From an uncultured Rhodospirillales bacterium (GTDB taxonomy: Bacteria > Pseudomonadota > Alphaproteobacteria > RF32 > CAG-239): DNA of 64,000 nucleotides. Within the stretch, counting starts at the first letter, position 1, and each line of letters begins with the position of its first letter. This document shows, in pieces, positions 1 to 64,000 of this stretch. The stretch spans positions 17,389-81,388 of the forward strand of contig CACWLK010000012.1 of NCBI GenBank assembly GCA_902761715.1, read 5' to 3'. Under the pieces are notes generated by a model that ran no database searches, was not told the DNA's origin, and saw nothing but the letters and a program-made list of their open reading frames with translations. The position numbers and the translations under genes are program-made.

Positions 1-17
1 CTCAACGCAAGCTGATT

Positions 18-1562
18 TTGATGCGCAAACTGTTCCACAACAGCGCGATTCAAGATGTTTTGAAAGAAGGACAGGTTTTGTTGGTTCAAGTTGTCAAAGA
101 AGAACGTGGCAACAAAGGCGCAGCGCTCACAACTTATTTATCTTTGGCCGGCAGATATTGCGTGTTGATGCCGAATCGGATCAAAAGCGGCGGTGTATCA
201 AGAAAAATTACCAACGCACAAGACCGCAAACGTTTGAAAGGCATTATTAGAGAATTGCCGATGTCAAATGATATGTCTTTGATTGTACGTACCGCCGGTG
301 AAGAAAAGACCAAGGCTGACATTACACGCGACTATAACTATTTGATCAGAACATGGAATCAAATTCGTCTTGATGCGTTGAAAAACAAAGCTCCTACTCT
401 TATTTATGAAGAAGGTAATCTGATTAAACGTGCTTTGCGCGATATGTTTACCAAAGAAATTTCAGAAATTATTGTTGATGGCGATGAGGCTTATAAGTCT
501 GCTCGCAACTTTATGCGTATTTTGTCTCCGCACAATATGAAAAAACTGAAATCATGCAAGGCTGATGATGTACCATTGTTCCAGCGTTTTCAAGTAGAAA
601 GCCAGTTGGATAAGTTGCATGATCCGAATGTTCCACTCGAATCGGGCGGTTATTTAGTGATTAACCCGACCGAGGCTTTGGTTTCGATTGATGTTAACTC
701 AGGGCGTGCTACAAAAGAGCTTGATTTGGAAGAGACTGCGCTTAAGACCAATTTAGAGGCTGCCGATGAGATTGCTAAACAACTGAGAATGAGAAATTTG
801 GCCGGTTTGGTGGTTATTGACTTTATTGATATGGACGAGCCGAAAAACAATCAAGCAATTGAAAAACGCATGAAAGAAGCCATGAAAAATGACCGTGCAC
901 GTGTTCAAATCAGTAAGATGAGTTGTTTCGGACTGTTAGAGATTTCTCGTCAGAGAATGCACTCTTCGTTCCTTGAGAGCAACTATCAGACTTGTCCGTT
1001 CTGCCACGGCAGAGGTATTATTCGTACGGTTGAGTCCGGCGCAATGTCAATTTTGCGCATAATTGAGGAAGAAGGCACCAAAGGTCGGTCTTCAAGCGTA
1101 AATGTTTTTGTTCCGGCTGATTATGCGGTATATCTGCTCAACCAAAAACGTCAGGCAATCTGCGATATTGAGCAACGTTATAACATGACAGTGATTATCA
1201 GTGCAGATAACAATGTTAAAAACATTGCCGAATATAGAATTGAGCGCATAAAAGCCGTTAAGACGGAAGAGCCGAAACCAGCGCCATTGCAGTCTTATGA
1301 TGAGCCGGTTGAAGAAGAAGAGATAACTACCGAGGTTGCGGTTAATGATGAAGAAAGCACCGATGAGCCTCAGTACCGTCGCCGCAGAGAAAGATATGGC
1401 AGACGTAACCGTTTTGACCGCCGTCGCCGTCGTGATCGCAGAAACGATTATGCCGAATCTGCTGAAGAAAAACCGGTTGCCGATAATAACAATTCGACTG
1501 AGCCGGAAGAAAAATCAGAAAAAAGGAAGGTTGTTTGGTGGAAAAAGCTCATAAACGGATAA
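18..1562 (+). CDS. rne: Ribonuclease E/G family (5' part lies upstream of the window)
   Basis: KEERGNKGAALTT, IDVNSG, LAGLVVIDFIDM and CPFCHGRG Zn-link motifs; acidic/Arg-rich C-terminal tail. Confidence 0.93.
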   Translation: MMRKLFHNSAIQDVLKEGQVLLVQVVKEERGNKGAALTTYLSLAGRYCVLMPNRIKSGGVSRKITNAQDRKRLKGIIRELPMSNDMSLIVRTAGEEKTKADITRDYNYLIRTWNQIRLDALKNKAPTLIYEEGNLIKRALRDMFTKEISEIIVDGDEAYKSARNFMRILSPHNMKKLKSCKADDVPLFQRFQVESQLDKLHDPNVPLESGGYLVINPTEALVSIDVNSGRATKELDLEETALKTNLEAADEIAKQLRMRNLAGLVVIDFIDMDEPKNNQAIEKRMKEAMKNDRARVQISKMSCFGLLEISRQRMHSSFLESNYQTCPFCHGRGIIRTVESGAMSILRIIEEEGTKGRSSSVNVFVPADYAVYLLNQKRQAICDIEQRYNMTVIISADNNVKNIAEYRIERIKAVKTEEPKPAPLQSYDEPVEEEEITTEVAVNDEESTDEPQYRRRRERYGRRNRFDRRRRRDRRNDYAESAEEKPVADNNNSTEPEEKSEKRKVVWWKKLING

Positions 1563-2893
1563 ATAAATATATAATGTCTATACTGGCTGCGGCAATTTGT
1601 TTTGCCGCAATGCCGGTGTGGGCATTGTCATTGATTTCCGATGAAGAGACCGAAGTATTTTTGCACCAGACGTTAAAGCCGATTTTTCAGGCATCGGGTA
1701 CAACCTTTAATCCACGAAACATTTATATTGTAAATGATAAATCCTTGAACGCATTTGTCGCCGACGGAAACAATATGTTTGTAACTGTCGGAACATTAAT
1801 GAATGCTGACAGCCAAAATGAAATCAGTGGCGTGTTGGCGCACGAAACCGGACATATTGAGGGTGGACACCTGTTGAGGCATAAAATTCAGGCACGAGAA
1901 GTACAGAGGGTGAGTTTGGCCTCAATGTTACTCGGAGGCGCAGCCGGAATTGCCGCCGGAAGACCGGATATAAGTATTGCGGCAATTTTGGGATCACAAG
2001 GGTCGGCAATGAGCAATATGTTGTCTTATCAAGTCAGCGAGGAGCGGAGTGCTGATGAGGCGGCCATAAAACTATTGAGGAGGATTAACCAATCTCCGGC
2101 GGGAATGTTGAGTTTTATGAAGAAAATTCAAAAAAACAACACATTGCAGGGAATTGAGGAAACCAGTTATTATCGCACTCACCCGGTAACGTCAGAGAGA
2201 ATCGCTTTTTTGGAAAAGGCAACCAAAGATTCAAATGCACCGAGTACAGGGGCGCAGGAGAACACTTTTTCCAGAATTAAAGCCAAGCTTTATGCATATA
2301 TTGAAGAGCCCAAAAATACATTTATAAAATATCCGGAAGGCGATAATTCCCTGCCGGCAAGATATGCCCGCACAATTGCTTATTTTAAGCAGATGAAGAT
2401 GCAACCGGCAACAGAGCTGATTGATAATTTGATTCAAGAAGAGCCGCAAAACCCTTATTTTTACGAATTAAAAGGGCAAATGGCAATGGAGACCGGCAAT
2501 GTTCGTGAAGCGGTAAATATTTATAGAAAAGCATTAAGTCTGCGCCCTAATTCGTCATTGTTTAAGCTGAATTTGGCACAAGCAATGCTGGAGAACTCCC
2601 CCAATCCGGCAGAACAACAGCAGATTGTTGATATGCTCAATCAGGTTTTGATTTATAACCCCGACAGTTATGCATGGATTTTGCTGTCGAGAGCCTATGG
2701 GCTGCAACAAAATGCTGCCGGATATAACTATGCCGCCGCAGAATACAGTTTGAGAATGCATGACATAAGGTTAGCAAAGCAACAAGCCGAACAAGCGTTG
2801 AAGTCCAACCCGTCGCAGACCTTACGTCTCAAACTAGACGATTTGATGATGCGGATTAAAGACGAAGAAAAAGAAATGAAGAAGATAATTTGA
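1535..2893 (+). CDS. M48 metalloprotease with TPR repeats (BepA/YfgC-like)
   Basis: LAHETGH zinc motif, EERSAD, THP motif, C-terminal TPR-like helices, signal peptide; exact start uncertain. Confidence 0.88.
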   Translation: MVEKAHKRINKYIMSILAAAICFAAMPVWALSLISDEETEVFLHQTLKPIFQASGTTFNPRNIYIVNDKSLNAFVADGNNMFVTVGTLMNADSQNEISGVLAHETGHIEGGHLLRHKIQAREVQRVSLASMLLGGAAGIAAGRPDISIAAILGSQGSAMSNMLSYQVSEERSADEAAIKLLRRINQSPAGMLSFMKKIQKNNTLQGIEETSYYRTHPVTSERIAFLEKATKDSNAPSTGAQENTFSRIKAKLYAYIEEPKNTFIKYPEGDNSLPARYARTIAYFKQMKMQPATELIDNLIQEEPQNPYFYELKGQMAMETGNVREAVNIYRKALSLRPNSSLFKLNLAQAMLENSPNPAEQQQIVDMLNQVLIYNPDSYAWILLSRAYGLQQNAAGYNYAAAEYSLRMHDIRLAKQQAEQALKSNPSQTLRLKLDDLMMRIKDEEKEMKKII

Positions 2894-2973
2894 CCAAGCT
2901 AAATGTTTTTATAAATAATCAATACAAAAAACTCCGACTGAATGGTCGGAGTTTTTATTCAATCAAAAATAAC

Positions 2974-3963
2974 TTAATTCAGTTTTTTAATGATATTGGC
3001 GGCGATGGAGATATAGGCTTTGGCAAACTCGCCATCGGGCTCGGCCTCGACAATCGGAGTGCCGGCATCTGCGTGGCTGCGGATTTTGATATTAAGCGGA
3101 ACACCGCCCAAGAAATCAACACCAATTTTGGCGGCGGTATCCTCGGCTCCGTGTTCACCAAAAATATATTCCTTATGTCCGCATTGTTCGCAAACGTGGT
3201 AGCTCATATTTTCAACAATGCCCAAAATCGGAACATTGACCGCTTTAAACATATTTACTCCTTTGACTGCGTCTATAAGGGCAATATCTTGCGGAGTAGA
3301 GATGATTACCGCACCATTGATACGAACTTGCTGAGAAAGTGTAATTTGAATGTCGCCGGTACCGGGAGGCATATCAATAACCATTACATCAACATTTGAC
3401 CAGTTGACATCAGACAGCAGTTGTTGCAAAGCTCCGCAAGCTTTAGGGCCACGCCAAATCAGCGGGGTATTGCGGTCGACAAGTGTGCCGATGGACATGG
3501 TCTGAAGCCCCATGACTTCAAAAGGCTCAAAAGTTACACCGTCTTTAGACATTGGGGTGGCACCTTCATAGTTGAGCATGGTCGGGACCGACGGACCATA
3601 GATATCAGCATCAAACAAGGCAACACTTTGCCCCAAACGTTTGAGAGCCAAGGCAATGTTGACGGCGGTTGTTGATTTACCGACACCGCCCTTGCCTGAA
3701 GCTACGGCAATGATTTTTTTGACACCGCGAATTTTCCAGTGGTGGTCGTTTTCATCAGATTTGACGGCGGTAAAAACAACTGAAGCCTTGGACACGCCTT
3801 CAAGCTGCAAAATCTCTTTTTTAAGAGAATCGGCTTTTGCCGTATCTTCCGGTATATTAATCAGAGTTATAATCGCACGGTTGTTAAAAATATTAACACT
3901 GTCAATATTTTCGGGATTGAAATATTTGAGTGCGAGGGATCTTACTGCCTCGGTTTCCGCCAT
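2974..3963 (-). CDS. mrp: Mrp/NBP35 (ApbC) Fe-S cluster carrier ATPase
   Basis: SGKGGVGKST, DADIYGPS, DMPPGTGD, ENMS-CxxC motifs. Confidence 0.93.
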   Translation of the reverse strand: MAETEAVRSLALKYFNPENIDSVNIFNNRAIITLINIPEDTAKADSLKKEILQLEGVSKASVVFTAVKSDENDHHWKIRGVKKIIAVASGKGGVGKSTTAVNIALALKRLGQSVALFDADIYGPSVPTMLNYEGATPMSKDGVTFEPFEVMGLQTMSIGTLVDRNTPLIWRGPKACGALQQLLSDVNWSNVDVMVIDMPPGTGDIQITLSQQVRINGAVIISTPQDIALIDAVKGVNMFKAVNVPILGIVENMSYHVCEQCGHKEYIFGEHGAEDTAAKIGVDFLGGVPLNIKIRSHADAGTPIVEAEPDGEFAKAYISIAANIIKKLN

Positions 3964-4068
3964 GTCGGGTCCTCCTGTTGATATGTGAAATCCTTAAATT
4001 GTCTTTAGAATGTTTATATTATATATTTGGGTAAATGCAACAAAATAAACTGTATGTGAGGTAAAAAT

Positions 4069-5157
4069 ATGGCAAATACAAAAAGTCCGTGGGACGATGA
4101 TGAAACAACCGGATCATCCGGCTATGAGACGCAGGGCGAAAAGGTTGTAAAGTTCAAAAAAATTGTAAAACCTAAACCGCCAAAGGTTAATATCAGTCCG
4201 TTGACCTGGGTGGTGATTGTTGTTGTTTTGTGGGCTTTGACCGGCTTTTATCAAGTACAAACCAACGAAAACGGTGTGGTTTTGCGTTTTGGCAAATATG
4301 TTGATACTACCGAGCCGGGGTTGCACTATCACCTGCCCTACCCGATTGAGGAAGTATATAAAGTAAGTATGACTCAAGAGCGCAGTATCAATCTGGGGGT
4401 AAACGACGGATCATATACACGTAATTATCGTGATAATTCGTTTACTGAAACGCATATGCTGACCGGTGATGAAAATATTGTCGATATTAACCTTACAATT
4501 GTTTGGCGCATTAAAAACGCTAAGGACTTTTTGTTCAATATGCGGGAGCCGGAACAAACCGTGCGTGTAGCCGCCCAGTCAGTATTGCGTGAGATTGTCG
4601 GACAATCTCAAATGATGCCGATTATTTCAGGCGACCGCGGTAAAGTTGAGGACGATACCAAGGCTGAGTTGCAAAGAGTTTTGGACGACTTTGGATCAGG
4701 AGTAGAAATTGTACGTGTAAAACTGCAAAAAGCCGACCCTCCGCAACAAGTGGTTGATGCTTTTAATGAAGTTCAGCGTGCAAAAGCCGATATGGAGCGT
4801 TTTAAGAACGAGGCTGAAGCCTATCGCAACGAAGTTGTGCCTAATGCCAGAGGTCAGGCTTCACAAATTTTGCAAAGTGCAGAGGCATATAACCAAGCTG
4901 TCGTAAACAAAGCAACCGGTGAAGCAGACCGTTTTAACTCTGTTTATAAGGCTTATCAAAAAGGTAAAGATGTTACTGTTCGCAGACTATACCTCGAAAC
5001 TATGGAAGAAGTTTTGAAAAAATCTGATCGGGTAATTATTGATCCATCTTCTAAAGGTGGAAATGTATTGCCGATTTTGCCGATTGATAGTTCAAAAAAC
5101 AAATTTTTGCCTTTTGAACAAAATCGAACAACAATGCCGCTTAACACTGCTAAATAG
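4069..5157 (+). CDS. hflK: FtsH modulator HflK
   Basis: SPFH domain, PGLHYHLPYPIE, MLTGDENIV; precedes hflC. Confidence 0.93.
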   Translation: MANTKSPWDDDETTGSSGYETQGEKVVKFKKIVKPKPPKVNISPLTWVVIVVVLWALTGFYQVQTNENGVVLRFGKYVDTTEPGLHYHLPYPIEEVYKVSMTQERSINLGVNDGSYTRNYRDNSFTETHMLTGDENIVDINLTIVWRIKNAKDFLFNMREPEQTVRVAAQSVLREIVGQSQMMPIISGDRGKVEDDTKAELQRVLDDFGSGVEIVRVKLQKADPPQQVVDAFNEVQRAKADMERFKNEAEAYRNEVVPNARGQASQILQSAEAYNQAVVNKATGEADRFNSVYKAYQKGKDVTVRRLYLETMEEVLKKSDRVIIDPSSKGGNVLPILPIDSSKNKFLPFEQNRTTMPLNTAK

Positions 5158-5167
5158 GAGAATGGAT

Positions 5168-6034
5168 ATGAAAAATAAGATGAAAATTTTCTGGGGCGGT
5201 ATTGCACTGATTGTCGTGTTCTTAATCGGCACCAGCGTATATATTGTCAATCAGGCGGAACAGGCAATTGTTCTGCAATTCGGTCGTCCGGTAAGATTGG
5301 TACAGGATCCGGGACTTAAACTTAAAATTCCGTTTATCCAAAATGTAATCTTTTATGATAAGAGATTGCTCAATCTTGATCCGCCGGCACAAGAAGTTGT
5401 GTTGAACGACAAAAAACGTTTGGATGTTGACAGCTTTACCCGTTATCAGATTGTAGATCCGATTAAATTCTATAAAACCGTACGTACCGAGCAACAGGCT
5501 CAAAGCAAACTGGCGGAAATTGTAAACTCATCAGTACGCAAGATTTTGGGACGCATTACTTTGCAAGAGTTGCTCTCGGAAAAACGTACCAAAATTATGA
5601 ACGACATCAGCAGTGCGGTTAAAATTGATGCAACTCAGATTGGTGTCAGTGTTGCCGATGTACGTATCCGCAGAGCTGATTTGCCCTTGGAAGTATTGCA
5701 AGCAATCAATGCCCGTATGAAAACAGAACGTGAAAGAGAGGCTAAGGAATTCCGTGCTCAAGGCAGTCAGGAAGCCCAAAAAATCAGAGCCAGCGCTGAT
5801 AAGGAAAGAACCATAATTTTGGCTGATGCCGAAAAGCAGGCTCAGATTATCCGTGGTCAAGGCGATGAAAAAGCTATTGAAATCTGGAATAATGCGGCCG
5901 GAAAAGATGTTGAGTTCTTTAACTTCTATCGTTCGCTTGAAGCTTATAAAAACTCTCTGAGTGACGGAAAGTCGTCAATGATATTGTCTCCGGACAGCGA
6001 ATTCTTTCACTTTTTTAGAAAGGCAATGAAATAA
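5168..6034 (+). CDS. hflC: FtsH modulator HflC
   Basis: PGLKLKIPFIQ, RMKTERERE, FYRSLEAY; start set at ATG 5168 after an AGGAG RBS. Confidence 0.93.
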   Translation: MKNKMKIFWGGIALIVVFLIGTSVYIVNQAEQAIVLQFGRPVRLVQDPGLKLKIPFIQNVIFYDKRLLNLDPPAQEVVLNDKKRLDVDSFTRYQIVDPIKFYKTVRTEQQAQSKLAEIVNSSVRKILGRITLQELLSEKRTKIMNDISSAVKIDATQIGVSVADVRIRRADLPLEVLQAINARMKTEREREAKEFRAQGSQEAQKIRASADKERTIILADAEKQAQIIRGQGDEKAIEIWNNAAGKDVEFFNFYRSLEAYKNSLSDGKSSMILSPDSEFFHFFRKAMK

Positions 6035-6035
6035 T

Positions 6036-7454
6036 ATGCTTAAAAAGGTTGGTTTTATTGTAATAACCCTGCTGTTGGCAACTGTGTCAAAAGCAAATGC
6101 GCAAAATGGTTTTCCGTCTTTTGCCGATTTGGCAGAAAGGTTGTTGCCGACTGTTGTCAATATTTCGACAATTCAAAAGGCTGAAAAAATTGATGTTACC
6201 CTGCCCGATGATGAGGACGGAGAAGCTGCGGCCGCACAAATAGATGATGAGGACAGCAGTGTTCTGCGTCAAGCTTTAGGGTCAGGCTTTATTATTGACG
6301 AGCAAGGTTATATTATTACCAACTATCATGTTATTGAAAATGCCAGTTCAATTAATGTCGTATTGTTTGATAATACAGAAGTTGAAGCTGATATTATCGG
6401 AGGCGATGAAAAAACCGATTTGGCGCTGATTAAAATTGATCCTCCGTATGAGTTAAGCAAAGCGGTATTCGGGAACTCTGATGAACTGAGAATCGGTGAC
6501 TGGGTATTGTCGATAGGCAATCCTTTCGGATTGGGCGGCAGCGTTAGCGCCGGAATTGTTTCGGCTAAATCACGTGATATTGCCGCTGGTCCTTATGACA
6601 ACTTTATTCAAACCGATGCCTCTATAAATCAGGGAAGTTCCGGAGGTCCGATGTTTAATATGAACGGGGAAGTAATCGGCATTAATACCGCATTGTTTTC
6701 GACTACAGGAAGCAGCATGGGGGTCGGATTTGCCATTCCGATCAATACTGCGGGGTGGATTATCAGTCAGTTGGAAGAAACCGGAAAAGTCAAGCGCGGA
6801 TGGATTGGGGTTAAAATTCAAACCAACAGTCGTGAAACTGCCGAATCTATGGATTTGAAAGATAAACAGGGAGTGATTGTATCTGCAGTTACCGAGAATA
6901 GTCCGGCGGCAGAAGCAGGTATTACGGTCGGTGATGTAATTTTGAGTCTGGGCAAAAAAGAAATCAGCAGTTCTAAAGAGTTTTCACGTCTGGTGGCCGA
7001 AAGCCCGATTGGAAAAGAAATTTCTCTGTTGGTGTGGAGAAACAGCGAGATTATGACAATTAATGTTCCGGTGGAGGAGATGCCCGCTGCTCCGACAATA
7101 AGCAAACCGACAACCCCAGAACAAATGCAAGACAATGACCGAGTTTTGTATGAGGTCGGTATTAAGGTGGAGGAGATTACTCCGGAACTGTTAAAAGCAT
7201 TTGGATTGTCTCCGGTAACCATAGGATTGGTCGTTACAAATGTTGAGGCTAATTCTGATGCCGCTGCACAGGGCGTAAAAAAAGGCGACGTGGTGCTTAA
7301 AATTGACAAGAAAGATGTGATGACCACCGAAGCGATGCTGAATTATATCAAAGAAGCTCGCCAGGAGGGTAACCGTCCGATTATGTTAATGTTGCAAGAC
7401 CAAGAACAAGGAGTAATGTCGGCGGTGGCCGTAAAGTTGAAAAAGCATGAGTAG
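6036..7454 (+). CDS. degP: DegP/HtrA (Do family) serine endoprotease, two PDZ domains
   Basis: GSGFII, TNYHV, DLAL, DASINQGSSGGP catalytic triad motifs. Confidence 0.9.
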   Translation: MLKKVGFIVITLLLATVSKANAQNGFPSFADLAERLLPTVVNISTIQKAEKIDVTLPDDEDGEAAAAQIDDEDSSVLRQALGSGFIIDEQGYIITNYHVIENASSINVVLFDNTEVEADIIGGDEKTDLALIKIDPPYELSKAVFGNSDELRIGDWVLSIGNPFGLGGSVSAGIVSAKSRDIAAGPYDNFIQTDASINQGSSGGPMFNMNGEVIGINTALFSTTGSSMGVGFAIPINTAGWIISQLEETGKVKRGWIGVKIQTNSRETAESMDLKDKQGVIVSAVTENSPAAEAGITVGDVILSLGKKEISSSKEFSRLVAESPIGKEISLLVWRNSEIMTINVPVEEMPAAPTISKPTTPEQMQDNDRVLYEVGIKVEEITPELLKAFGLSPVTIGLVVTNVEANSDAAAQGVKKGDVVLKIDKKDVMTTEAMLNYIKEARQEGNRPIMLMLQDQEQGVMSAVAVKLKKHE

Positions 7455-7902
7455 AGTTGACTTTTATCATTTGCAAAGCAAAAAACTTGAAGATGTCTTG
7501 CCCAAACTGTTGGAAAAAGCCTATGGGGTGGGGAAAAAGGCAGTTGTACGTGTCGGAAACGTTGAGCGTGTTGAGTTTTTGAACGGTGTGCTGTGGACCT
7601 ATGACGAACAATCTTTTTTGCCGCACGGAAGCAAAAAAGACGGAGCTGCGGCTATGCAACCGATTTGGTTGACAGCTGATGATGATGTGCCTAATGAGGC
7701 GGAGTTTTTGTTCCTTGTGGATGGAGCTAATGCCGAAAGTCAGGAAATTGCAAAATTTGAACGAGTTTTTAACATTTTTGACGGAAACTCAAGTGAGGCT
7801 TTGGAAAAAGCTCGTGCGTTTTGGAAAGAACTGAAGAACCAAGGCGTTGAAGTGTTTTATTGGCAACAAAGCGCAAACGGATCTTGGCAACAGAAGGCTT
7901 AA
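7447..7902 (+). CDS. holC: DNA polymerase III chi subunit
   Basis: VDFYHL, LWTY..SFLPHG, QPIWLT, C-terminal YWQQ...W. Confidence 0.9.
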   Translation: MSRVDFYHLQSKKLEDVLPKLLEKAYGVGKKAVVRVGNVERVEFLNGVLWTYDEQSFLPHGSKKDGAAAMQPIWLTADDDVPNEAEFLFLVDGANAESQEIAKFERVFNIFDGNSSEALEKARAFWKELKNQGVEVFYWQQSANGSWQQKA

Positions 7903-7905
7903 CCG

Positions 7906-8553
7906 ATGGGAAATTTTTTTAAGGATAATAATCTGGTTGAAATTAAAGACGAGCGTTTTATTGTCGATTTAATGTATGCAAGACCGGAGAATGTTACAAT
8001 GCATCCGGTGTATGAGGAAGTGGGCTTTGGCAAAAAAGCCTATGTTCATCGTGATGTGGCAAAATGTTTGGTAGGGGTAAGCAAAAAACTGAAAGATCTG
8101 AAGCTGAAAATGCGGATTTGTGATGCTTACAGACCACCGGTTGCACACCGCCGAATTTTGGACTTGTTGCCGATTGAGGGGCTGTTTGCTCCGACGGCAG
8201 AGAGGTCAGCGCATTGCCATGCCGTAGCAATTGATTGCTGTCTGACTGATGAGCGAGGAAATAATTTGTGTTTTCCGACCAAAGTTGATGCATATGATAA
8301 AAATTTGGCACGGAAATTGGCTTTTGGGCAAACCGATGACTTTTATAAACATTTTGCAAAGGCAGCGGCCGATTTTTATGATGAAAAATACCAACGCGAG
8401 ATTTATAATCGTGAGTTGCTGAAATCAATTATGTTTAATGCAGGTTTTGAGGGAATACGCTCAGAGTGGTGGCATTTTCAGTTGCCGGAAGGGATTTCAA
8501 AATATCCTGTGTTTGAGTGGAGCGAACACCCCAACAAGAAAAAAGGAGTTTAA
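7906..8553 (+). CDS. D-Ala-D-Ala dipeptidase (M15D, VanX/DdpX family)
   Basis: DAYRP, SAH..AVAID and EWWHF motifs. Confidence 0.88.
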   Translation: MGNFFKDNNLVEIKDERFIVDLMYARPENVTMHPVYEEVGFGKKAYVHRDVAKCLVGVSKKLKDLKLKMRICDAYRPPVAHRRILDLLPIEGLFAPTAERSAHCHAVAIDCCLTDERGNNLCFPTKVDAYDKNLARKLAFGQTDDFYKHFAKAAADFYDEKYQREIYNRELLKSIMFNAGFEGIRSEWWHFQLPEGISKYPVFEWSEHPNKKKGV

Positions 8554-8555
8554 TT

Positions 8556-8999
8556 ATGCCGTTTATTGTAGCATGCACCATTTTGGTTATGGGAATTTTT
8601 ATGGTCGATAATCTGCGGTTATACAGGATTTTTTATGTGGCATTAAGCCTGCTGTTGTTGACGTTAATTTATAATACATTCATCATTTATACAGCTGACT
8701 TTGAGTTTTCGCCGTGGCATAATAGTGGCAAAGTGGCATATTTGGTGGTTGTGATTGAGGTATTGTGGTTGTTGGCAATCAATGCGATTATGGCACTTTT
8801 GAGCCGGAAAATAACTATTTCGCCGGATCAACTTGCCCTGCCCTTTATTGCAGCAGTTATTTTGGGAATATATCTGATATTTTATACTAACCCGCCGATG
8901 TGGTTGTGTATTGGCGGGGCGGCGGCGAGTGTTATCATGTTTTTCAGTTCGCTCACGTTGTTTTTTATCAACTATTTTAAGAACCTCAAAGAAAAATAA
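8556..8999 (+). CDS. Hypothetical multi-pass membrane protein
   Basis: Hydrophobic ORF with AGGAG RBS before ATG 8556. Confidence 0.7.
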   Translation: MPFIVACTILVMGIFMVDNLRLYRIFYVALSLLLLTLIYNTFIIYTADFEFSPWHNSGKVAYLVVVIEVLWLLAINAIMALLSRKITISPDQLALPFIAAVILGIYLIFYTNPPMWLCIGGAAASVIMFFSSLTLFFINYFKNLKEK

Positions 9000-9004
9000 A
9001 TTCA

Positions 9005-9038
9005 AAAAAACCTCGTCCCGAAAGGAACGAGGTTTTTC
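9005..9038. terminator. Bidirectional intrinsic terminator
   Basis: AAAAAAACCTCGTCCCGAAAGGAACGAGGTTTTT between convergent genes. Confidence 0.75.
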
Positions 9039-9060
9039 TTGTGCGGTGTGCATTTGCGGG

Positions 9061-9498
9061 CTAGTCGTCAAGCTCCATGGTTCTGAAGTCTTTTCCGTCG
9101 TAGAAAAGTAACTTTCGCCCTCCGGTGAAGACCGGCGCAAACTTCTTGCAGGTTCGATAAGCCGCATAGTTGGCAATGAGCGCAACGATGCAAATCGTAA
9201 TCATCAGACCGAGCCAGAGGAATGCGTGTTTCTCGATGATTTGGTGGTACTTGAGCCCTTCAAAAATGAAGAAGCCGATGACCGCCAAAGCCGTCAGAAT
9301 TGCAAAGACACCTGCCCAAAGGTAAGCACGGCGAATGGTCGTCTGACAGATGATGAACGAATCGCGGATTTCATCGTTTTTGGAAAACATAACATCATCA
9401 TGCCAGGTGCTCATGTTGAGATAGCCGTCTTCTCTGGGGGTGTGTCCAAACTCGGCAAGGTAGGCTTTTTCTGCCTGATCAAATCTTTCTTTTGCCAT
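9061..9498 (-). CDS. Hypothetical 2-TM membrane protein, paralogue of 9612..10064
   Basis: Shares AE(K/Q)A(Y/F).AEFG..P N-terminus and TG....L.Y.GK.F C-terminus with its neighbour. Confidence 0.7.
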   Translation of the reverse strand: MAKERFDQAEKAYLAEFGHTPREDGYLNMSTWHDDVMFSKNDEIRDSFIICQTTIRRAYLWAGVFAILTALAVIGFFIFEGLKYHQIIEKHAFLWLGLMITICIVALIANYAAYRTCKKFAPVFTGGRKLLFYDGKDFRTMELDD

Positions 9499-9611
9499 AA
9501 TTTTTTAATAATAGGTGATATGGGGTCTTTATAGCACAAAATTTTGACAAAAACAAGACATAAAAAAATCTCGTCCTTGGCGGGGCGAGATTTTTGTGGT
9601 TTGAGCCATGC

Positions 9612-10064
9612 TTAGAAGCAGGGGAACGATTTTTTCTGCAGGCAGGTAAAGCCTTTGCCGGTGTACAGCAGGTTTTTGCCCTCGCCGGTGTAGATGTTCT
9701 CAAGCCGCTCACAGGTCAGATAGCGTTTGCTGTCAATGACGGCCAGAACAATGCCGATGACTATGACAACACCAACCCAGGGATACATGTACGAATCACG
9801 GAGCTCGTGCAATACCCTGTATTGGTAGGCCAAGAAACCGACTGTGCAGAAAAACAGTACAGCGAGCATGATGGAAAATAACCAGATGCTTCTGGTTACC
9901 AGACGTTCTCTTTCGAGATAGGCGTCTCTTTCCTTGGTGGTTGGGGTGAACAACACGCCGTCGCCGACAATGGTTTTGACATTAAAGTTTTCTACCGCCG
10001 GCGAAACACCAAACTCAGCTTCAAAAGCTTGTTCGGCTTTAAGTAAAAGCTCTTCTCTTTCCAT
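9612..10064 (-). CDS. Hypothetical 2-TM membrane protein, paralogue of 9061..9498
   Basis: Same motifs and topology as its neighbour; followed by a hairpin-T terminator at ~9562-9595. Confidence 0.7.
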   Translation of the reverse strand: MEREELLLKAEQAFEAEFGVSPAVENFNVKTIVGDGVLFTPTTKERDAYLERERLVTRSIWLFSIMLAVLFFCTVGFLAYQYRVLHELRDSYMYPWVGVVIVIGIVLAVIDSKRYLTCERLENIYTGEGKNLLYTGKGFTCLQKKSFPCF

Positions 10065-10181
10065 AGGATAATAATTGGTGAATAATCAGTGAATGGGCGC
10101 AGTGTAACAAAATTTTTGACAAAAAGCAACTTGATTTTTTTGCTTGCATTTTCAGATAAGCGGATATATAGAGAGGATTAC

Positions 10182-10218
10182 CGGAGTGTAGTTCAGCCTG
10201 GTAGAGCGCTTGCATGGG
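10182..10218 (+). pseudogene. 5' half (37 nt) of tRNA-Pro(GGG)
   Basis: Identical to 10435..10471 and ends at the last anticodon base; preceded by a TTGCAT/TATA-like promoter. Confidence 0.85.
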
Positions 10219-10434
10219 CAAAAGTGATAAAAAGTTGACTTGATGTCAAGTTTTGAGCACTTTTGAAAAGAACTTGTTAGTTTGTGAGTGGCAAAAGCCG
10301 TGCGAACAAACGTTACAAGTACTTTGACCGAAGCGGAGTTGTTGAGAGCTTTAGCTCGAAACCTACGGAGCAAGACAAGAAGTCGCAGAACTTCTTGCAC
10401 CGGTTTAAAAAATTATTATGTCGAAATAGTATAT

Positions 10435-10511
10435 CGGAGTGTAGTTCAGCCTGGTAGAGCGCTTGCATGGGGTGCAAGAAGTCGCTGGTTCGAATCCAGT
10501 CACTCCGACCA
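10435..10511 (+). tRNA. tRNA-Pro(GGG)
   Basis: 77-nt cloverleaf: CGGAGTG/CACTCCG acceptor stem, CTTGC-ATGGGGT-GCAAG anticodon arm, GGTTCGAATCC T-arm, CCA end. Confidence 0.96.
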
Positions 10512-10603
10512 AATAAAAAAGTCCCGTTTATCGGGACTTTTTTGTGTTTAATACGAGATTATCATGTTTAATTTAGTTGAAAATCTAGTGCTTGAGAGAT
10601 GAT
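10505..10603 (+). repeat. 99-bp direct repeat, left boundary (attL-like)
   Basis: CCGACCAAAT...TGAGAGATGAT identical to 57447..57545; contains the tRNA 3' end and terminator hairpin. Confidence 0.9.
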
Positions 10604-10827
10604 TAGATATAAGACCGGAAGTATACCTTTTTAGAATAAGTATACACCGACTACTTGGCGGTTTAATTTTGCCCACGTACTCCTATTTTAATTGAATTTA
10701 CTTAATTTACATATTTAGATATACCTGCATTAGTTCACATCCAATGACCACACTCACACAGGGAATACTAGCCAAGTATATTTTATCATTAAAAATCAAA
10801 TAGATATACCGACCACGTTATTTTTTT

Positions 10828-10870
10828 AATTTTTTTGAGACCGTTTTTCGATTTTTGGGAATTTACCTTT
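10828..10870 (+). promoter_or_regulatory. 43-bp conserved upstream element, copy 1 (putative phage sigma promoter)
   Basis: One mismatch to 13818..13860; both copies lie directly before an RBS and operon start. Confidence 0.6.
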
Positions 10871-10885
10871 CGAAAGGAGGTCCAA

Positions 10886-11077
10886 ATGACCCAAGCTGAA
10901 AAAATAATTAAAATTATAATACCGGATTTACTTCGTTATTTAAAGATGAAAAAAAGTGGCATTATTGCGCAGAAAAGACTGGATAATATTTTGTTTCCAA
11001 GCATGTATTGTGAACGTGATCAAGAACAAGAGTTTGAAGAAGATGGAGGCTCTCAATGCAAGTATCAATGCAAATAG
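10886..11077 (+). CDS. Small hypothetical protein
   Basis: GGAGG RBS; first gene of the recombinase operon. Confidence 0.55.
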   Translation: MTQAEKIIKIIIPDLLRYLKMKKSGIIAQKRLDNILFPSMYCERDQEQEFEEDGGSQCKYQCK

Positions 11078-11454
11078 CACTTTTAGAAAGACGCTCAATA
11101 TCAGAACTGCAAGAAATATGGAAAAAATACTTTGATGCTCCCCCTACTACTTATAATAAGGAGTTCTACATTTCCAGGATTGCACACCGCATACAGGAAC
11201 TTGCCTATGGTGGTTTAAGTGCAAATCAGCAGAAGTTGATAGCGAACATGTACGTACCACCAGAGGACAGAAATAACCTACCACCTGCCGGCACAAGAAT
11301 TGTTAGGGAGTATTTGGGAGTTGAAAACGTTGTTACAGTTATGAAAGATGGCTTTGAATATAACGGTATGAAGTATTCCAGCCTGTCAGCGGTGGCAAAA
11401 AAAATTACCGGTCGAAAAATCTCTGGACGTTACTTTTTTGGATTAGATAAATAA
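11056..11454 (+). CDS. DUF2924-like protein (recombinase-associated)
   Basis: RIQELAYGGL, PPAGTRIVREY, YSSLSAVAKKITG..SG..FFGL; typical position before an LSR. Confidence 0.8.
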   Translation: MQVSMQIALLERRSISELQEIWKKYFDAPPTTYNKEFYISRIAHRIQELAYGGLSANQQKLIANMYVPPEDRNNLPPAGTRIVREYLGVENVVTVMKDGFEYNGMKYSSLSAVAKKITGRKISGRYFFGLDK

Positions 11455-11465
11455 AGGAATAAACC

Positions 11466-13172
11466 ATGGAAGAGCAAAAACAAATACGATGCGCAATTTA
11501 TACCCGCAAATCAACTGATGAAGGTCTTGAAAAAGAATTCAACACACTTGAAGCCCAACGTGAGGCCGGGGAAAACTTCGTAATGAGTATGAAGCATCAA
11601 GGTTGGGTGATTCTGCCCGATCATTATGATGATGGAGGCTTTAGCGGTGGTAACCTTAAAAGACCTGCATTAAAAAGATTGATGGCTGACGTTGAGAAAG
11701 GCAAAGTGGACATGATCGTTGTCTATAAGATAGACCGTTTAACACGTTCACTTCTTGATTTTGCACAGTTAGTACAGACCTTTGAAAAGAATAATTGCTC
11801 TTTTGTATCTGTCACACAGCATTTTAATACTTGCGATTCCATGGGCAAGCTAACATTAAACATCCTGTTGTCATTTGCACAATTTGAGCGTGAACTTGGA
11901 GCTGAGCGCGTACGTGATAAAATTGCGGCTAGTAAGAAAAAAGGAATGTGGACCGGTGGTCCGGCTCCATTAGGATATGATATAAAAGAAAAGAAGCTTA
12001 TTATAAATCAGGAAGAAGCAGAAGTCGTAAAATTTATATTTGACGATTACTTGAAGACAAAATCACAACTTCAAACGATGAAAAATGTAAATGAAAAAGG
12101 ATACAAACCAAAGACACGAGTTACAAAAACAGGAAGAGTTGCATCAAAAGGTCGTTTCAACCATTCAATGATAAGTAATATATTAAGCAACCCTATTTAC
12201 ATTGGTATGGTAGCATATAAAGACACTCTTTACGAAGGACAACACAAAGGAATCATTGACAAGGCTGTTTGGGATAATGTAGCAGACCTAAAAAAAAGTA
12301 ATATTGGCTCAGGATTTTCTTCACAAAAATCTGAAAAAGTAGCACTTCTTAAAGGGCTTTTAGAGTGTGAATGTTGTGGCACAATGACACCAACCAGGAG
12401 TAAAAAAGGTAACAAATACTATGAGTATTACACTTCGAGTAAAGCCGTAAAAGAAGGAGTAAAAACAGTTCACTGCCAAATTGGTAGCATACCAGCCGGG
12501 GAAATAGAATCATTTGTTCTTGATAAGGTCAAAAAGATATTTCAATCACCGGATCTGCAACAGGCGATGCTTAAAGAATTTGAACGACAAAATGCAAATT
12601 ACAATGGTGCCGATGTTAATGCCATAATTAAAGATATAGGAGAAGCTTTTAAATATTTTGAACCAGCAACTATTCACGATTTCATAAAGGAAGTCGTACG
12701 AAAAGTTATTGTCTGCCATGACCATATCGAAATAAAATTAAAACCTCTCAGCGCGGCATTGTTTGAAGATGGAACTCTTGAGACTGATGAAAATTTTGAT
12801 GCGAAACAGCTTGAACTTAAATACCCAATTAGATTTGGGCGCAAGCGTGGTCGGGTTTTAATCATCGAACCAACCCCGCGAAGCTCTGACCAAGGTGAGC
12901 GTGATAGTAAACTGTATACTGCTGTCACACAGGCCTTTTACTGGAAACAACAAATGGAAGAAAGACACATAACTCTAACCGAATTAGCCAAGCAAGAACA
13001 CACAGACCGAGGATACATGGGGCAAATTCTTAAACTCACAACACTAGCTCCAGACATTGTTATGGCTATTATAGAGGGGCGACAGCCTAAGCTCCTGACA
13101 ACCCGTGGTTTAATTAGAGGACACTTCCCTTACATATGGGAGGATCAGCGGAGAGAGCTCGGTTTTAAATAA
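11466..13172 (+). CDS. Large serine recombinase (integrase)
   Basis: RCAIYTRKS catalytic Ser, YKIDRLTRS, LSFAQFERE, recombinase and Zn-ribbon domains. Confidence 0.93.
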   Translation: MEEQKQIRCAIYTRKSTDEGLEKEFNTLEAQREAGENFVMSMKHQGWVILPDHYDDGGFSGGNLKRPALKRLMADVEKGKVDMIVVYKIDRLTRSLLDFAQLVQTFEKNNCSFVSVTQHFNTCDSMGKLTLNILLSFAQFERELGAERVRDKIAASKKKGMWTGGPAPLGYDIKEKKLIINQEEAEVVKFIFDDYLKTKSQLQTMKNVNEKGYKPKTRVTKTGRVASKGRFNHSMISNILSNPIYIGMVAYKDTLYEGQHKGIIDKAVWDNVADLKKSNIGSGFSSQKSEKVALLKGLLECECCGTMTPTRSKKGNKYYEYYTSSKAVKEGVKTVHCQIGSIPAGEIESFVLDKVKKIFQSPDLQQAMLKEFERQNANYNGADVNAIIKDIGEAFKYFEPATIHDFIKEVVRKVIVCHDHIEIKLKPLSAALFEDGTLETDENFDAKQLELKYPIRFGRKRGRVLIIEPTPRSSDQGERDSKLYTAVTQAFYWKQQMEERHITLTELAKQEHTDRGYMGQILKLTTLAPDIVMAIIEGRQPKLLTTRGLIRGHFPYIWEDQRRELGFK

Positions 13173-13314
13173 AATAACCACCTTATTTATACCTATGTAT
13201 GTGTTAAACCTGCATAGGTATTTCCTGTATATAGGATTTTCAACCCTGCATTGAAAGAATCTGAACTTATGAATATATAGCCTTTTGTATTAATCATTAA
13301 CAAAAGGTTAAAAA

Positions 13315-13818
13315 ATGACACAAAATTTATTTAATGGACTACCCCCTAAAGTAGTCACATATATAAAAGTGCACTTGCGATTTTTATATTCAACAGGACT
13401 TTTTAATTATCAGGAACGAGAGGACTTAATACAAGATTTAGTCCTCTTTTATTTAGAGTTTTTGCGAAAGCGAGGAGATGACATCTCAGATAACTTATTG
13501 TTTATGGCTATTAAGTCAAAAGCAATGCATTTAAGTCGCGCCCGGTTGCAAGAAATGCAATCGGGTTTTTTGAATCAGGAATCATTAAATGATATGTATG
13601 AAAATAAGGGCTTTGAGCCCGAAGCAAATTTTTCGTTGGCTGATTTAGAAACGAAGATGACCATTCGTGAAGTAACATCTCAATTGTCCGAAAAAGAGCA
13701 AAAATTTATTAAACTCTTGGAATTTGGGGAGACAACGAGGTCTGCTCGGCGCAAGGCAAAAGTTTCTAACAATGTTGTTGAAAATATTAGGAAAAAACTA
13801 AAAAAGAAAAAATTTTGA
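13315..13818 (+). CDS. ECF-like sigma factor / HTH activator
   Basis: EREDLIQD region-2-like motif and LSEKEQKFIKLL..G.T region-4-like motif. Confidence 0.6.
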   Translation: MTQNLFNGLPPKVVTYIKVHLRFLYSTGLFNYQEREDLIQDLVLFYLEFLRKRGDDISDNLLFMAIKSKAMHLSRARLQEMQSGFLNQESLNDMYENKGFEPEANFSLADLETKMTIREVTSQLSEKEQKFIKLLEFGETTRSARRKAKVSNNVVENIRKKLKKKKF

Positions 13819-13860
13819 ATTTTTTTGAGACCGTTTTTCGATTTTCGGGAATTTACCTTT
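13818..13860 (+). promoter_or_regulatory. 43-bp conserved upstream element, copy 2
   Basis: Near-identical to 10828..10870; precedes the replication operon. Confidence 0.6.
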
Positions 13861-13889
13861 TGTATCAACCTAAACAAAAGGAGAAAAAA

Positions 13890-14126
13890 ATGGTTAAGAA
13901 TACAAAAACTGTATATGAAATTATCCAAAATATCCCAGTCGAAAGCATGATTGCCCTCTCTTTTACACAGTTACGTGAATTTGAAGCAGAACTGAAGGAG
14001 GAAGTCATTGCGCATACCCTCAAGCACAGAGAAAAGACCAAGCAATACCACCGCGCAGTTCTGGCCCTGCGGTGGGTTCGTGGCGTTATCCGGATTAAAA
14101 GCATGGGAGAAAAGAAAGGAGCCTAA
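13890..14126 (+). CDS. Hypothetical phage protein
   Basis: AGGAG RBS; in operon with the replication gene. Confidence 0.6.
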   Translation: MVKNTKTVYEIIQNIPVESMIALSFTQLREFEAELKEEVIAHTLKHREKTKQYHRAVLALRWVRGVIRIKSMGEKKGA

Positions 14127-14127
14127 A

Positions 14128-14835
14128 ATGGAAAAAAAGACAACTATTTTGCTCGATACTGCCGGTTTTCTTGCTGCTGTGCATAACTATAAGAAAAGTG
14201 AAATCGCAGATTTAATTGTTGCGCTGTGCGAATTTAATTTATACGGTTGCACTTCTGTAAAATTAACGGACATGAAAAAAATTCACTTTGATGCGATTCA
14301 AGAAGTAATTGAATTGCGCAATTCGCGTTGGCTTAAAACATGCGAGATTAACGCGCAAAACGCAAAAAAGCGAACAGCAAATCGCAAAGCGACCGCTGAG
14401 CGAAATTCAAGCGAGCCACCTGGACCAGCGCAAACCGACCGCTCGGAAGATAAAGAGAGAGATAAAGAGAACGATAGTGAACTAGATGAAGATAAAGAGT
14501 CCGATAATGATTTTATAAATAAAAAAGATAGAAATAAAGAGGCGGAAAATGTGGATAAGTCCCGATACGTAGGTGCTCCGAGTGTTGAAGAAGTAGCGAT
14601 TTATTGCAAGGAAAGTGGTTATACCATCGACCCGGTGGCGTTTGTGAAGTGGAATTCTGACCGAGGTTGGATGAATGGCAAGAAATACATCGCGCTGGAT
14701 TGGCGAAAAGCTGTCCGGAAATGGTTTTGTAAAGAAAACGGTTTGTCCTACTCCGAAATGGAGAGCATGACTGACATCTGTCACGATATGCTCAGCAAGG
14801 TAAAGGGGGCGCAAGATGAAGCCAATCACACCTGA
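14128..14835 (+). CDS. Putative phage replication initiator
   Basis: N-terminal DUF6291-like region, charged linker, C-terminal PSVEEV..YC...F..W....W...DWRKAVRKW domain. Confidence 0.65.
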   Translation: MEKKTTILLDTAGFLAAVHNYKKSEIADLIVALCEFNLYGCTSVKLTDMKKIHFDAIQEVIELRNSRWLKTCEINAQNAKKRTANRKATAERNSSEPPGPAQTDRSEDKERDKENDSELDEDKESDNDFINKKDRNKEAENVDKSRYVGAPSVEEVAIYCKESGYTIDPVAFVKWNSDRGWMNGKKYIALDWRKAVRKWFCKENGLSYSEMESMTDICHDMLSKVKGAQDEANHT

Positions 14836-15238
14836 ACAAATCAAAAATGATCTAGAAACAGCGGCTTATGTAGAGCGGCTCATGCCTCCGGTACGACCTC
14901 CAAAATATCGGTGCTGTATGCCGGACGTTGTCTATACTCCGCAAGAGATTGCGTTCATGGACCGCCGCCCGGTACCGCCGCGCCCAACTCAAGAACAAAT
15001 TGCCATCTGGGAAAAGGTAATTTTACAATGGTTGCCTATTCTTGATGTTGAAGAAAGGAGTCTCGTCTGGAAGCGAGCCTGTCACATACCTTGGAAGTTA
15101 CTTTGTCGGGATTTTGGTCTCTCTAGGCCGCAACTGAATATCGTGTATTCTCGAATAATCAATTATTTACACGGTTACCTAACAGGAAAAATGTCTAGAC
15201 ATAAAAAGACAAGACATTTTCAAAAAAAAGTGCTATGA
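14816..15238 (+). CDS. DUF6362-like putative late regulator
   Basis: RPTQEQI, WL..L..EER.LVWKRA..IPWK.LC HTH-like C-terminus; located before late genes. Confidence 0.55.
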   Translation: MKPITPEQIKNDLETAAYVERLMPPVRPPKYRCCMPDVVYTPQEIAFMDRRPVPPRPTQEQIAIWEKVILQWLPILDVEERSLVWKRACHIPWKLLCRDFGLSRPQLNIVYSRIINYLHGYLTGKMSRHKKTRHFQKKVL

Positions 15239-15306
15239 ATCTTGGTATAATCGCGAGTGAGTGTGTAAACAAGCATTCCGATTATATTTTTATCTCGATG
15301 AAACAT

Positions 15307-15338
15307 ACCCCGCCGGTGGCAAACTGGCGGGTTTTTTG
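15307..15338 (+). terminator. Intrinsic terminator
   Basis: CCCGCCGG-loop-CTGGCGGG followed by T6. Confidence 0.75.
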
Positions 15339-15398
15339 TTGTTGCAAATCATCTTAAAATCTGCCATAATCAGAGCAACCTCGTCCGGTGATGAGGTG

Positions 15399-15445
15399 AT
15401 GTGGATTTAGGCCAACTTGTCCTACTATAATGGACTAAACAGGAG
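15399..15445 (+). promoter_or_regulatory. SAM-V/SAM-II-like riboswitch candidate in the metK leader
   Basis: AUUUAG..UUGUCC..GGACUAAA pattern running into the AGGAG RBS; TTGCAA-17-CATAAT promoter upstream. Confidence 0.6.
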
Positions 15446-15453
15446 AAAAACTT

Positions 15454-16500
15454 ATGCTGAAAACAGCTGAAGCGGTGTCTATCGGCCACCCGGATAAAAC
15501 AGCCGATTACATTTCAAGTTACATTTTAGACAGACTTATCGAGCAGGATCCACGCGTTCATTACGCTGTGGAAGTTATGATCAAAGATAACTGCGTTATG
15601 CTCGGTGGTGAGGTCAAAGGTTCGGTAGATATGTCAGACATCGAAACATATGTCTGCAATGCCCTCCGAGAAATCGGTTATGATGAACATTACTCAGACA
15701 TATGGAAAAATTATGCCATAGATGTTCGACATATAGAGGTCATAAACAAAATCGGGGTCCAATCGGCCGACATTAACCAAGGTGTCGAGCGCGATGGATG
15801 GGGAGATCAAGGCGTGTTTGTGGGCTATGCCTGCAAAGGCCCGGCTCTCATCAACCGCGAGTTATGGCTGGCACGTAAACTAAATGATGCTCTTTATGAA
15901 CATGCAAAGACATCATCTAACCTTGGCCTCGACATAAAAACACAAATTACCATAGATGATGCAACCGGTGACATAGTGACGGCCATAGTTGCCATACCTA
16001 TGTTAGAGCCGGAAGACATCAAACCATTTGTCGTTGATGCGCTCGGTCAAGAGCCAAAGTCCATCATCGTGAATGGCACAGGCATTTATCAATTCCATTC
16101 ATCCATTGCTGACTGTGGTATTACCGGTCGGAAATTGGCGTGCGACTTCTACTCTACCGCCTGTCCGATTGGCGGTGGTTCGCCATGGACCAAGGACCCG
16201 AGCAAGGCAGACTTAACCTTGAATGTCTACGCCCGTTACCTTGCAACAGAACATCTTGGTGACAATGATGAGTGCTTCGTTTACCTTTCATCTTGCATTG
16301 GCAAGTCTGAACTGCCCAGCGGCTTGATCCGGACCGTTAAGAACGGTGTTGTGACAAACAGTCCGCTTGTTTGCAACCAAAAACCGAACACATTAATCAA
16401 GTTCTTCGGCTTGGATCGACCGATCTACACCAAGTTATGTCGCAAGACTTTGCAGGCGTTGACGATCGTTCCGGTTCAGGATGACAAACTTGTTGCCTAA
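15454..16500 (+). CDS. metK: S-adenosylmethionine synthetase (phage-encoded)
   Basis: EAVSIGHPDK, QSADINQGV, GDQG, DIKTQ, DCGITGRK, KDPSKAD motifs. Confidence 0.9.
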   Translation: MLKTAEAVSIGHPDKTADYISSYILDRLIEQDPRVHYAVEVMIKDNCVMLGGEVKGSVDMSDIETYVCNALREIGYDEHYSDIWKNYAIDVRHIEVINKIGVQSADINQGVERDGWGDQGVFVGYACKGPALINRELWLARKLNDALYEHAKTSSNLGLDIKTQITIDDATGDIVTAIVAIPMLEPEDIKPFVVDALGQEPKSIIVNGTGIYQFHSSIADCGITGRKLACDFYSTACPIGGGSPWTKDPSKADLTLNVYARYLATEHLGDNDECFVYLSSCIGKSELPSGLIRTVKNGVVTNSPLVCNQKPNTLIKFFGLDRPIYTKLCRKTLQALTIVPVQDDKLVA

Positions 16501-16561
16501 CCCCGCAGTTTCCAGGAAGTTCCGCCAGTTGGTCGCTCAACTTCGAGCGGCCGAGGCCGGC

Positions 16562-16730
16562 GGGTCCTTCCTCGCTTCGGATCGTATGCGGGGCTCCAAG
16601 CCGCGGCATTTTTCTAGCGAAACACAAAAATTTTGGGTGGTCAGTGGTCACCTAAAAATACAGTAATATCAAGCACTTATAACAGCAACTTAAAATTTTG
16701 GGTGGTCACTTTATTATTTTGGGTGGTCAC
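16562..16730 (+). other. Lambda-like cos site (cosQ, cosN and three cosB-like repeats)
   Basis: GGGTCCT cosQ, then GC-rich GGGGCTCCAAGC-CGCGG; TTTTGGGTGGTCA repeats at 16631, 16696 and 16717. Confidence 0.65.
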
Positions 16731-16763
16731 CCTTTGTTTTATTACACAAATTCAGGAGCAAAA

Positions 16764-18038
16764 ATGGAATTTCAACAGAACTTTCCAGTGGATAAACTTA
16801 TCCCTTACGCACGCAACTCGCGCACGCATAATGATGAACAAGTGGCGCAGATTATGGCCAGTATTAAGGAGTTCGGCTTTACTAACCCGATCCTTATCGG
16901 CTCGGATAACGTCATCATTGCCGGGCATGGCAGACTTTTGGCGGCCCAACGCCTGGGAATGACAGAAGTCCCAGTCATTGTCTTACCGGACTTAACCGAA
17001 ACGCAACGCCGAGCATTGGTCATTGCCGATAACCGGATTGCCCTCAACGCCGGTTGGGATGAAAAGATGTTGGCGTTGGAAATCGGCGAGCTGAAGGACG
17101 AAGACTTTGACCTAACTAACCTCGGCTTTACCGATGATGAACTAAAGGCCCTCGAGAACTTTGGCGAAATTCAGGACACCGGTAACACCGAAGATGATGA
17201 GGTACCTGAGGCACCGGTCGAACCTACCTCCAAGCATGGCGACGTTTGGCAGTTGGGAAACCACCGGTTGATGTGCGGCGACACGACCATGATAGACGAT
17301 TTCAAAAAGTTAATGCAAAACGACGTGGCCGACATGATCTTTACCGACCCGCCATACAATGTTAATTACGGCGCAACGATGAAAGACAAACTCCGTTATC
17401 ACACCAGTCCGAACCATGGCCGCACTATTATGAACGATAACCTGGGCGAAGATTTCGAGCAGTTCCTTTACGATGCCTGCACCAATATGCTGATGTATTG
17501 CAAAGGTGCCGCCTACGTTTGCATGAGTTCGTCCGAACTTCACACCCTTTACTCGGCATTTGTGAAAGCCGGCGGCAAATGGTCAACCTTTATCATTTGG
17601 GCCAAGAACACCTTTACCTTGGGCCGGGCTGACTATCAGCGGCAATATGAACCTATCCTCTACGGCTGGGTGAGCGACAAGCCTCACTATTGGTGTGGTG
17701 ACCGGAACCAGTCCGACATTTGGGAATATAACAAGCCACAGCACAATGACCTGCATCCTACAATGAAACCGGTCGAGCTTGTTGAGCGCGCTATCAACAA
17801 CAGTTCCAAGGTTGGCGAGATTGTTTTGGACGGATTTGGCGGTTCCGGGTCGACTTTAATCGCCTGTGAGAAGACCGGTCGAGTCGCAAGACTGATGGAA
17901 TTGGACCCGAAATACTGCGATGTTATCGTGAAAAGATGGGAAGATTGGACCGGAAAAAAGGCTGTTCTGTTAGAAAGTGGCGAAATATCAAAAAATAATG
18001 CAGAAACAAGCACTTATAATGCAGAATTAACTGGATAA
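16764..18038 (+). CDS. ParB-like domain + N4/N6 DNA methyltransferase
   Basis: PYARNSRTH/IIAGHGR ParB-like N-terminus; TDPPY, HPTMKP and DGFGGSGST motifs. Confidence 0.9.
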   Translation: MEFQQNFPVDKLIPYARNSRTHNDEQVAQIMASIKEFGFTNPILIGSDNVIIAGHGRLLAAQRLGMTEVPVIVLPDLTETQRRALVIADNRIALNAGWDEKMLALEIGELKDEDFDLTNLGFTDDELKALENFGEIQDTGNTEDDEVPEAPVEPTSKHGDVWQLGNHRLMCGDTTMIDDFKKLMQNDVADMIFTDPPYNVNYGATMKDKLRYHTSPNHGRTIMNDNLGEDFEQFLYDACTNMLMYCKGAAYVCMSSSELHTLYSAFVKAGGKWSTFIIWAKNTFTLGRADYQRQYEPILYGWVSDKPHYWCGDRNQSDIWEYNKPQHNDLHPTMKPVELVERAINNSSKVGEIVLDGFGGSGSTLIACEKTGRVARLMELDPKYCDVIVKRWEDWTGKKAVLLESGEISKNNAETSTYNAELTG

Positions 18039-18095
18039 TTCTTCGAAAAAGAGCGTTCATTGACTTGTAAGATACAACAGCGAAAGGAAATTAAA

Positions 18096-18407
18096 ATGAA
18101 AACAGTTAAAACTTACATGGTCCGCAAGCCAAGCGACCTCGACGAAGTAAAGAGCATAACCAGAGCCAACAGCGACAGACTTGAAACTGTGGCGGTGGTT
18201 GAAACCATTAACCTGACACCGGCCGAACATAAAAGAGTATGCAAGAGCCCATTAAACGACTACGGCTTCTTAAAAGGCAAAGGCGGCTACTGTGATGAGC
18301 ACGAATACCGCCAGGTGGTTGAGATAACAGCAGACGGCCAGCCGACACTCTACGCTGACCCGTCAGGATCAAGCTACTGCCGCTACTTAGGCATAGAGGT
18401 TAAATAA
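18096..18407 (+). CDS. Hypothetical phage protein
   Basis: RBS; C-terminal DPSGSSYCRY. Confidence 0.65.
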   Translation: MKTVKTYMVRKPSDLDEVKSITRANSDRLETVAVVETINLTPAEHKRVCKSPLNDYGFLKGKGGYCDEHEYRQVVEITADGQPTLYADPSGSSYCRYLGIEVK

Positions 18408-18417
18408 GGAGGTCGCC

Positions 18418-18714
18418 ATGATGAACAAAAAAGAAAACCTGAACCAAGCCTTTAAGGAACTCCGCAAGCTCGGATACTTCGCAAGACAAAACTTTATGTG
18501 CTGTCAGTCCTGCGCTTGGGCCGCGGTACCAATGCATGCCAAAAAGGTGGTCTTTTATCACAAGCAAGATGCCGACCAGTTAAACGATACCGGTGAATGC
18601 TTCCTCGCCTGGTCCGGTGACCGGGACGAAATCGCCGAAGTCCTGGAACGCAACGGGGTCTTAAAAACAAAACCCGAGAACGAAGCCAAAAGATTTGAAA
18701 TCAGCATTAACTAG
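18418..18714 (+). CDS. Hypothetical phage protein
   Basis: GGAGG RBS; ARQNFMCCQSC, VFYHKQD. Confidence 0.65.
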   Translation: MMNKKENLNQAFKELRKLGYFARQNFMCCQSCAWAAVPMHAKKVVFYHKQDADQLNDTGECFLAWSGDRDEIAEVLERNGVLKTKPENEAKRFEISIN

Positions 18715-18726
18715 AAAGGAAAAACA

Positions 18727-19218
18727 ATGACTGAGATTTTAAAGACACAAAACAAAACCTGGGGATTTTGGGGAACCGCCAGCAACCATATAGAACATAA
18801 AAAGGAAATGCAGGCATTTTGGGATAAGGCCGCCGAGATAATCCAATCCAAGGGCTTAACCCCGCAACAAACCCTAGGCCTAATGGACAGCCGCTGGGGC
18901 CGCCACATCGCTGACGAGTTCGCCGAGGAGCTCAGCACCAACTTGGAAACATTCGCCTCGGTATTTAAAAGGCAAATGAGCACGATCCGCCTGATTAAAG
19001 AATACCGCTACTATGTGGACCCGAAAGCATTCCCGGACGTAAAGCCACGCGCTTATGAGAACTTCGCCAAGGATTTAACCAAACTCTGCAAGACTTACGG
19101 CGTAACGATAAAGTGCATCGGCGGTGTGGTCCTGCACTCACAAGACGAAATGAAAAAGCTCCTGGGTTACAGCTCAGACCTGGACAGCGGCGACATATTA
19201 CCGATTTGGAGGGATTAA
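18727..19218 (+). CDS. Hypothetical phage protein
   Basis: RBS; TQN..WGFWGT and MDSRWGRHIAD motifs. Confidence 0.65.
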   Translation: MTEILKTQNKTWGFWGTASNHIEHKKEMQAFWDKAAEIIQSKGLTPQQTLGLMDSRWGRHIADEFAEELSTNLETFASVFKRQMSTIRLIKEYRYYVDPKAFPDVKPRAYENFAKDLTKLCKTYGVTIKCIGGVVLHSQDEMKKLLGYSSDLDSGDILPIWRD

Positions 19219-19219
19219 A

Positions 19220-19591
19220 ATGTATCAAGAAGTACCTGAAGATTTAATGGTCAAAATTAAAAAGGCCGCCGGCACTATTAACGAACACAACTGTGCGGTT
19301 GATACCATGCTTATCGCTGTTGGAGAAAAATATTATGGTTATCAACCCCAACCTCAGCCGAAGAAAAAGAAATACTGCCAAGTAGCAGATAAGCGGCTGG
19401 AGGAACTGAGCCACACGTTCAACGAGGTCCATGACGGACTGGCAAAAGAGAACATCGAACTCTTGGTTTGCTTTGTGGCTCTAAAAGACGGCGGTGCAAC
19501 GGTTTTCGTATCTCAAGAAGCCGTTAACCGCCGCCTTGACGTATTTAACGAACTTAAAAAAATGGAGGAACAGCATGCCAAAATATCCTGA
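19220..19591 (+). CDS. Hypothetical phage protein
   Basis: Coupled ORF with RBS. Confidence 0.55.
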   Translation: MYQEVPEDLMVKIKKAAGTINEHNCAVDTMLIAVGEKYYGYQPQPQPKKKKYCQVADKRLEELSHTFNEVHDGLAKENIELLVCFVALKDGGATVFVSQEAVNRRLDVFNELKKMEEQHAKIS

Positions 19592-19772
19592 TATTACGGT
19601 CCAGCTGACCGGTAAAGACGGCAACGCATTTAATATATTAGGTATATGTTTACAGGCTATGCGCCGGGCCGGACTAAGCCAAGAAGAACGCGATGCCTTT
19701 CAGGCGGAAGCGACCTCAGGCAATTACGACCACTTACTTGCTACCTGCATGGAATGGTTTAACGTCGAATAA
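19575..19772 (+). CDS. Small hypothetical phage protein
   Basis: GGAGG RBS; LTGKDGNAFNILG...ATSGNYDHLL motif. Confidence 0.65.
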   Translation: MPKYPDITVQLTGKDGNAFNILGICLQAMRRAGLSQEERDAFQAEATSGNYDHLLATCMEWFNVE

Positions 19773-19780
19773 TTGGAAAT

Positions 19781-19819
19781 AAAAAAACTGGGATTTTTTG
19801 AAAAATCCTAGTTTTTTTT
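19781..19819. terminator. Bidirectional terminator
   Basis: A7-CTGGGATTTTT/AAAAATCCTAG-T-run between convergent genes. Confidence 0.7.
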
Positions 19820-19834
19820 GTAAAATCTTAGTCG

Positions 19835-20194
19835 CTATGCGTTGGCCTTAAGGTAATAAGTCCGAACCCCGTCTTTCTTTTCGGAGGCGATGGTTGTCTT
19901 TGTCTTTTTGGCATACAGCGACATCGCACCGCGGATCGAGTTTTCTTTCCATCCGAGGGCTTCGGCCATCTCTTTTAAGGTAGCTCCTTCCGGGCGGCTG
20001 AGCATAACAACCATAAAGGCTGTTTTGTCGCGACCGTCAATCTTAACCGGTTGCGGCTGTGCGACCGTTGGCTCCGGCTCGGCTACCTTGGCCAGGGTTT
20101 CGGTCAGGATATTACCTAACTCTTTATCAGTAATACTGGAGGTTGATTTTTTAGTTGTAGTCTTAGCTACTGGTTTTTTCTTTTGTGTTGTCAT
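19835..20194 (-). CDS. DUF3489-like wHTH protein
   Basis: MLSRPEGATL..M...GW..NSIRGAMS...RTYY motif. Confidence 0.8.
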   Translation of the reverse strand: MTTQKKKPVAKTTTKKSTSSITDKELGNILTETLAKVAEPEPTVAQPQPVKIDGRDKTAFMVVMLSRPEGATLKEMAEALGWKENSIRGAMSLYAKKTKTTIASEKKDGVRTYYLKANA

Positions 20195-20284
20195 TTTTTT
20201 ATCCTTTCTATCTGGTTAACACAACACAATGAATGCTTGGAATAAAAGATTAGTCCAGTAAATAATGCAAGAAAGTGAAGAAAT

Positions 20285-20794
20285 ATGGCAAATAAAGTAT
20301 CAATGCGGGAATATGCGCGACTTAGGGGCGTAAATTTAAGCGCAGTTCAGAACGCAATCAAGTCCGGCCGCATTCATACCGAGCCTGATGGCAAAATAGA
20401 CGTGGAGGAAGCCAATCGGGACTGGTTCATCAATACCGACCAGTCAAAACAGCGTAAACCCGACCCGATATTTGAATCTCAGATTGAAAGCCGACCCAAT
20501 AACATGGGAACCTTTCAACAGGCCAAAACGGCCGATATTTATTACCGGGCCATGATCGCCAAGGCAAAACTTCGGGTTTTGAATGGCGAAGTCGTAGATA
20601 AAAAAAAAGCCGCACAGTACGCATACACATTGGGCCGCTCCATCAGAGATCTGATGTTGAGCTTTCCGGTGCGCTACGGTGCGATTATTGCTTCCGAGCT
20701 GAATACGGATGAACACACAACAACATTGATTTTGGAGAAATATATCAGTGAACTCCTTTCAAACAGCGAAGAACTCCTCAATCGAAACCTTTGA
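20285..20794 (+). CDS. Terminase small subunit (Nu1-like)
   Basis: N-terminal HTH SMREYAR.RGV..AV..AIKSGRI; precedes terL. Confidence 0.75.
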   Translation: MANKVSMREYARLRGVNLSAVQNAIKSGRIHTEPDGKIDVEEANRDWFINTDQSKQRKPDPIFESQIESRPNNMGTFQQAKTADIYYRAMIAKAKLRVLNGEVVDKKKAAQYAYTLGRSIRDLMLSFPVRYGAIIASELNTDEHTTTLILEKYISELLSNSEELLNRNL

Positions 20795-22688
20795 TTTGCA
20801 GGGTTTTATTGCATCAGAGATATTCCGGGGATTAGAACCGGACAGCTATATGTCGGTGTCGGACTGGGCTGATGCGTACCGGACCTTGTCGTCAAAGTCG
20901 GCCGCAGAACCCGGTCGCTGGCGTACCAAACGTACACCTTACCTGAAGGAGATAATGGACTGCCTGTCGCCAAGGTCGCCAATTCAAAAAGTCGTCTTTA
21001 TGAAAGGCGCACAGATCGGCGGCACCGAATGCGGCAATAACTGGATCGGTTACATCATTCACAAGGCTCCCGGTCCGATTATGGCTATCTCGCCGACTGT
21101 GGAAATGGCCAAGCGTAACTCGCGCCAGCGTATTGACCCGCTGATTGAGGACTGTCCGACACTTAAAAACCTGGTCAGTTCTGCCCGGTCACGCGATAAA
21201 GGAAACACGATGCTGTCAAAGGACTTCCAAGGCGGTGTGTTGGTGATGACCGGTGCGAATTCAGCCGTTGGGCTTCGTTCCATGCCGGCCCGATACCTGT
21301 TTATGGACGAGATTGACGGTTATCCGGCAGATATCGAGGGCGAAGGTGATCCAATCCTGCTGGCAGAGCGAAGAACAGCGACATTTAACACCAAGAAAAA
21401 GATATTCCTGGTTTCAACGCCGACAATAAAGGGAGTTTCGGCCATTGAGCGCGAGTTCTCGCACTCGGACCAAAGATTTTATAAACTTCCTTGCCCGTTC
21501 TGTGGCGGTTTTCAGGCCCTTAAATGGGAACAAATCCGGCCACAAGAAAACGGCGTTGTCTTTTATGAATGCGAGCATTGCCACAAGCTGATAGCGGAAC
21601 ATTATAAAACACAGATGCTTGAAGCCGGCCACTGGGAAGCAACATCGGAATCTATTGACGGCCTGACCGCAGGCTTTCATCTGTCCTCGCTTTACTCCCC
21701 GGTCGGGTGGCTGTCCTGGGCTGAATGCGTGCAAATTTACGAAAAAGCCAAGAAAGATGCCACGCTGATGCAAGGCTTCCGGAATACGATTTTAGGTGAA
21801 ACCTACGAGCAAGAAAGCGAGGCTCCGGAATGGCAACGGCTCTATGAAACTCGGGAAAATTACCCGATGGGTGTCGTGCCGCGCGATGGCTTATTCCTGA
21901 CCGCCGGTGTGGATATTCAAAAGAACCGTATTGAATGTGAGGTTGTTGCTTGGGGGCGGCAAAAACAAAGCTGGTCCGTTGACTATTATGTATTAGACGG
22001 CGACACCGCTAAGCCCGAGGTTTGGAGTAAACTCGCCGATGTGGTCAATAAGGACTACCCACACGAAAGCGGGATCACAATGCCGATCCGGGTGATGTGC
22101 GTTGACTCCGGTTATGCCACGCAGGACGTTTACACCTTTGTCCGCCAGTTTAACCAGGCTGTTTGGGGTGGTAACGGTGCCAGGGCCAATGCGCCAAGGA
22201 CTGTTGTTGCCATCAAAGGTCAAAGCCGCGATACAGCGATGATCCTCTCAACCTCTAAGGCTGATACGAAAAAGAAAGGCCTGAAGGTGTGGAACGTGTC
22301 CGGTCCGGTGATTAAAACAGAGCTTTACCGGTGGCTAAAGATGGAACGTGTGGGCGAAGATGCCTCTCAGTTTGGCCGCTGTTACTTCCCGGCTTATGCA
22401 GAGGAGTATTTCAAACAGCTGACGGCTGAACGTCAGGTGGTTAAGGTCAGCAACGGTTATCCAAAGTCAGTTTGGGAAAAAGACCCGACCCGGAGAAACG
22501 AAGCGTTGGACTGCCGCGTGTATGCGCGTGCCGGTGCGGCGATTTATGGACTTGACCGGATATCTGAGCGCGGCTGGCAAGAGCTTGAATCGGCTATTCC
22601 AACCAAAACAACCGAAAAGGTAAAGATTAAAAAGCAACCGAAATTTGTTCAAATTCAACCAACAAAGGTAAATGACCCATGGCTATAA
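20748..22688 (+). CDS. Terminase large subunit (gpA family)
   Basis: KGAQIGGTE, DEIDGY, STPT, GVDIQ, VDSGY, RNEALDC motifs. Confidence 0.95.
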   Translation: MNSFQTAKNSSIETFDLQGFIASEIFRGLEPDSYMSVSDWADAYRTLSSKSAAEPGRWRTKRTPYLKEIMDCLSPRSPIQKVVFMKGAQIGGTECGNNWIGYIIHKAPGPIMAISPTVEMAKRNSRQRIDPLIEDCPTLKNLVSSARSRDKGNTMLSKDFQGGVLVMTGANSAVGLRSMPARYLFMDEIDGYPADIEGEGDPILLAERRTATFNTKKKIFLVSTPTIKGVSAIEREFSHSDQRFYKLPCPFCGGFQALKWEQIRPQENGVVFYECEHCHKLIAEHYKTQMLEAGHWEATSESIDGLTAGFHLSSLYSPVGWLSWAECVQIYEKAKKDATLMQGFRNTILGETYEQESEAPEWQRLYETRENYPMGVVPRDGLFLTAGVDIQKNRIECEVVAWGRQKQSWSVDYYVLDGDTAKPEVWSKLADVVNKDYPHESGITMPIRVMCVDSGYATQDVYTFVRQFNQAVWGGNGARANAPRTVVAIKGQSRDTAMILSTSKADTKKKGLKVWNVSGPVIKTELYRWLKMERVGEDASQFGRCYFPAYAEEYFKQLTAERQVVKVSNGYPKSVWEKDPTRRNEALDCRVYARAGAAIYGLDRISERGWQELESAIPTKTTEKVKIKKQPKFVQIQPTKVNDPWL

Positions 22689-22915
22689 ATGTAGAAATTT
22701 TGAAAACAAGGCTGGCTGAGGCTGAGGAAGCCTACCATAAATTGATGATCGGCGAAAAGGAAGTCTCGGTCAGCGTTGGCAACTTTGGCACAACAACCTA
22801 TAATCAAGCGAGCCGGACAGCTCTTGAAAGCTACATCAGCTCTCTTAAATCACAAATTGCCGCGGCTGAAGGAACACCAACCTGCCGCCGCCGGATTATG
22901 AAAGTGAGTTTTTGA
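22679..22915 (+). CDS. Head-tail joining protein gpW
   Basis: Size and position; AYHKLMIG...L.SYI..LK. Confidence 0.75.
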   Translation: MAINVEILKTRLAEAEEAYHKLMIGEKEVSVSVGNFGTTTYNQASRTALESYISSLKSQIAAAEGTPTCRRRIMKVSF

Positions 22916-22916
22916 C

Positions 22917-23216
22917 TTATTTTGGGAATTTAATGGTTATGCTATCCTCTCCGTTAATCTCGACTTCTCGAGTCACTGCGACACTCTCTTGTCCAAATAC
23001 AATTTTAATTTTTCCTTTTTTAGAGGCTAACTCTAGATCAAAAATTCTTTCATTGGGATTTGGATGAAAAACTCCTTTGCCTCGTTCATTGGCATTACAC
23101 AAAATATCCTTTTGTGATGACAAAATTCTTAATCCAGTATTATTTGAAAAGTCCCCGGAATTGAGTATGTCAGCAACAAAGTCCTCTAATTGAATAGTCA
23201 GTACTACTTTATGCAT
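22917..23216 (-). CDS. Hypothetical moron gene
   Basis: AT-rich, antisense to the head operon, GAGG RBS. Confidence 0.6.
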   Translation of the reverse strand: MHKVVLTIQLEDFVADILNSGDFSNNTGLRILSSQKDILCNANERGKGVFHPNPNERIFDLELASKKGKIKIVFGQESVAVTREVEINGEDSITIKFPK

Positions 23217-23274
23217 AAAAACCTCTCTTCAAGTCTATTTTATACCATTCACACAATTTAATCAAGGAAAATCA

Positions 23275-24783
23275 ATGACAGATACATCACACAAAGCAGC
23301 TTCGCAAACTTTGCGAGAAATTGCCTCATGGCTTCCGGGCCGCGGTTCTGCCGACAGCGATTTGTTGCCGGAATTGGACACGATTGTTGCCCGGTCGCGT
23401 GACTTAACGCGAAATCATGGAATTGCCGCCGGTGCAATGCAGACCTTGTCCGATAACATTGTCGGTACCGGGTTTCGTTTATCGGCCAAGCCGGACTATA
23501 AGGCACTCGGCAAAACCAAGGAATGGGAAGAAGAATGGCAAGCACATGTTGAAAGTTTATGGCGATCCTGGTCCGAAACTTTTGAATGTGATGCGGCCAA
23601 GTCCTTAACTTTCCATGGCCTGACGACACAAGTTTTCAAGTCTTGCCTGATCAACGGCGAGGCTTTGGCTATTCCGCTATGGCTGAAAGACCGGAAGTTT
23701 TCTACCGCAATTCAGTTGGTAGAGCCCGACCGGTTGTCTAATCCAAACGGCCAAACGGATAGCAAAACCCTCCGCGGTGGTATTGAAATAGATAAATATG
23801 GCGCACCAGTTGCCTACTATATTCAAAAAGACCACCCAGGCGACTTTTGGACAGGAACTGCGTCTTGGGAGCGTATTCCGGCATTTACTTCATTTGGCCG
23901 GAGACGAGTTCTACACGTTCACGATATCAGCCGTATCGGCCAATCTCGTGGAAAGCCTGTCCTCAGTTCCATAATGCCGATGTTCAAAATGTTGGACCAT
24001 TACGAACGATCAGAGCTTCAGGCCGCGATCGTCAACGCAATGATTGCCGCATTTATTGAAACTCCGATGGATGGCGAAAGCCTGAACGAACTGTTCGGCG
24101 GCTCAAGTGATGATTACCTGTCTGCGAAAAAGGATTGGCAGGTTAAACTTGAAGGTGGCTCTATCATCCCTGTTTTTCCTGGTGATAAAGTCGCGCCATT
24201 CACACCATCACGACCGAACTCGGCTTATGGAGCTTTCGTTGAAAACTTGCTCCGACACATCGGAACCGGCCTCAACATTCCATACGAATTGCTCTTGAAA
24301 GACTTTTCAAAGACCAATTATTCGTCAGCCCGGTCCGCATTGTTGGAAGCCTGGCGATACTTTAACGGCCGCCGGCAATGGCTTTCCACTTACTGGGCTA
24401 CGCCGGTTTATGAGCTATGGCTGGAAGAAGCCGTCAATAAAGGCTTGGTTGATGCACCGGACTTCTACGAGAACCGCTACGCTTACACAAGATGTAAATG
24501 GATCGGTCCGGGTCGCGGCTGGGTTGACCCGGTCAAAGAAGCTCAGGCCTGCCAAATCCGAATGGACATCGGGCTTTCTACATTAGAGGCCGAATGCGCT
24601 GGTCAAGGCTTGGACTGGGAAGAAGTTTTGGAACAACGGGCGAGAGAAAAAGCCAAACTCGCCGAATTAGGTTTAACAACAGGAGATAATAATGAAACTC
24701 ATGCAAAAAACAGTGTGGGCAATAACGCCCGAGATGCTTTCGACAATGATAGCGATAGCGCACCAAACGAACCGAACACCTGA
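23275..24783 (+). CDS. Portal protein, lambda family
   Basis: RSRDLTRN, GQSRG.P, NYSSARSAL, WVDPVKE motifs. Confidence 0.95.
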   Translation: MTDTSHKAASQTLREIASWLPGRGSADSDLLPELDTIVARSRDLTRNHGIAAGAMQTLSDNIVGTGFRLSAKPDYKALGKTKEWEEEWQAHVESLWRSWSETFECDAAKSLTFHGLTTQVFKSCLINGEALAIPLWLKDRKFSTAIQLVEPDRLSNPNGQTDSKTLRGGIEIDKYGAPVAYYIQKDHPGDFWTGTASWERIPAFTSFGRRRVLHVHDISRIGQSRGKPVLSSIMPMFKMLDHYERSELQAAIVNAMIAAFIETPMDGESLNELFGGSSDDYLSAKKDWQVKLEGGSIIPVFPGDKVAPFTPSRPNSAYGAFVENLLRHIGTGLNIPYELLLKDFSKTNYSSARSALLEAWRYFNGRRQWLSTYWATPVYELWLEEAVNKGLVDAPDFYENRYAYTRCKWIGPGRGWVDPVKEAQACQIRMDIGLSTLEAECAGQGLDWEEVLEQRAREKAKLAELGLTTGDNNETHAKNSVGNNARDAFDNDSDSAPNEPNT

Positions 24784-25804
24784 GGCCATTGCCAAAGAAA
24801 TGGGCCGCGATATGAAAAACACCTACGCCGTCTCCACCCGAGGCGGCGTTGCTGTTATTCCGGTAACCGGTCCGCTTTTCAGACACGCCAACCTTTTGAC
24901 AGCGATCTGTGGCGCGACATCTTACGAACTATTGGCGCAGGACTTTAACAAAGCCCTGAACGACCCGAACATATCAGCTATTTTGTTTGATGTGGACAGT
25001 CCGGGCGGCGAAGTCAACGGCTGTTCGGAACTGGCCGATATGATTTACAACGCCCGAGGTAAAAAGCCGATTATCGCTTATGCCTCCGGTTCTTGTTGTT
25101 CTGGTGCTTACTGGATTGCTTCGGCCTGCGACAAGATTATGGCGGCCGATACCGCAATCCTCGGTTCTATCGGGGTGGTGTCCATCTTTGAAAAAGAGGG
25201 CGAGAAAAAGACCATTGAAATTGTTTCCTCGCAGAGCCCGAACAAGCGGCCTGATGTGGAAACAGAAGAAGGAAAAGCCAAAATCCAAGAGCACATTGAT
25301 GCCTTGGCCGAGGTTTTTATCAATAAAGTTGCACTTCACAGGGATATATCGCCGAAAGATGTCATCGAAAACTTCGGTGGCGGTGATGTCTTTGTGGGGG
25401 ACAAAGCTGTTCGGATCGGTCTGGCGGACAGTTTGGCTTCATTTGAAGCTATCATCTCAGACCTTAACATTAATTCAACGGAGAAATCATTCATGAATGA
25501 AAACTTAGAAAAGCCAGCCGTTGACATCAAAGCTATGGAACGCGAGCGCATGTCTCAAGTTCTTTCGGCTGAAGGTGTTAAGGGCAAAGAAGCAACCGCT
25601 CAAGCGTTGCTCGCAAAAACCGATCTGTCTGCAACAGACATTTTGGCCATCTTAGAAACAGTGCCGTCAGCCAAACAAAGCAATGCTTTTGAACAGGCAA
25701 TGGCACAAATCAAAAATCCGGCGATCACACCATCTGCCGAAGATAACGAAGAAACACCTGAAGACGTTGCTGACCGCATCGCTTCATACACAATTGGAGG
25801 TTAA
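24692..25804 (+). CDS. S49 prohead protease/scaffold (gpC-like)
   Basis: DSPGG, SGAYWIAS, GSIGV motifs. Confidence 0.9.
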   Translation: MKLMQKTVWAITPEMLSTMIAIAHQTNRTPEAIAKEMGRDMKNTYAVSTRGGVAVIPVTGPLFRHANLLTAICGATSYELLAQDFNKALNDPNISAILFDVDSPGGEVNGCSELADMIYNARGKKPIIAYASGSCCSGAYWIASACDKIMAADTAILGSIGVVSIFEKEGEKKTIEIVSSQSPNKRPDVETEEGKAKIQEHIDALAEVFINKVALHRDISPKDVIENFGGGDVFVGDKAVRIGLADSLASFEAIISDLNINSTEKSFMNENLEKPAVDIKAMERERMSQVLSAEGVKGKEATAQALLAKTDLSATDILAILETVPSAKQSNAFEQAMAQIKNPAITPSAEDNEETPEDVADRIASYTIGG

Positions 25805-25807
25805 AAT

Positions 25808-26158
25808 ATGACTGTACAAGGATTTACGGATCAAGGATCCACAACCGCTGACAACTTGATTGCCGGCGAATTCCCTCGTGTCTCTGAACTCGCAACCATT
25901 ACGGGTGGTAATTATGCCCGCGGAACGGTCTTAAAGGATTCAAGCGGAAGTCTTACCATTTGTGGTACATCTGACACACCTGAAGCCATTTTGGCTGAGG
26001 CTGTTGATGCCACAAGTGAAGATAAACAAGCCGTTGTTTATTTGACCGGCGAGTTTAACTCTGCGGCTCTGACTGTGGCAAGCGGTTCAACCGTTGCAGG
26101 CTTAAAAGCCAAGCTCAGAGCAAAAAGCATTTTCGTAAAAACAAATCAAGCATACTGA
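25808..26158 (+). CDS. Head decoration protein (gpD)
   Basis: Position; RGTVL, AILAE, Y.TGEFN motifs. Confidence 0.85.
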   Translation: MTVQGFTDQGSTTADNLIAGEFPRVSELATITGGNYARGTVLKDSSGSLTICGTSDTPEAILAEAVDATSEDKQAVVYLTGEFNSAALTVASGSTVAGLKAKLRAKSIFVKTNQAY

Positions 26159-26170
26159 AAGGAATAAATA

Positions 26171-27199
26171 ATGGATATTTTTTCAACACAAGTGCTCGCA
26201 AAAGTCGTTGAACGTTTACACACGCCTTCGTCTTTCTTGCTCGACACCTTCTTCCCGAATGTGCAAACTTCGGATAAAGAAGAGATCTTTTTTGATGTAA
26301 CGGACAGCAAGCCGCGCATCTCTCCGTTTGTTTCTCCACTTCTTCCCGGCAAAGTCGTTGATAGCGGTGGTTATCAGACCAAATCATTCAAGCCGGCTTA
26401 TGTGAAAGACAAACGTCGCTTTGATGCAAACATTCCGTATAAACGCGTTGCCGGTGAGATTATCGGCGGCTCTCTGTCTCCATCTCAACGCTATGAACGC
26501 GCTTTGGCCACAACTTTGACCGACCAGTTGGAAAATCTGACCCGTCGTGAAGAAGTCATGGCGGCCGAAATCTTAAGAACCGGACAAGTTGTTGTTTCCG
26601 GCGATGGTTATCCATCTACAACGGTGAACTTCGGACGTGATGCGGCTTTGACAAAGGCCTTAACCGGTTCTGCCACATGGGAAACTGCGGCTGTTAACCC
26701 GATTGAGGACTTGGAGGACTGGGCAGATTTGGTTCAAACAAAGTCCGGTATGATCGCAAAAACGGTCATCATGGATCCTGAAGCATGGAAAATCTTCCGT
26801 TCAAAAGATGATGTGAAGAAGTTCTTGGATTACCGCAGAGGCACCAACAACACTTTGAATGTTGACCCGATCATTCGTGGTGAAAACTCCAAAGTGCGCT
26901 ACGTTGGCTCTATCGGTGACTTTGATATCTATGTTTACAATGACATTTATATCAATGATGCCGGTGTTGAAAGCAAACTCTTGCCGGCCAAAACCGTCAT
27001 CATGGGAGCCAAAGACGGACTGGAAGGCACACGTTGCTATGGGGCCATTCATGACGAAAAGGCAAACTGGACAGCCCACAGATATTTCACGAAGTCTTGG
27101 GTTGAGGAAGATCCATCGGTTCGCTGGTTGCTGTTGCAATCTGCGCCTTTGGTCGTTCCTTACCGTCCGAATGCTTCATTCTGTGCAACCATTGGCTAG
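26171..27199 (+). CDS. Major capsid protein (gpE family)
   Basis: PFVSP, FKPAYVKDK, RREE.MAA, QSAPL.VP motifs. Confidence 0.93.
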   Translation: MDIFSTQVLAKVVERLHTPSSFLLDTFFPNVQTSDKEEIFFDVTDSKPRISPFVSPLLPGKVVDSGGYQTKSFKPAYVKDKRRFDANIPYKRVAGEIIGGSLSPSQRYERALATTLTDQLENLTRREEVMAAEILRTGQVVVSGDGYPSTTVNFGRDAALTKALTGSATWETAAVNPIEDLEDWADLVQTKSGMIAKTVIMDPEAWKIFRSKDDVKKFLDYRRGTNNTLNVDPIIRGENSKVRYVGSIGDFDIYVYNDIYINDAGVESKLLPAKTVIMGAKDGLEGTRCYGAIHDEKANWTAHRYFTKSWVEEDPSVRWLLLQSAPLVVPYRPNASFCATIG

Positions 27200-27208
27200 G
27201 AGGTATAA

Positions 27209-27445
27209 ATGCGTATTAAGGCTTTGATTACGTTAGTTGTGTCTGCCGGCAAAGAAATCGCACCCGGTAAGGAGTATGATTTAAACGAAGCAGATGCAAA
27301 AAGTCTGATTGAACGCGGCTTTGCGGTGGTTGTTAAAGGTGGCCAAAAACCGGCAACTCAGCAACAACCGCCACAGAAACCTAATGAAACAGGAGGTAAA
27401 GATGACCCTTCCTCTCAAAAAGGCGGTGGACAGCCTGTTCAATAG
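27209..27445 (+). CDS. Small head-associated protein (FI-like)
   Basis: Position after the capsid gene; A..LIERGFA. Confidence 0.55.
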   Translation: MRIKALITLVVSAGKEIAPGKEYDLNEADAKSLIERGFAVVVKGGQKPATQQQPPQKPNETGGKDDPSSQKGGGQPVQ

Positions 27446-27695
27446 ATGCGGAACGACCGGGACATATCAAGGACGTGAAGTCCTTTTTTTGTTGACCGAA
27501 CCGGACGAAGTTGTCGGTGTGGGCTTTGTTAACGCTCACACCGATACGCATTTAATGAGGATCCGGCTTTCTGATGCGCCCGATTTAGCTGTCGGGGACA
27601 CGATAGAAACAGATACGGCAACCTATCGGGTGCATACGGAACCGGTCAAAGATATTCATAACTTGGTATGGAGTGTTGATGTGCTATGCAATTAA
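27402..27695 (+). CDS. Head-tail joining protein
   Basis: Position and size; GGAGG RBS. Confidence 0.65.
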   Translation: MTLPLKKAVDSLFNRCGTTGTYQGREVLFLLTEPDEVVGVGFVNAHTDTHLMRIRLSDAPDLAVGDTIETDTATYRVHTEPVKDIHNLVWSVDVLCN

Positions 27696-28261
27696 AACTT
27701 GCATTACAGGGAAAACTGTCTGATGTCATGGAAAAGCACTACACAGATGGTGCAAAGGCTGTGACCTTGGGAATTACGGCGGCAACAAACGGATTAAAGT
27801 CATCTTTACGTGAACAAGTTCGTTCTGCCGGCATGAGTTCTCGCATGGCCAACACATGGCGCGGTGTCGTCTATCCGAAAGGGAAAACGAGTATCAGCGC
27901 GGCCGGACAGGTTTATTCTAATGCCGAAAAGATAATGCTTGGCTTTGAATACGGCAGTATTATCCGCGGCAAGAACGGTCTGTGGCTGGCCATTCCGACA
28001 GATGCCATTCCGAAAAAAGCACGCGGCAAGCGTATGACACCGGGTCTTTATGAACAGATGAAAGGCGTGCGGTTACAATTTGTGTACCGCCGCAACGCCT
28101 GTTCGTTACTGGTGCATACCAAAAAGAAAAAGACGGTCATCGCCTTTATCTTGGTGCCGCAGGTCAAAATGCCGAAATTGATTAACTTTGCAACCGAAAG
28201 CGAGCGTTGGCAAGAAAAAGTGCCGAGCTTGATTTTAGAAAACTGGAGCGAAGATGAGTAA
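27686..28261 (+). CDS. Neck/tail completion protein (DUF6441-like)
   Basis: WLAIPT, FILVPQVKMPK motifs; position. Confidence 0.65.
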   Translation: MQLKLALQGKLSDVMEKHYTDGAKAVTLGITAATNGLKSSLREQVRSAGMSSRMANTWRGVVYPKGKTSISAAGQVYSNAEKIMLGFEYGSIIRGKNGLWLAIPTDAIPKKARGKRMTPGLYEQMKGVRLQFVYRRNACSLLVHTKKKKTVIAFILVPQVKMPKLINFATESERWQEKVPSLILENWSEDE

Positions 28262-28679
28262 AAGAGAAATCGTATTAAACGCTTTATTTGAAAGACTTTC
28301 TACACTTGATGTAACCGTTAAACGAAACGACCTTCTGCCACAGAAAATTCCTGATGGCGGTTTGGTTATTTTGCGCGATGGTAATGTCGGTGAGCCTGAG
28401 ATTTTATTATCCCCGGCTTGCTACATTTTCACACATCGGGCCGAATTGGAAGTCATTGTTCAAAAAGAAACACCGGCCGAGCGCGATCAGGCCTTGGACG
28501 GATTGTTGGTTCAAATCGGTGAGCTTTTACAAGAAGATCCTCGCCTGGGCGGTGAAGTTGATTATATGCACGCTGATCCACCCGAGTTTGTGGAAGAACC
28601 GGTCGAAGGTGGCGTAACCATCAAAGGCGCAATCGTTCCCATCGTTTTAGAATATACCTCAATTTCAAACTTAATTTAA
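28254..28679 (+). CDS. Tail terminator-like protein
   Basis: LRDG..GEPE..LSP..Y...HRAELEV; position before the tail tube. Confidence 0.65.
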   Translation: MSKREIVLNALFERLSTLDVTVKRNDLLPQKIPDGGLVILRDGNVGEPEILLSPACYIFTHRAELEVIVQKETPAERDQALDGLLVQIGELLQEDPRLGGEVDYMHADPPEFVEEPVEGGVTIKGAIVPIVLEYTSISNLI

Positions 28680-28693
28680 CAAAGGAGACAATT

Positions 28694-29635
28694 ATGTCAC
28701 GAGCATATGGCTGGAATGCCAAATTACTTATTGCTGAAGAAAGCACCTACGGCACTCTTTCTTCGGGACCTTATACCCAAGTGCCGTTTGCATCAAGCGC
28801 AATTGACAGCGAACAAGGGTTGATTTCTTCAAACGTTTTGGGACTTGGCCGCGACCCGACCACTCCGTTCCAAGATGTGATCAATGTTGAAGGTGACCTG
28901 GCTGTTCCGGTTGACCTTAGGAACATCGGAATTTGGCTGAAAGCTGTCTTTGGCACACCAACAACATCTGTAGAAAATAGTGTTTATACCCACACATATG
29001 AGAGCGGAAAGACCTCTTTGCCGAGCTATTCTTTGGAATTAGGCTTGGCTGAAGTTCCGGAATATATCCGTTTCCTGGGAGCGCGAGCAAACTCTATCGC
29101 TTTTAACTTCGCCCGTTCAGGTGAAGCTCAGGCTACAGTTTCGTTAATGGCCCAAAGTGAAACAGCCGCGAATACATCAATATCCGTTGCCCCTGTGGTA
29201 AAAAACTACACACGCTTTTCACAGTTCCAAGGCTTTATTAAATCAGGCGGACAAACATTGGCCAATGTGACCAGTGCTTCGGTTACCTACTCAAATAACC
29301 TTGAAAAGATTGAGACGATCCGAAGCGATGGTAAAGTAGAAGCCATTGACCTTGGGGTCGCTTCCTTGTCCGGTTCGATCGCAGTCCGTTATGGTGACAA
29401 TACTCTGATGGACAAGGCGCGTGCCGGTATTCCTGTGGACTTAGAGCTTGGTTATCAGCTCTCTGAAAGCCAAAAACTGGTCATCACATGTCATGAAGTC
29501 TATTTGCCTAAACCGAAACGTTCTATTTCGGGTCCGGGCGGCATTGAGTGCTCTTATGATTTCCAAGGCGCAAAGAATGCAAGTCTTGGCAAAATGGTAA
29601 CCGTTCAATTGATTAACGATGTGGAGGAATACTAA
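28694..29635 (+). CDS. Major tail tube protein
   Basis: RAYG.NA, LG.GRDP, LPSYSLE, ISGPGGIE motifs. Confidence 0.85.
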   Translation: MSRAYGWNAKLLIAEESTYGTLSSGPYTQVPFASSAIDSEQGLISSNVLGLGRDPTTPFQDVINVEGDLAVPVDLRNIGIWLKAVFGTPTTSVENSVYTHTYESGKTSLPSYSLELGLAEVPEYIRFLGARANSIAFNFARSGEAQATVSLMAQSETAANTSISVAPVVKNYTRFSQFQGFIKSGGQTLANVTSASVTYSNNLEKIETIRSDGKVEAIDLGVASLSGSIAVRYGDNTLMDKARAGIPVDLELGYQLSESQKLVITCHEVYLPKPKRSISGPGGIECSYDFQGAKNASLGKMVTVQLINDVEEY

Positions 29636-30171
29636 TGTTAAAGTTAAAGTTTAAGAACGAGCCTTATTGGCTGGACTTGGGAATGGGTGTCAGGGTCAAA
29701 GTAAAACCCTGTACATCTTCGGTCTTTTATGAGGCAAAAGCCTTTATGAATTCAAAGGTTGCCGAGGTCGCAAAACGCTTAAAAGACGTGCGCGAAAACG
29801 GAGCCAAAGATAAAGATTTGCCTGATTTAGAGGACATTACAAAACGTGAGGCCTATGCAGATCAACAATTGATTTTAGGTCTTGCGCTGGCGGGCATTAT
29901 TGAATGGGACGGCATTTTAGAAGCCGAAACAGATGAAAAAGCACCACTGACACCGGTCAAAATCGAGGAACTCTTCACGAACTTTTGGAGTATTGCCGAA
30001 ACATTCAGACAGCAGTATTGCGGCATTCAAGAAATACTTGAGGCCGAAAAAAACGCATATACGCCCGAGCAAAATGGCACTTCGGCTCCGGGCGGAACTA
30101 CTGCCAAGGGTGCGGCGAAGAAGGAATCAACTGTCCCCTCTACAGATGCCGATACGTCGAAACAGCCTTAA
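29635..30171 (+). CDS. Tail assembly chaperone gpG
   Basis: Position between tube and tape measure; contains the slippery heptamer. Confidence 0.75.
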   Translation: MLKLKFKNEPYWLDLGMGVRVKVKPCTSSVFYEAKAFMNSKVAEVAKRLKDVRENGAKDKDLPDLEDITKREAYADQQLILGLALAGIIEWDGILEAETDEKAPLTPVKIEELFTNFWSIAETFRQQYCGIQEILEAEKNAYTPEQNGTSAPGGTTAKGAAKKESTVPSTDADTSKQP

Positions 30172-30356
30172 ACACCGTAGAAGGACATCAGGCTTGGGAG
30201 GTTTTATTAAAACTTTCCGAGCCTGACCTTGGGGTTGCGCTGACGGTGGCTGAGAATTTGGGATTAAAAAGTGAAATCATGACGGAGTTATTGTCTGTTG
30301 GCATACAAGGTATAAAGGCAGGAATGAATGATGAAGTAAAATTATTTAATTCATAA
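30048..30356 (+). CDS. -1 frameshift extension (gpT part of gpGT)
   Basis: A AAA AAC at 30048-30054; -1 frame open to TAA at 30356 (RIYARAKWHFGSGRNYCQGC...). Confidence 0.75.
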   Translation, partial: KKRIYARAKWHFGSGRNYCQGCGEEGINCPLYRCRYVETALNTVEGHQAWEVLLKLSEPDLGVALTVAENLGLKSEIMTELLSVGIQGIKAGMNDEVKLFNS

Positions 30357-30426
30357 ATATTCCTTGACTTTTTATGTATTTTTTTGCAATTTTTACTGTG
30401 GCTCTTTTTTAAGAAAGGACATATTA

Positions 30427-31035
30427 ATGCATGAAAATTATAATAATTTGATTAAAAAAGAAGAAATAAAATTTAGCAACAATATTGAAAAATGGCACAA
30501 AAGGCACGAATGTTGGAGTGAAGTTCAAAATTTAATTCAAAAAGAATTTAAGAAATTTGAGAAGTTAATAAACTCATCGACAATTCAAAAAATAAACAAA
30601 CTATATTCGCTAAAAACCGATCTAACTGTTCAATTATCTTTTGGTCAACTACCAGTTGGTAAAACATTAAATTCTAAAAAAGAAATAGAGATGGAAAAAG
30701 GATCAGCAATAGTTTACTCAAAAGGTATAGACGGAAAAATATGTTGTTTGATATATAACTGTTATTCCAATCAAATGACTCCTTGCAAGAAGTGGTTTAT
30801 ATATAAGATTTATTCCGACCCTTCTAAAATTTCTGAAAAAGAAATATATAAAGCATTAGAAGTTTTTCTTATGTGCACTAGGAATTCTTCTTGCACTCAA
30901 GAGATTTCATTTTTTGAAAAGATTAAATACTGGTACCACTCATCTTTTTATGATTGGTTTCTAAATATTTTTTCTTCCAAGACGTGTACTGCTATAGCAG
31001 AAAAAATATTTGAGATACTCTCTATAAAAAAATAG
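30427..31035 (+). CDS. Low-GC moron, hypothetical
   Basis: Very AT-rich, own TTGACT promoter-like sequence and downstream terminator (~31060-31091). Confidence 0.7.
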   Translation: MHENYNNLIKKEEIKFSNNIEKWHKRHECWSEVQNLIQKEFKKFEKLINSSTIQKINKLYSLKTDLTVQLSFGQLPVGKTLNSKKEIEMEKGSAIVYSKGIDGKICCLIYNCYSNQMTPCKKWFIYKIYSDPSKISEKEIYKALEVFLMCTRNSSCTQEISFFEKIKYWYHSSFYDWFLNIFSSKTCTAIAEKIFEILSIKK

Positions 31036-31105
31036 TGGACCACTAAAGTAATTAAATTATGCACCTCAACCGTTTGGTTGGGGTGTTTTTTTATGGAAAA
31101 AACGA

Positions 31106-33751
31106 ATGAATACAGCGAAAAAACTTTCAATCAGACTTGAAGCGGTGGGCGGCGACAAGGTCCGGCAAGAGTTCAAAAACATTGGCTCAGACGGACAGAA
31201 AGCCTTTCAGCGGATAACTCAGGTCATCACACCGGCAAACGATAACTTAAAGGTCTTGGACAACACAGCCAAGGCCTTTAATAATACCCTCAAACAGGCG
31301 GCATCGTTGGCCGGAGCATACCTCGGGTTGCGTGGGCTGACATCAGCATTCAAAGGAATTGTGCAGACAAACAAAGAGTTTGAAAGCCTGATCGGGTCAT
31401 TAAAAACAGTGACCGGCTCGGCCAAAGGTGCTCAAGAAGCCTTTTCAATGATCGAAAAGTTTGCGCTGGACACGCCGTATCAACTGGAAGAGATTATTGA
31501 GGCTTTTACCCGGTTAAAGGCGTTGGGTCTTGATGCCACATCTGAGGCCTTAACCTCATACGGAAATACCGCCTCGGCCTTTGGTAAAAACATCTTGGAT
31601 TTTGCAAGTGCCGTCTCTTCAGCGGTAATGCTGAACTTTAAGTCACTGAGAACCTTTGGTATTCAAACTCAGGTCGAGGGCGATAAAGTCCGGTTCACGT
31701 TTCAAGGGATAACGACCACCGTTGGCAAAAGTGCGCAAGAAATTGAGGCCTATCTTAAATCTATCGGCCTTGTGAACTTTGGTGGCGCGATGAAGGAACA
31801 GATGGACACGATGGGTGGTGCGATGTCCAACATCGAAGATGCTATCAGTAAATTGGTCCGCTCAGTTGGTGAAAACGGTCTGAATAAAGCCTTAAAAGAT
31901 ACATTTTCGCAGTTTAACGAGTTGCTTGACAGCTCTGATGGTGCGGCAAATGCCATTGGCCAAACCTTGGCAACCGCTGTAAACATAGCAAGTAAAGCGT
32001 TCTTTACATTGGCCAAATACATTGAACCGATCATCACACTCTTAACAGTCCGGTTGGGTGCAAGCCTGATCACAAAAGGAATTGACCTGTTAAAGGCAAG
32101 CGTTTATGCGCTGAATGTTGCGTTAATGGGGACCGGAACAGCCGGAGCCTCTGCCACACTCGGTCTTAAAATGATGTGGCAAGTTTCCAAGGTGGCCGCA
32201 GTTCAGATGTACGCAACAGCGGTGGCGGCAAAGGTTCTTGCCGGTGCAGTCGGACTTTTGAAAGGCATTATGGCTCTGCTTGGTGGCCCGGCCGGGCTTG
32301 TCATGTTGGTTGTTTATGGCCTGTATAAGTTAATAGACAGTCATAACGTGGCAAAACGAGCGGCTAAGGATCACGCTGACACCCTAGCAAAACTTAAGGA
32401 ACAGATGGCCGAAACGGTCAAGGAAACAACTAACCTTGTGAATGCACAGACCAAAAATCAAGCCATTGCCGAATGGTCATATAAGCTAAAGGTGGCCGAA
32501 AAGAACATCAAGGATTTGGAAGAAGAGCTGAAGGACACCGGAGGTATTTCGTTTTTTCAACGCCATGCCCCGAACATGTTCCTGAAAGAATACCAAATTT
32601 TTGCAAATGACTTGGCCGAGATCCTTTCGGAATCAAAGTATAATTTAGAGGAATACCAAAAGGAAGTTTGGCGGTTGGCCGCCGAATATCCGGACTTTGC
32701 ACCACAGGCCAAGGAAATCCAAGAAAAGTTCCTGCTCTTAAAGGCGGCAAGGATTGATGCACAAAAGGCTCGTGATGAGTTAAAATATATTGAGAACCCG
32801 GAACTGAGGCCAAAAGAAGAAAAACAGGAAGTCATAAAACCGCCTGTTCTGCCAAAAACTGACACATCAGCTTACGAAAAGACCATTGAGGACATCAAAC
32901 AAAAGGCCTTTGAATTGCAGGATCCTTATGATCAGGCCATGCAAAAAGCGGCCAAATGGCGTGATGATGCGCTTAAAAACCTGGATAAAACCAAGGCCGG
33001 TTATGAAGATTTCAAAAATGATGTGAACCGAGTTTATGATGATATGGTCAAAAAAGCCGGTGAAGCCGCTCTTCAAAGTTCAAAGGACTGGAAAGACGGC
33101 GTAACCCGAGGAATGAAAAGCGTTTATGAAGATGCCTCGGATATGGCTTCAATGACCGAAAACATGGTCAAGAACTCTTTCAAATCAATGGAAGATACGC
33201 TGACAAACTTCGTCATGACCGGTAAAGCGAACTTTGGAGACTTTGTTAACTCAGTTGTCGAAGGAATGGTCCGAATGGCCATGCAGTACGCTGTGATCAA
33301 GCCGATCATGGGCGGTGTCATGGGTTATTTTGGCATTCCGACAGCGCATACAGGAGGTGTCATTGGTACGGATACTTTATCTACTAAGGCTGTTAGTCCA
33401 AGTGTTTTTGAAAATGCTCCCCGTTTTCATACCGGGGGTTTGGTCGGTGGCGAGATCCCGATTATCGCGAAAAAAGGCGAAACGGTATTCACGCCGGGAC
33501 AGATGAAGGCACTGGGCGCAGAGTTAAATTCAAAACCGCCGGTTTACGTCAATGTAAATGTGGTCAATAAGGCCTCAGGCACAAGGACAACGGCAAACCC
33601 GACACGAGACATGAACGGTAATGTCAATCTGGACATCATCGTTGAGCAGATCGAGGGTGCAATTGGTAAAAACATCAGTAAAGGTGAAGGTTTATCGCCG
33701 ATCCTTGAACAAAGGTATGCGTTAAACCCGGCCTATGGGAGTTATAGATGA
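31106..33751 (+). CDS. Tail tape measure protein
   Basis: 881-aa Ala-rich helical protein; TPYQL tape-measure domain; C-terminal FHTGG. Confidence 0.9.
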   Translation: MNTAKKLSIRLEAVGGDKVRQEFKNIGSDGQKAFQRITQVITPANDNLKVLDNTAKAFNNTLKQAASLAGAYLGLRGLTSAFKGIVQTNKEFESLIGSLKTVTGSAKGAQEAFSMIEKFALDTPYQLEEIIEAFTRLKALGLDATSEALTSYGNTASAFGKNILDFASAVSSAVMLNFKSLRTFGIQTQVEGDKVRFTFQGITTTVGKSAQEIEAYLKSIGLVNFGGAMKEQMDTMGGAMSNIEDAISKLVRSVGENGLNKALKDTFSQFNELLDSSDGAANAIGQTLATAVNIASKAFFTLAKYIEPIITLLTVRLGASLITKGIDLLKASVYALNVALMGTGTAGASATLGLKMMWQVSKVAAVQMYATAVAAKVLAGAVGLLKGIMALLGGPAGLVMLVVYGLYKLIDSHNVAKRAAKDHADTLAKLKEQMAETVKETTNLVNAQTKNQAIAEWSYKLKVAEKNIKDLEEELKDTGGISFFQRHAPNMFLKEYQIFANDLAEILSESKYNLEEYQKEVWRLAAEYPDFAPQAKEIQEKFLLLKAARIDAQKARDELKYIENPELRPKEEKQEVIKPPVLPKTDTSAYEKTIEDIKQKAFELQDPYDQAMQKAAKWRDDALKNLDKTKAGYEDFKNDVNRVYDDMVKKAGEAALQSSKDWKDGVTRGMKSVYEDASDMASMTENMVKNSFKSMEDTLTNFVMTGKANFGDFVNSVVEGMVRMAMQYAVIKPIMGGVMGYFGIPTAHTGGVIGTDTLSTKAVSPSVFENAPRFHTGGLVGGEIPIIAKKGETVFTPGQMKALGAELNSKPPVYVNVNVVNKASGTRTTANPTRDMNGNVNLDIIVEQIEGAIGKNISKGEGLSPILEQRYALNPAYGSYR

Positions 33752-34230
33752 CAGTAATTTTTCCGGAAAAACTACCTTATCCGACCACAGAGGGTTATGC
33801 AATCAAACCCGGTGAAGCAATTGTGCGAACCGATATGGAGGCAGGACCGGCAAGGCAAAGGCGGCGTTACGAACAAACGCCGTCTAAAATTTCTGTGCGC
33901 TGGGTGATGAACCGAGAACAATTCTCGCTCTTTGAAGCCTGGTACAAATACTACGCAAAAGAAGGTGCTGAATGGTTTGTTGTTACACTTTTGGGCGGCC
34001 TCGGGTTATTAAAACAAGAAGCCAGGTTTACTCAACAGTTCGAAGCAAAACTTATGAATGGATACCTCTGGGAAATCACATCGGAACTTGAAGTGCGTGA
34101 TCGACCGACACTTTCGGACGGTGCGTTGGCAATTTTACTAGAAAATGACTTTGATAGGCTTTCAACTGCGGTTAATCATCTGCACTATTTCGTTCATACG
34201 GAATGCCCGCAATATATTGAGGATTTATAA
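33748..34230 (+). CDS. Distal tail protein (gpM-like)
   Basis: RTDMEAGPARQRRR motif. Confidence 0.75.
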   Translation: MTVIFPEKLPYPTTEGYAIKPGEAIVRTDMEAGPARQRRRYEQTPSKISVRWVMNREQFSLFEAWYKYYAKEGAEWFVVTLLGGLGLLKQEARFTQQFEAKLMNGYLWEITSELEVRDRPTLSDGALAILLENDFDRLSTAVNHLHYFVHTECPQYIEDL

Positions 34231-34232
34231 AA

Positions 34233-35042
34233 ATGGCAAATATGGAAGAAAGATTACAAGCTGTTGTTTCGCAGGCTGAAACAGACGGCGCAAAATGGCA
34301 TACAATAATTCATGGTAATAATACAACAACTGTCCCTACAGAAAACGGCAATGTTCCAACTGTGGCCAAACAAATGAAAGATGTGCATGATGAGGTTGTT
34401 AATGGCGTTATTGATTATATGACCGAGTGTCAGACGGCGCGTGATGTTGCCATTCAAACAAAAAATGAAACAATCGCTGTTAAAAACGAAACTAACACAA
34501 TTAAAGGTGATGTCACTACGCTGAGGAATGAGACCGAAAGTCTTAAAAATCAGTCGCAAACGGTATTTAATAATATCGCAACAGCAACAAACTCGGCTGT
34601 TCAGACCGTTCAGATTGAGGGAGCGACCCAGGTTACGAATGTCCAAAGTGCGGTGGCAGAACAAGTGGCCGAAGCAACCAGTCAGGCAAATCGTGCTGAA
34701 CAAGCAACTTCGACAAAGGTAAATACTGATTTATCAAACATTACTAAGGACACTATTTTTACTAAGATGTTTACGAAATATGTAAGCGGCAAAACATGGT
34801 ACAGAGTTTGGCCGGACGGTTGGATTGAGCAAGGTGGCGAAGTTAGTGCATCGGGTCAAATTACCGTTACATTTCCAAAGGCGTTCTCAAATACAAATTA
34901 CACAGTTGTAGCCACAAGTATTGGAACAAACGGTGAAATTTACGCGCAATGCATACAGCGTACTTCGGCATCACAAATGACCATTTATAATCGCGGTGGC
35001 AGTGCAAGTCTTGCAAAGTCCTGGTATGCGTGCGGTTACTAG
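34233..35042 (+). CDS. Tail fibre 1
   Basis: Shared N-terminal anchor; C-terminal WYRVWPDGWIEQGG..FPKAF fibre-tip domain. Confidence 0.75.
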   Translation: MANMEERLQAVVSQAETDGAKWHTIIHGNNTTTVPTENGNVPTVAKQMKDVHDEVVNGVIDYMTECQTARDVAIQTKNETIAVKNETNTIKGDVTTLRNETESLKNQSQTVFNNIATATNSAVQTVQIEGATQVTNVQSAVAEQVAEATSQANRAEQATSTKVNTDLSNITKDTIFTKMFTKYVSGKTWYRVWPDGWIEQGGEVSASGQITVTFPKAFSNTNYTVVATSIGTNGEIYAQCIQRTSASQMTIYNRGGSASLAKSWYACGY

Positions 35043-35054
35043 GAGATACTTCAA

Positions 35055-35861
35055 ATGAACATGGAAGAAAGATTGCAGGCTGTTGTTTCTCAGGCTGAAA
35101 TGGACGGCGTTAAATGGCATACAATAATTCATGGTAATAATACAACAACTGTACCGACCGAAAACGGGAATGTTCCTACGGTAGCCAAGCAATTGAAAGA
35201 TGTGCACGATGAAGTTGTAAATGGTGTTGTAGATTATTTGGCCGAGTGCAGAAACGCTCGTGATGTTACAATCCAAACAAAGGCCGATACACTTGCTATT
35301 AAAGAGCAAACAAATGGATTAAAATCTGATGTTATAGGGTTAAAGAATGATACAGAGGCCTTAAAAAATCAGTCTCAAACCATTTTTAACAGCATTTCGA
35401 CCGCTACAACAAACTCTATTAGCACTATTCGAGCGGAAGGTACAACCCAAGTGACCAATGTGCAAAATGCTGTAGCTGAACAAGTAGCTGAGGCTACAAG
35501 TCAAGCAAACCGAGCTGAAGCCGCAACAAGTTCGAAAGCAAACTTGGATTTTTCAAATATTGCACCTACTGCGGCGGCCAAAACAGGAATTATCGGTTGG
35601 ATTGCCCCGGATTGGTCCCGGCGACAAGTCCTTTCTCTTAATACAGATGTGACTATTACGAAGTATGGGTGGGTTATTATGCGAAATGTTGTCTATAACA
35701 GTTCACTTTTGGGTTACATAAACGGCTATGAAGTATTCCACCAATACGGAAACTACGGACACTGGGAAGAATATAACAGTTTTTCATTCCTGGTCAGTCC
35801 GGGCGATGTTGTAAAACTAACAGGCGGAGAATTAACCTTTATGCCTTGCAAAGGAGTATAA
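35055..35861 (+). CDS. Tail fibre 2
   Basis: N-terminal ~160 aa paralogous to fibre 1; different tip (PDWS...VSPGD). Confidence 0.75.
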   Translation: MNMEERLQAVVSQAEMDGVKWHTIIHGNNTTTVPTENGNVPTVAKQLKDVHDEVVNGVVDYLAECRNARDVTIQTKADTLAIKEQTNGLKSDVIGLKNDTEALKNQSQTIFNSISTATTNSISTIRAEGTTQVTNVQNAVAEQVAEATSQANRAEAATSSKANLDFSNIAPTAAAKTGIIGWIAPDWSRRQVLSLNTDVTITKYGWVIMRNVVYNSSLLGYINGYEVFHQYGNYGHWEEYNSFSFLVSPGDVVKLTGGELTFMPCKGV

Positions 35862-35862
35862 T

Positions 35863-37281
35863 ATGCCAAATTTAGAAGAAAGATTGCAGGCTGTTGTTTC
35901 TCAATCGGAAACCGACAGTTCAAAGTGGCACACAATAGTTCATGGGGATGATACAACAACTGTACCGACCGAAAATGGAAATGTGCCGTCTGTCGCAAAA
36001 CAGCTAAAGGACGTGCGGGCCGAAATAATAAACGGTCTAGAGGATTATGTCGGTGACTGTCGCCAGGCAAAGGCTGACACATTGCAAATAAAATCCGAAA
36101 CACAAATTATTAAAAATGAAACCAATACTTTAAAAGGGCAAACAAAAACTCTTAGAGATGAAGCGGAAACATTTAAGGATCTGTCGCAAACAACATACAA
36201 CAGTATTGCTAGTGCAACGGCCGCCTCAATATCACAGGTTCAGTCGGAAGGAGCTGTTCAGGTTGCACTTGCCACAGCCCAAGCAGAAAGAGCTTTAGCC
36301 TATGCACAAAATGCGGCTCCGACACCGCTCGGCACAAAGCTGACAGTCCCAGCAAGTTCAAAAGTTCCAGACGGATATGAGCCGGTTTGGTATAAAAACA
36401 CGATAACAAGAGCTCGTTACCCGGACTTTTTTACTCAACTGGTAGATACAAATAGCCTAGTTTTGGTTGATGAGGAAACCTATGATAGCCAAGTAGCAAC
36501 ATATGGGATGTGCGCCAGTTATGTAAAAGTCGATAATAATACACTTATTTTGCCATTGTTGGTAAACTTTGCACGTGGCGGCACCCTGAATCAATTAGGA
36601 AATGTCGAGTTAGACCAGTTCCAAGGTCACTGGCATGAAATGGTCTATCGTCAAGATGCAACATCGTCCGGATATAGATCTGACATTTTTGGGACGGATG
36701 GTTTTACAGCGAGTGGCTATTCCAATACCGGTGGTACCGATGAATGGATGCAACGTCTTGGTAATCGTACAAGTGATGCCCTTTGTGCAATCACTCCAAT
36801 AACAGATTATTCAAACGGTACACCGCGAACTGGTTCAGAAACACGCCCCAAAGCATATTATGAGCTGACATACATTAAATGCGCTGATGTTACGCGTACG
36901 CTTACTGTTGAAGAAACATCAGAACTTAGAAATTTAGTTATTCTTTTGCAACAAAAACTCGAAGAAGCTGAGAATAGAATAGTTTGCTCAAAAACTCCTA
37001 CGACATGGGTTGAAAAAGATACTAAGACAGGCCTGATAAAACAGGGTGGAAAAGTTACGATTGCAACAAGCGGAACAGTTACATTCCCTGAGCCTTTTCC
37101 AAATACTGCCATCAGTGTTATCGTAACCCCGAGTGAAGTACCGACAAATTCGACGAGTGACAACAATTATGTGGCCTGCGCAGTAAGTGTCACTAAATCT
37201 ACTTTTATAATAAAATATTACGATTCTGATAACACCAGCGGGCGAACTGGCGTTATTTCATGGTCAGCAGTTGGATATTGA
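35863..37281 (+). CDS. Tail fibre 3
   Basis: Shared anchor; collar-like region (RYPDFF, DQFQGHWH, ETRPK) and LIKQGG..FPEPF tip. Confidence 0.78.
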   Translation: MPNLEERLQAVVSQSETDSSKWHTIVHGDDTTTVPTENGNVPSVAKQLKDVRAEIINGLEDYVGDCRQAKADTLQIKSETQIIKNETNTLKGQTKTLRDEAETFKDLSQTTYNSIASATAASISQVQSEGAVQVALATAQAERALAYAQNAAPTPLGTKLTVPASSKVPDGYEPVWYKNTITRARYPDFFTQLVDTNSLVLVDEETYDSQVATYGMCASYVKVDNNTLILPLLVNFARGGTLNQLGNVELDQFQGHWHEMVYRQDATSSGYRSDIFGTDGFTASGYSNTGGTDEWMQRLGNRTSDALCAITPITDYSNGTPRTGSETRPKAYYELTYIKCADVTRTLTVEETSELRNLVILLQQKLEEAENRIVCSKTPTTWVEKDTKTGLIKQGGKVTIATSGTVTFPEPFPNTAISVIVTPSEVPTNSTSDNNYVACAVSVTKSTFIIKYYDSDNTSGRTGVISWSAVGY

Positions 37282-37292
37282 AAGGAGAAACA

Positions 37293-37835
37293 ATGACCGA
37301 TAACACGCTTTCAGAAGCACTAAAGGAAGCCTATGCTTCGGCTCCGAGTGATGTGATTTTGCTCCATACCTTGGAACTTCGGCATCCATCTTTTGTTGAT
37401 GAACAAGGAAATCAGACCGCTATTCGCGTAGTCCGAGATCACGTCAGTCATATATGTACGCTTGAAAACTCGGCTCCGCTTAATCCGGGAGAAGCTGTGG
37501 AGTTTGTTGCCATGGCCTTTGATTTGGAATTGCCACCGGTCAACAACACGCCGACACCTGAGATTTCGGTCACGATCGACAACGTTTCAACTGAGATGAT
37601 CACTTATCTTGATCGAGCGATTGAAACACAAGACATGATTGAGCTGACATACCGCCCATATCTGTCTGACGACCTGACAACGCCACAGATGGATCCGCCG
37701 ATAACCTTGGTTATTACTGATATTCATGTGGACTGCTATAAAATAACTGCTACGGCCCGTATGATGGACATCGGAAATAAGTCGTTTCCGAGTGAAAACT
37801 ATACCGTTAAAAACTATCCGGGATTAACACGATGA
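37293..37835 (+). CDS. Tail tip protein (DUF1833/gpL-like)
   Basis: HTLELRHP, IDNVS, TYRPYLS motifs. Confidence 0.8.
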   Translation: MTDNTLSEALKEAYASAPSDVILLHTLELRHPSFVDEQGNQTAIRVVRDHVSHICTLENSAPLNPGEAVEFVAMAFDLELPPVNNTPTPEISVTIDNVSTEMITYLDRAIETQDMIELTYRPYLSDDLTTPQMDPPITLVITDIHVDCYKITATARMMDIGNKSFPSENYTVKNYPGLTR

Positions 37836-38236
37836 CACATTTTGCTTGTAAATATATAGGCTTGCCCTGGGTTGCCGGTGCGCAAGGCCCTGATGAATTT
37901 GACTGTTGGGGAATGGTGCGCTGGATCCTGAAGCACGAATACGGCATAGATGTGCCGGCAGTCAATGTTAATCCGAATAATCTCCGGAGCGTTTTGATCG
38001 CATTCAAAAAGGATCCTGCTTTCCGAGCGTTTAATGAAGTTGAGAAACCGCAAGACGGTGATGTTGTTCTGCTTCGGCAGTCAAAACATCCGGTTCATGC
38101 CGGCTTATGGTTAGATGCTGACGGCGGTGGTGTTTTACATTGTTGCCGCGATGCCGGAGTTATATTTCAAGACTTACCATCAATGCGCCTGTGCGGGTGG
38201 CAAATAGATAGCTATTATCGAGTAAAAGGAAAATAA
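37832..38236 (+). CDS. NlpC/P60 tail tip protein (gpK-like)
   Basis: FDCWG, HAGLW, VLHC. Confidence 0.85.
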   Translation: MTHFACKYIGLPWVAGAQGPDEFDCWGMVRWILKHEYGIDVPAVNVNPNNLRSVLIAFKKDPAFRAFNEVEKPQDGDVVLLRQSKHPVHAGLWLDADGGGVLHCCRDAGVIFQDLPSMRLCGWQIDSYYRVKGK

Positions 38237-40471
38237 ATGATTTACTTTTCACACATTACAAACCCTTTTCAGCCGAATAAGGGTCGGATAGACAATGTCC
38301 TTGATGACGGCAAAACCGTTTGGGACATGGTCCGGGAACAGAAAGTGGACCTTTCGCGCCCGACAATATGTATGATGGATGGTGCCGCAGTCCTCAGGAA
38401 GTTTTGGAACGATACCGTTCAGCCGAAATCCTTGGTCTGCTTCATCACTTTGCCACAAGGCGGTGGCGGCAAAAAGTCATCAAATCCGATTCAAGTTGTT
38501 TTGATGGTGGCCGTTGTGGTTGCTTCTGTTTATACCGGCGGTGCTGTAGGAGCGGCTTATGGTGCTGTATGGGGTGGCGTTGCGGCGGCCGGTGTCTCTA
38601 TGGCCGGGAGCTTTTTGGTTAATACATTTGTTCCCACCCCAAGGGCATCGCTTAATGGGTCCGGCTCGGCCAACTCCATATCGGCACAAAGTCCGACTTA
38701 CTCTTTACAAGCTCAGGGAAACCAAGCAAGGCTCGGTAGTCCGATACCGGTCATTTACGGGCGACACCTGATTTATCCTGATTTTGCCAGTCAGCCTTAC
38801 TATGCGTATGCGAACGATGAACAGTATGTTTATCAGCTCCATTGCATTGGTCAAGGTGAATATAACATCGAACAAATAAGAATTGAAGATACTCCAATTG
38901 ATTCATTCGAAGAGATTACTTATCAAATAATCAATCCGGGCGAGCACAATACATTGTTTCGTGATGATGTTGTGACTTCGCCTGAAGTTGCCGGGCAGGA
39001 ACTGCTAAAAGATGAAGTATGTGGACCTTTTGTATTAAATCCGACCGAAAGTGTTATCGATAAAATAGAGATTGATGTAGCTTTTCAAAGAGGCCTTTAT
39101 TATGCAAACAACAACGGAGGCATGGACAATAAAACCATTCAATGGCGCATTGATGCAAGGCTAATTGACGATGAGGATTTACCCCTTGGTGATTGGTTTA
39201 CACTAGGTAGCGAATCATTTACATCAAATAACCACAATAGCATGTTCCGCACTTACTCATATACTGTCGCAAGCGGAAGATATGAGGTTCGCGCCGTTCG
39301 TTTAGATGTAAAAGACACATCTTCACGTGCCGGACATGAAATTAGATGGGCTTCGGCAAAAGGCTTTATTGTATCAAACCCGAGTTACGGCGACGTAACC
39401 TTGATCGCCATTAAGATGAAAGCCACAAACAACCTGTCACAACGCTCAAGCCGAATGCTTAACTGCATTGTCACAAGGAAATTGCCGACCTGGTCGCCAT
39501 CAGGTGGTTGGACCGGCAGAGTGCCGACACGCTCTATCGCCTGGGCAATAGCAGATATCTTAAAGGCCAACTATGGTGCAAGGCTGACCGATAAGTCCAT
39601 AGATCTTGAAGGTTTATACCGGCTGGATCAGATTTGGGCCGCACGCGGTGATACTTTTAATGCCGTCTTTGATTCCAAACTGACGGTTTATGATGCCTTG
39701 TCGCGAACCTGCAAAGTCGGACGTTCCGTTCCCTACATTCAAGGAGGGATTGTTCGCTTTGTCCGGGACGAGCCAAAATCAATACCGGTTGCATTGTTCG
39801 GGCCAAGAAACATCGTCAAAAACAGCCTGACAATTCAATACATCATGCCGTCTGAAGATACAGCAGACAGCGTTTGTGTTCAGTATTTTTCGGACAGGAC
39901 TTGGAAGAACTCGGAGATAACCGGCAGTTTTGAAGGCTCCACTTCAGATAAGACGGCAACTGTTGAGCTTTTCGGTTGTACCGATAAAAACCAAGCTCTC
40001 CGGGAGGCCATCTATATGGCGTTGGCAAACCGATATCGCCGGCGCATTGTGACATTTTCAACCGAACTGGAAGGTCTGATTCCGAGCTATGGGGATTTGA
40101 TTTCCATCACTCATGATATGCCGCATTGGGGTTCAGGCGGTGAAATACTGTCAAAAAATGACATGACTTTAACGCTATCAGAGCCGGTTGAGTTTACCGA
40201 GGGCCAAAATCACTACTTGGCTTTAAGAACTCGAACCGGGAGCCTGTCCGGACCATACCGGGTAACAGCCGGATCACTGCCCAATGAGGTTATCCTGCAA
40301 GAAACGCCGGACATTGAAATTGAGACCGGCACGAATTCAGAACGAACACATTTTGCCTTTGGAACTCAAGATAAATGGGGAACTTTGGCACGCGTTACCG
40401 GGATTAAACCGCGTTCCGGCAAGGTTGAAATCACAGCGGCAATTGAGGACTCAAGAGTTCACACCAACTAA
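38237..40471 (+). CDS. Central tail fibre/host specificity protein (gpI+gpJ-like)
   Basis: NQARLG.PIPVIYG, TRSIAWA motifs; position. Confidence 0.85.
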   Translation: MIYFSHITNPFQPNKGRIDNVLDDGKTVWDMVREQKVDLSRPTICMMDGAAVLRKFWNDTVQPKSLVCFITLPQGGGGKKSSNPIQVVLMVAVVVASVYTGGAVGAAYGAVWGGVAAAGVSMAGSFLVNTFVPTPRASLNGSGSANSISAQSPTYSLQAQGNQARLGSPIPVIYGRHLIYPDFASQPYYAYANDEQYVYQLHCIGQGEYNIEQIRIEDTPIDSFEEITYQIINPGEHNTLFRDDVVTSPEVAGQELLKDEVCGPFVLNPTESVIDKIEIDVAFQRGLYYANNNGGMDNKTIQWRIDARLIDDEDLPLGDWFTLGSESFTSNNHNSMFRTYSYTVASGRYEVRAVRLDVKDTSSRAGHEIRWASAKGFIVSNPSYGDVTLIAIKMKATNNLSQRSSRMLNCIVTRKLPTWSPSGGWTGRVPTRSIAWAIADILKANYGARLTDKSIDLEGLYRLDQIWAARGDTFNAVFDSKLTVYDALSRTCKVGRSVPYIQGGIVRFVRDEPKSIPVALFGPRNIVKNSLTIQYIMPSEDTADSVCVQYFSDRTWKNSEITGSFEGSTSDKTATVELFGCTDKNQALREAIYMALANRYRRRIVTFSTELEGLIPSYGDLISITHDMPHWGSGGEILSKNDMTLTLSEPVEFTEGQNHYLALRTRTGSLSGPYRVTAGSLPNEVILQETPDIEIETGTNSERTHFAFGTQDKWGTLARVTGIKPRSGKVEITAAIEDSRVHTN

Positions 40472-40484
40472 GAAAGGACAAACC

Positions 40485-40727
40485 ATGGATTGGATTCAAT
40501 TTTTACAGATCATCTGCGTACCGGCCTTTGGCTGGTTTTTTTATAAACTCGGGGAGCAACGCAAGGAGATTAAAACCCTCGAGCGTGACCTCAACGAGTT
40601 CAAAGTTGCGGTGGCCAAGGAGTATGCCACTCAGGTTAACATCAATCGCCTGGAGACAAAGATTGATGAATTACATCAGCTTTTATGGGAGATGCACAAT
40701 GAACACACCACGCGGCATAAGAAATAA
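40485..40727 (+). CDS. Small membrane protein (holin/antiholin-like)
   Basis: N-terminal TM plus coiled coil; start of the lysis cassette. Confidence 0.55.
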   Translation: MDWIQFLQIICVPAFGWFFYKLGEQRKEIKTLERDLNEFKVAVAKEYATQVNINRLETKIDELHQLLWEMHNEHTTRHKK

Positions 40728-41106
40728 TAACCCCGGGAACATCCGTTGGGGTTCGGACTGGAAAGGATTAAAAAAGGACGGGAAACAACAAGACCCGTCC
40801 TTTTGTGTATTTGAAACACCGGAATACGGTATCCGGGCGTTGGCCAAATTACTTCGTAACTATCAGCGGCTCTATGGCCTGAACACGCCTTATCGGATTA
40901 TCAGCCGATACGCACCACCAACCGAAAACGAAACGGTTTCGTATATTGACAGCGTGTCCTGGCAGTTAAACATCACTCCGGACACACCGGTCGACCTTTC
41001 GGAAGATGGTGTTTTGATGGTCTTTATTAAGGCAATCATCAGACATGAGAACGGCATACAACCATACTCTAATGAAACTCTATTGAAAGGAATACAAATG
41101 GCATGA
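40699..41106 (+). CDS. Endolysin (lysozyme-like, RNNNPGNIR family)
   Basis: RGIRNNNPGNIR, YAPPTEN, IIRHENG motifs. Confidence 0.85.
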   Translation: MNTPRGIRNNNPGNIRWGSDWKGLKKDGKQQDPSFCVFETPEYGIRALAKLLRNYQRLYGLNTPYRIISRYAPPTENETVSYIDSVSWQLNITPDTPVDLSEDGVLMVFIKAIIRHENGIQPYSNETLLKGIQMA

Positions 41107-41321
41107 AAAAGCGGCTTTGGATCCCGGTCCTAGGATGGATCCTGTGTTACGGGTTCCTCCACAACTGCCTGATCGCACCTATAACGGGTCTTCCGGTAGT
41201 GGACTGGGAGTATTTATTAACGGCCATGGGCATTTTACTCGGTGTCAGTGGCGTACGAGATATTGGGTTAAAGGAAAGGAAAAAACAAGATGTGGTATCA
41301 GATAACAAACCTTTGGAATAA
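41103..41321 (+). CDS. Holin-like protein
   Basis: Two TM segments, P.LGW...LG..G.R. Confidence 0.6.
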   Translation: MKKRLWIPVLGWILCYGFLHNCLIAPITGLPVVDWEYLLTAMGILLGVSGVRDIGLKERKKQDVVSDNKPLE

Positions 41322-41511
41322 AGGTAAATACTGGATAATCGCCGGAGCGGTGGCCGTTTTATACATACTCGGCTACCGGCGCGGTAAGGAAAAAGAACAA
41401 GTCAAAGTAATGAAAGGAACGGTGGACAATGTTAAAACAGCTAAAAAAAGTCGGGACAGCCTGGCTGATCCTGAGCGCGTTAAGCGGTTGCACAACAAAT
41501 ATAAACGGTGA
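41290..41511 (+). CDS. Inner-membrane spanin (Rz-like)
   Basis: N-terminal TM with basic tail; overlapped by a lipoprotein gene. Confidence 0.55.
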   Translation: MWYQITNLWNKGKYWIIAGAVAVLYILGYRRGKEKEQVKVMKGTVDNVKTAKKSRDSLADPERVKRLHNKYKR

Positions 41512-41623
41512 TTTTTGCCTTTTATACGAACCGGTGTATGCGGATTATGAGCATGACACCCCCGAAACTGTCCGTCAAATTGATAGAAACAATGTGGTTT
41601 ACGATGATTTATGTACAAATTAA
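41429..41623 (+). CDS. Outer-membrane spanin lipoprotein (Rz1-like)
   Basis: LSGC lipobox; overlaps the i-spanin in another frame. Confidence 0.6.
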   Translation: MLKQLKKVGTAWLILSALSGCTTNINGDFCLLYEPVYADYEHDTPETVRQIDRNNVVYDDLCTN

Positions 41624-41720
41624 AAGATTTTGTTTGACTTTTCTTGCAAAAATGGCTCGAATCATAAGCGGAGGTGTCATGAACCTCTATAAACTTAACG
41701 TTAAGAAAGGAAAATTAAAC

Positions 41721-41993
41721 ATGAATAAAACTGAATTTGTTGAAGCAGTTGCTAAAGAAGCCAAAGCTTCTAAAGCCGCCGCAAATGAATTGGTAAACGC
41801 TGTTGTAGCAGTTGTAACAAAAGCCTTGAAAAAAGGTGAATCAGTTCAAATCACTGGTTTCGGTACATTTGAAGTAGCAAAGCGCGCCGCTCGTAAAGGT
41901 CGCAATCCTGCTACCGGTAAAGAAATCAAAATCCCAGCATCAAAAGCTCCTAAGTTCAAAGCCGGTGCAGTTTTGAAAAAAGCTGTAAAGTAA
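41721..41993 (+). CDS. hup: HU DNA-binding protein
   Basis: MNKTEFV, GFGTF, ARKGRNPATG, PKFKAG. Confidence 0.95.
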   Translation: MNKTEFVEAVAKEAKASKAAANELVNAVVAVVTKALKKGESVQITGFGTFEVAKRAARKGRNPATGKEIKIPASKAPKFKAGAVLKKAVK

Positions 41994-42098
41994 TAAAGTT
42001 TTAAATTTAATCCGCCCTATAGGTTCACGCTTATAGGGCATTTTTTTTATAACTCCCTGTGGTAAAACTACAGGGAGTTTTTATTGAAAGGTATTAAA

Positions 42099-42719
42099 AT
42101 GATATATGGATATATACGTGTCAGCACAGACAAACAAACCGTTGAAAATCAACGATTTGAAATAGAAAACTTCGTCCATAAAGAAAATATTAAAATTGAC
42201 AGATGGATAGAAGAAACGGTATCTGGAACAGTTTCTGTTGAAAAACGGAAATTAGGTACCCTCCTACGAAAATTAAAGAAAGGTGATATTTTAGTCGCAT
42301 CAGAAATATCCAGGCTTGGTAGGAATTTACTCCAGATAATGAGTATTTTACATCATTGTATGAAGAATGAAGTTCAGGTTTGGACAATTAAAGATAATTA
42401 TCGCCTCGGGACAGATATACAAAGTAAGGTTTTGGCATTTGCATTTGGATTATCAGCAGAAATTGAAAGAAACCTAATAAGTCAGCGAACCAAGGAGGCA
42501 TTGGCCAGAATAAAGGCGGATGGAAAACATCTTGGACGTCCTCATGGTTTTAAGACAATGAAGCGAAAACTAGATGGTAAAAATAAGCAACTTGTAGGGT
42601 TATTAGAGAAAAATGTACCTAAAACTCAAATAGCCAAAATGCTTGGAATTGAAAGAAGCCTTATTTATACATTCTTAAAAGTGCATAACCTGCGCGAATA
42701 TATTAATAAAAAGCAGTAA
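42099..42719 (+). CDS. Serine DNA invertase (Mpi-like)
   Basis: YIRVSTDKQ, SEISRLGRNL, FAFGLSAEIERNLISQRTKEAL, C-terminal HTH. Confidence 0.88.
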   Translation: MIYGYIRVSTDKQTVENQRFEIENFVHKENIKIDRWIEETVSGTVSVEKRKLGTLLRKLKKGDILVASEISRLGRNLLQIMSILHHCMKNEVQVWTIKDNYRLGTDIQSKVLAFAFGLSAEIERNLISQRTKEALARIKADGKHLGRPHGFKTMKRKLDGKNKQLVGLLEKNVPKTQIAKMLGIERSLIYTFLKVHNLREYINKKQ

Positions 42720-42739
42720 AATACTGCGTGGTTTCTAGA

Positions 42740-42879
42740 CGGTGGTTTTTACGACAGCTGTAGGGAAAACCTTTGTTTTTAATGGATTATTCCTTGAAAA
42801 ATATATGCTTAGAAGCAAATTTTTTATATTTTTTCCCATGCAAAATTTTTAGGCTTTCAGAATGTCGTAAAAACCACCG
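42740..42879. repeat. Perfect 17-bp inverted repeats flanking a 106-bp putative invertible segment
   Basis: CGGTGGTTTTTACGACA (42740-42756) / TGTCGTAAAAACCACCG (42863-42879). Confidence 0.85.
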
Positions 42880-43018
42880 ATTTTTCTACAGAAAACTAAA
42901 AAATTTGTTGATTTATTTTTTTGAATAGTGTATGTTGTTTCTAGTTCACCGTTTTCGTAACAGTTAAAGGTGGAAAAGTTTTGTTTGTAATAAATAGAAA
43001 GGATTAAATAGACTTGCT

Positions 43019-44020
43019 ATGTCGAAACCTAAAATATCCGTTGTGATGCCTGTCTATAACACAAAGGAAGAATTCTTTCGTGAGGCTATTTCTAGTATTC
43101 TTTCACAATCTTATAAGGATTTCGAGCTTCTTATAGTCGATGACTTTTCTGATACATATATAAAAGATATTGTTAACTCGTATAAAGATAAAAGAATAAA
43201 ATATTTTAGGCTTAATAAAAATTCTGGCGCAGCCATAGCAAGGAACTACGCTATTGAAAGAGCTGTAGGTGATTATATAGCTTTTTTAGACTCTGACGAT
43301 TTTTCAAAAAAAGATAGATTTGAAAAACAGATAGCTTTTTTCATTAGCAATCCTGAAATCGGATGTCTTGGTACAGCTGTCGATGCTATAGGTGATGATG
43401 CAAAGGATGTAAATTTTATTCCATATAAAACTCATTTTGAGATTGAATCAAATTTAATATTCAATGGTTGTGTCTTTTGTCAATCAAGTGTGATGATTAG
43501 AAAATCAGTTATCGAAAAAAACAACATTCGTTATAAAAACGAGTATGTTCCCGCAGAGGATTACGGGTTTTGGTTGGATATGGTTGGTCATACAAAATTT
43601 GCAATTTTACCCGAAAAATTAACAACGTATCGTTATCATTTAGCTAATATTTCTCATACTCAACGTGATATTCAACGTGAGAAAGGAGGTTTGGCGCAAA
43701 TATGCGCATTTCAGAAGTACTGCAATATCAAATTTGAAAATATCAATTTATGGTCAAAGTTTTTTATGGGGACCCCTTTTAGTCGAGACGAGCTAAAAGA
43801 GTTGGAAGACAGAATTGGACCAATTTTAGATTCGCTTATATCCAAGGGATATCCCAAAAAGGATTTAATGTATTTTTTTAAGAAAAAATTCAAAAAACAC
43901 TTCCATAGAACGCGCACAATTCCAGGACAATGGAGACTAATGAACTCTAAATTGAGTAAATTTTTTAGGCTCAAACTGAGATGGAGAATTTTTTATTTTG
44001 TAACAAGAGGCATTTTATGA
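43019..44020 (+). CDS. Glycosyltransferase family 2
   Basis: [22 protein letters not shown]. Confidence 0.92.
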
Positions 44021-44979
44021 AAACTATATTAGTAACCGGAGGAACAGGTTTTTTAGGTTCCAATTTGTGTATAAGGCTAATAAACGAAGGTAATAATGTA
44101 ATCTGCGTTGATAATAATTATACCGGACGTTTGAGTAATATCCAAAAAATAATGAAACACCCAAATTTTCGCTTTATTAAGCATGACATTTGTGAGCCTT
44201 TGGTGGTTGATGCCAAACTTGACCAGATTTATAATATGGCTTGTCCGGCATCTCCTCCGGCTTATCAGGGAAGTTACTCTATAAAGACAACCAAGACTTG
44301 CGTCTTAGGGGCAATTAATATGCTTGATTTAGCAAAACTGCATCATGCAACCATTCTACAAACATCAACTTCTGAAATATACGGTGAGCCCTTGGTGCAT
44401 CCTCAAGTTGAAAGTTATCGCGGAAATGTCAATCCAATTGGCATCAGAGCTTGCTATGATGAGGGCAAGCGTTGTGCAGAGAGTTTGTTCTTTGATTATC
44501 ACCGTCATGAGGGTGTTGATATTAAAGTGGTTCGTATTTTTAATACCTATGGTCCGAATATGGACCCGAATGATGGTCGCGTGGTTTCAAACTTTATCTG
44601 CCAAGCTTTGTCAGGGCAAGACATTACCATTTACGGCGATGGACATCAAACACGGTCGTTTTGTTTTGTTGATGACTTGATAGAAGTTTTAATTCGTATG
44701 ATGAACTCCGAAAAAGGCTTTACCGGACCAATTAATATCGGTAACCCAGGGGAATTTACCATTAAAGAACTGGCAGAAATGGTGGTTGCAAAAGTCGGTG
44801 GTAGTTCAAAAGTGGTTTATGAAGATTTGCCGTCTGATGATCCGACACAGAGAAGACCGGACATCACATTGGCCAAAACAAAACTCGGTTGGGAACCAAA
44901 AGTCAAACTTAGCGAGGGTTTGGATAAAACAATCGCATATTTCAAAACACAAATAAATCAGTTTAAAAAGGTTGCATAA
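44017..44979 (+). CDS. UDP-glucuronate decarboxylase (UDP-xylose synthase)
   Basis: [36 protein letters not shown]. Confidence 0.9.
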
Positions 44980-44980
44980 G

Positions 44981-46279
44981 ATGAAAGTAGGAATTATTGG
45001 TACAGGATATGTCGGATTACCAACAGGTGTCGGTTTGGCTGAACTTGGAAATGAAGTTGTTTGTATTGACAGAGAACCAAAGAAAATTGATGCCTTAAAA
45101 GCCGGCAAAATTACACTTTATGAAGATGGCTTGGAAGAACTATTTCATAAGAATGTTAAAGCCGGACGGATTAAGTTTACGACCTCAATGAAAGAAGGTA
45201 TTGAAAATGCAGATTTAGTCATTATTGCTGTCGGAACACCGCCACATCCGGTCACGAAAGAGGCGGATATGAAATATATTCACGCCGCCGCAACAGAATT
45301 GGCAGAATATTTGCAGGGTTATACGGTTATTGCAACAAAGTCAACAGTTCCTGTTGGAACGGGTGACGATATTGAAGCGTTAATCTCTAAGAAAAACCCA
45401 TTTGCGGATTTTGATGTTGTTTCTTTGCCGGAATTTTTGCGCGAAGGTTTTGCTGTTCATGACTTTTTCCATCCGGACCGCATTGTTGTTGGAGCTAACA
45501 CCGAAAAAGCCCGCAATGTGATTAAAGAATTATACAAGCCTTTTGAGGGTAAAACTCAAATGTTGTTTGTGAAACGTCGTTCAAGTGAAACAATTAAATA
45601 TGCATCCAATGCCTTTTTAGCTATCAAAATTCATTATATTAATGAAATGGCAAACTTTTGCGAGAAAACAGGTGCGGATATTACTGAAGTTGCTAAAGGT
45701 ATGGGCTTAGACAGCCGTATCGGTAACAGATTCTTAAATCCGGGTCCTGGGTACGGTGGAAGTTGCTTCCCGAAAGATACGATGGCAATGTCATACATGG
45801 CTCGCCAGAATGATGTTGACATGACATTGATTAACGCCGCTATTGCCGGGAATACCAAGCGCAAACAACAAATGGCAGAGCGGATTTTAGAAGCCGTTAA
45901 AGGGATTGAGAATCCGAAAATTGCGGTTTTGGGCTTGGCATTCAAAGACGGCACCGATGATTGCCGTGAAAGTCCGGCAATGGAAATTGTGTATAATTTG
46001 CTAGAGCATAAAGCAAATATTACGGCTTATGACCCGAAGGCGATGGGAACGGCTTGTCAGTTGGTTGGCGATAAAATCAGCTATGCCGATGATATGTATT
46101 CTTGTGTTAAAGATGCTGATGTTTTGGCAATTTTGACGGAATGGAATGAATTTAAGTCCTTAGACCTAAACCTTGCATCAACTTTAATGCGGCATAAAAA
46201 TATTGTTGACTGCCGAAATTTGATTAACGCAGATGAGGCTAAAAAAAGTGGATTTGTGTACAAAGGAATAGGCAAATGA
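44981..46279 (+). CDS. ugd: UDP-glucose 6-dehydrogenase
   Basis: GTGYVG, KSTVPVGT, PEFLREG, GYGGSCFPKD, DDCRESP. Confidence 0.93.
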   Translation: MKVGIIGTGYVGLPTGVGLAELGNEVVCIDREPKKIDALKAGKITLYEDGLEELFHKNVKAGRIKFTTSMKEGIENADLVIIAVGTPPHPVTKEADMKYIHAAATELAEYLQGYTVIATKSTVPVGTGDDIEALISKKNPFADFDVVSLPEFLREGFAVHDFFHPDRIVVGANTEKARNVIKELYKPFEGKTQMLFVKRRSSETIKYASNAFLAIKIHYINEMANFCEKTGADITEVAKGMGLDSRIGNRFLNPGPGYGGSCFPKDTMAMSYMARQNDVDMTLINAAIAGNTKRKQQMAERILEAVKGIENPKIAVLGLAFKDGTDDCRESPAMEIVYNLLEHKANITAYDPKAMGTACQLVGDKISYADDMYSCVKDADVLAILTEWNEFKSLDLNLASTLMRHKNIVDCRNLINADEAKKSGFVYKGIGK

Positions 46280-46899
46280 ATGAATTAATTGTGGTAACTA
46301 AGGATCACCGAGAAATACAAACAGATAAATTATCCGGGCTTGATATAGAATGGTTGGGAAAAGATTCGTACGTTAAGATCCATGAACCATTTGTTATAAA
46401 TAAATGTTTTTTTCAAGTTGGAGATAATGGACACATTGAAATTCAGGAAAACTCAAATATGTTTGAGCTTTACATCCGAATGGCCGCGGCTAATTCGAAA
46501 GTTGAAATAGGTAATAATTTTATAACGTCTACTGCAAAGTTTATTTTAGCAAGGGGAGGAAGTAATAACTCCATCATTATAGGAAATAATTGCCTATTTT
46601 CATACAATATCTCTATTTTGACATCTGATGGGCATAGTGTTTTTGATGTGAACACAAAAAAACTCCTAAACAATTCCGGTGGAAATATAGTCGTTTCAGA
46701 TCATTGCTGGCTAGGAAATGATGTTTGCCTAACCAAAAGGGCAAAGCTTCCTCAAGATACGATTTGTGCAGCAAAATCGCTAATTAATAAAGAATTTTTA
46801 GAAAAAAACACAATGCTTGGGGGAATTCCTGCAAAGATTATAAAAAAATTTGTTTCTTGGGATATAAGACATCCAAACGAATATATGAGGGAGGTATAA
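46276..46899 (+). CDS. Hexapeptide-repeat (LbH) acyltransferase
   Basis: IGNNCLFS, SDGH, HCWLG, GIPAKIIK. Confidence 0.8.
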   Translation: MNELIVVTKDHREIQTDKLSGLDIEWLGKDSYVKIHEPFVINKCFFQVGDNGHIEIQENSNMFELYIRMAAANSKVEIGNNFITSTAKFILARGGSNNSIIIGNNCLFSYNISILTSDGHSVFDVNTKKLLNNSGGNIVVSDHCWLGNDVCLTKRAKLPQDTICAAKSLINKEFLEKNTMLGGIPAKIIKKFVSWDIRHPNEYMREV

Positions 46900-46900
46900 A

Positions 46901-49900
46901 ATGATTGTAAAGCCAGCCTTTAAGGAGAGGAATGTTCCTGTTGTGTTTTCAGTTGATGAAAATTATGCTCCATACTTGTCCGTCTGCATATATTCTTTAA
47001 TTAGCAATTCGTCAAATACAAATAACTATGATATATGGATTCTTGACGGTGGCCTAACCGAGGTAGGAAAATCTCAGCTGAAGGCCCTGGCTAATAACCG
47101 AAAAAATATATCCATTAGATTTTTCGACATTCTCAATTTTAAGGAATTAAAAAAGAAAAATTTTTACATAAGCAACCATGCATCACTGGCAAATTATTAT
47201 CGGTTATTTATTCCCAAGATATTTTTTAGTTATGAAAAGCTACTTTACTTAGATTGCGATTTACTAATAAATGCAGATATAGCGGATTTATACGCTATAG
47301 ACATAGGGGATAACGTGCTAGGTGTTGTAAAAGATGCGTGCACATACTTTGATCCGGATTTCTGGTATAAATACTGTCTAGAAAAAGTTCAAATTAAAAA
47401 ACCATACAATTATTTCAACTCAGGTGTTTTAATATGCAATGTCAAACAGATGATCGATCTTTCTTTGACAGAAAGTAGTATGCAACGATTAAAGAAATTC
47501 AATCCTGTTTGTTGGGATCAATGCATTTTAAATTCCGTATTAGAAAATAAGGTAATGTATCTTCCATTGAATTGGAATTTTCAATGGCATTGGTTGCTTC
47601 CTGAATTTGCACAAAAGCATCCGTCTAAGTTTGTAGAATATAATTTTTTACAAGACTATTTAAATGCTTCAAAATCTCCAAAAATTCTACACTATACATC
47701 TCAGGTTAAGCCATGGAAGCGTTGGAGCGCAAAACCTGCCCAAGAATGGTGGAAATACGCGAAAAAACTTCCAATTTATAATGATATTTTAGAAAAAACC
47801 GGTTTAGGTCAAATATTATCTAAAAAAATTATTCATACGGAAAGGACCAAAAAAATGGCAGATATAAAAATGTCAATAATAATACCTGTTTATAATGTAT
47901 CTCAATACCTATCTAGGTGTCTTGAGAGCGTAATTAATCAGACATTGAAAGAAATAGAAATTATTTGTATTGATGATGAATCGACAGACGATAGTAGAGA
48001 AATATTGGAAAAATATGCTCAGCAAGATAGTAGAATAATTTTTAGAACACAAAAGAATCAAGGCCAAGGAAGTGCTCGTAATCATGGCCTTAACATTGCG
48101 AAAGGCAAGTATGTTCAATTTCTTGATTCAGATGATTTCTATGAACCTGACTGTTGCAAAAAGATGTACGAGGTTATGGAAAAACAAAAAGTTGATGTTG
48201 CCTGTTTTGAACCAAATGTAATTTATGAGGCGTATTCATTTAGAAAAAAAGAAGATGCAGTCTATTTCTCTTTAAAACAGAGAGGATTACAGACAATAAC
48301 TACAAGTACAGTGAAAACGATTGATGTAAATTGCTGGAACAAAACATTCAGAAGAAAATTCTTAGAAGACAATAATATAAGATTTCCCGAAAAATTACAT
48401 TTTGAAGACGTTGCATTTTTTTGGTTTTGGGTAACAAAAGCAAAAGTTGTATATTCCCTCAAAGAGCACCTAATAAACTATGTTAGACACCAAAATTCCT
48501 TCGTAGGAAACATATTTGACAGAAAATCATCGCATGTAATGGATGCAATGAAAGTTAATGTAATAATTTATGATTATCTTAAAAAAAACAATGTGTTTAA
48601 TAAGTTTGGCGAAGAATTTGTTAAATATATTATGTTTAAACTTCAATGGCAATTGAGTTTTGTTCCGAATTCTGATATTGAAACAAGACAAACGCTGATA
48701 AATAAAACTTCTGATCTATTGAATAAGTGTGATATAGATTTAGAGTTAACAGAAAAAGAACAATTGTTATTTGAGGCAATTACCAAGAAACAATACTATG
48801 CTCTAAACTCCGGATCTACAAGTGACTGCCAAGAATTGAAGCCTTTTTTTGAAGCACAGAATATTCCTGTCGTGTTTGCAGTTGATAAAAACTACGTTCC
48901 ATATCTCTCCGTTGCAATCCAGTCCATAATTGACAACAGTGACAAGTTTTCAAATTATGATATTGTCGTTTTATATACAGACCTATTCGAGTTCCAAAAA
49001 AGGATGCTGTTATCACAGGCTGAAGGAAAAAAGAATGTTTCAGTACGCTTTGTGAATATGGATAGATGGATTGATGAATATAAATTAAGGTCGTTAATGC
49101 AGATAAATCATATAACCGTTTCAGCGTATTTTCGGCTCTTAACTCCTGAAATATTTGAAAATTACAAAAAAATCATATATCTAGACTGTGATGTTGTGGT
49201 TAATGATGATATAGCAAAATTATATAATTTAGATATTAATAATAAATCACTGGCCGCATGCCTGGATACTGTTATTTCAAATAACCTTGATACTTGCCTC
49301 ATTAAGCAAGGTCTTGTACCATATCTGCAAAATGTTTTAGGTATGAAGGATGAAAAAAGATATTTTAATTCAGGCGTTTTAATAATCAATATCGAAAAAT
49401 TGAGGGAAACGCATATCATCAATTATTTATTCCAACTTGCAAAAATTAATAATCGTTTTTTCCACGATCAGAATATCTTAAATGCAGCTTTTGAAGATGA
49501 CTATTACGAATTGCCCCCATGTTGGAATTTACAATATCATGTGAAATTTAAATGGCCTGATTATAAAATGAAATTATCCGATTCATTAATGTTTTTGTAT
49601 GATAACATTAGTGCAAAACCAAGCATTATACACTATACATCCTCGGAAAAGCCATGGAATGAACTGATGCATACCTACACTTCTGATTGGTGGAAATATG
49701 CAAAGAATTCTCCATTCTACGAAATAATATTAAAAACAATTTTTGCGAAGTGTTCTACAGCTAATTCAATGCTTCCTAAAATAAATAAAGATATTTTTAA
49801 GAGATACAGAATTTTACTAAAATACTACAAATATAAAATACTGTCGAAGATATTATTTGGGCGTGCCAGAAGGAAGTATGCTGAAAAACGAAAAATATTC

Positions 49901-49945
49901 AAATCTAGAGTCAGAGAAATTAGAAAATATCTTAAGAGTGGTTAG
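46901..49945 (+). CDS. Trimodular glycosyltransferase GT8-GT2-GT8
   Basis: Two GT8 domains (YLDCD, FNSGV, DQ.ILN, HY...KPW) flanking a GT2 (IIPVYN, FLDSDD, FED). Confidence 0.88.
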   Translation: MIVKPAFKERNVPVVFSVDENYAPYLSVCIYSLISNSSNTNNYDIWILDGGLTEVGKSQLKALANNRKNISIRFFDILNFKELKKKNFYISNHASLANYYRLFIPKIFFSYEKLLYLDCDLLINADIADLYAIDIGDNVLGVVKDACTYFDPDFWYKYCLEKVQIKKPYNYFNSGVLICNVKQMIDLSLTESSMQRLKKFNPVCWDQCILNSVLENKVMYLPLNWNFQWHWLLPEFAQKHPSKFVEYNFLQDYLNASKSPKILHYTSQVKPWKRWSAKPAQEWWKYAKKLPIYNDILEKTGLGQILSKKIIHTERTKKMADIKMSIIIPVYNVSQYLSRCLESVINQTLKEIEIICIDDESTDDSREILEKYAQQDSRIIFRTQKNQGQGSARNHGLNIAKGKYVQFLDSDDFYEPDCCKKMYEVMEKQKVDVACFEPNVIYEAYSFRKKEDAVYFSLKQRGLQTITTSTVKTIDVNCWNKTFRRKFLEDNNIRFPEKLHFEDVAFFWFWVTKAKVVYSLKEHLINYVRHQNSFVGNIFDRKSSHVMDAMKVNVIIYDYLKKNNVFNKFGEEFVKYIMFKLQWQLSFVPNSDIETRQTLINKTSDLLNKCDIDLELTEKEQLLFEAITKKQYYALNSGSTSDCQELKPFFEAQNIPVVFAVDKNYVPYLSVAIQSIIDNSDKFSNYDIVVLYTDLFEFQKRMLLSQAEGKKNVSVRFVNMDRWIDEYKLRSLMQINHITVSAYFRLLTPEIFENYKKIIYLDCDVVVNDDIAKLYNLDINNKSLAACLDTVISNNLDTCLIKQGLVPYLQNVLGMKDEKRYFNSGVLIINIEKLRETHIINYLFQLAKINNRFFHDQNILNAAFEDDYYELPPCWNLQYHVKFKWPDYKMKLSDSLMFLYDNISAKPSIIHYTSSEKPWNELMHTYTSDWWKYAKNSPFYEIILKTIFAKCSTANSMLPKINKDIFKRYRILLKYYKYKILSKILFGRARRKYAEKRKIFKSRVREIRKYLKSG

Positions 49946-49975
49946 GAATGCAAAGACATAACCTGAAAGTTTAAC

Positions 49976-51763
49976 ATGGTAAATAGGTCATATACAAAAA
50001 AAAAGAAAGATTTGGTTGATAAGGTAAAAGCATATTCTTTATTTAGAAACTATGCAAAAATTTACCCCTATGTGAGGCCGTATTTGTTTAGAGCAGTATT
50101 AGCCATTCTAATAACAATTCCTCTTGGTGCGATGGATGCTGTTATTGCATGGGTTTTGAAACCATATATGGATGTTGTAATGATTGAAAAAAGTGCAAAA
50201 GCGACATCTCTTTTGCCTTTGTTGGTCATTGTATTCAGTTTTGCGCAAAGTATGCTAAATTATGCGGCTACATATCTAAATACATGGGTTGGTCAAAGAA
50301 TTACAATGGACCTTAAAAAGAATCTCTTTAAAAAAATGATGCGGTGCGATGCAACGTTTTTCGATAAGACGACGTCTGGTGACATTATGTTTCGCTTTAA
50401 TCAAGATGCAGATCTTGCATGTAGTGGATTATTATCCAATTTAAAATTATTTACGACAAGGCTATTCTCATCTATATCATTAATTTGTGTCCTTATTTAT
50501 AATTCATGGCAACTATCTATTATTGCGATTTTTATCCTCTTTGGCGCCTTATTCCCTTTAACTAAAGTCAGAAAGAAAATAAAAGGCATTATGGATAAGA
50601 CGGTTTTTTCCGGTGCTAGGGTGATGACGCATTATAATGAAGCTTTTGCAGGTAATAGAGTTGTGTCGTCATTTAACTTATATGATTATCAATTTAATCG
50701 CTTTAACGAAACGCTTAGGTCAGTGTTCAAATTGGGAATGAACATGACAAAAAAGACTGGAATTCTTACCCCAATGATGCATTTTATAATATCAATTGGT
50801 ATTGCAGGTGTTATTTGGTTGGGCAGTTATCTAATTACAAACAATCAGCTTACACCTGGTGGATTTGTTTCATTTATTACTGCATTGCTCATGCTGTATC
50901 ATCCAATTAAATCAATTGGTTCAAATTTTACAAGCGTTCAAATGTCACTCATGGCTATGGAGCGTGTTTTTAGCCTTCTTGAAGAGAAACCTCGTGTATA
51001 CAATGCAGATAATGCAGTAAAAATTAAGGGCATAAATAAGGATATTTTGTTTGAAAACGTTTGGTTTGAGTATGAGCCTAATAGACCAGTACTGAAAGGG
51101 ATAAACCTGGACGTAAAAAAAGGACAAACTATAGCATTTGTTGGTAATTCAGGCGGTGGAAAGTCAACTATGGTTAGTCTTCTTCCGCGCTTTTACGATG
51201 TAAAACAAGGGGCCGTAAAAATTGATGGAAATGACATCAGAAATATTGATATAGATTCATTACGTTCACAAATAGCTATTGTTTTTCAAGATAATGTACT
51301 GTTTGCAGGAACTATCCGAGAGAATATATTACTAGGAAAAGAAAATGCAACAGACGAAGAAGTACGAAATGCAGTGCATAACGCTTGCTTGGACGAGTTT
51401 ATTGGCTCACTGCCTCTAGGCTTAGATACGGAAATTGGTGAACGTGGCACAAAATTATCTGGCGGACAAAAACAGCGAGTAGCCATCGCAAGGGCATTCT
51501 TAAAAAATGCTCCTGTTGTTATATTAGATGAAGCAACATCTGCGCTGGACAATAAATCTGAAGAAATAGTGCAACAAGCAATCTATAATTTAATGGCAGA
51601 CAGAACAGTTTTTGTTATTGCGCATCGTCTTTCTACCGTTAAAAACGCGGATTGCATTGTGGTAATTGATCATGGCGAAATAAAAGAGCAAGGAACACAT
51701 GAAGAGTTGCTCGCGCGAGAAAATTCCGTTTATGCGGCTTTATATAAGACCCAATTAAAATAA
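49976..51763 (+). CDS. ABC exporter, MsbA-like fused permease/ATPase
   Basis: 6-TM domain, GNSGGGKST, LSGGQ, LDEATS, IAHRL. Confidence 0.9.
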   Translation: MVNRSYTKKKKDLVDKVKAYSLFRNYAKIYPYVRPYLFRAVLAILITIPLGAMDAVIAWVLKPYMDVVMIEKSAKATSLLPLLVIVFSFAQSMLNYAATYLNTWVGQRITMDLKKNLFKKMMRCDATFFDKTTSGDIMFRFNQDADLACSGLLSNLKLFTTRLFSSISLICVLIYNSWQLSIIAIFILFGALFPLTKVRKKIKGIMDKTVFSGARVMTHYNEAFAGNRVVSSFNLYDYQFNRFNETLRSVFKLGMNMTKKTGILTPMMHFIISIGIAGVIWLGSYLITNNQLTPGGFVSFITALLMLYHPIKSIGSNFTSVQMSLMAMERVFSLLEEKPRVYNADNAVKIKGINKDILFENVWFEYEPNRPVLKGINLDVKKGQTIAFVGNSGGGKSTMVSLLPRFYDVKQGAVKIDGNDIRNIDIDSLRSQIAIVFQDNVLFAGTIRENILLGKENATDEEVRNAVHNACLDEFIGSLPLGLDTEIGERGTKLSGGQKQRVAIARAFLKNAPVVILDEATSALDNKSEEIVQQAIYNLMADRTVFVIAHRLSTVKNADCIVVIDHGEIKEQGTHEELLARENSVYAALYKTQLK

Positions 51764-51778
51764 TTTCAAGAAAAGAAC

Positions 51779-52561
51779 ATGGACGATATAATTAAACCAG
51801 ATGACTACTCTCTAGCTTCATATTATGTAGAAGCTTGCTTTGATAATACCATATTATCAAATGCATCGTGTTTTTTTTATGTATACAATCAGCAAATATT
51901 TTTGGTAACAAATTGGCATGTTGTTAGTGGAAGAGATTCAAATACACTAGAATGCCTCTCCAAAACAGGAGGAATCCCAAATAATTTAAAGGTATATGTA
52001 TTTGAAAAAACTAACAGTGAGGTATTTTATCCGGGGAAAGTTTGGAAGGTTCCTTTATTTAAGAATGATACTCCTCTATGGATTGAAAATACAAATAATG
52101 ATAATAATAGTAAAGTAGATGTAGTTGTTATTCCCGTTACAGTACCACAGGAAGTGAAAGTTTTTCCAATAAATACCCTAGAAGAACCGTTTAATGAAAG
52201 TACGTCTGTATGTGTAAAAGATGAGGTTTTTGTAATAGGATTCCCATTTGGAATTAAATGTTGTGATCTTCCTATTTGGAAACGTGCCAGCATTGCATCA
52301 GAGCCTTTGGTAAATATAAATGATAAACCAATTTTGTACGTGGATACAACTACAAAACCAGGAATGTCAGGTTCTCCTGTCGTTTATAAAGAGCGGCGCA
52401 GTGTTGCTCTTGGTGGAAAAAATGGTTTTAGCCGATTTTTTACGAAATTTATAGGGGTATATTCAGGAAGGGTATATGCAGAAAATATATATGAAGCTCA
52501 GCTAGGAATTGTATGGAAAGCCTCTGTTATAGATGAGTTAATAAAATCAAAATTTTCTTAG
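51779..52561 (+). CDS. Trypsin-like serine protease (no signal peptide)
   Basis: VTNWHVV, D, GFP, PGMSGSPV. Confidence 0.8.
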   Translation: MDDIIKPDDYSLASYYVEACFDNTILSNASCFFYVYNQQIFLVTNWHVVSGRDSNTLECLSKTGGIPNNLKVYVFEKTNSEVFYPGKVWKVPLFKNDTPLWIENTNNDNNSKVDVVVIPVTVPQEVKVFPINTLEEPFNESTSVCVKDEVFVIGFPFGIKCCDLPIWKRASIASEPLVNINDKPILYVDTTTKPGMSGSPVVYKERRSVALGGKNGFSRFFTKFIGVYSGRVYAENIYEAQLGIVWKASVIDELIKSKFS

Positions 52562-52575
52562 TTTCTATGGTATTA

Positions 52576-53739
52576 TTATTTTCCAATTTTAACAATTCCT
52601 GGACCGAATTTGTTTTCTAACTGGTCAATAACCCGGGAGAGTTTGTCATCTTCCGGCTCTAAATTATCAAACAGCGAGAACTGTTGTTTTTTGCCGATAG
52701 TAAGGTCCATCAAGGTGATTCCTGTTGCCCGGTAAGTCGTACCGCGGTGGTACAGCTGATCTAACAACTTATGCGCCGCATCTCGCAAAGTCTTTTCGGA
52801 GTTCGTTGGCTTTTCAAGTTTTGTTTCTAATTGATAAACAGCAAATTCCTTTGTCCGGACCATAACCGCAATAGTTGAACAATATCCGTTCCATAGCCGG
52901 AGCTTTTTAGAAGCATTGTGTATATGTCCGGACAGTGTGGAATGCAGGTAATCTATATCTTTTGAAAATTCTGCAAACGCGCTGGTGTCCTGAATAGATT
53001 GCGGTGGTTCAGGTTTTGGATTTACCGGTGAGACCGTTTCTCCCAGGAGTTCGTGTTTCAGAGTAACACCATTCACACCAAAGCCTTTTCTCAGCCAGCT
53101 GTCCGGCTTTGAAACATATTCTCGAATGGTGCTGATGTCATTATATAATAAGTGTTTAGAGTTCTGCCGGCCAACGCCACATACGGAATCGATCGGATCA
53201 TCGCCGACTTTTTCAAGGATCTTATCTACTTCCGGCCGGATCACATAAATACCACCGCATTTTTTTGCTTTATCACTAGCCAACTTTGCTAGGGTCTTAG
53301 ACGAACACAGGCCGATTGATACCGGAATTCCTGTGCACTTCAGGACTTCATCTCTGATATTAGTAATGAATTGCGTGTAGGTTATCTTGTGCAATTTATT
53401 AAAACCGGTCACATCAGCGTAGGCTTCATCAACCGAAACAACCTCAACATCAGGAGTAAAATCCCGAATGTTGTCCATAACTTGTTGTGATATTTCGTGA
53501 TAAAGAGAGTGATGTGCAGGAATACAAATGGCATCAGGATGTTCAACCTTGGCCTTAAAATACGGTTCGCCCATCTTAACGCCGAGTGCTTTTGCCTCCT
53601 TTGACCGGGAAACAATGATGCCTTTGTCTCCACCACCTGTCATGACACAGACAGGCTTGCCCTGTAATTTTGGATCCTTGACCCGCTCACAGGACACGAA
53701 AAAACAATCACAATCTATCAAAGCTATAATCCGTTGCAT
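52576..53739 (-). CDS. dinB: Y-family DNA polymerase (DinB/UmuC-like)
   Basis: IDCDCFFVSCE, SVDEAY, SIG....K.LAKLAS; start set at MQRII. Confidence 0.88.
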   Translation of the reverse strand: MQRIIALIDCDCFFVSCERVKDPKLQGKPVCVMTGGGDKGIIVSRSKEAKALGVKMGEPYFKAKVEHPDAICIPAHHSLYHEISQQVMDNIRDFTPDVEVVSVDEAYADVTGFNKLHKITYTQFITNIRDEVLKCTGIPVSIGLCSSKTLAKLASDKAKKCGGIYVIRPEVDKILEKVGDDPIDSVCGVGRQNSKHLLYNDISTIREYVSKPDSWLRKGFGVNGVTLKHELLGETVSPVNPKPEPPQSIQDTSAFAEFSKDIDYLHSTLSGHIHNASKKLRLWNGYCSTIAVMVRTKEFAVYQLETKLEKPTNSEKTLRDAAHKLLDQLYHRGTTYRATGITLMDLTIGKKQQFSLFDNLEPEDDKLSRVIDQLENKFGPGIVKIGK

Positions 53740-53741
53740 AA

Positions 53742-53756
53742 GAACAAGAGTAGAAC
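53742..53756 (-). promoter_or_regulatory. Alphaproteobacterial LexA (SOS) box overlapping the -10 of dinB
   Basis: GTTC-TACTCTT-GTTC (GTTC-N7-GTTC); TTGACT-17-TACTCT promoter. Confidence 0.8.
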
Positions 53757-53867
53757 ATAAGGACGAAAAAGTCAATGTGTATATAAGGTTATGCTCGTAA
53801 AATATCGTTAAAAAAGTGAGTCTCTCCCTAAAATACCCATAGGGTTAGTATTTGTTTAAAAGCATTT

Positions 53868-54293
53868 TTATATAAAATGATCAGCTATTTCTTTTTCAAT
53901 CTCATTAAATACTTGATCAAGAGTCAAAGTCCTTTTATTTTTTGCATATTCATCTAGTTCAAATATTGTAAAACAGATTTTTTTCTTATTAAGTTTTTGA
54001 ATTTGTTTTTTAACCCATTTTAAATCGACGCCGGATTCAAAGTCAAAAGGTGTAATTATAAAAAGTTTATCGTTTTTAGAGGGATATTCCAGTATATCAT
54101 TGATTAATTTTTCTTCCCTTTCTCGTAAATTCATTTGCCCTGTTAAGTTAAATAATATAAATTTTGAATTATAAGTTTTTATTTCCTCTAAATTTTCTAT
54201 TTTAATAGCTTTTACATGGTGATTTGATTCTAAATCTCTTACCAAAACAGAGATATGATTGCTGTTTATGTAAAAAAATATGCGTTTACTCAT
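53868..54293 (-). CDS. Hypothetical protein, possibly degenerate resolvase-like fold
   Basis: AGGAG RBS before MSKRIFFY; the longer ORF start overlaps the WYL gene and was rejected. Confidence 0.55.
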   Translation of the reverse strand: MSKRIFFYINSNHISVLVRDLESNHHVKAIKIENLEEIKTYNSKFILFNLTGQMNLREREEKLINDILEYPSKNDKLFIITPFDFESGVDLKWVKKQIQKLNKKKICFTIFELDEYAKNKRTLTLDQVFNEIEKEIADHFI

Positions 54294-54334
54294 TACATTC
54301 TCCTTTATTGTAATCAATGTATAAAAGACAGCCC

Positions 54335-54349
54335 TGTCAAAATATGACG
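54335..54349. promoter_or_regulatory. Putative WYL/DriD box 1
   Basis: TGTCA-AAATA-TGACG in the divergent intergenic region. Confidence 0.6.
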
Positions 54350-54405
54350 TATTTAGCTTGTGTTTTTCAATAAAATTGTTTAGAGTAACAATGAAGAGGT
54401 GCAGC

Positions 54406-55368
54406 ATGTCATACGAAAAAACGGAAGAATTATTGGATTTAGCAATTTGGATGCAGTCGTCACGTGAAGGTGTCAGCTTGAGAGATATTATGAATCGTTT
54501 TAATGTATCTAAGCGAACAGCTGACCGAATGAGAGATTTAATTTTAGCACGTTTTCCCCAAACGATGGAAGCTGATTCAAATACACGAGAAAAGCGGTGG
54601 TATATTCCCCAAGGAACATTACGTGATATAATCCAATTTAGTGCTGATGAATTATCCTGCTTAGAAATTGCCAAAGATGCATTAGATAAAAGCCATTTGA
54701 ATGATAAGGCTGAAGAATTAAATAAAATTATATTGAAAATAAAGGCTTCCATTAAACCCGAGACCTTTCGACGTATCGAACCTGATGCCGAAGAATTGAT
54801 GCGTGCGGAAGGAATTGCTTGTCGCCCGGGGCCGAAAATAAATATTGCACCGGAAATTATAAAACCCTTACGAGAGGCTATTTTATCGTGTCATCAAATC
54901 TTTATTACATATTATAATAAAAACACAAAGAAAATCAGCAAAAATATTCTTAAGCCGTATGGTTTCTTATATGGTGATCGGAATCACTATTTGGTTGCGG
55001 CTCACGCTGATGGCTTTGCTAATTCTAAACCCCATAATTTTATTTTGTTAAACATTAAAGAAGTAAAAATTTTACCTGAAACTTTCATATATTCGCAGGA
55101 CTTCTCATTAAAAAGCTACGCAGAGCAGTCATTTGGTGCATTTCAAGAAGATCCTGTTGATGTGGAATGGATCTTTGATAAAGAGGTTGCGGAAGAAGCA
55201 TCGCATTATATTTTTCACCCGACACAAAAAATGATTAAAAATAAGAACGGAACGCTGACTGTAAAATTCAATGCCGGCGGGCTAATGGAAATGAATTGGC
55301 ATTTGTACACATGGGGAAATCATGTAAAAGTTATTAAACCGAAGAAAGGAAAGCAAAGTGGCAAATAA
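54406..55368 (+). CDS. DriD-like wHTH-WYL-WCX transcriptional regulator 1
   Basis: EK...LLDLA..M.....GVSL..I..RF.VSKRTA.RMRD...FPQ; RPGP; PYGFLYG.R.YLVA; HPTQ; WHLYTWG. Confidence 0.88.
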   Translation: MSYEKTEELLDLAIWMQSSREGVSLRDIMNRFNVSKRTADRMRDLILARFPQTMEADSNTREKRWYIPQGTLRDIIQFSADELSCLEIAKDALDKSHLNDKAEELNKIILKIKASIKPETFRRIEPDAEELMRAEGIACRPGPKINIAPEIIKPLREAILSCHQIFITYYNKNTKKISKNILKPYGFLYGDRNHYLVAAHADGFANSKPHNFILLNIKEVKILPETFIYSQDFSLKSYAEQSFGAFQEDPVDVEWIFDKEVAEEASHYIFHPTQKMIKNKNGTLTVKFNAGGLMEMNWHLYTWGNHVKVIKPKKGKQSGK

Positions 55369-56077
55369 AGAAGTAAATTTAAAATGGTCTAGAGCATACA
55401 AAATTGATGAGTTAGACAAGGCGTTTACTAAAGTAGATGAGCTTAAAGGAAAAGGTGGACTTTACCTATGGATTGAGGGCAATACAAGACCTCGTGTCAG
55501 TTATATCGGTGAAGCCGAAAATTTTGAAAGCCGTTTCAGAGAACATATTGAAAATGTTATCCATGGTCGTTACACTGCCGTCCCATTTCATTGTGAAGAT
55601 GATGATTTATTAAATTCATATTATGAATTATTAACTAACGAAAATTGCGAATATTATCATCCTCAAATTATAAATTTTTCTGAAGATTTGGATAGTAAAA
55701 TTACAATAATAAAAAAAGGGATTGATTTAAAAATTAAACATCTTAAAAATACTTGTTTTTTATTCGCTGAAATTTCAAAGGAAAATGCTGATAAACGAAA
55801 AGAAATTGAAGCTATTTTTATGCAAGCAATGCACAAAAAATATTTTGAAGAAATATATAAATACCACCAAAATACAAAATTAAAAGATCTCCATTGGAAA
55901 TGTTTCAGCAAATCAAATACCAACTTTTGGGGAACTATTAGCTCATATCCCAAACACGATTATGTAATTACTAATGATTTTTCCGGTATAAATTCAGATC
56001 TTCACAAGAATGAATTAGAAAAAGTATTTAGCGAAACACGTAGTTGGGATAAAAATAAACGCTGGCCTATTAAATAG
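55358..56077 (+). CDS. GIY-YIG-like nuclease
   Basis: GGLYLW...SYIGEAENFESRFREH and a later conserved E; coupled to the WYL gene. Confidence 0.6.
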   Translation: MANKEVNLKWSRAYKIDELDKAFTKVDELKGKGGLYLWIEGNTRPRVSYIGEAENFESRFREHIENVIHGRYTAVPFHCEDDDLLNSYYELLTNENCEYYHPQIINFSEDLDSKITIIKKGIDLKIKHLKNTCFLFAEISKENADKRKEIEAIFMQAMHKKYFEEIYKYHQNTKLKDLHWKCFSKSNTNFWGTISSYPKHDYVITNDFSGINSDLHKNELEKVFSETRSWDKNKRWPIK

Positions 56078-57065
56078 TATCATCATATTTTCGGACCGGT
56101 ATTTTATCTAAAACAAAGGCACAATCTTCATAGTAAAAGTGGCGTTTCCAAAAACTTTCCCCATGAGCATTTTTAAGGCACTCTATATCTATTCGGTGCT
56201 TATAGTATTCTATTTCTTCTTGCCAGCGAATGACATTTACTTTATCTTCTGATTTGATTCCTGTTTCCTCAGGCGGCGTGTTTTCTAAGCTCCAAATTTT
56301 ACGATAAAGCGTTAAAACGACATCTGAAATATCAAATAACATCTTATCGTTATCCCGCTTCCACAATTCATCTATCTTTAACGGCAGATCCGTATGTGAT
56401 AACCCTAAAGATGCACTGATTAATATTGCACAATTATTTTTTTGAGCAAAAACCTTTAGATTATTTATTAAGTCGGCACTATAAGATAATATATTTGGCT
56501 TCACGTCCAAAAAAATAATTTCCGGCATGTACTTTTTATATAATTTTTCAATAGTATCATTCTCAAAACGATATACTGTTTCAAAAAATAAAGGAATGTC
56601 CGCTAATTCAAAATTTAACTTTTCCAATGAGGCTTTTAATCTGGGTAATGTCCAATTTTCTATATTTTGCTCAGTTAAATAAAGAACAGTTGTTTTTTGT
56701 TGAGCTATATAATATGCAGAACTGAGCAAAAATGCTGTCATTCCCATCAACGGCGTGCTCCAAATTGAAATAATATTGCTTTTATAGTATCCACCGGACA
56801 ATGGCTTGTTTAAGGATTTGAAACCTGTTGTAATTGTTTTTTCCTGATTTCGTTTATCTTCTGTAAGCACCGACAATGCAGAAGCATTTTGATAACTATC
56901 TAGTTGTCTCAATAGAGAATTAGCTTTTTTTAACTGCGAATCTATATCTGACAAAACACTTTCAGGCTCAACTTTTTGTATTTTTTTTGAAGATTCCTCA
57001 ATTGAAGTAATAATTGGTTGGAAATCATTTATGAATGCTTTGATAATTTCTTTTGCATCTAACAT
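56070..57065 (-). CDS. Degenerate DnaB C-terminal-like protein
   Basis: ITTGFKSLNKPLSGG; Walker A altered to STPLMGMT; SDVVLTLYR, KNAHGE. Confidence 0.65.
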   Translation of the reverse strand: MLDAKEIIKAFINDFQPIITSIEESSKKIQKVEPESVLSDIDSQLKKANSLLRQLDSYQNASALSVLTEDKRNQEKTITTGFKSLNKPLSGGYYKSNIISIWSTPLMGMTAFLLSSAYYIAQQKTTVLYLTEQNIENWTLPRLKASLEKLNFELADIPLFFETVYRFENDTIEKLYKKYMPEIIFLDVKPNILSYSADLINNLKVFAQKNNCAILISASLGLSHTDLPLKIDELWKRDNDKMLFDISDVVLTLYRKIWSLENTPPEETGIKSEDKVNVIRWQEEIEYYKHRIDIECLKNAHGESFWKRHFYYEDCAFVLDKIPVRKYDDTI

Positions 57066-57120
57066 TATATTCTCCTGTTTTTCGGCTCATTGTATGATAC
57101 CATTTTATAATATGCAACTG

Positions 57121-57135
57121 CGCCAAAATTTGACA
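57121..57135. promoter_or_regulatory. Putative WYL/DriD box 2
   Basis: CGCCA-AAATT-TGACA, 3 bp upstream of a minus-strand TTGCAT-17-TACAAT promoter. Confidence 0.6.
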
Positions 57136-57446
57136 GAGTTGTTTATAATCTATCTTAAATTTGACCCTTGAAGTATTCATTATTTTGCGGTCGATTAGAT
57201 TTATATTTATAAATTAGGATAATTCTTTTTTTTTGAGCATTTCCTGATAAATTAATGGCTTATCTACTTGGTTCGCAACTTTTCTGTGGGTGTTCGCTTG
57301 GGATGAGAGAACGAGCCCACGACTAAAAAAATTCATATTTTTTTATAAAAACGCCTTGTGTTTTCGGCTTTTTGGGGCTATAATTAACTCATGAAATAAA
57401 AAGTTGGACACTACGGTATCAGATGTCGTAGGTTTGGAAGTAGTGG

Positions 57447-57545
57447 CCGACCAAATAAAAAAGTCCCGTTTATCGGGACTTTTTTGTGTTTAATACGAGA
57501 TTATCATGTTTAATTTAGTTGAAAATCTAGTGCTTGAGAGATGAT
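57447..57545 (+). repeat. 99-bp direct repeat, right boundary (attR-like)
   Basis: Identical to 10505..10603; contains the 3' end of the DUF262 gene. Confidence 0.9.
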
Positions 57546-59543
57546 CTGTGGTGTCAAATGAATACCTGTCGTACCAGTTCCCCATCGACCTTTGTCTGCG
57601 ATGTTCTCACATAGTCCCTTTGGGTCATTTATTTTATCATAATCTAAAGATATATTTAAGAATAGTGCAGACTTTTGAGGAATAACATCAACAAAATTTG
57701 TTTCTGCTTTATACGCTATGTACAATTTCTTAAATTCCTTTTTAATACATGCATCGAGATTCATAATCTTTTTATCAAGTTCCTCGTAAATCCGCAAAGT
57801 TTCATCTGAAAAGCTATCAGAATAATGCTCAAATGTGTAATGTGTTCGTTTTTTTGATGGCTCCTCTGTATATTTTTGAATAACTTCATTACTTACAGTA
57901 GGAAACTGCCAAATTTTAAGGGCATAATTAGATAAAATTTTGGCTCTTTCTATGATTTTGTCTTTATTCCACTCTGTTTGATTGCGAATATACGAATTTA
58001 ATCTAAGCCCCGTATCCGTAAATCCACCTTTCATTTTTAATTTTTCAGAAAATGGTCTATCGCTCATTTCTGAGTTGTAGGCAGTAAGTGTTAGATTACC
58101 TATTGTATGTAAGTATTGAGTATGAATTGTCTGCCAATCATCACCCAGTGCTTCCTTCCACCCATTCCTTAAATTTTCGTTTTCAGGCATTACGTGTTCA
58201 ATTGTAAATGAGCCGAGATCAAGTTTTTCCTTGTTGTCATACTTCTCAAGCTTACCAAGTATATACTGGCGAATGCGCATATGGTATATATCTTTTTCAA
58301 CAAAGCGTTGTGCAAACTCCTCATCTTTAGGAAATTCTTTATAAGAATCAAGTAAAGTGTAGTTAGCACATATTGAATTCACGTAGTCATTTTGGCGGAT
58401 TTTATTCTTCATGACAGCAAATGTTTTGTTCAGCGAGTTTGTTGGAATTTCACAAATAGCTCTTCTAAATACGTAACTTTCCGTCAGCCGTAGTATTTGT
58501 ATAAATTCTTCCCGAGTTATCTTATTGTTTTCGTAGTCATTGTATATATACATTAAAAATGGATATGCTACTTCCATACGCAATAATCTGATGTCAGAAA
58601 AAATTTCATTAAGTTCTGTATCATTCGACTTTGAAAATAAAATGTTTGTATAGCATTTTGCATAGCTATAAATATCGGTGCAAAGCTCTTGGTTTGATGT
58701 ATTCAAACCTTGGTGGTATTTTTTGAATTCATCATAAACATTTCCCTCCTTCGGAATTCTAGAAATTTTCATTGTAATGTAATCTCTGAAAAAGCCGTCC
58801 ATTAATTCAGATTGCTTATTATAATTAAACAGCCTTTCCGTTGGCAACCACACGTTTTTATACAATTCAGTTTGTTCAAGATTGCTTAATCCCATCAATA
58901 TGTAATTTCGAATTAAATCCGATTGGGATAAGTCCATTCCGGTAGAATTAAGGCTCTCAAAAATAGATTGAGGATCATCTACAGAAGGGTCTAATGTTAC
59001 ATCAACAATTTGCAGTTTTGCAATTGCCTGTTCTATTTCATCTTGTGATAATCCAGATGAACTTATTTGCGTCAAGAAGTAGTGATATGCATCAAGGATA
59101 CGAGAATTTTTGACATCTTCTGTAGGTGAATTTTCAATCAATTTTATCAGGACATCTTTGTCACTGTATGTAAGAATAAGTTTATATAGATCACTTTCTT
59201 TGTCAGTGTCGTTTTTTAGAAATTTACGCGTTATAGCTGTATTGATTCCTTTTGATGATAAGTAATCACGCAGGGCAATTAACAATATTGTCAGCGTAGT
59301 CAAGCGTTGTTGACCATCAATAACCAAACTTTTTGATGTTCCTGAAATTGGTGCACTTTCTATTACGCTTACAATAGACCCGATGAAATGACCGTTTTTA
59401 CTGTTTTTTTCTAAGAAAACGATGTCATTCCACAACCTTCGGCACTGCTCTTCTTTCCAACTGTACGTACGCTGATATAAAGGAACAATAAATTGTTTCT
59501 CGCCATTAAAAATTTTTAATACATTTCCGTCTATCGCTCTCAT
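57510..59543 (-). CDS. GmrSD-type modification-dependent restriction endonuclease (DUF262+DUF1524, C-terminal DUF5655-like)
   Basis: PLYQRTYSW, IDGQQRLTT, IFESLN, TIEHVMP, IGNLTL..YNS. Confidence 0.88.
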   Translation of the reverse strand: MRAIDGNVLKIFNGEKQFIVPLYQRTYSWKEEQCRRLWNDIVFLEKNSKNGHFIGSIVSVIESAPISGTSKSLVIDGQQRLTTLTILLIALRDYLSSKGINTAITRKFLKNDTDKESDLYKLILTYSDKDVLIKLIENSPTEDVKNSRILDAYHYFLTQISSSGLSQDEIEQAIAKLQIVDVTLDPSVDDPQSIFESLNSTGMDLSQSDLIRNYILMGLSNLEQTELYKNVWLPTERLFNYNKQSELMDGFFRDYITMKISRIPKEGNVYDEFKKYHQGLNTSNQELCTDIYSYAKCYTNILFSKSNDTELNEIFSDIRLLRMEVAYPFLMYIYNDYENNKITREEFIQILRLTESYVFRRAICEIPTNSLNKTFAVMKNKIRQNDYVNSICANYTLLDSYKEFPKDEEFAQRFVEKDIYHMRIRQYILGKLEKYDNKEKLDLGSFTIEHVMPENENLRNGWKEALGDDWQTIHTQYLHTIGNLTLTAYNSEMSDRPFSEKLKMKGGFTDTGLRLNSYIRNQTEWNKDKIIERAKILSNYALKIWQFPTVSNEVIQKYTEEPSKKRTHYTFEHYSDSFSDETLRIYEELDKKIMNLDACIKKEFKKLYIAYKAETNFVDVIPQKSALFLNISLDYDKINDPKGLCENIADKGRWGTGTTGIHLTPQIISQALDFQLN

Positions 59544-59613
59544 AAATACCTCACTTTAAATGTGTTTATTTGTTTTTTACTGCACCCATTATTAAAATAT
59601 CGTTACAATCTAC

Positions 59614-60615
59614 CTAGTATTCATCGTGCAAGTTTTCGAACACTCCGGTGCTGGGGTCAAAAGAAACTCTCACTATTCCGGAATATCCGTCACTGTTTTG
59701 GGCGACTATAATCTCACATAAGTATTTTGTTTCTTTGCACTGTTTTTCCCAGCTTGCGTAGCGTTTTTCAAATTTCTCCGAGCTTTCATTGCGGCGTGGA
59801 CGAGGCTCGTTATTAATCAAGTAATAACTTTCACGATATATGAGCAGAACCTTATTAGCAAATGCGGGAGGACGACTTTCAAAACCTCGAATATCGCATA
59901 ACATGGGGCGCTTATCTGCCCTACTTTCAAGATTGCGGTTCAGCTGGGCAAGAACGATAATCGGAATTTCGAATCTGGTTGCCAGTTCTTTAATCTGACA
60001 CATAACGTCATCACAAGGTCCATCAAGACTTGGGGTAATTAGTTGTAAGTAATCAATAAATAACGCTCCAATCTGATGTTCCCGCCGGATATTTTGCAGT
60101 TCGTCTGCGATATCATCAATGTTATAAATGTTATCATAGTAATAAAGTGGCAATTTTTCCAAAGTATATTCGGTTGTAACTATGCGATCATAATTTTCGC
60201 GTATGTAAGAACCTTGCATTTGATATACAGGTATTGAGGCTTCCATACTGACTAGGCGCTCTGCAAACTTTTTGGAAGAATATTCGAGCCCTATATATAC
60301 CACACATTTATTATCATCGGGATTTTGCTGATGTTGAGCAGAAAAATCTGTTGCTATGTTACGAGCCATATTGATAGCAAGGGAAGTTTTACCCATTGCC
60401 GGACGCCCACCAATAAGCACAACATCGCCGGGACACAAACCATCAAGTTTGGTATCAAGAGCGGTTAAACCAGTCGATATGCCACGCAGTTTATCAGGAT
60501 TTTGGTATTTGAATGCCAAATCTATATCATAATTTTGAAGTATATGGGCAATATGGTTGTTATGAAAACTTTTATTGTTCTGTTGCTTTTGCTCATCGTT
60601 ATACTTTATAGCCAT
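59614..60615 (-). CDS. DnaB-like helicase C-terminal domain protein lacking the N-terminal domain
   Basis: GISTGL..LD, GRPAMGKTS, IDYLQL, LAQLNR.LESRADKRP; start at MAIKY. Confidence 0.8.
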   Translation of the reverse strand: MAIKYNDEQKQQNNKSFHNNHIAHILQNYDIDLAFKYQNPDKLRGISTGLTALDTKLDGLCPGDVVLIGGRPAMGKTSLAINMARNIATDFSAQHQQNPDDNKCVVYIGLEYSSKKFAERLVSMEASIPVYQMQGSYIRENYDRIVTTEYTLEKLPLYYYDNIYNIDDIADELQNIRREHQIGALFIDYLQLITPSLDGPCDDVMCQIKELATRFEIPIIVLAQLNRNLESRADKRPMLCDIRGFESRPPAFANKVLLIYRESYYLINNEPRPRRNESSEKFEKRYASWEKQCKETKYLCEIIVAQNSDGYSGIVRVSFDPSTGVFENLHDEY

Positions 60616-60663
60616 TTTACACCCTTTCAAATTATTCGCACGTACAAGAAAAGCCTCTTTCAT

Positions 60664-61002
60664 TTATTGATGGGTCTCAAAATACATTATAACAGGTATC
60701 AAAATTGCAAAAAATATTAGTCCGGTGAAGATGATAAAATCCATAAACTTTGGCATTATTTTATCAAGTATTCTGTTTTCTAAAAGGTCTTTGGGCAAAA
60801 CTCCGGCCAACTGTAAAAAACATAGACCGCCGGAACCTGTAAAGGTCGTAAAGACGGCTCGTTGTACTCCTACCAGTCCAAGTTCACCTGATAAGGTGTA
60901 ACAAACCCAATAACAAAGGAATACACAAAAAATTTGAATAATTTTCCAACCTATCCAGCGCATAAATGCTAGCCAGTTTATTTCTCGCAAATCTTGCAAC
61001 AT
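60664..61002 (-). CDS. Small membrane protein (about 3 TM)
   Basis: Hydrophobic, GAGGTG RBS, first gene after box 3. Confidence 0.65.
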   Translation of the reverse strand: MLQDLREINWLAFMRWIGWKIIQIFCVFLCYWVCYTLSGELGLVGVQRAVFTTFTGSGGLCFLQLAGVLPKDLLENRILDKIMPKFMDFIIFTGLIFFAILIPVIMYFETHQ

Positions 61003-61073
61003 CTTTCACCTCACTTTGTTTTTTATATCTTACAAGTGGTGTTTTTATCATGCAAGAGCAGAAAATTTAGTTT

Positions 61074-61088
61074 TGCCAGATTCTGACA
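61074..61088. promoter_or_regulatory. Putative WYL/DriD box 3
   Basis: TGCCA-GATTC-TGACA, 18 bp upstream of a minus-strand TTGCAT-17-TAAGAT promoter. Confidence 0.65.
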
Positions 61089-61325
61089 TTACTTCAAATT
61101 GAGGTATTCCTCTACTAAAGTTAGTGATTTTATGCGTTTTAAATTTTAGATAAAAGAGCCAATAGAATATTAACTCTCTAGCTCATCATTGTCGTCAGCC
61201 TCTTCGCCGTATGTCTCGCTTTCAACTGCGATATTTGCGATTTTTCTCGCAACTGCGTCATACCTGCGGTCTTCACTGACAAAGTCAAGAAGCTTTTGTC
61301 GTATACAACGTCTTTAATCTCGTAA

Positions 61326-61952
61326 TTAAAGGTGTCGTATGTCATTATTCAAACCTTTCAAAAATTTTCGAACATGAGGAATTGCTAGTCTCCTAACAGC
61401 ATGGACTACACCATAATCAGCACGTGTTAGACTTTTGAGGTATGCATCAGTTTCACGCATAAATTCTTTGATTAATGTTTCCTTTTTAATCATATAGTCC
61501 GCTATTACTTGCGTGTTGCCTGTTTTACGGTAGAGTTCTTCTACTCTGTCGTTATAAACGCACTTATCTTGTTCAGGATCGTAATACTTTTCTTCATCGC
61601 TCAATATTGTTAAACGAATATATGGTTTGTCGTTCCATTTTTCATGGCAACGTAGCATTATTTCCCGACCTTCTTCGTCTAGTAACAAATATGCTTCCGA
61701 AAAATCTGAGCAAATGCATTCTAACCAACGATACATATCATTGGGAGAATCAGCATATAAAGGCATATAAAACCCTGTTAACTTATTCCCAAAGTTAAGG
61801 TTATAAAAACAATCCATATAGGTTTTATAATGTTTTACCGTAAAATTATCGCAAACTTCAGGCTTGCTTTTAAGGATACGATCTCTAAAGCCTTCATGGG
61901 CATAAAAGCCAGCCGGTGTAAAACCTGATTCAACTGCCGCTATACTATACAT
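61326..61952 (-). CDS. Hypothetical protein
   Basis: 208-aa ORF, weak RBS, directly downstream of RNA candidate 1. Confidence 0.6.
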   Translation of the reverse strand: MYSIAAVESGFTPAGFYAHEGFRDRILKSKPEVCDNFTVKHYKTYMDCFYNLNFGNKLTGFYMPLYADSPNDMYRWLECICSDFSEAYLLLDEEGREIMLRCHEKWNDKPYIRLTILSDEEKYYDPEQDKCVYNDRVEELYRKTGNTQVIADYMIKKETLIKEFMRETDAYLKSLTRADYGVVHAVRRLAIPHVRKFLKGLNNDIRHL

Positions 61953-61984
61953 AGTTTAGTTCCATACTTCTCATATACTTATTA

Positions 61985-62477
61985 CTCTCTCAGAGCTGAA
62001 TGAGCCTAGTCCGGATGCAGAGAGGCAGGTTTGTGCAAACCTCAAAGCTACGCAACACGAGCCTATCCTTAGTTGTCAGGTGTTGGGAGCCGGACGTTAG
62101 ATCCCCTCGCAGAATCCGTTACCAAAACGGGGGCAAGGGGCTCGTTCCTCAGACCGACCTGGTTACAAATCCAGGGGTGTAAGGAAACGGTTAAATAAAG
62201 GGGGGGAAGCTGCTGATGAGTCCATCTCATCCCTTATCCATACGCCCGAAGCGACCCCTTAGACAGCGACTTTCGTCCCTGTAATAATCTCTAAATCTCT
62301 AACAACATATCTGTTAGTGACCAGGTTAAAACTACAACACGGCAGCTGATATGTAGCCACCGCAGTGCTGGTGAAGTCCAATTCTTCCCTATTACACTGT
62401 GGCATGCACTCCAAGCATCTGAAGCCACCCTCGGTTAAGGTCAAACGAGGAATGCTCTCTCCCCTAAACTTCGAGCT
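61985..62477 (-). ncRNA. Structured non-coding RNA candidate 1 (or long leader)
   Basis: TTGACA-17-TAGATT promoter (62512-62484), GC-rich with no credible CDS, many hairpins, 43-nt core shared with candidate 2; 3' end uncertain. Confidence 0.55.
62137..62179. repeat. 43-bp exact repeat, copy 1
   Basis: GGGGCTCGTTCCTCAGACCGACCTGGTTACAAATCCAGGGGTG, also at 62850..62892. Confidence 0.92.
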
Positions 62478-62531
62478 AATTATAATCTATCATAGCGTAA
62501 TATTAGTGTCAATCATCTCAAATTTCAGTTT

Positions 62532-62546
62532 TGCCAGATTCTGACA
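62532..62546. promoter_or_regulatory. Putative WYL/DriD box 4
   Basis: TGCCA-GATTC-TGACA, 19 bp upstream of a minus-strand TTGACA. Confidence 0.65.
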
Positions 62547-62616
62547 CCGCTTTATATTTGGTGCATCAATCGACACGGAAATATGTTTGTAAAAACTGAG
62601 GTAAAAGGTAAAGACA

Positions 62617-63096
62617 TAAATAAAAGAGGAGCGGATGGTCGCCCAGCTCCATCATCGAGAACACGCGATGCTATAAGCACCGGCTCCGCGGTTGAGCTTT
62701 CCGCTGCTCGCTCCTCTTAACGGAACTCCAGACCAGGCGATATGTCCACCTGCTGGGAGCCTTGAAAGTAACGCAGGGTAGACATATTACCTCCTTCCAA
62801 GAGCTAAAACCCCCAACACGCCACACCGGCTACAAATCCGGGGGATACGGGGGCTCGTTCCTCAGACCGACCTGGTTACAAATCCAGGGGTGGAGGAACA
62901 TACCGCTGCAGATTCCCTGAGGGAATCTCCCATAGATAAATCATACGGTAACAACAGCGGTATTAGAAGAACATTTTGAAGGATGAATATGTCAATAGTA
63001 TAGACTATCTAACCTACAAAATGAACTTATCACGTCTGCAATAATATGTGTTCAAGACTGCCACTGGCAGCACATATTCTTTTATACAAACGGACT
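62617..63096 (-). ncRNA. Structured non-coding RNA candidate 2 (contains a 22-codon sORF)
   Basis: TTGACA-17-CATCAT promoter, nested stems, ends in AAGAGGAGCG/CGCTCCTCTT stem plus U-run. Confidence 0.55.
62850..62892. repeat. 43-bp exact repeat, copy 2
   Basis: Identical to 62137..62179. Confidence 0.92.
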
Positions 63097-63150
63097 ATTT
63101 TTATGATGTATTATAAACAACACTTTGTCAATACACCTAAATTTCAGTTT

Positions 63151-63165
63151 TGCCATAATCTGACA
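63151..63165. promoter_or_regulatory. Putative WYL/DriD box 5
   Basis: TGCCA-TAATC-TGACA, 19 bp upstream of a minus-strand TTGACA; divergent from WYL 2. Confidence 0.65.
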
Positions 63166-63222
63166 TCATATTTACTTTTTTTAAATATCGTTGGTTTATA
63201 ATGGCGGAAAACGGAGGGGAAA

Positions 63223-64000
63223 ATGTTTTATGAAAAGACGCAAAAACTCTTAGAGTTGTCATTGTGGATGCAAAATGCCGATGCCGGCGTATCCATTGCT
63301 GATATTATGCAAAAATTCGGCGTTTCCAAGCGCACGGCTATCCGCATGAAAGACATGATAAAAGAGCAGTTTCCACAAATGCGGGAAATTTGCGGTGCAC
63401 ATAACACCAAACGTTGGTTTATTCCCCAAGGGGCGCTCAATAATTATGTCGGCTTTTCTCTAAACGAGGTTAATGCCTTGCAAAATGCCGTAAAACTAAT
63501 GAAAAAGAAAAATCCTCAAGATGTCGATTCACTTGAGATGATTTTGCATAAAATTAAGGCTTCTATGAGCAACGAATCACGCATGAGGATAGAACCCGAT
63601 GCCGAGGCATTGTTACAGGCCGAAGGCTATGCTTTGCGGCCGGGACCGAGAATTGTCGTTAATAAAGAATTTATGCAGACTTTGCGGAATGCGGTGATTG
63701 CGTGCAAAATTATCAAGATTAAATATCGCTCAAAATCAAAAGACGGGTGGCGGACTGTGTATCCTTATGGTTTTTTGTATGGGAACAAACATTATCTGAT
63801 TGCATGGCACACCCAGCGCAAAATTATGTGTTATTTTGATTTGAACAATATTCAGAAAATTAATGTAACCGATGAATATTTTGTGAGAGATCCTGATTTT
63901 TCTCTCGAGGAATTCAGCAAGCAATCGTTCGGTGTGTATCAGGAAGAGCCTTTTGAGGTGGAGTGGCTGTTTGATAAGGAAGTTGCCGCAGATGCCGCAA
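63223..64000 (+). CDS. DriD-like WYL regulator 2 (runs off the window; absent from the ORF track)
   Basis: GGAGG RBS; MFYEKTQKLLELSLWMQ...VSKRTAIRMKD...FPQM...RIEPDAEAL...RPGP...PYGFLYG, paralogous to 54406..55368. Confidence 0.88.
   Translation, partial: MFYEKTQKLLELSLWMQNADAGVSIADIMQKFGVSKRTAIRMKDMIKEQFPQMREICGAHNTKRWFIPQGALNNYVGFSLNEVNALQNAVKLMKKKNPQDVDSLEMILHKIKASMSNESRMRIEPDAEALLQAEGYALRPGPRIVVNKEFMQTLRNAVIACKIIKIKYRSKSKDGWRTVYPYGFLYGNKHYLIAWHTQRKIMCYFDLNNIQKINVTDEYFVRDPDFSLEEFSKQSFGVYQEEPFEVEWLFDKEVAADAA

Follow-up and report, generated by a model that had tools for sequence, protein, structure and literature searches.

The 64-kb window (the whole stretch of DNA that was analysed) belongs to the 85-kb contig C12 of a 1.43-Mb genome and carries two paralogous regulator genes, wyl1 and wyl2, together with a series of cargo genes, two long putative RNAs and repeated 15-bp boxes (Table 1).

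Table 1. Boxes, genes and putative RNAs of the locus (window coordinates)
Feature	Position	Strand	Score or match
UmuC/ImpB-family translesion polymerase, downstream of 141-aa gene	52576-53775	-	Pfam IMS 2.6e-42, IMS_C 1.1e-14
141-aa protein, first gene behind box A1	53868-54293	-	ORF
Box A1, WYL1-type	54335-54349		18.4 bits (matrix from other genomes)
WYL1, wHTH-WYL-WCX regulator of DriD clade, 320 aa	54406-55368	+	Pfam WYL and WCX
239-aa gene, overlapping the WYL1 stop	55358-56077	+	weak GIY-YIG likeness
331-aa RecA-fold protein behind box A2	56070-57065	-	DnaB_C/UvsX-like, weak
Box-like match inside ORF 56070-57065	56221-56235
Box A2, WYL1-type, upstream of 331-aa gene	57121-57135		19.1 bits
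GmrSD-family type IV restriction enzyme	57510-59543	-	Pfam GmrSD_N 1e-38, GmrSD_C 7.6e-24; PADLOC Orf5 2.8e-170
349-aa DnaB_C-type ATPase, second gene behind box B1	59614-60663	-	Pfam DnaB_C 2.2e-50; PHROG DnaB-like helicase 1.5e-42
112-aa protein, first gene behind box B1	60664-61002	-	ORF
Box B1, WYL2-type, upstream of 112-aa/DnaB_C-ATPase operon	61074-61088		22.0 bits
208-aa protein, at RNA-1 end	61326-61952	-	ORF
RNA-1, leader of 208-aa gene, behind box B2	61953-62477	-	sequence
Box B2, WYL2-type, upstream of RNA-1	62532-62546		22.0 bits
RNA-2, behind box B3	62615-63096	-	sequence
Box B3, WYL2-type, divergent region RNA-2/WYL2	63151-63165		21.7 bits
WYL2, regulator of DriD clade, 319 aa	63223-64000, continuing to window-equivalent 64182	+	Pfam WYL

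The 141-aa protein, which the initial annotation had called resolvase-like, has no resolvase match, nor any other match in Pfam, PHROG or PADLOC; an atlas lead points to small FtsZ/tubulin-GTPase-like proteins (score 0.83, TM 0.72). Judging from strand and spacing, its gene would form one operon with that of the UmuC/ImpB-family polymerase, which had been left unnamed. Homologues of the 141-aa protein are found beside WYL1 orthologues at two related loci (L012 and L014), and L012 also encodes a homologue of the polymerase. The 239-aa gene is probably co-transcribed with wyl1; its likeness to Pfam GIY-YIG (E 7.4e-4, 20.2 bits) falls under the 22.6-bit cut-off. Two genes had been described as DnaB-like: the 349-aa ATPase is of the DnaB_C type, and the 331-aa protein has a weak likeness that remains below the Pfam cut-off (DnaB_C, E 5e-4; PHROG UvsX-like, E 5e-4). 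Neither the 112-aa protein, previously labelled a membrane protein, nor the 208-aa protein has a family match in Pfam, PHROG or PADLOC. At L003 and L004, too, the 112-aa gene is next to that of the DnaB_C ATPase. The GmrSD gene begins 70 nt downstream of the 349-aa ATPase gene; the operon behind box B1 may extend to it.

The two putative RNAs are large and GC-rich. RNA-1 (about 520 nt, GC 0.50) lacks an ORF and contains one hairpin module, with an MFE z of only -1.1; it has homologues in L002-L004, L029 and L032, and is kept together with the 208-aa gene in L002 and L029. RNA-2 (about 480 nt) lacks a conserved ORF, contains two hairpin modules (MFE z -5.9), ends in a hairpin followed by a U-run, and had no match in an Rfam search. 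RNA-library contigs from gut samples span 62011-62179 in RNA-1, and 62638-62853 and 62884-63085 in RNA-2; they would fit constitutive expression of both RNAs, which counts against the regulon reading given below, although DNA in those libraries is another possible source.

A pattern scan of the window for YGYCA-N5-TGACR reproduced the five intergenic boxes first reported at 54335, 57121, 61074, 62532 and 63151. It also returned matches at 32850 and 40149, both within prophage-block ORFs, and at 56221, which has no promoter-like layout on either side and is probably due to chance. The motif is well above its background frequency in the window, with 10 strand-matches at eight positions versus 0.71 expected; none of 100 shuffled sequences reached 10 strand-matches. 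Across the genome, 9 of the 24 positions fall on C12, the remaining 15 being roughly at chance level. An extended form of the box, TTTTGCCANANTCTGACA, has four copies genome-wide, every one on C12: three within the window and the fourth 1.4 kb beyond its end. Two further boxes are located just past the window end, at window-equivalent positions 65139 and 65368. A scoring matrix built from 17 sites of other genomes only, and then run on this genome, gave C12 boxes as its top four sites (three of them in the window and one just beyond its end) and placed 7 of its 12 best positions inside 11 kb. The form TGCCA-N5-TGACA carries G2, C4, G12 and C14, with N7 separating C4 from G12; this GnC-N7-GnC geometry, initially ascribed to the box of Caulobacter DriD, is indeed the one given in the DriD papers (CGxC-N7-GxCG; PMC10853764).

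The kinship of the two WYL proteins with DriD, suggested at the outset, extends over their full length. In the PDB, WYL1 aligns with DriD (9pfq/8tp8) over residues 1-314 (E 3.6e-52), and WYL2, whose complete gene is found at L001 10612-11571, over residues 2-311 (E 1.1e-46); the two are 50% identical. For neither paralogue did the PDB search return a regulator family besides DriD even at E<=10, and at that threshold neither matched a BrxR or CapW chain, nor WYL1 a PafBC chain. By sequence, therefore, both are true DriD-clade proteins. R37 and R41, which in DriD recognise G2 and the base paired with C4 (PMC10853764), are retained in both paralogues, and the residues with which DriD touches the alpha-CTD (R122, P125 and E128) are retained as well. 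The small DriD residues G18/A20 of the polymerase interface are replaced by N18/D20 in WYL2 and by S18/R20 in WYL1. The ssDNA pocket is partly retained: Y168 and Y192 are present in both proteins and S172 and R178 in WYL2 only, while R189, R204 and R207 are missing and F takes the place of W206. The changes at G18/A20 and the partial pocket count against a DriD-like mechanism.

The boxes occur in two fixed promoter layouts. In layout A, that of the WYL1-type boxes, a -10 hexamer is found 11 nt downstream of the box, with no -35 element: on the minus strand, TATACA (54318-54323) stands exactly 11 nt after box A1, and TATAAA (57104-57109) 11 nt after box A2. A TAT-initial hexamer is present at exactly this distance in 7/7 WYL1-type sites, to be compared with a background frequency of 0.022 for TAnnnT. 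Box A2 can also be read as followed, on the same strand, by TTGCAT after 3 bp and, 17 bp further, by TACAAT. Box A1 begins at a distance of 71 bp from the start codon of WYL1 and of 42 bp from that of the divergent 141-aa gene, the latter distance being identical for the homologues at L012 and L014.

In layout B, that of the WYL2-type boxes, TTGnnn stands 18-19 nt after the box, and a -10-like hexamer follows after a further 17 nt. On the minus strand these elements are, for box B1, TTGCAT (61050-61055) after 18 bp and TAAGAT (61027-61032); for box B2, TTGACA (62507-62512) after 19 bp and TAGATT (62484-62489); and for box B3, TTGACA (63126-63131) after 19 bp and CATCAT (63103-63108), in each case with a 17-bp spacer. 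These gaps, like the 3 bp of the alternative reading of box A2, agree with those first reported. Layout B is present at 23 of 49 box positions when read away from wyl, versus 0/49 in the opposite direction, and the B1 arrangement recurs in L003 and L004. Transcription starts predicted from the hexamers fall at about 54311, 61020, 62477 and 63096 and place the centres of the WYL2-type boxes near -62. In several unrelated cargo genes the ORF starts about 15-18 nt past the predicted start (about 18 nt for the start codon at 61002). In the other direction, box B3, which begins 72 bp ahead of the WYL2 start codon (-72 to -75 in orthologues), is followed after 31 nt by TATAAT (63197-63202), without a good -35. 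The -10 is thus 11, 31 or 41/42 nt away from the end of the box, and a dimer bound there would therefore keep to about one face of the helix. Promoters whose -35 and -10 elements are both near consensus usually require no activator. The layout-B promoters are of this kind, which counts against an activator reading.

The position of the box is conserved: among the 16 related loci with upstream sequence, 13 have it 72-90 bp ahead of the start codon of wyl, with differing flanks. The 19 nt that separate box and -35 vary in sequence among orthologous loci, whereas the box and the spacing are kept. WYL1-type and WYL2-type boxes have no common flank, yet occupy equivalent positions before their own wyl gene. 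The initial claim of an island-local set does not hold strictly, as the same box-promoter layout is found on C17 (21605), ahead of a third RNA paralogue, and on C4 (62944), ahead of a UDG-family gene, and C21 carries another DriD-like gene, the third, which is split and has a box of its own. The genome also encodes LexA and RecA.

We give a probability of roughly 70% to the reading that the boxes are genuine, conserved binding sites of the wHTH-WYL-WCX regulators of the DriD/DdaA family that the island itself encodes and that would sense DNA damage. With R37 and R41, each regulator dimer would recognise G2/C4 and G12/C14 in the pseudo-palindrome of 15 bp. On the model of DriD and DdaA, the WYL domain would bind ssDNA arising from DNA damage or phage replication, and the ssDNA-bound regulator would then aid RNA polymerase in transcription initiation. 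By their predicted layouts, the boxes head promoters of the targets that the initial annotation had listed. WYL1 would presumably control the 141-aa/UmuC-like operon and the RecA-fold ATPase gene (54335, 57121), and WYL2 a variable cargo (61074, 62532 and 63151, plus 65139 and 65368 beyond the window) composed of the 112-aa and DnaB_C ATPase genes (perhaps GmrSD), RNA-1/208-aa, RNA-2 and a 190-aa/70-aa pair. For each wyl promoter, the same box stands at about -51 relative to the predicted start, and both regulators therefore probably feed back on themselves, as proposed initially; the conserved place of the box before the wyl genes of related genomes fits this proposal. From family membership and box position we infer activation rather than repression.

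The opposite sign, in which the boxes are BrxR/CapW-type operators at which the WYL proteins silence defence and cargo promoters until ssDNA releases them, appears unlikely. Repressors are known among the WYL regulators that neighbour defence genes, for instance the gene of the GmrSD enzyme BrxU (PMC9122601, PMC8565348, PMC11662680), a GmrSD enzyme is among the cargo here, and the layout-B promoters look strong unaided. Against this, only DriD was matched in the PDB, over its full length; a dimer on a layout-B box, which ends 18-19 bp upstream of the -35, would leave polymerase unblocked; and the layout-A promoters, devoid of a -35, resemble activator-dependent ones. We consider it quite improbable that the strong boxes are merely copies of one duplicated promoter module on shuffled cassettes, with no dedicated regulator and a coincidental likeness to the DriD box. 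Indeed, the boxes at 61074, 62532, 63151 and 65368 share a 40-nt module (73-83% identity) and are for that reason not independent events in this genome, and RNAs and cargo form a mosaic from strain to strain; but the box and its spacing outlast the diverging 19-nt stretch in orthologues, the two box types take the same place before wyl on unrelated flanks, and the base-reading arginines suit the conserved G and C positions. Chance matches in AT-rich intergenic DNA holding a TTGACA-like promoter half are scarcely credible: the TGACA half-site overlaps the -35 consensus and the 15 positions outside C12 are near chance, but this explanation is contradicted by the shuffles, by the conserved pre-wyl position and by the other-genome matrix, which ranks these sites first.

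Among the closest known systems is DriD of Caulobacter crescentus (PDB 8tp8, 9pfq; PMC9186387, PMC10853764, PMC13004042), to which the two proteins are homologous over their full length. Both systems have the wHTH, three-helix bundle, WYL and WCX in the same order, R37 and R41, a 15-bp pseudo-palindrome of the form G2/C4-N7-G12/C14, a box at the regulator's own gene and an alphaproteobacterial host. The WYL1-type boxes resemble the didA promoter in standing 11 nt before the -10 without a -35, the DriD figure being taken from the didA oligo and from the 'optimized -35' form of that oligo (PMC13004042). By contrast, the half-sites are TGNCA here and CGAC in DriD, the WYL2-type boxes are displaced upstream by about 31 bp and precede promoters with both a -35 and a -10, and G18 and A20 are replaced. 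Two intact paralogues and a split one coexist here with LexA and RecA, and the putative targets are island cargo and RNAs instead of recA, didA and bapE. The locus resembles those of BrxR/CapW in that a WYL regulator accompanies defence genes, one of them for a GmrSD-family enzyme, and in that a palindromic site lies between divergent promoters; it differs in the lack of sequence match to the solved structures and, as far as the published descriptions go, in WYL2-type boxes clear of core promoter elements. DdaA, the WYL activator of Acinetobacter and other Moraxellaceae (PMC12392091, PMC13010146), has a motif, CGWCA-N5-TGWCG, that is almost the box found here, a likeness at the level of the published motif and description. 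DdaA is triggered by DNA damage and has genes for DNA repair under joint control with anti-phage systems (RM, CRISPR-Cas) (PMC12392091), which makes the present target set less unusual than initially thought. DdaA is described there as a core, genome-wide regulator that replaced SOS, whereas here LexA is present and the boxes, few outliers aside, are clustered in one 11-kb accessory region. The system is thus of a kind known from Caulobacter and Acinetobacter, met here in a rumen bacterium with a new promoter layout and with large RNAs among its putative targets.

The 15-bp pseudo-palindrome YGYCA-N5-TGACR (the box) gives 10 strand-matches at 8 positions in the window, compared with an expected 0.71, and none of 100 dinucleotide-preserving shuffles of the window reaches 10 strand-matches. 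Five of these positions are the boxes listed by the initial annotation, whose coordinates are exact and which are all intergenic; the gaps it had measured to minus-strand -35-like hexamers (3, 18, 19 and 19 bp) also hold on the sequence. The three further positions (56221, 40149 and 32850) each fall within an ORF and were rejected as regulatory boxes (chance or unknown). The initial annotation had proposed a genome-wide motif search, and this places 9 of 24 positions on C12, the 85-kb contig that carries the window (26 contigs, 1.43 Mb, completeness rating 100%). The remaining 15 positions are about the number that the window shuffles predict for 1.4 Mb, i.e. chance level. Elsewhere in the genome, C9:49019 has no fixed layout relative to a promoter, and C18:5386 and C21:10290 lie within ORFs; all three were set aside on the same grounds (chance or unknown).

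The genome holds four copies of an extended box (TTT prefix, ATC-type centre), and all of them are on C12: three lie inside the window and the fourth 1.4 kb past its end, 229 bp from a perfect palindrome of the box type at window-equivalent 65139. Four of the strong boxes sit within a common 40-nt module, and within this genome these four are therefore partly copies of one another. When a weight matrix trained only on 17 distinct sites from other genomes is applied to this genome, its four best hits are all C12 boxes, three of them in the window and the other just beyond its end. We regard this ranking by a foreign-genome matrix as strong evidence that the boxes are functional and linked to the two WYL regulators, WYL1 and WYL2.

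A scan of species-representative genomes recovered 17 loci encoding relatives (31-99% identity), nearly all from uncultured rumen or gut Alphaproteobacteria. Among the 16 loci having upstream sequence, 13 carry a box that starts 72-90 bp upstream of the wyl start codon (12 at -72 to -75, one at -90), a distant Rhizobiales locus has one at -32, and two have none there; the corresponding own-promoter boxes of the window lie at -71 and -72. The sequence flanking the box varies between clades, while the box and its location are kept. In a third homologue clade, the box is found at -38 to -88 in 19 of 29 loci, the other 10 having none by this pattern. Note that three related genomes carry pairs of boxes 43 bp apart (L006 5884/5927, L008 1191/1234 and L018 5522/5565), which may be tandem sites for two dimers.

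WYL1 and WYL2 share 50% identity and, as the initial annotation had suggested, are DriD-like: in addition to having boxes of their own, they are homologous over their full length to DriD of Caulobacter crescentus, with the architecture wHTH, three-helix bundle, WYL and WCX (Pfam recognizes WYL in both proteins and WCX in WYL1). A PDB search matched DriD chains with E values of 3.6e-52 (WYL1) and 1.1e-46 (WYL2), from residues 1/2 to 311/314. At E<=10, the remaining rows were at chance level and included no other transcription factor, and no BrxR or CapW chain was matched, so that BrxR, CapW and PafBC are not detectably close. The alignment with DriD is gap-free over the first ~57 residues, and its numbering fits the residues named in the DriD work (G18, A20, E21, E27, R37 and R41). 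Both proteins keep the recognition-helix arginines R37 and R41, which recognize G2 and the base opposite C4 in the DriD-DNA crystal, as described in the available part of PMC10853764, and whose counterparts in DdaA, the WYL activator of Acinetobacter, are R47/R51 (PMC13010146, available part). The DriD contacts with the polymerase alpha-CTD include R121, R122, P125 and E128 (PMC13004042, as far as available); of these, WYL1 has all four, and WYL2 has all but R121. Two small DriD residues at the polymerase interface, G18 and A20, become S18/R20 in WYL1 and N18/D20 in WYL2. In the ssDNA pocket, the tyrosines Y168 and Y192 are kept in both proteins and S172 and R178 in WYL2 only; R189, R204 and R207 are not kept, and W206 is replaced by F.

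The box itself also resembles the published motifs. The DriD consensus is ATACGAC-N7-GTCGTAT, with G2, C4, G12 and C14 highly conserved (PMC10853764, same part). The box of the window, TGCCA-N5-TGACA, carries G, C, G and C at these four positions, and the GnC-N7-GnC geometry given in the initial annotation is therefore correct; the outer C1/G15 of the CGxC-N7-GxCG form are often T/A here. The WYL1 box in the window differs in one outer base only from the DdaA motif, CGWCA-N5-TGWCG (given in the accessible text of PMC12392091), a form also found at the recA and aciT sites (accessible text of PMC13010146).

The boxes fall into two promoter layouts. In layout B (WYL2-type), reading away from wyl, the order is box, 18-19 nt, TTGnnn (often TTGACA), 17 nt and a -10-like hexamer, which puts the box centre near -62 relative to a start predicted from the hexamers. 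Across the window region, the 17 related loci and contig C17, it is found at 23 of 49 box positions in that direction and at none of the 49 in the opposite direction, many sites being orthologous copies; what lies downstream differs between a dozen or more of them, with ORFs beginning ~15-18 nt past the predicted start. In layout A (WYL1-type), a TAT-initial hexamer begins exactly 11 nt after the box in 7/7 sites (window boxes 54335 and 57121, plus five from L012-L014); these promoters lack a -35, and the box itself overlaps the -35 position. This 11-nt distance is that of Caulobacter DriD, unlike layout B: in the didA oligonucleotide and its 'optimized -35' version, the -35 coincides with box positions 4-9 and the -10 begins 11 nt after the 15-mer, and the available part of the same source describes one common distance and no recognisable -35 hexamers for all DriD promoters (PMC13004042). 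In both wyl promoters, 31 nt separate the box end from the -10 (8 nt, a poor -35 and 17 nt). With starts predicted from the hexamers, near 54311, 57097, 61020, 62477, 63096 and 63209, the box-to-(-10) distances of 11, 31 and 41/42 nt differ by about two and three helical turns. BrxR/CapW repressors would be expected to use an operator overlapping the core promoter; here the WYL2-type boxes lie upstream of the -35, and the WYL1-type boxes overlap the -35 position of promoters that have no -35. We infer that activation is a more likely direction of control than repression.

Coordinates of the boxes, genes, RNAs and neighbouring elements (window positions unless a contig or a locus, L, is named)
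Feature	Position	Strand	Remarks
Box, WYL1-type	54335		heads 141-aa protein gene (53868-54293), then UmuC/ImpB-family polymerase
WYL1	54406-55368	+
Box, WYL1-type	57121		heads gene for weak RecA-fold protein
Candidate small RNA	57355-57490	+	between RecA-fold gene and end of GmrSD
GmrSD enzyme			70 nt downstream of DnaB_C-type ATPase gene
Box, WYL2-type	61074		heads membrane protein (label of the initial annotation) and DnaB_C-type ATPase; pair kept in L003 and L004
Box, WYL2-type	62532		heads RNA-1, which runs into 208-aa gene of no matched family
RNA-1	61953-62477	-
Box, WYL2-type	63151		heads RNA-2
RNA-2	62615-63096	-
WYL2	63223 to window-equivalent 64182	+
Further targets	beyond window		short terminated RNA and 190-aa/70-aa gene pair
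Hairpin module	62132-62196; 62799-62909; L019 3341-3449; L024-L033
Genes past window end	L001 12772-14805 (window-equivalent 65383-67416)	-	toward last box
Layout-B box	C17:21605		18-nt gap; heads RNA-3, next to tRNA gene
Two direct repeats, ~130 nt	L019 2680-3035 (C17)		next to RNA-3; adjacent tRNA gene at L019 2948-3033
Layout-B box (-62)	C4:62944 (L067 1445-2406)		heads 106-aa AAA_21 C-terminal fragment and UDG-family (UDG-superfamily) gene, beside secA
Third DriD-like gene	C21:3175-4136		own box 51 bp upstream
~30-kb block	10435-42719		tRNA-Pro (10435-10511), then large serine recombinase (11466-13172); ends near HU-like gene and small resolvase (42084-42719)
9-kb cluster	43019-52561		glycosyltransferase, UDP-glucose dehydrogenase, ABC transporter

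The 141-aa protein, 'resolvase-like' in the initial annotation, did not bear out that label: searches of PHROGs, PADLOC and Pfam gave no match for it or for the 112-aa, 208-aa, 190-aa and 223-aa proteins. In both L012 and L014, its homologue likewise lies 42 bp from a box, and L012 retains the polymerase as well. An Atlas search brings up small FtsZ/tubulin-GTPase-like proteins as the closest neighbours of the 141-aa protein (score 0.83, TM 0.72, a lead only). In analogy to didA and aciT, we speculate that this protein might inhibit division when induced by damage. Different cargo follows these promoters in other genomes: ankyrin, MORN, AAA_5 and DUF6994 proteins, along with several unknowns. 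We therefore regard the WYL2 neighbourhood as a variable cargo site, whose content resembles defence only in part. Past the window end, the minus-strand genes code for an ankyrin-repeat protein, a DnaQ/RNase T-type exonuclease and two proteins of unknown kind, and the contig stops short of their promoter. Separately, the candidate small RNA has a TTGTGT-17-TATAAT promoter followed by ~90 nt, then a hairpin and a U-run, and no box.

RNA-1, RNA-2 and their paralogue on C17, RNA-3, are 450-520 nt long, lack a conserved ORF and have a GC content of 0.45-0.50, compared with 0.32-0.36 in 2-kb bins of the window at 54-62 kb. A 22-aa ORF in RNA-2 has a strong ribosome-binding site, yet it aligns to sequence that is ORF-free in RNA-1 and RNA-3 and, for this reason, was not treated as a gene. 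Rfam 15 gave only an alpha_tmRNA row for window 50000-64000 at E<=0.1 (18 bits against a gathering score of 50) and only tRNA and a sub-threshold plastid row for nine loci at E<=0.01, with none for the three RNAs. RNA-2 and RNA-3 fold much more stably than shuffles (z -5.9 and -3.6, coding controls ranging from +0.8 to -1.8), unlike RNA-1 (z -1.1). Contigs from four RNA libraries of three studies, in which DNA may be present, cover 62011-62179, 62638-62853 and 62884-63085; 60600-62010, 62180-62637 and 63086-63300 are uncovered in the four contig sets, which is uninformative about silence.

The RNAs are mosaic between strains and have in common a hairpin module of ~45 nt, made of an outer 7-bp stem, an inner stem and a conserved 8-nt loop. 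Over 16 distinct copies, 86% of cells pair and both partners change in 10 of 14 pairs (strong covariation), a result that none of 500 shuffles reaches and to which slid controls are far inferior; the G.U and A.C cells (17 vs 13) do not discriminate the strand. In three other genomes (L025, L028 and L031), the module lies inside large polyvalent-protein ORFs, just after the LPD3 domain. That the RNAs are mere debris of polyvalent-protein pseudogenes was rejected, blastx on both strands finding only the ~16-28-aa module peptide and no wider similarity. The module may be a junction for cassette exchange.

The initial annotation had called the regulon island-local. This is too narrow: 7 of the 12 best weight-matrix positions fall inside 11 kb, but there are further sites on C17 and C4 and a third DriD-like gene on C21. 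The C4 site may be a chromosomal target of the regulon with a role in DNA repair. The C21 gene is split over two frames near residue 155, by either a frameshift or an assembly error, and its box is followed after 11 nt by TAAATT (layout A). The genome encodes both LexA and RecA, and there is no sign that recA belongs to the regulon: it has no convincing box, the nearest (C1:117886) scoring 14 bits and lying inside a minus-strand ORF. DriD-clade genes are accessory, since 75 of the 201 genomes searched in the order have one. As for the surroundings, the repeats next to RNA-3 resemble, at their start, the 5' portion of the neighbouring tRNA gene and may be remnants of repeated integration at the tRNA. 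The ~30-kb block of the window looks like a prophage; its listed ORFs of >=150 aa are all on the plus strand, except one of 173 aa just upstream of the tRNA. The 9-kb cluster follows it.

Taken together, the core of the initial interpretation was right, in that the regulators belong to the DriD family and have boxes of their own. Systems of this kind are known: DdaA already links DNA damage to anti-phage genes (PMC12392091, available part). What appears new, judging from the sequences, is the upstream class-I-like WYL2-type layout, its presence alongside the other layout in a single genome, and the RNAs as targets, bearing in mind that the supplements of PMC10853764, PMC13004042 and PMC12392091 may list upstream-placed boxes or RNA targets. 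A literature search on DriD together with sRNA found no related paper. A bolder reading is a tentative one, to which we give about one chance in four: the WYL2-type DriD homologues of these gut alphaproteobacteria would act on complete sigma-70 promoters from a class-I-like site (centre near -62, three helical turns upstream of the published DriD site), and RNAs rather than proteins would be their most constant products, namely GC-rich mosaics of 450-520 nt organised around the covarying hairpin module, which also sits within the polyvalent-protein genes of mobile elements. If so, these RNAs, of interest to RNA biologists, would represent a class of large RNA without described relative, induced by DNA damage or phage alarm.

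DriD and DdaA reportedly use the WYL domain to sense ssDNA directly and, independently of LexA, turn on genes for repair and defence. The locus extends this system to uncultured low-GC gut alphaproteobacteria, where it is carried by accessory DNA in a genome whose LexA/RecA pair is intact. It can further be viewed as a natural experiment: closely related regulators of a single genome seem to act through one box placed at three distances from the -10, in helical phase. If this is confirmed, activation by the DriD fold would be possible from an upstream, class-I-like site as well as from the -35 position, which is relevant to the published idea that there is only one mode of assembly.

Follow-up and report, generated by a model that had tools for sequence, protein, structure and literature searches.

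What is encoded by a stretch of about 1.2 kb that lies beside the gene of a WYL-domain regulator and appears to specify no protein? The stretch is found towards the end of the window, by which we mean the whole 64,000-nt segment analysed from a contig of an uncultured Rhodospirillales bacterium. A preliminary description had read it as two tandem, paralogous large structured RNAs under a DriD-like box, in DNA GC-richer than its flanks and devoid of any credible coding sequence. The last two statements were borne out: across 61985-63165 no ORF on either strand exceeds 61 aa, and the GC content of the units' stretch is 0.44-0.55 versus 0.33-0.38 in the flanking DNA.

Two non-coding units and their operator boxes

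The minus strand of the window between 61960 and 63170 comprises two separately promoted non-coding RNA genes, the promoters being predicted ones. Unit 2 (~480 nt) extends from about 63096 down to 62618, where an intrinsic terminator closes it; unit 1 (~520 nt) spans about 62478 to 61960 and continues into a 208-codon ORF (ORF208; 61326..61952, minus strand) directly behind it, with no terminator in between. Both units begin with TGTCAGAnTnTGGCAAAACTGAAATTT, followed by TTGACA, 17 bp and a -10-like hexamer, confirming the promoter architecture that had been described for each. The operator box of unit 2 (63139..63165, minus strand; TGTC-AGATTAT-GGCA plus AAACTGAAATTT) is located 58 nt from the WYL start codon, and its sigma-70 promoter occupies 63103..63131 (minus strand; TTGACA, 17 nt, CATCAT). 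The corresponding elements of unit 1 are a box at 62520..62546 and a promoter at 62484..62512 (both minus strand; TTGACA, 17 nt, TAGATT). A third box (61062..61088, minus strand; promoter TTGCAT/TAAGAT) is followed by a 112-aa membrane ORF (ORF112, 61002-60664, minus strand) and, behind that, by a DnaB_C-like ATPase (60663-59614, minus strand), and a fourth box promoter leads into a hairpin of ~90 nt with a U tract upstream of ORF190. No family was found for ORF208, ORF112, ORF190 or ORF223 in Pfam, PHROGs, PADLOC or ESM Atlas. ORF208 follows the unit 1 homologue in one relative only, and it is absent from the relatives G148 and G171, in which the units are present. The setting of the units resembles a mobile-element island.

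Within the 1.43-Mb genome the 27-nt box occurs four times, always on the minus strand of the window's contig, and its reversed-pattern control does not occur at all. A strict scan for TGTC-N7-GRCA followed after 16-21 nt by TTGACA returned four genome sites, versus none or one in 20 shuffles, and each of the four precedes a non-coding RNA. A box variant, TGTCAAAACATGACA, stands ahead of a third unit on another contig (C17, see below). Among 29 WYL homologue loci retrieved by protein alone, with no RNA or box query, the box was found at the same upstream position in 20. The box by itself gave ten matches in IMG/VR, which we took as chance since none had a -35 hexamer behind it; box plus -35 was recovered from four and six loci of metagenome and genome collections, respectively, mostly in genomes already found. 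Loci from several genera (L067, L070, L075 and L019) repeat the succession of WYL gene, box promoter, RNA and next box promoter, though with different modules. RNA arrays are nonetheless optional: M1 or M3, two modules described below, adjoin the WYL gene in only 6 of the 29 loci, and in many other WYL loci the box promoter leads directly into an ORF.

The regulator gene (63223..64000, plus strand, continuing to 64182 past the window end) encodes 319 aa and belongs to a WYL clade that is represented in 107 of 283 genomes of the order. Its Pfam WYL match has an E value of 3.8e-10, and in a phmmer search against PDB its residues 2-311 matched 9pfq and 8tp8, both Caulobacter DriD (PMC13004042, PMC10853764), with E about 1e-46. 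The WYL neighbour that had been noted is thus a full-length DriD homologue across the wHTH, WYL and WCX parts. Of the DriD residues said to contact ssDNA (Y168, S172, R178, R189, Y192, R204, W206, R207, Y240 and R288; PMC10853764), five are kept in the regulator (Y168, S172, R178, Y192, Y240) and five are changed (R189N, R204C, W206F, R207D, R288L). The DriD operator is given as a CGxC-N7-GxCG pseudo-palindrome with an AT-rich centre (PMC10853764); the TGTC-N7-GGCA box retains G2, C4, G12, C14 and the AT-rich centre and differs at C1 and G15. This change of the outer C/G to T/A goes together with a replacement of the base-reading Glu40 by Ile in the regulator, in which Arg37 and Arg41 are kept (alignment read by eye). 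The likeness of the box to a DriD site holds for most of its layout (PMC10853764) and fails for its position: DriD sites are reported to occupy the -35 position of promoters that have no -35 hexamer (PMC13004042), whereas here 19 nt separate the end of the box from a downstream consensus TTGACA, itself followed by a 17-nt spacer, so that activation and repression are not distinguishable from the placement of the box. At driD and CCNA_03891, too, the regulator gene is described as divergent to the promoter that it controls (PMC13004042, PMC10853764). A putative TGTC-N7-GRCA operator at both units, at the C17 unit and at two further island promoters would fit the divergent DriD homologue, to judge by sequence.

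Modular composition, predicted folds and occurrence in RNA libraries

The notion of two large paralogous RNAs did not survive closer comparison, as the units proved to be mosaic chains of small modules (M1, M2, E1, E2/M3 and M4). All module coordinates refer to the minus strand. Unit 2 consists of three hairpins, H1 (63095-63029), H2 (63028-62967) and H3 (62963-62900), followed by E1-A (62899-62857), E1-B (62856-62806), M3 (62811-62726) and M4 (62719-62618), which includes the intrinsic terminator and has a stand-alone homologue in L012. Unit 1 begins with M1 (62478-62392) and M2 (about 62398-62363; stand-alone homologue in L021), continues past a terminator-like hairpin (62364-62338) and ends with E1-A (about 62192-62141), E1-B (62140-62103) and E2 (62095-62009). 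The 43-nt core (CACCCC..GAGCCCC) is identical in the two units, as had been noted, with copies at 62850..62892 in unit 2 and 62137-62179 in unit 1 that lie 713 nt apart. It is the sole repeat common to both; homology is confined to the double hairpin and the domain after it, and the remainder is unalignable. Contig C17 (21640-21130, minus strand) carries a third unit whose core is laid out alike, with a terminator at its end and a tRNA gene adjoining. Each unit bears two copies of E1 with a constant 8-nt loop. The five E1 copies of this genome all fall within the three RNA units, on which ground a dispersed MITE-like repeat was rejected; a CRISPR array or ToxI-type tandem repeat RNA was likewise discarded, there being no regular short direct repeats. 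Module make-up varies even between genomes whose WYL proteins are 98% identical.

The helices named in the preliminary description and their GAAA and UUCG loops can be located in the sequence, and the minimum-energy folds include them. Unit 2 folds far better than its shuffles (z -5.8; opposite strand z -4.6), whereas the stability of unit 1 is no better than that of shuffles (z -0.9). Compensatory change between the units was upheld in part: hairpin B differs on both strands, whereas hairpin A changes on one strand only because its 3' strand lies within the identical core.

Comparison among homologues revealed strong covariation in M1 and M3. In 12 distinct M1 sequences 97.3% of cells were paired, versus 30-57% when the strands were slid, 13 of the 25 pairs were changed on both sides, and none of 500 shuffles came as high. 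For M3 the paired fraction was 96.6% versus 24-49% when slid; helix Z, which MAFFT misaligns, was judged by duplex energies, and cognate M3 helices reached -12.1 and -10.0 kcal/mol versus -5.8 and -4.8 kcal/mol for non-cognate ones. Abundant G-U pairs in both modules place the fold on the promoter strand. These results provide good support for M1 as a pseudoknotted motif of ~87 nt and for M3 as two hairpins with complementary loops, both being predicted folds, and for regarding the two as new RNA motifs absent from Rfam. The constant loops read AUUUGUAR in E1 and AUAUrUC / GAyAUAU in M3. E2 was considered as a variant of the M3 fold and set aside, as a comparison by eye gave no convincing common helices.

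The earlier remark that no tmRNA, RNase P or 6S signature was recognisable in the units agrees with the Rfam searches, in which no family matched the window. At the gathering threshold cmscan returned no match for the window and 15 related loci, at E values up to 10 the best hit in 61800-63300 had an E of 3.6, and the C17 locus yielded its tRNA only. The possibility that the C17 unit is tmRNA, RNase P or 6S RNA was rejected, all three being located elsewhere in the genome, and GOLLD, ROOL, OLE, HEARO, riboswitches and ribozymes were rejected because no cmscan score came near a gathering threshold. No similar DNA was found in GenBank phages or PLSDB plasmids, and the 32-nt core had no exact match in IMG/VR.

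Both units are represented in RNA libraries, as seen in unstranded contigs for which DNA carry-over is possible. Assembled contigs from four metatranscriptome runs of four studies cover parts of each within 59000-64000, namely 62884-63082, 62640-62853 and 62573-62732 in unit 2 and 62011-62179 in unit 1. Elsewhere in that interval RNA contigs match just two 36-nt pieces with 4-5 mismatches, and stretches lacking such cover do not indicate silence. Contig ends from two studies fall at 63082 and 63085, close to the predicted start of unit 2, and one study's contig ends at 62640, at its terminator; Logan contigs of this kind do not permit strand, transcript ends or induction to be read, and RNA libraries may include DNA.

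Module copies opposite polyvalent-protein genes

Copies of every module type were found in related MAGs of rumen Alphaproteobacteria or in their phage contigs. In the types examined for it (E1, M1, M2, M3 and M4) the copies carry a sigma-70 promoter of their own, and most types are there placed antisense to a long ORF. Wherever Pfam placed domains in the host ORF it was a polyvalent-protein gene, with the module in an inter-domain linker. E1 occurs directly past the LPD3 domain and, in L061, also before ART-PolyVal, in ORFs of 2063-2290 aa. In 8 of 13 E1 copies TTGACAT, a spacer of 16-17 nt and a TATACT-like hexamer stand 72-75 nt upstream of the loop and are followed by two hairpins and a U tract, all opposite the ORF strand. 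Copies of M1, M2 and M3 were found antisense within open frames of 274-1011 aa, and one frame with an antisense module copy encodes ddrB-ParB, MuF_C and PBECR5; M1, M3 and M4 copies are sometimes intergenic. Promoter, fold and terminator opposite a coding gene thus characterize the E1, M1, M2 and M3 cassettes of other genomes, and the window units themselves overlap no ORF. Many homologues, among them the 13 E1 copies, were retrieved via the RNA or box sequence itself, so that homologue counts are biased.

Sequence identity extends to individual alleles. E1-B of unit 2 is identical at 42 of 42 nt to a phage polyvalent gene in viral contig L061, and E1 of the C17 unit is 95.5% identical across 44 nt to L062 and L063. 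L037/L040 contain a linker homologous to E2, whose C17 copy matches ORFs of G200 and G040 at 93% over 91-98 nt. Among the seven viral loci compared E1 alone matched, the E2 matches being to MAG ORFs. No target is known for H1-H3. An antisense target in the unit-bearing genome was rejected, since no other complementary site was found there; nor was a polyvalent gene, and any target would therefore be foreign.

The reading that we tentatively prefer, with a probability of roughly 0.4, is that a DriD-type sensor switches on composite RNAs acting as trans-antisense agents against polyvalent-protein genes of rival elements. The analogy with DriD and CapW suggests that ssDNA arising from damage, induction or infection would allow the regulator to act on the box promoters. 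The composite RNAs would then work in trans, with E1 and E2 antisense to conserved linkers in the polyvalent-protein mRNAs of phages and conjugative elements that enter the cell or share it; a loop-loop contact would start pairing, less polyvalent protein would be made, and the island would possess an RNA tool for competition between mobile elements or for defence. Equally, the shared sequence could stem from recombination with polyvalent genes, pairing function being absent. A wider proposal, possible yet doubtful, is that the inter-domain linkers of giant polyvalent-protein genes also serve as complete antisense sRNA genes with promoter, covarying fold and terminator, one strand being translated while the other folds, and that the island has gathered them into composite RNAs controlled by an ssDNA sensor and silencing the polyvalent proteins of rivals, a library-like interference made of RNA only, without Cas or Argonaute.

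The repetition of constant loops would also suit a protein-binding scaffold, a sponge or a self-assembling RNA, whose hairpins would capture a protein or, like the large phage-linked RNAs GOLLD and ROOL, hold RNAs together by loop-loop contacts, the pairing with genes playing no part. We consider this rather unlikely. It would account for E1 being present twice per unit with its constant 8-nt loop, for M3 occurring one to three times per RNA with conserved, nearly palindromic and complementary loops, for RNAs abundant enough to be assembled from metatranscriptomes when flanking genes are not, and for the location on a mobile-element-like island. However, no partner protein was identified and the neighbouring ORFs are without family, Rfam gave no match to GOLLD, ROOL or other families, and the antisense placement of most module types in long ORFs, together with allele matches of 95-100% to phage genes, would be left unexplained.

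A less probable origin still is a relic of a plus-strand polyvalent gene whose domain-coding parts were lost when repeated linkers recombined, the remaining cassettes being still transcribed from their antisense promoters to no use for the island. Plus-strand frames of E2, E1 and M4 do resemble linker peptides (SPDAER..LGAG; ..TNPG..; FVKT..AVELSAAR), with stops and one frameshift, close relatives differ in module make-up, and pieces of polyvalent genes are frequent in these genomes. A polyvalent-protein pseudogene as such was rejected, as tblastn with nine polyvalent-locus protein sets matched the window and C17 only in pieces of 12-54 aa (E below 1e-3), in E1 and E2 only. Against a relic, the operator boxes ahead of the units are those of the island and stand in place of the usual linker promoters, the layout of WYL gene, box, RNA and box recurs with different modules in the four loci named above, the core is identical between units despite differing flanks, and compensatory changes preserve helix pairing. 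The concern that the units are decayed coding sequence or dispersed repeats is half justified: their modules are homologous to polyvalent-gene linkers, but on the opposite strand and folding there, the G-U-rich covarying helices of M1 and M3 forming solely on the strand opposite the polyvalent-gene frame.

Cis-acting leaders or attenuators that set expression of ORF208 (unit 1) and ORF190 (the small RNA at the fourth box) are very unlikely, for although unit 1 lacks a terminator ahead of its ORF and has an internal terminator-like hairpin, and ORF190 is preceded by a hairpin with a U tract, unit 2 is terminated and followed by a promoter and no gene, G148 and G171 keep the units without ORF208, and the C17 unit terminates beside a tRNA gene.

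Significance and relation to known systems

If the trans-antisense reading is true, non-coding RNAs join the outputs of the DriD/WYL ssDNA-sensing pathway, so far known for protein genes, polyvalent-protein genes hold embedded antisense RNA genes in their linkers, and one mobile element can shut down another by sequence matching without protein. Polyvalent-protein genes are regarded as the anti-defence payload that many phages and plasmids carry. A full-text literature search, judged by titles and abstract openings, found nothing on WYL/DriD-controlled non-coding RNAs or on antisense RNAs in polyvalent-protein genes. Even if the function is not confirmed, M1 and M3 remain new motifs and the box a candidate operator for the WYL clade.

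The DriD regulon of Caulobacter crescentus, governed by a WYL activator that senses ssDNA, resembles the present locus in having the regulator divergent to a box promoter. It differs in its targets, which are didA, recA and bapE rather than non-coding RNAs on a mobile island, and in half of the ssDNA-contact residues, the outer operator bases and the position of the box.

CopA, RNAI, Sok, the P4 CI RNA and P1 C4 are cis-antisense control RNAs of plasmids and phages. Like them, the cassettes are short, strongly folded and mobile-element-borne, with their own promoter and terminator opposite a putative target gene, and their hairpin loops, 7-8 nt in length, might initiate loop-loop pairing. Unlike them, the cassettes are embedded between the domains of giant polyvalent ORFs, in linkers whose other strand is translated, and the window modules are chained into RNAs of ~500 nt with the sense gene absent and a damage-type regulator in charge. 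GOLLD and ROOL share with the units a length of several hundred nt, an ornate structure, an association with prophage-like DNA and with rumen or gut samples, and abundance in RNA libraries, but cmscan matched neither to the units even at E up to 10, and the units have no single conserved architecture, being mosaics whose modules are also met singly. In genes of Alphaproteobacteria, Rickettsia palindromic elements form in-frame palindromic inserts. The likeness to them lies in a folded element of 45-95 nt, in its in-frame translation within ORFs and in its additional occurrence in RNA genes; E1, however, is tied elsewhere to polyvalent-protein linkers rather than scattered, and it brings a promoter and a terminator on the opposite strand.

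Structured non-coding units on two contigs

In the window, which spans G000:C12:17389-81388, no ORF between 61960 and 63170 exceeds 61 aa on either strand, and GC content is 0.44-0.55 versus 0.33-0.38 in the flanks, which agrees with the preliminary description of a GC-rich, non-coding stretch built of two units. Both units start, on the minus strand, with TGTCAGAnTnTGGCAAAACTGAAATTT; TTGACA follows 19 bases after GGCA and is in turn followed, after 17 bases, by CATCAT or TAGATT. The two had also been described as folded paralogues. They share an identical 43-mer and a double hairpin, but alignment between them is confined to this double hairpin and the domain after it. Unit 2 folds much better than shuffled sequences (z -5.8; opposite strand, z -4.6), an advantage not seen for unit 1 (z -0.9). 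A hairpin with a U tract closes unit 2 (62644-62618, minus strand), and unit 1 enters a 208-codon ORF (61952-61326, minus strand).

The genome (1.43 Mb, 26 contigs) holds a third unit on contig C17 (21640-21130, minus strand; positions 1620-2140 of locus L033), with the double hairpin and 3' domain of unit 1, the box variant TGTCAAAACATGACA and the promoter TTGACA/TATACT. It contains two hairpins of the E1 type (hairpins A and B of the preliminary description), a second module, E2, bearing a 1-nt frameshift relative to its coding homologues, and, as terminator, a long hairpin similar to the small fourth-box RNA (see below). At G000:C17:20700-21090 in the same locus, a tRNA whose variable arm is long and whose anticodon loop is CUUGAAA precedes two near-identical ~200-nt repeats, each ending in a partial tRNA copy; these resemble remnant attachment sites of integrated elements, stacked one after another.

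The preliminary description recognised no known RNA class, and cmscan against Rfam agreed: at E up to 10 it returned only chance miRNA and snoRNA rows at 61800-63300, and it gave no match for the C17 unit or 15 related loci; its sole match in the window was the tRNA at 10435-10508. tmRNA, RNase P and 6S RNA were rejected as identities of the C17 unit, all three being located on other contigs. The tmRNA detected by ARAGORN (G000:C2:21969-22297, minus strand; tag ANDNELAPVALAA) is of the permuted, two-piece type, which fits an alphaproteobacterial host.

A search of sequencing runs located the DNA in gut or rumen metagenomes, bovine ones among them, and, in small shares, in six RNA runs. For four RNA runs, each from a different study, contigs were compared with positions 59000-64000, of which they covered the units only: X15 matched 62884-63082 with zero differences, X16 joined 62640-62853 to 62103-62155, X17 comprised 63085-62962, 75 other letters and 62179-62011, and X20 matched 62573-62732. 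The joined contigs (X16, X17) are hybrid units of relatives. Contig ends in two studies (63082 and 63085) lie close to the predicted unit 2 start at ~63096, and that at 62640 in one study coincides with the terminator. These contigs support transcription but do not prove it, since they carry neither strand nor level and DNA may be present in RNA libraries.

A DriD-type regulator and its predicted operator

Divergently from unit 2, a gene starting at 63223 encodes a 319-aa protein with a WYL domain (full sequence from locus L007). Its residues 2-311 match PDB entries 9pfq and 8tp8 (E ~1e-46), described in excerpts of PMC13004042 and PMC10853764 as complexes of Caulobacter DriD with ssDNA, target DNA and RNA polymerase. 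The alignment shows that the WYL protein retains the base-reading residues Arg37 and Arg41 and five of ten ssDNA-contact residues; in place of Glu40, the reader of the outermost C, it has Ile. The DriD site is given in excerpts of PMC10853764 as CGxC-N7-GxCG with an AT-rich centre, and the didA site as CGTC-N7-GGCG; the box found here, TGTC-N7-GGCA, shares the layout and four key bases, whereas its outer pair is altered along with residue 40 of the WYL protein.

The genome has four copies of the 27-nt box, all on the minus strand of contig C12 and within 4.4 kb (window positions 61088, 62546 and 63165; C12:82770). A stricter scan (TGTC-N7-GRCA, 16-21 nt, TTGACA) gave four sites, against 0-1 in 20 shuffles, namely those of unit 1, unit 2, the C17 unit and a hairpin RNA beyond the window end. 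The latter, expressed from the predicted fourth-box promoter (G000:C12:82770-82590; L007 ~8771-8600), is ~90 nt long, has a U tract and lies upstream of ORF190 and a 70-aa zinc-ribbon ORF; its counterpart in locus L068 has an inserted piece of the unit 2 hairpin H3.

As a check free of RNA-sequence bias, the WYL protein was searched in 283 genomes of the order, and 107 contained a homologue at E up to 1e-30. The majority of the matches listed were ~50%-identity homologues, the level of a second WYL-WCX regulator in the window that is 51% identical to the first and is followed by a GIY-YIG-like ORF (54358-56077, plus strand). In 20 of the 29 fetched loci from other genomes the box was present on the strand opposite the WYL gene, at a distance of 51-170 nt from its start codon, down to 60% WYL protein identity; M1 or M3 modules lay beside the WYL gene in six of the 29, and in many of the remaining loci the box promoter directly precedes an ORF. 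The box is thus probably the operator of the clade, and the RNA chains are optional cargo between regulator and target operon. By these sequence criteria the presumed regulator of the units is DriD-type with a matching, clade-wide operator, to which it is predicted to bind. DriD sites take the -35 position of promoters lacking a -35 (PMC13004042, in excerpt), whereas the box here precedes a consensus -35. The WYL protein may either activate or repress these promoters.

Downstream of the third box, a Y-family polymerase (IMS/IMS_C; 52576-53775), a weak DnaB_C-like ATPase (56070-57065), a GmrSD-type restriction enzyme with a DUF5655 tail (57510-59543) and a DnaB_C-only ATPase of 349 aa (59614-60663), all on the minus strand, form a damage- and defence-flavoured set. 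Past the window end, where 3.5 kb of the contig remain, genes for an ankyrin protein and a DnaQ-like exonuclease are found, together with small ORFs without family. A phage tail module (31106-41106, plus strand) with tape-measure protein, gp53-like fibre ends and gpJ-like tip is a separate prophage part upstream of glycosyltransferase genes (43019-49945).

Small modules and their antisense homologues

BLAST of the 1211 nt against the 283 genomes matched 18, own genome included, always piecewise. Same-genus genomes G156, G171 and G148, whose WYL proteins are 88-99% identical, carry hybrid units, e.g. the 5' part of unit 1 with the 3' part of unit 2. In other genera the order of WYL gene, box promoter, RNA, terminator, next box promoter and small membrane ORF recurs, but the modules are different. 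The units are chains of small modules whose make-up varies between relatives, not the single large RNA family first envisaged.

Compensatory changes were seen in the helices of M1 and M3. M1 (unit 1, 62478-62392), a ~87-nt motif detected with a model in 9 of 151 sampled genomes, gave 25 RNAalifold pairs from seven sequences, nine of them compensatory. Over 12 distinct sequences 97.3% of cells were paired, against 30-57% after sliding; changes on both sides occurred in 13 of 25 pairs, and double-change cells numbered 53 versus 16.8 in shuffles, with none of 500 as high; a loop-to-3' pseudoknot (AGCA/UGCU, AGCG/CGCU, AGUU/AACU) was recognised by eye. M3 (unit 2, 62811-62726; 5 of 151 genomes) consists of hairpins X and Z with complementary loops, AUAUrUCYRC and GYGGAyAUAU; 96.6% of its cells were paired (24-49% slid), again with 0 of 500 shuffles as high for double-change cells. 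Across 12 M3 modules, cognate versus non-cognate duplex energies were -12.1 versus -5.8 kcal/mol for X and -10.0 versus -4.8 kcal/mol for Z; the loop-loop helix is non-discriminating because it is conserved. Loci L070 and L075 hold three M3 copies in tandem and L067 one. M4 (unit 2, 62719-62618), the 3' domain with terminator, has a homologue in L012 that stands alone between its own promoter and terminator and whose outer stem is altered on both strands; M2 (unit 1, ~62398-62363), a short hairpin, stands alone in L021. As many helices include G-U pairs, the folds exist on the promoter strand only.

In other genomes E1 lies within long ORFs, on the opposite strand, that encode ..APRTDPATNPGDKG.. 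and span 2063-2416 aa in IMG/VR contigs. It directly follows the LPD3 domain in the two ORFs scanned against Pfam, is upstream of ART-PolyVal in viral contig L061, and was present in each of the five LPD3 loci recovered by protein similarity. Four of these had come up in the pattern scan; in the fifth, L079, the E1 stem is preserved through both-strand changes that alter the peptide. On the RNA strand, eight of 13 copies have TTGACAT, 16-17 nt and TATACT or TATATT, 72-75 nt upstream of the loop, and two more differ by a single -35 mismatch. The cassette order is promoter, first hairpin, E1 and U tract; ten cassettes gave 17 RNAalifold pairs, seven with compensatory change, and the -35 reads Asn-Val-Asn on the sense strand. 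In L061, L062, L066 and L079 (IMG/VR), ~130 nt after LPD3, the peptide ..EKAPRTDPATNPGDKGLTSEISEDxxSIxxxxENVN.. is encoded opposite a consensus promoter, two hairpins and a terminator.

E2 of unit 1 and the C17 unit (GUCCrG...CyGGAC) is 82-93% identical to SPDAEREFNATLKATQTKPTFSRQDLGAGL, an in-frame part of ORFs with LPD1 or LPD23. Outside WYL loci, copies of M1, M2 and M3 each have TTGACA, 17 nt and TAnnnT immediately upstream, and several are antisense in open frames of L085 (779 aa), L090 (708 aa), L095 (469 aa), L013 (274 aa) and L021 (1011 aa; ddrB-ParB, MuF_C and PBECR5, with M2 immediately after MuF_C); copies in L020, L093, L094, L012 and L086 are intergenic. Judging by the likeness of the M4 plus-strand peptides of the window and L012, M4, too, is a former linker. 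These alignments identify the module homologues as putative antisense sRNA cassettes in polyvalent-gene linkers. The own genome contains no polyvalent gene, tblastn yielding only 20-29-aa pieces of E1 and E2, and nine further protein sets matched nothing else in the units. E1-B of unit 2 is identical to L061 (42/42 nt), and over 44 nt the C17 E1 shows 95.5% identity to viral contigs L062 and L063.

Proposed function and known systems

The two units, or three with that on C17, are folded, modular, transcribed-looking RNAs, and we hold with high confidence that they are real, structured and WYL-linked. Their promoters would be controlled in an ssDNA-triggered manner, and the RNAs may act in trans as antisense on foreign polyvalent mRNAs; we assign this full chain a tentative probability of about 0.4. 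Alternatives to trans-antisense action are that the RNAs serve as a scaffold or sponge, form a transcribed relic or act as a cis leader. Among the literature entries listed by our searches, neither WYL- or DriD-controlled ncRNAs nor antisense RNA genes in polyvalent-protein linkers were found. Mobile elements are known to carry antisense and structured RNAs, and the DriD pathway is known as well, whereas neither this combination nor linkers with a dual use are known to have been described.
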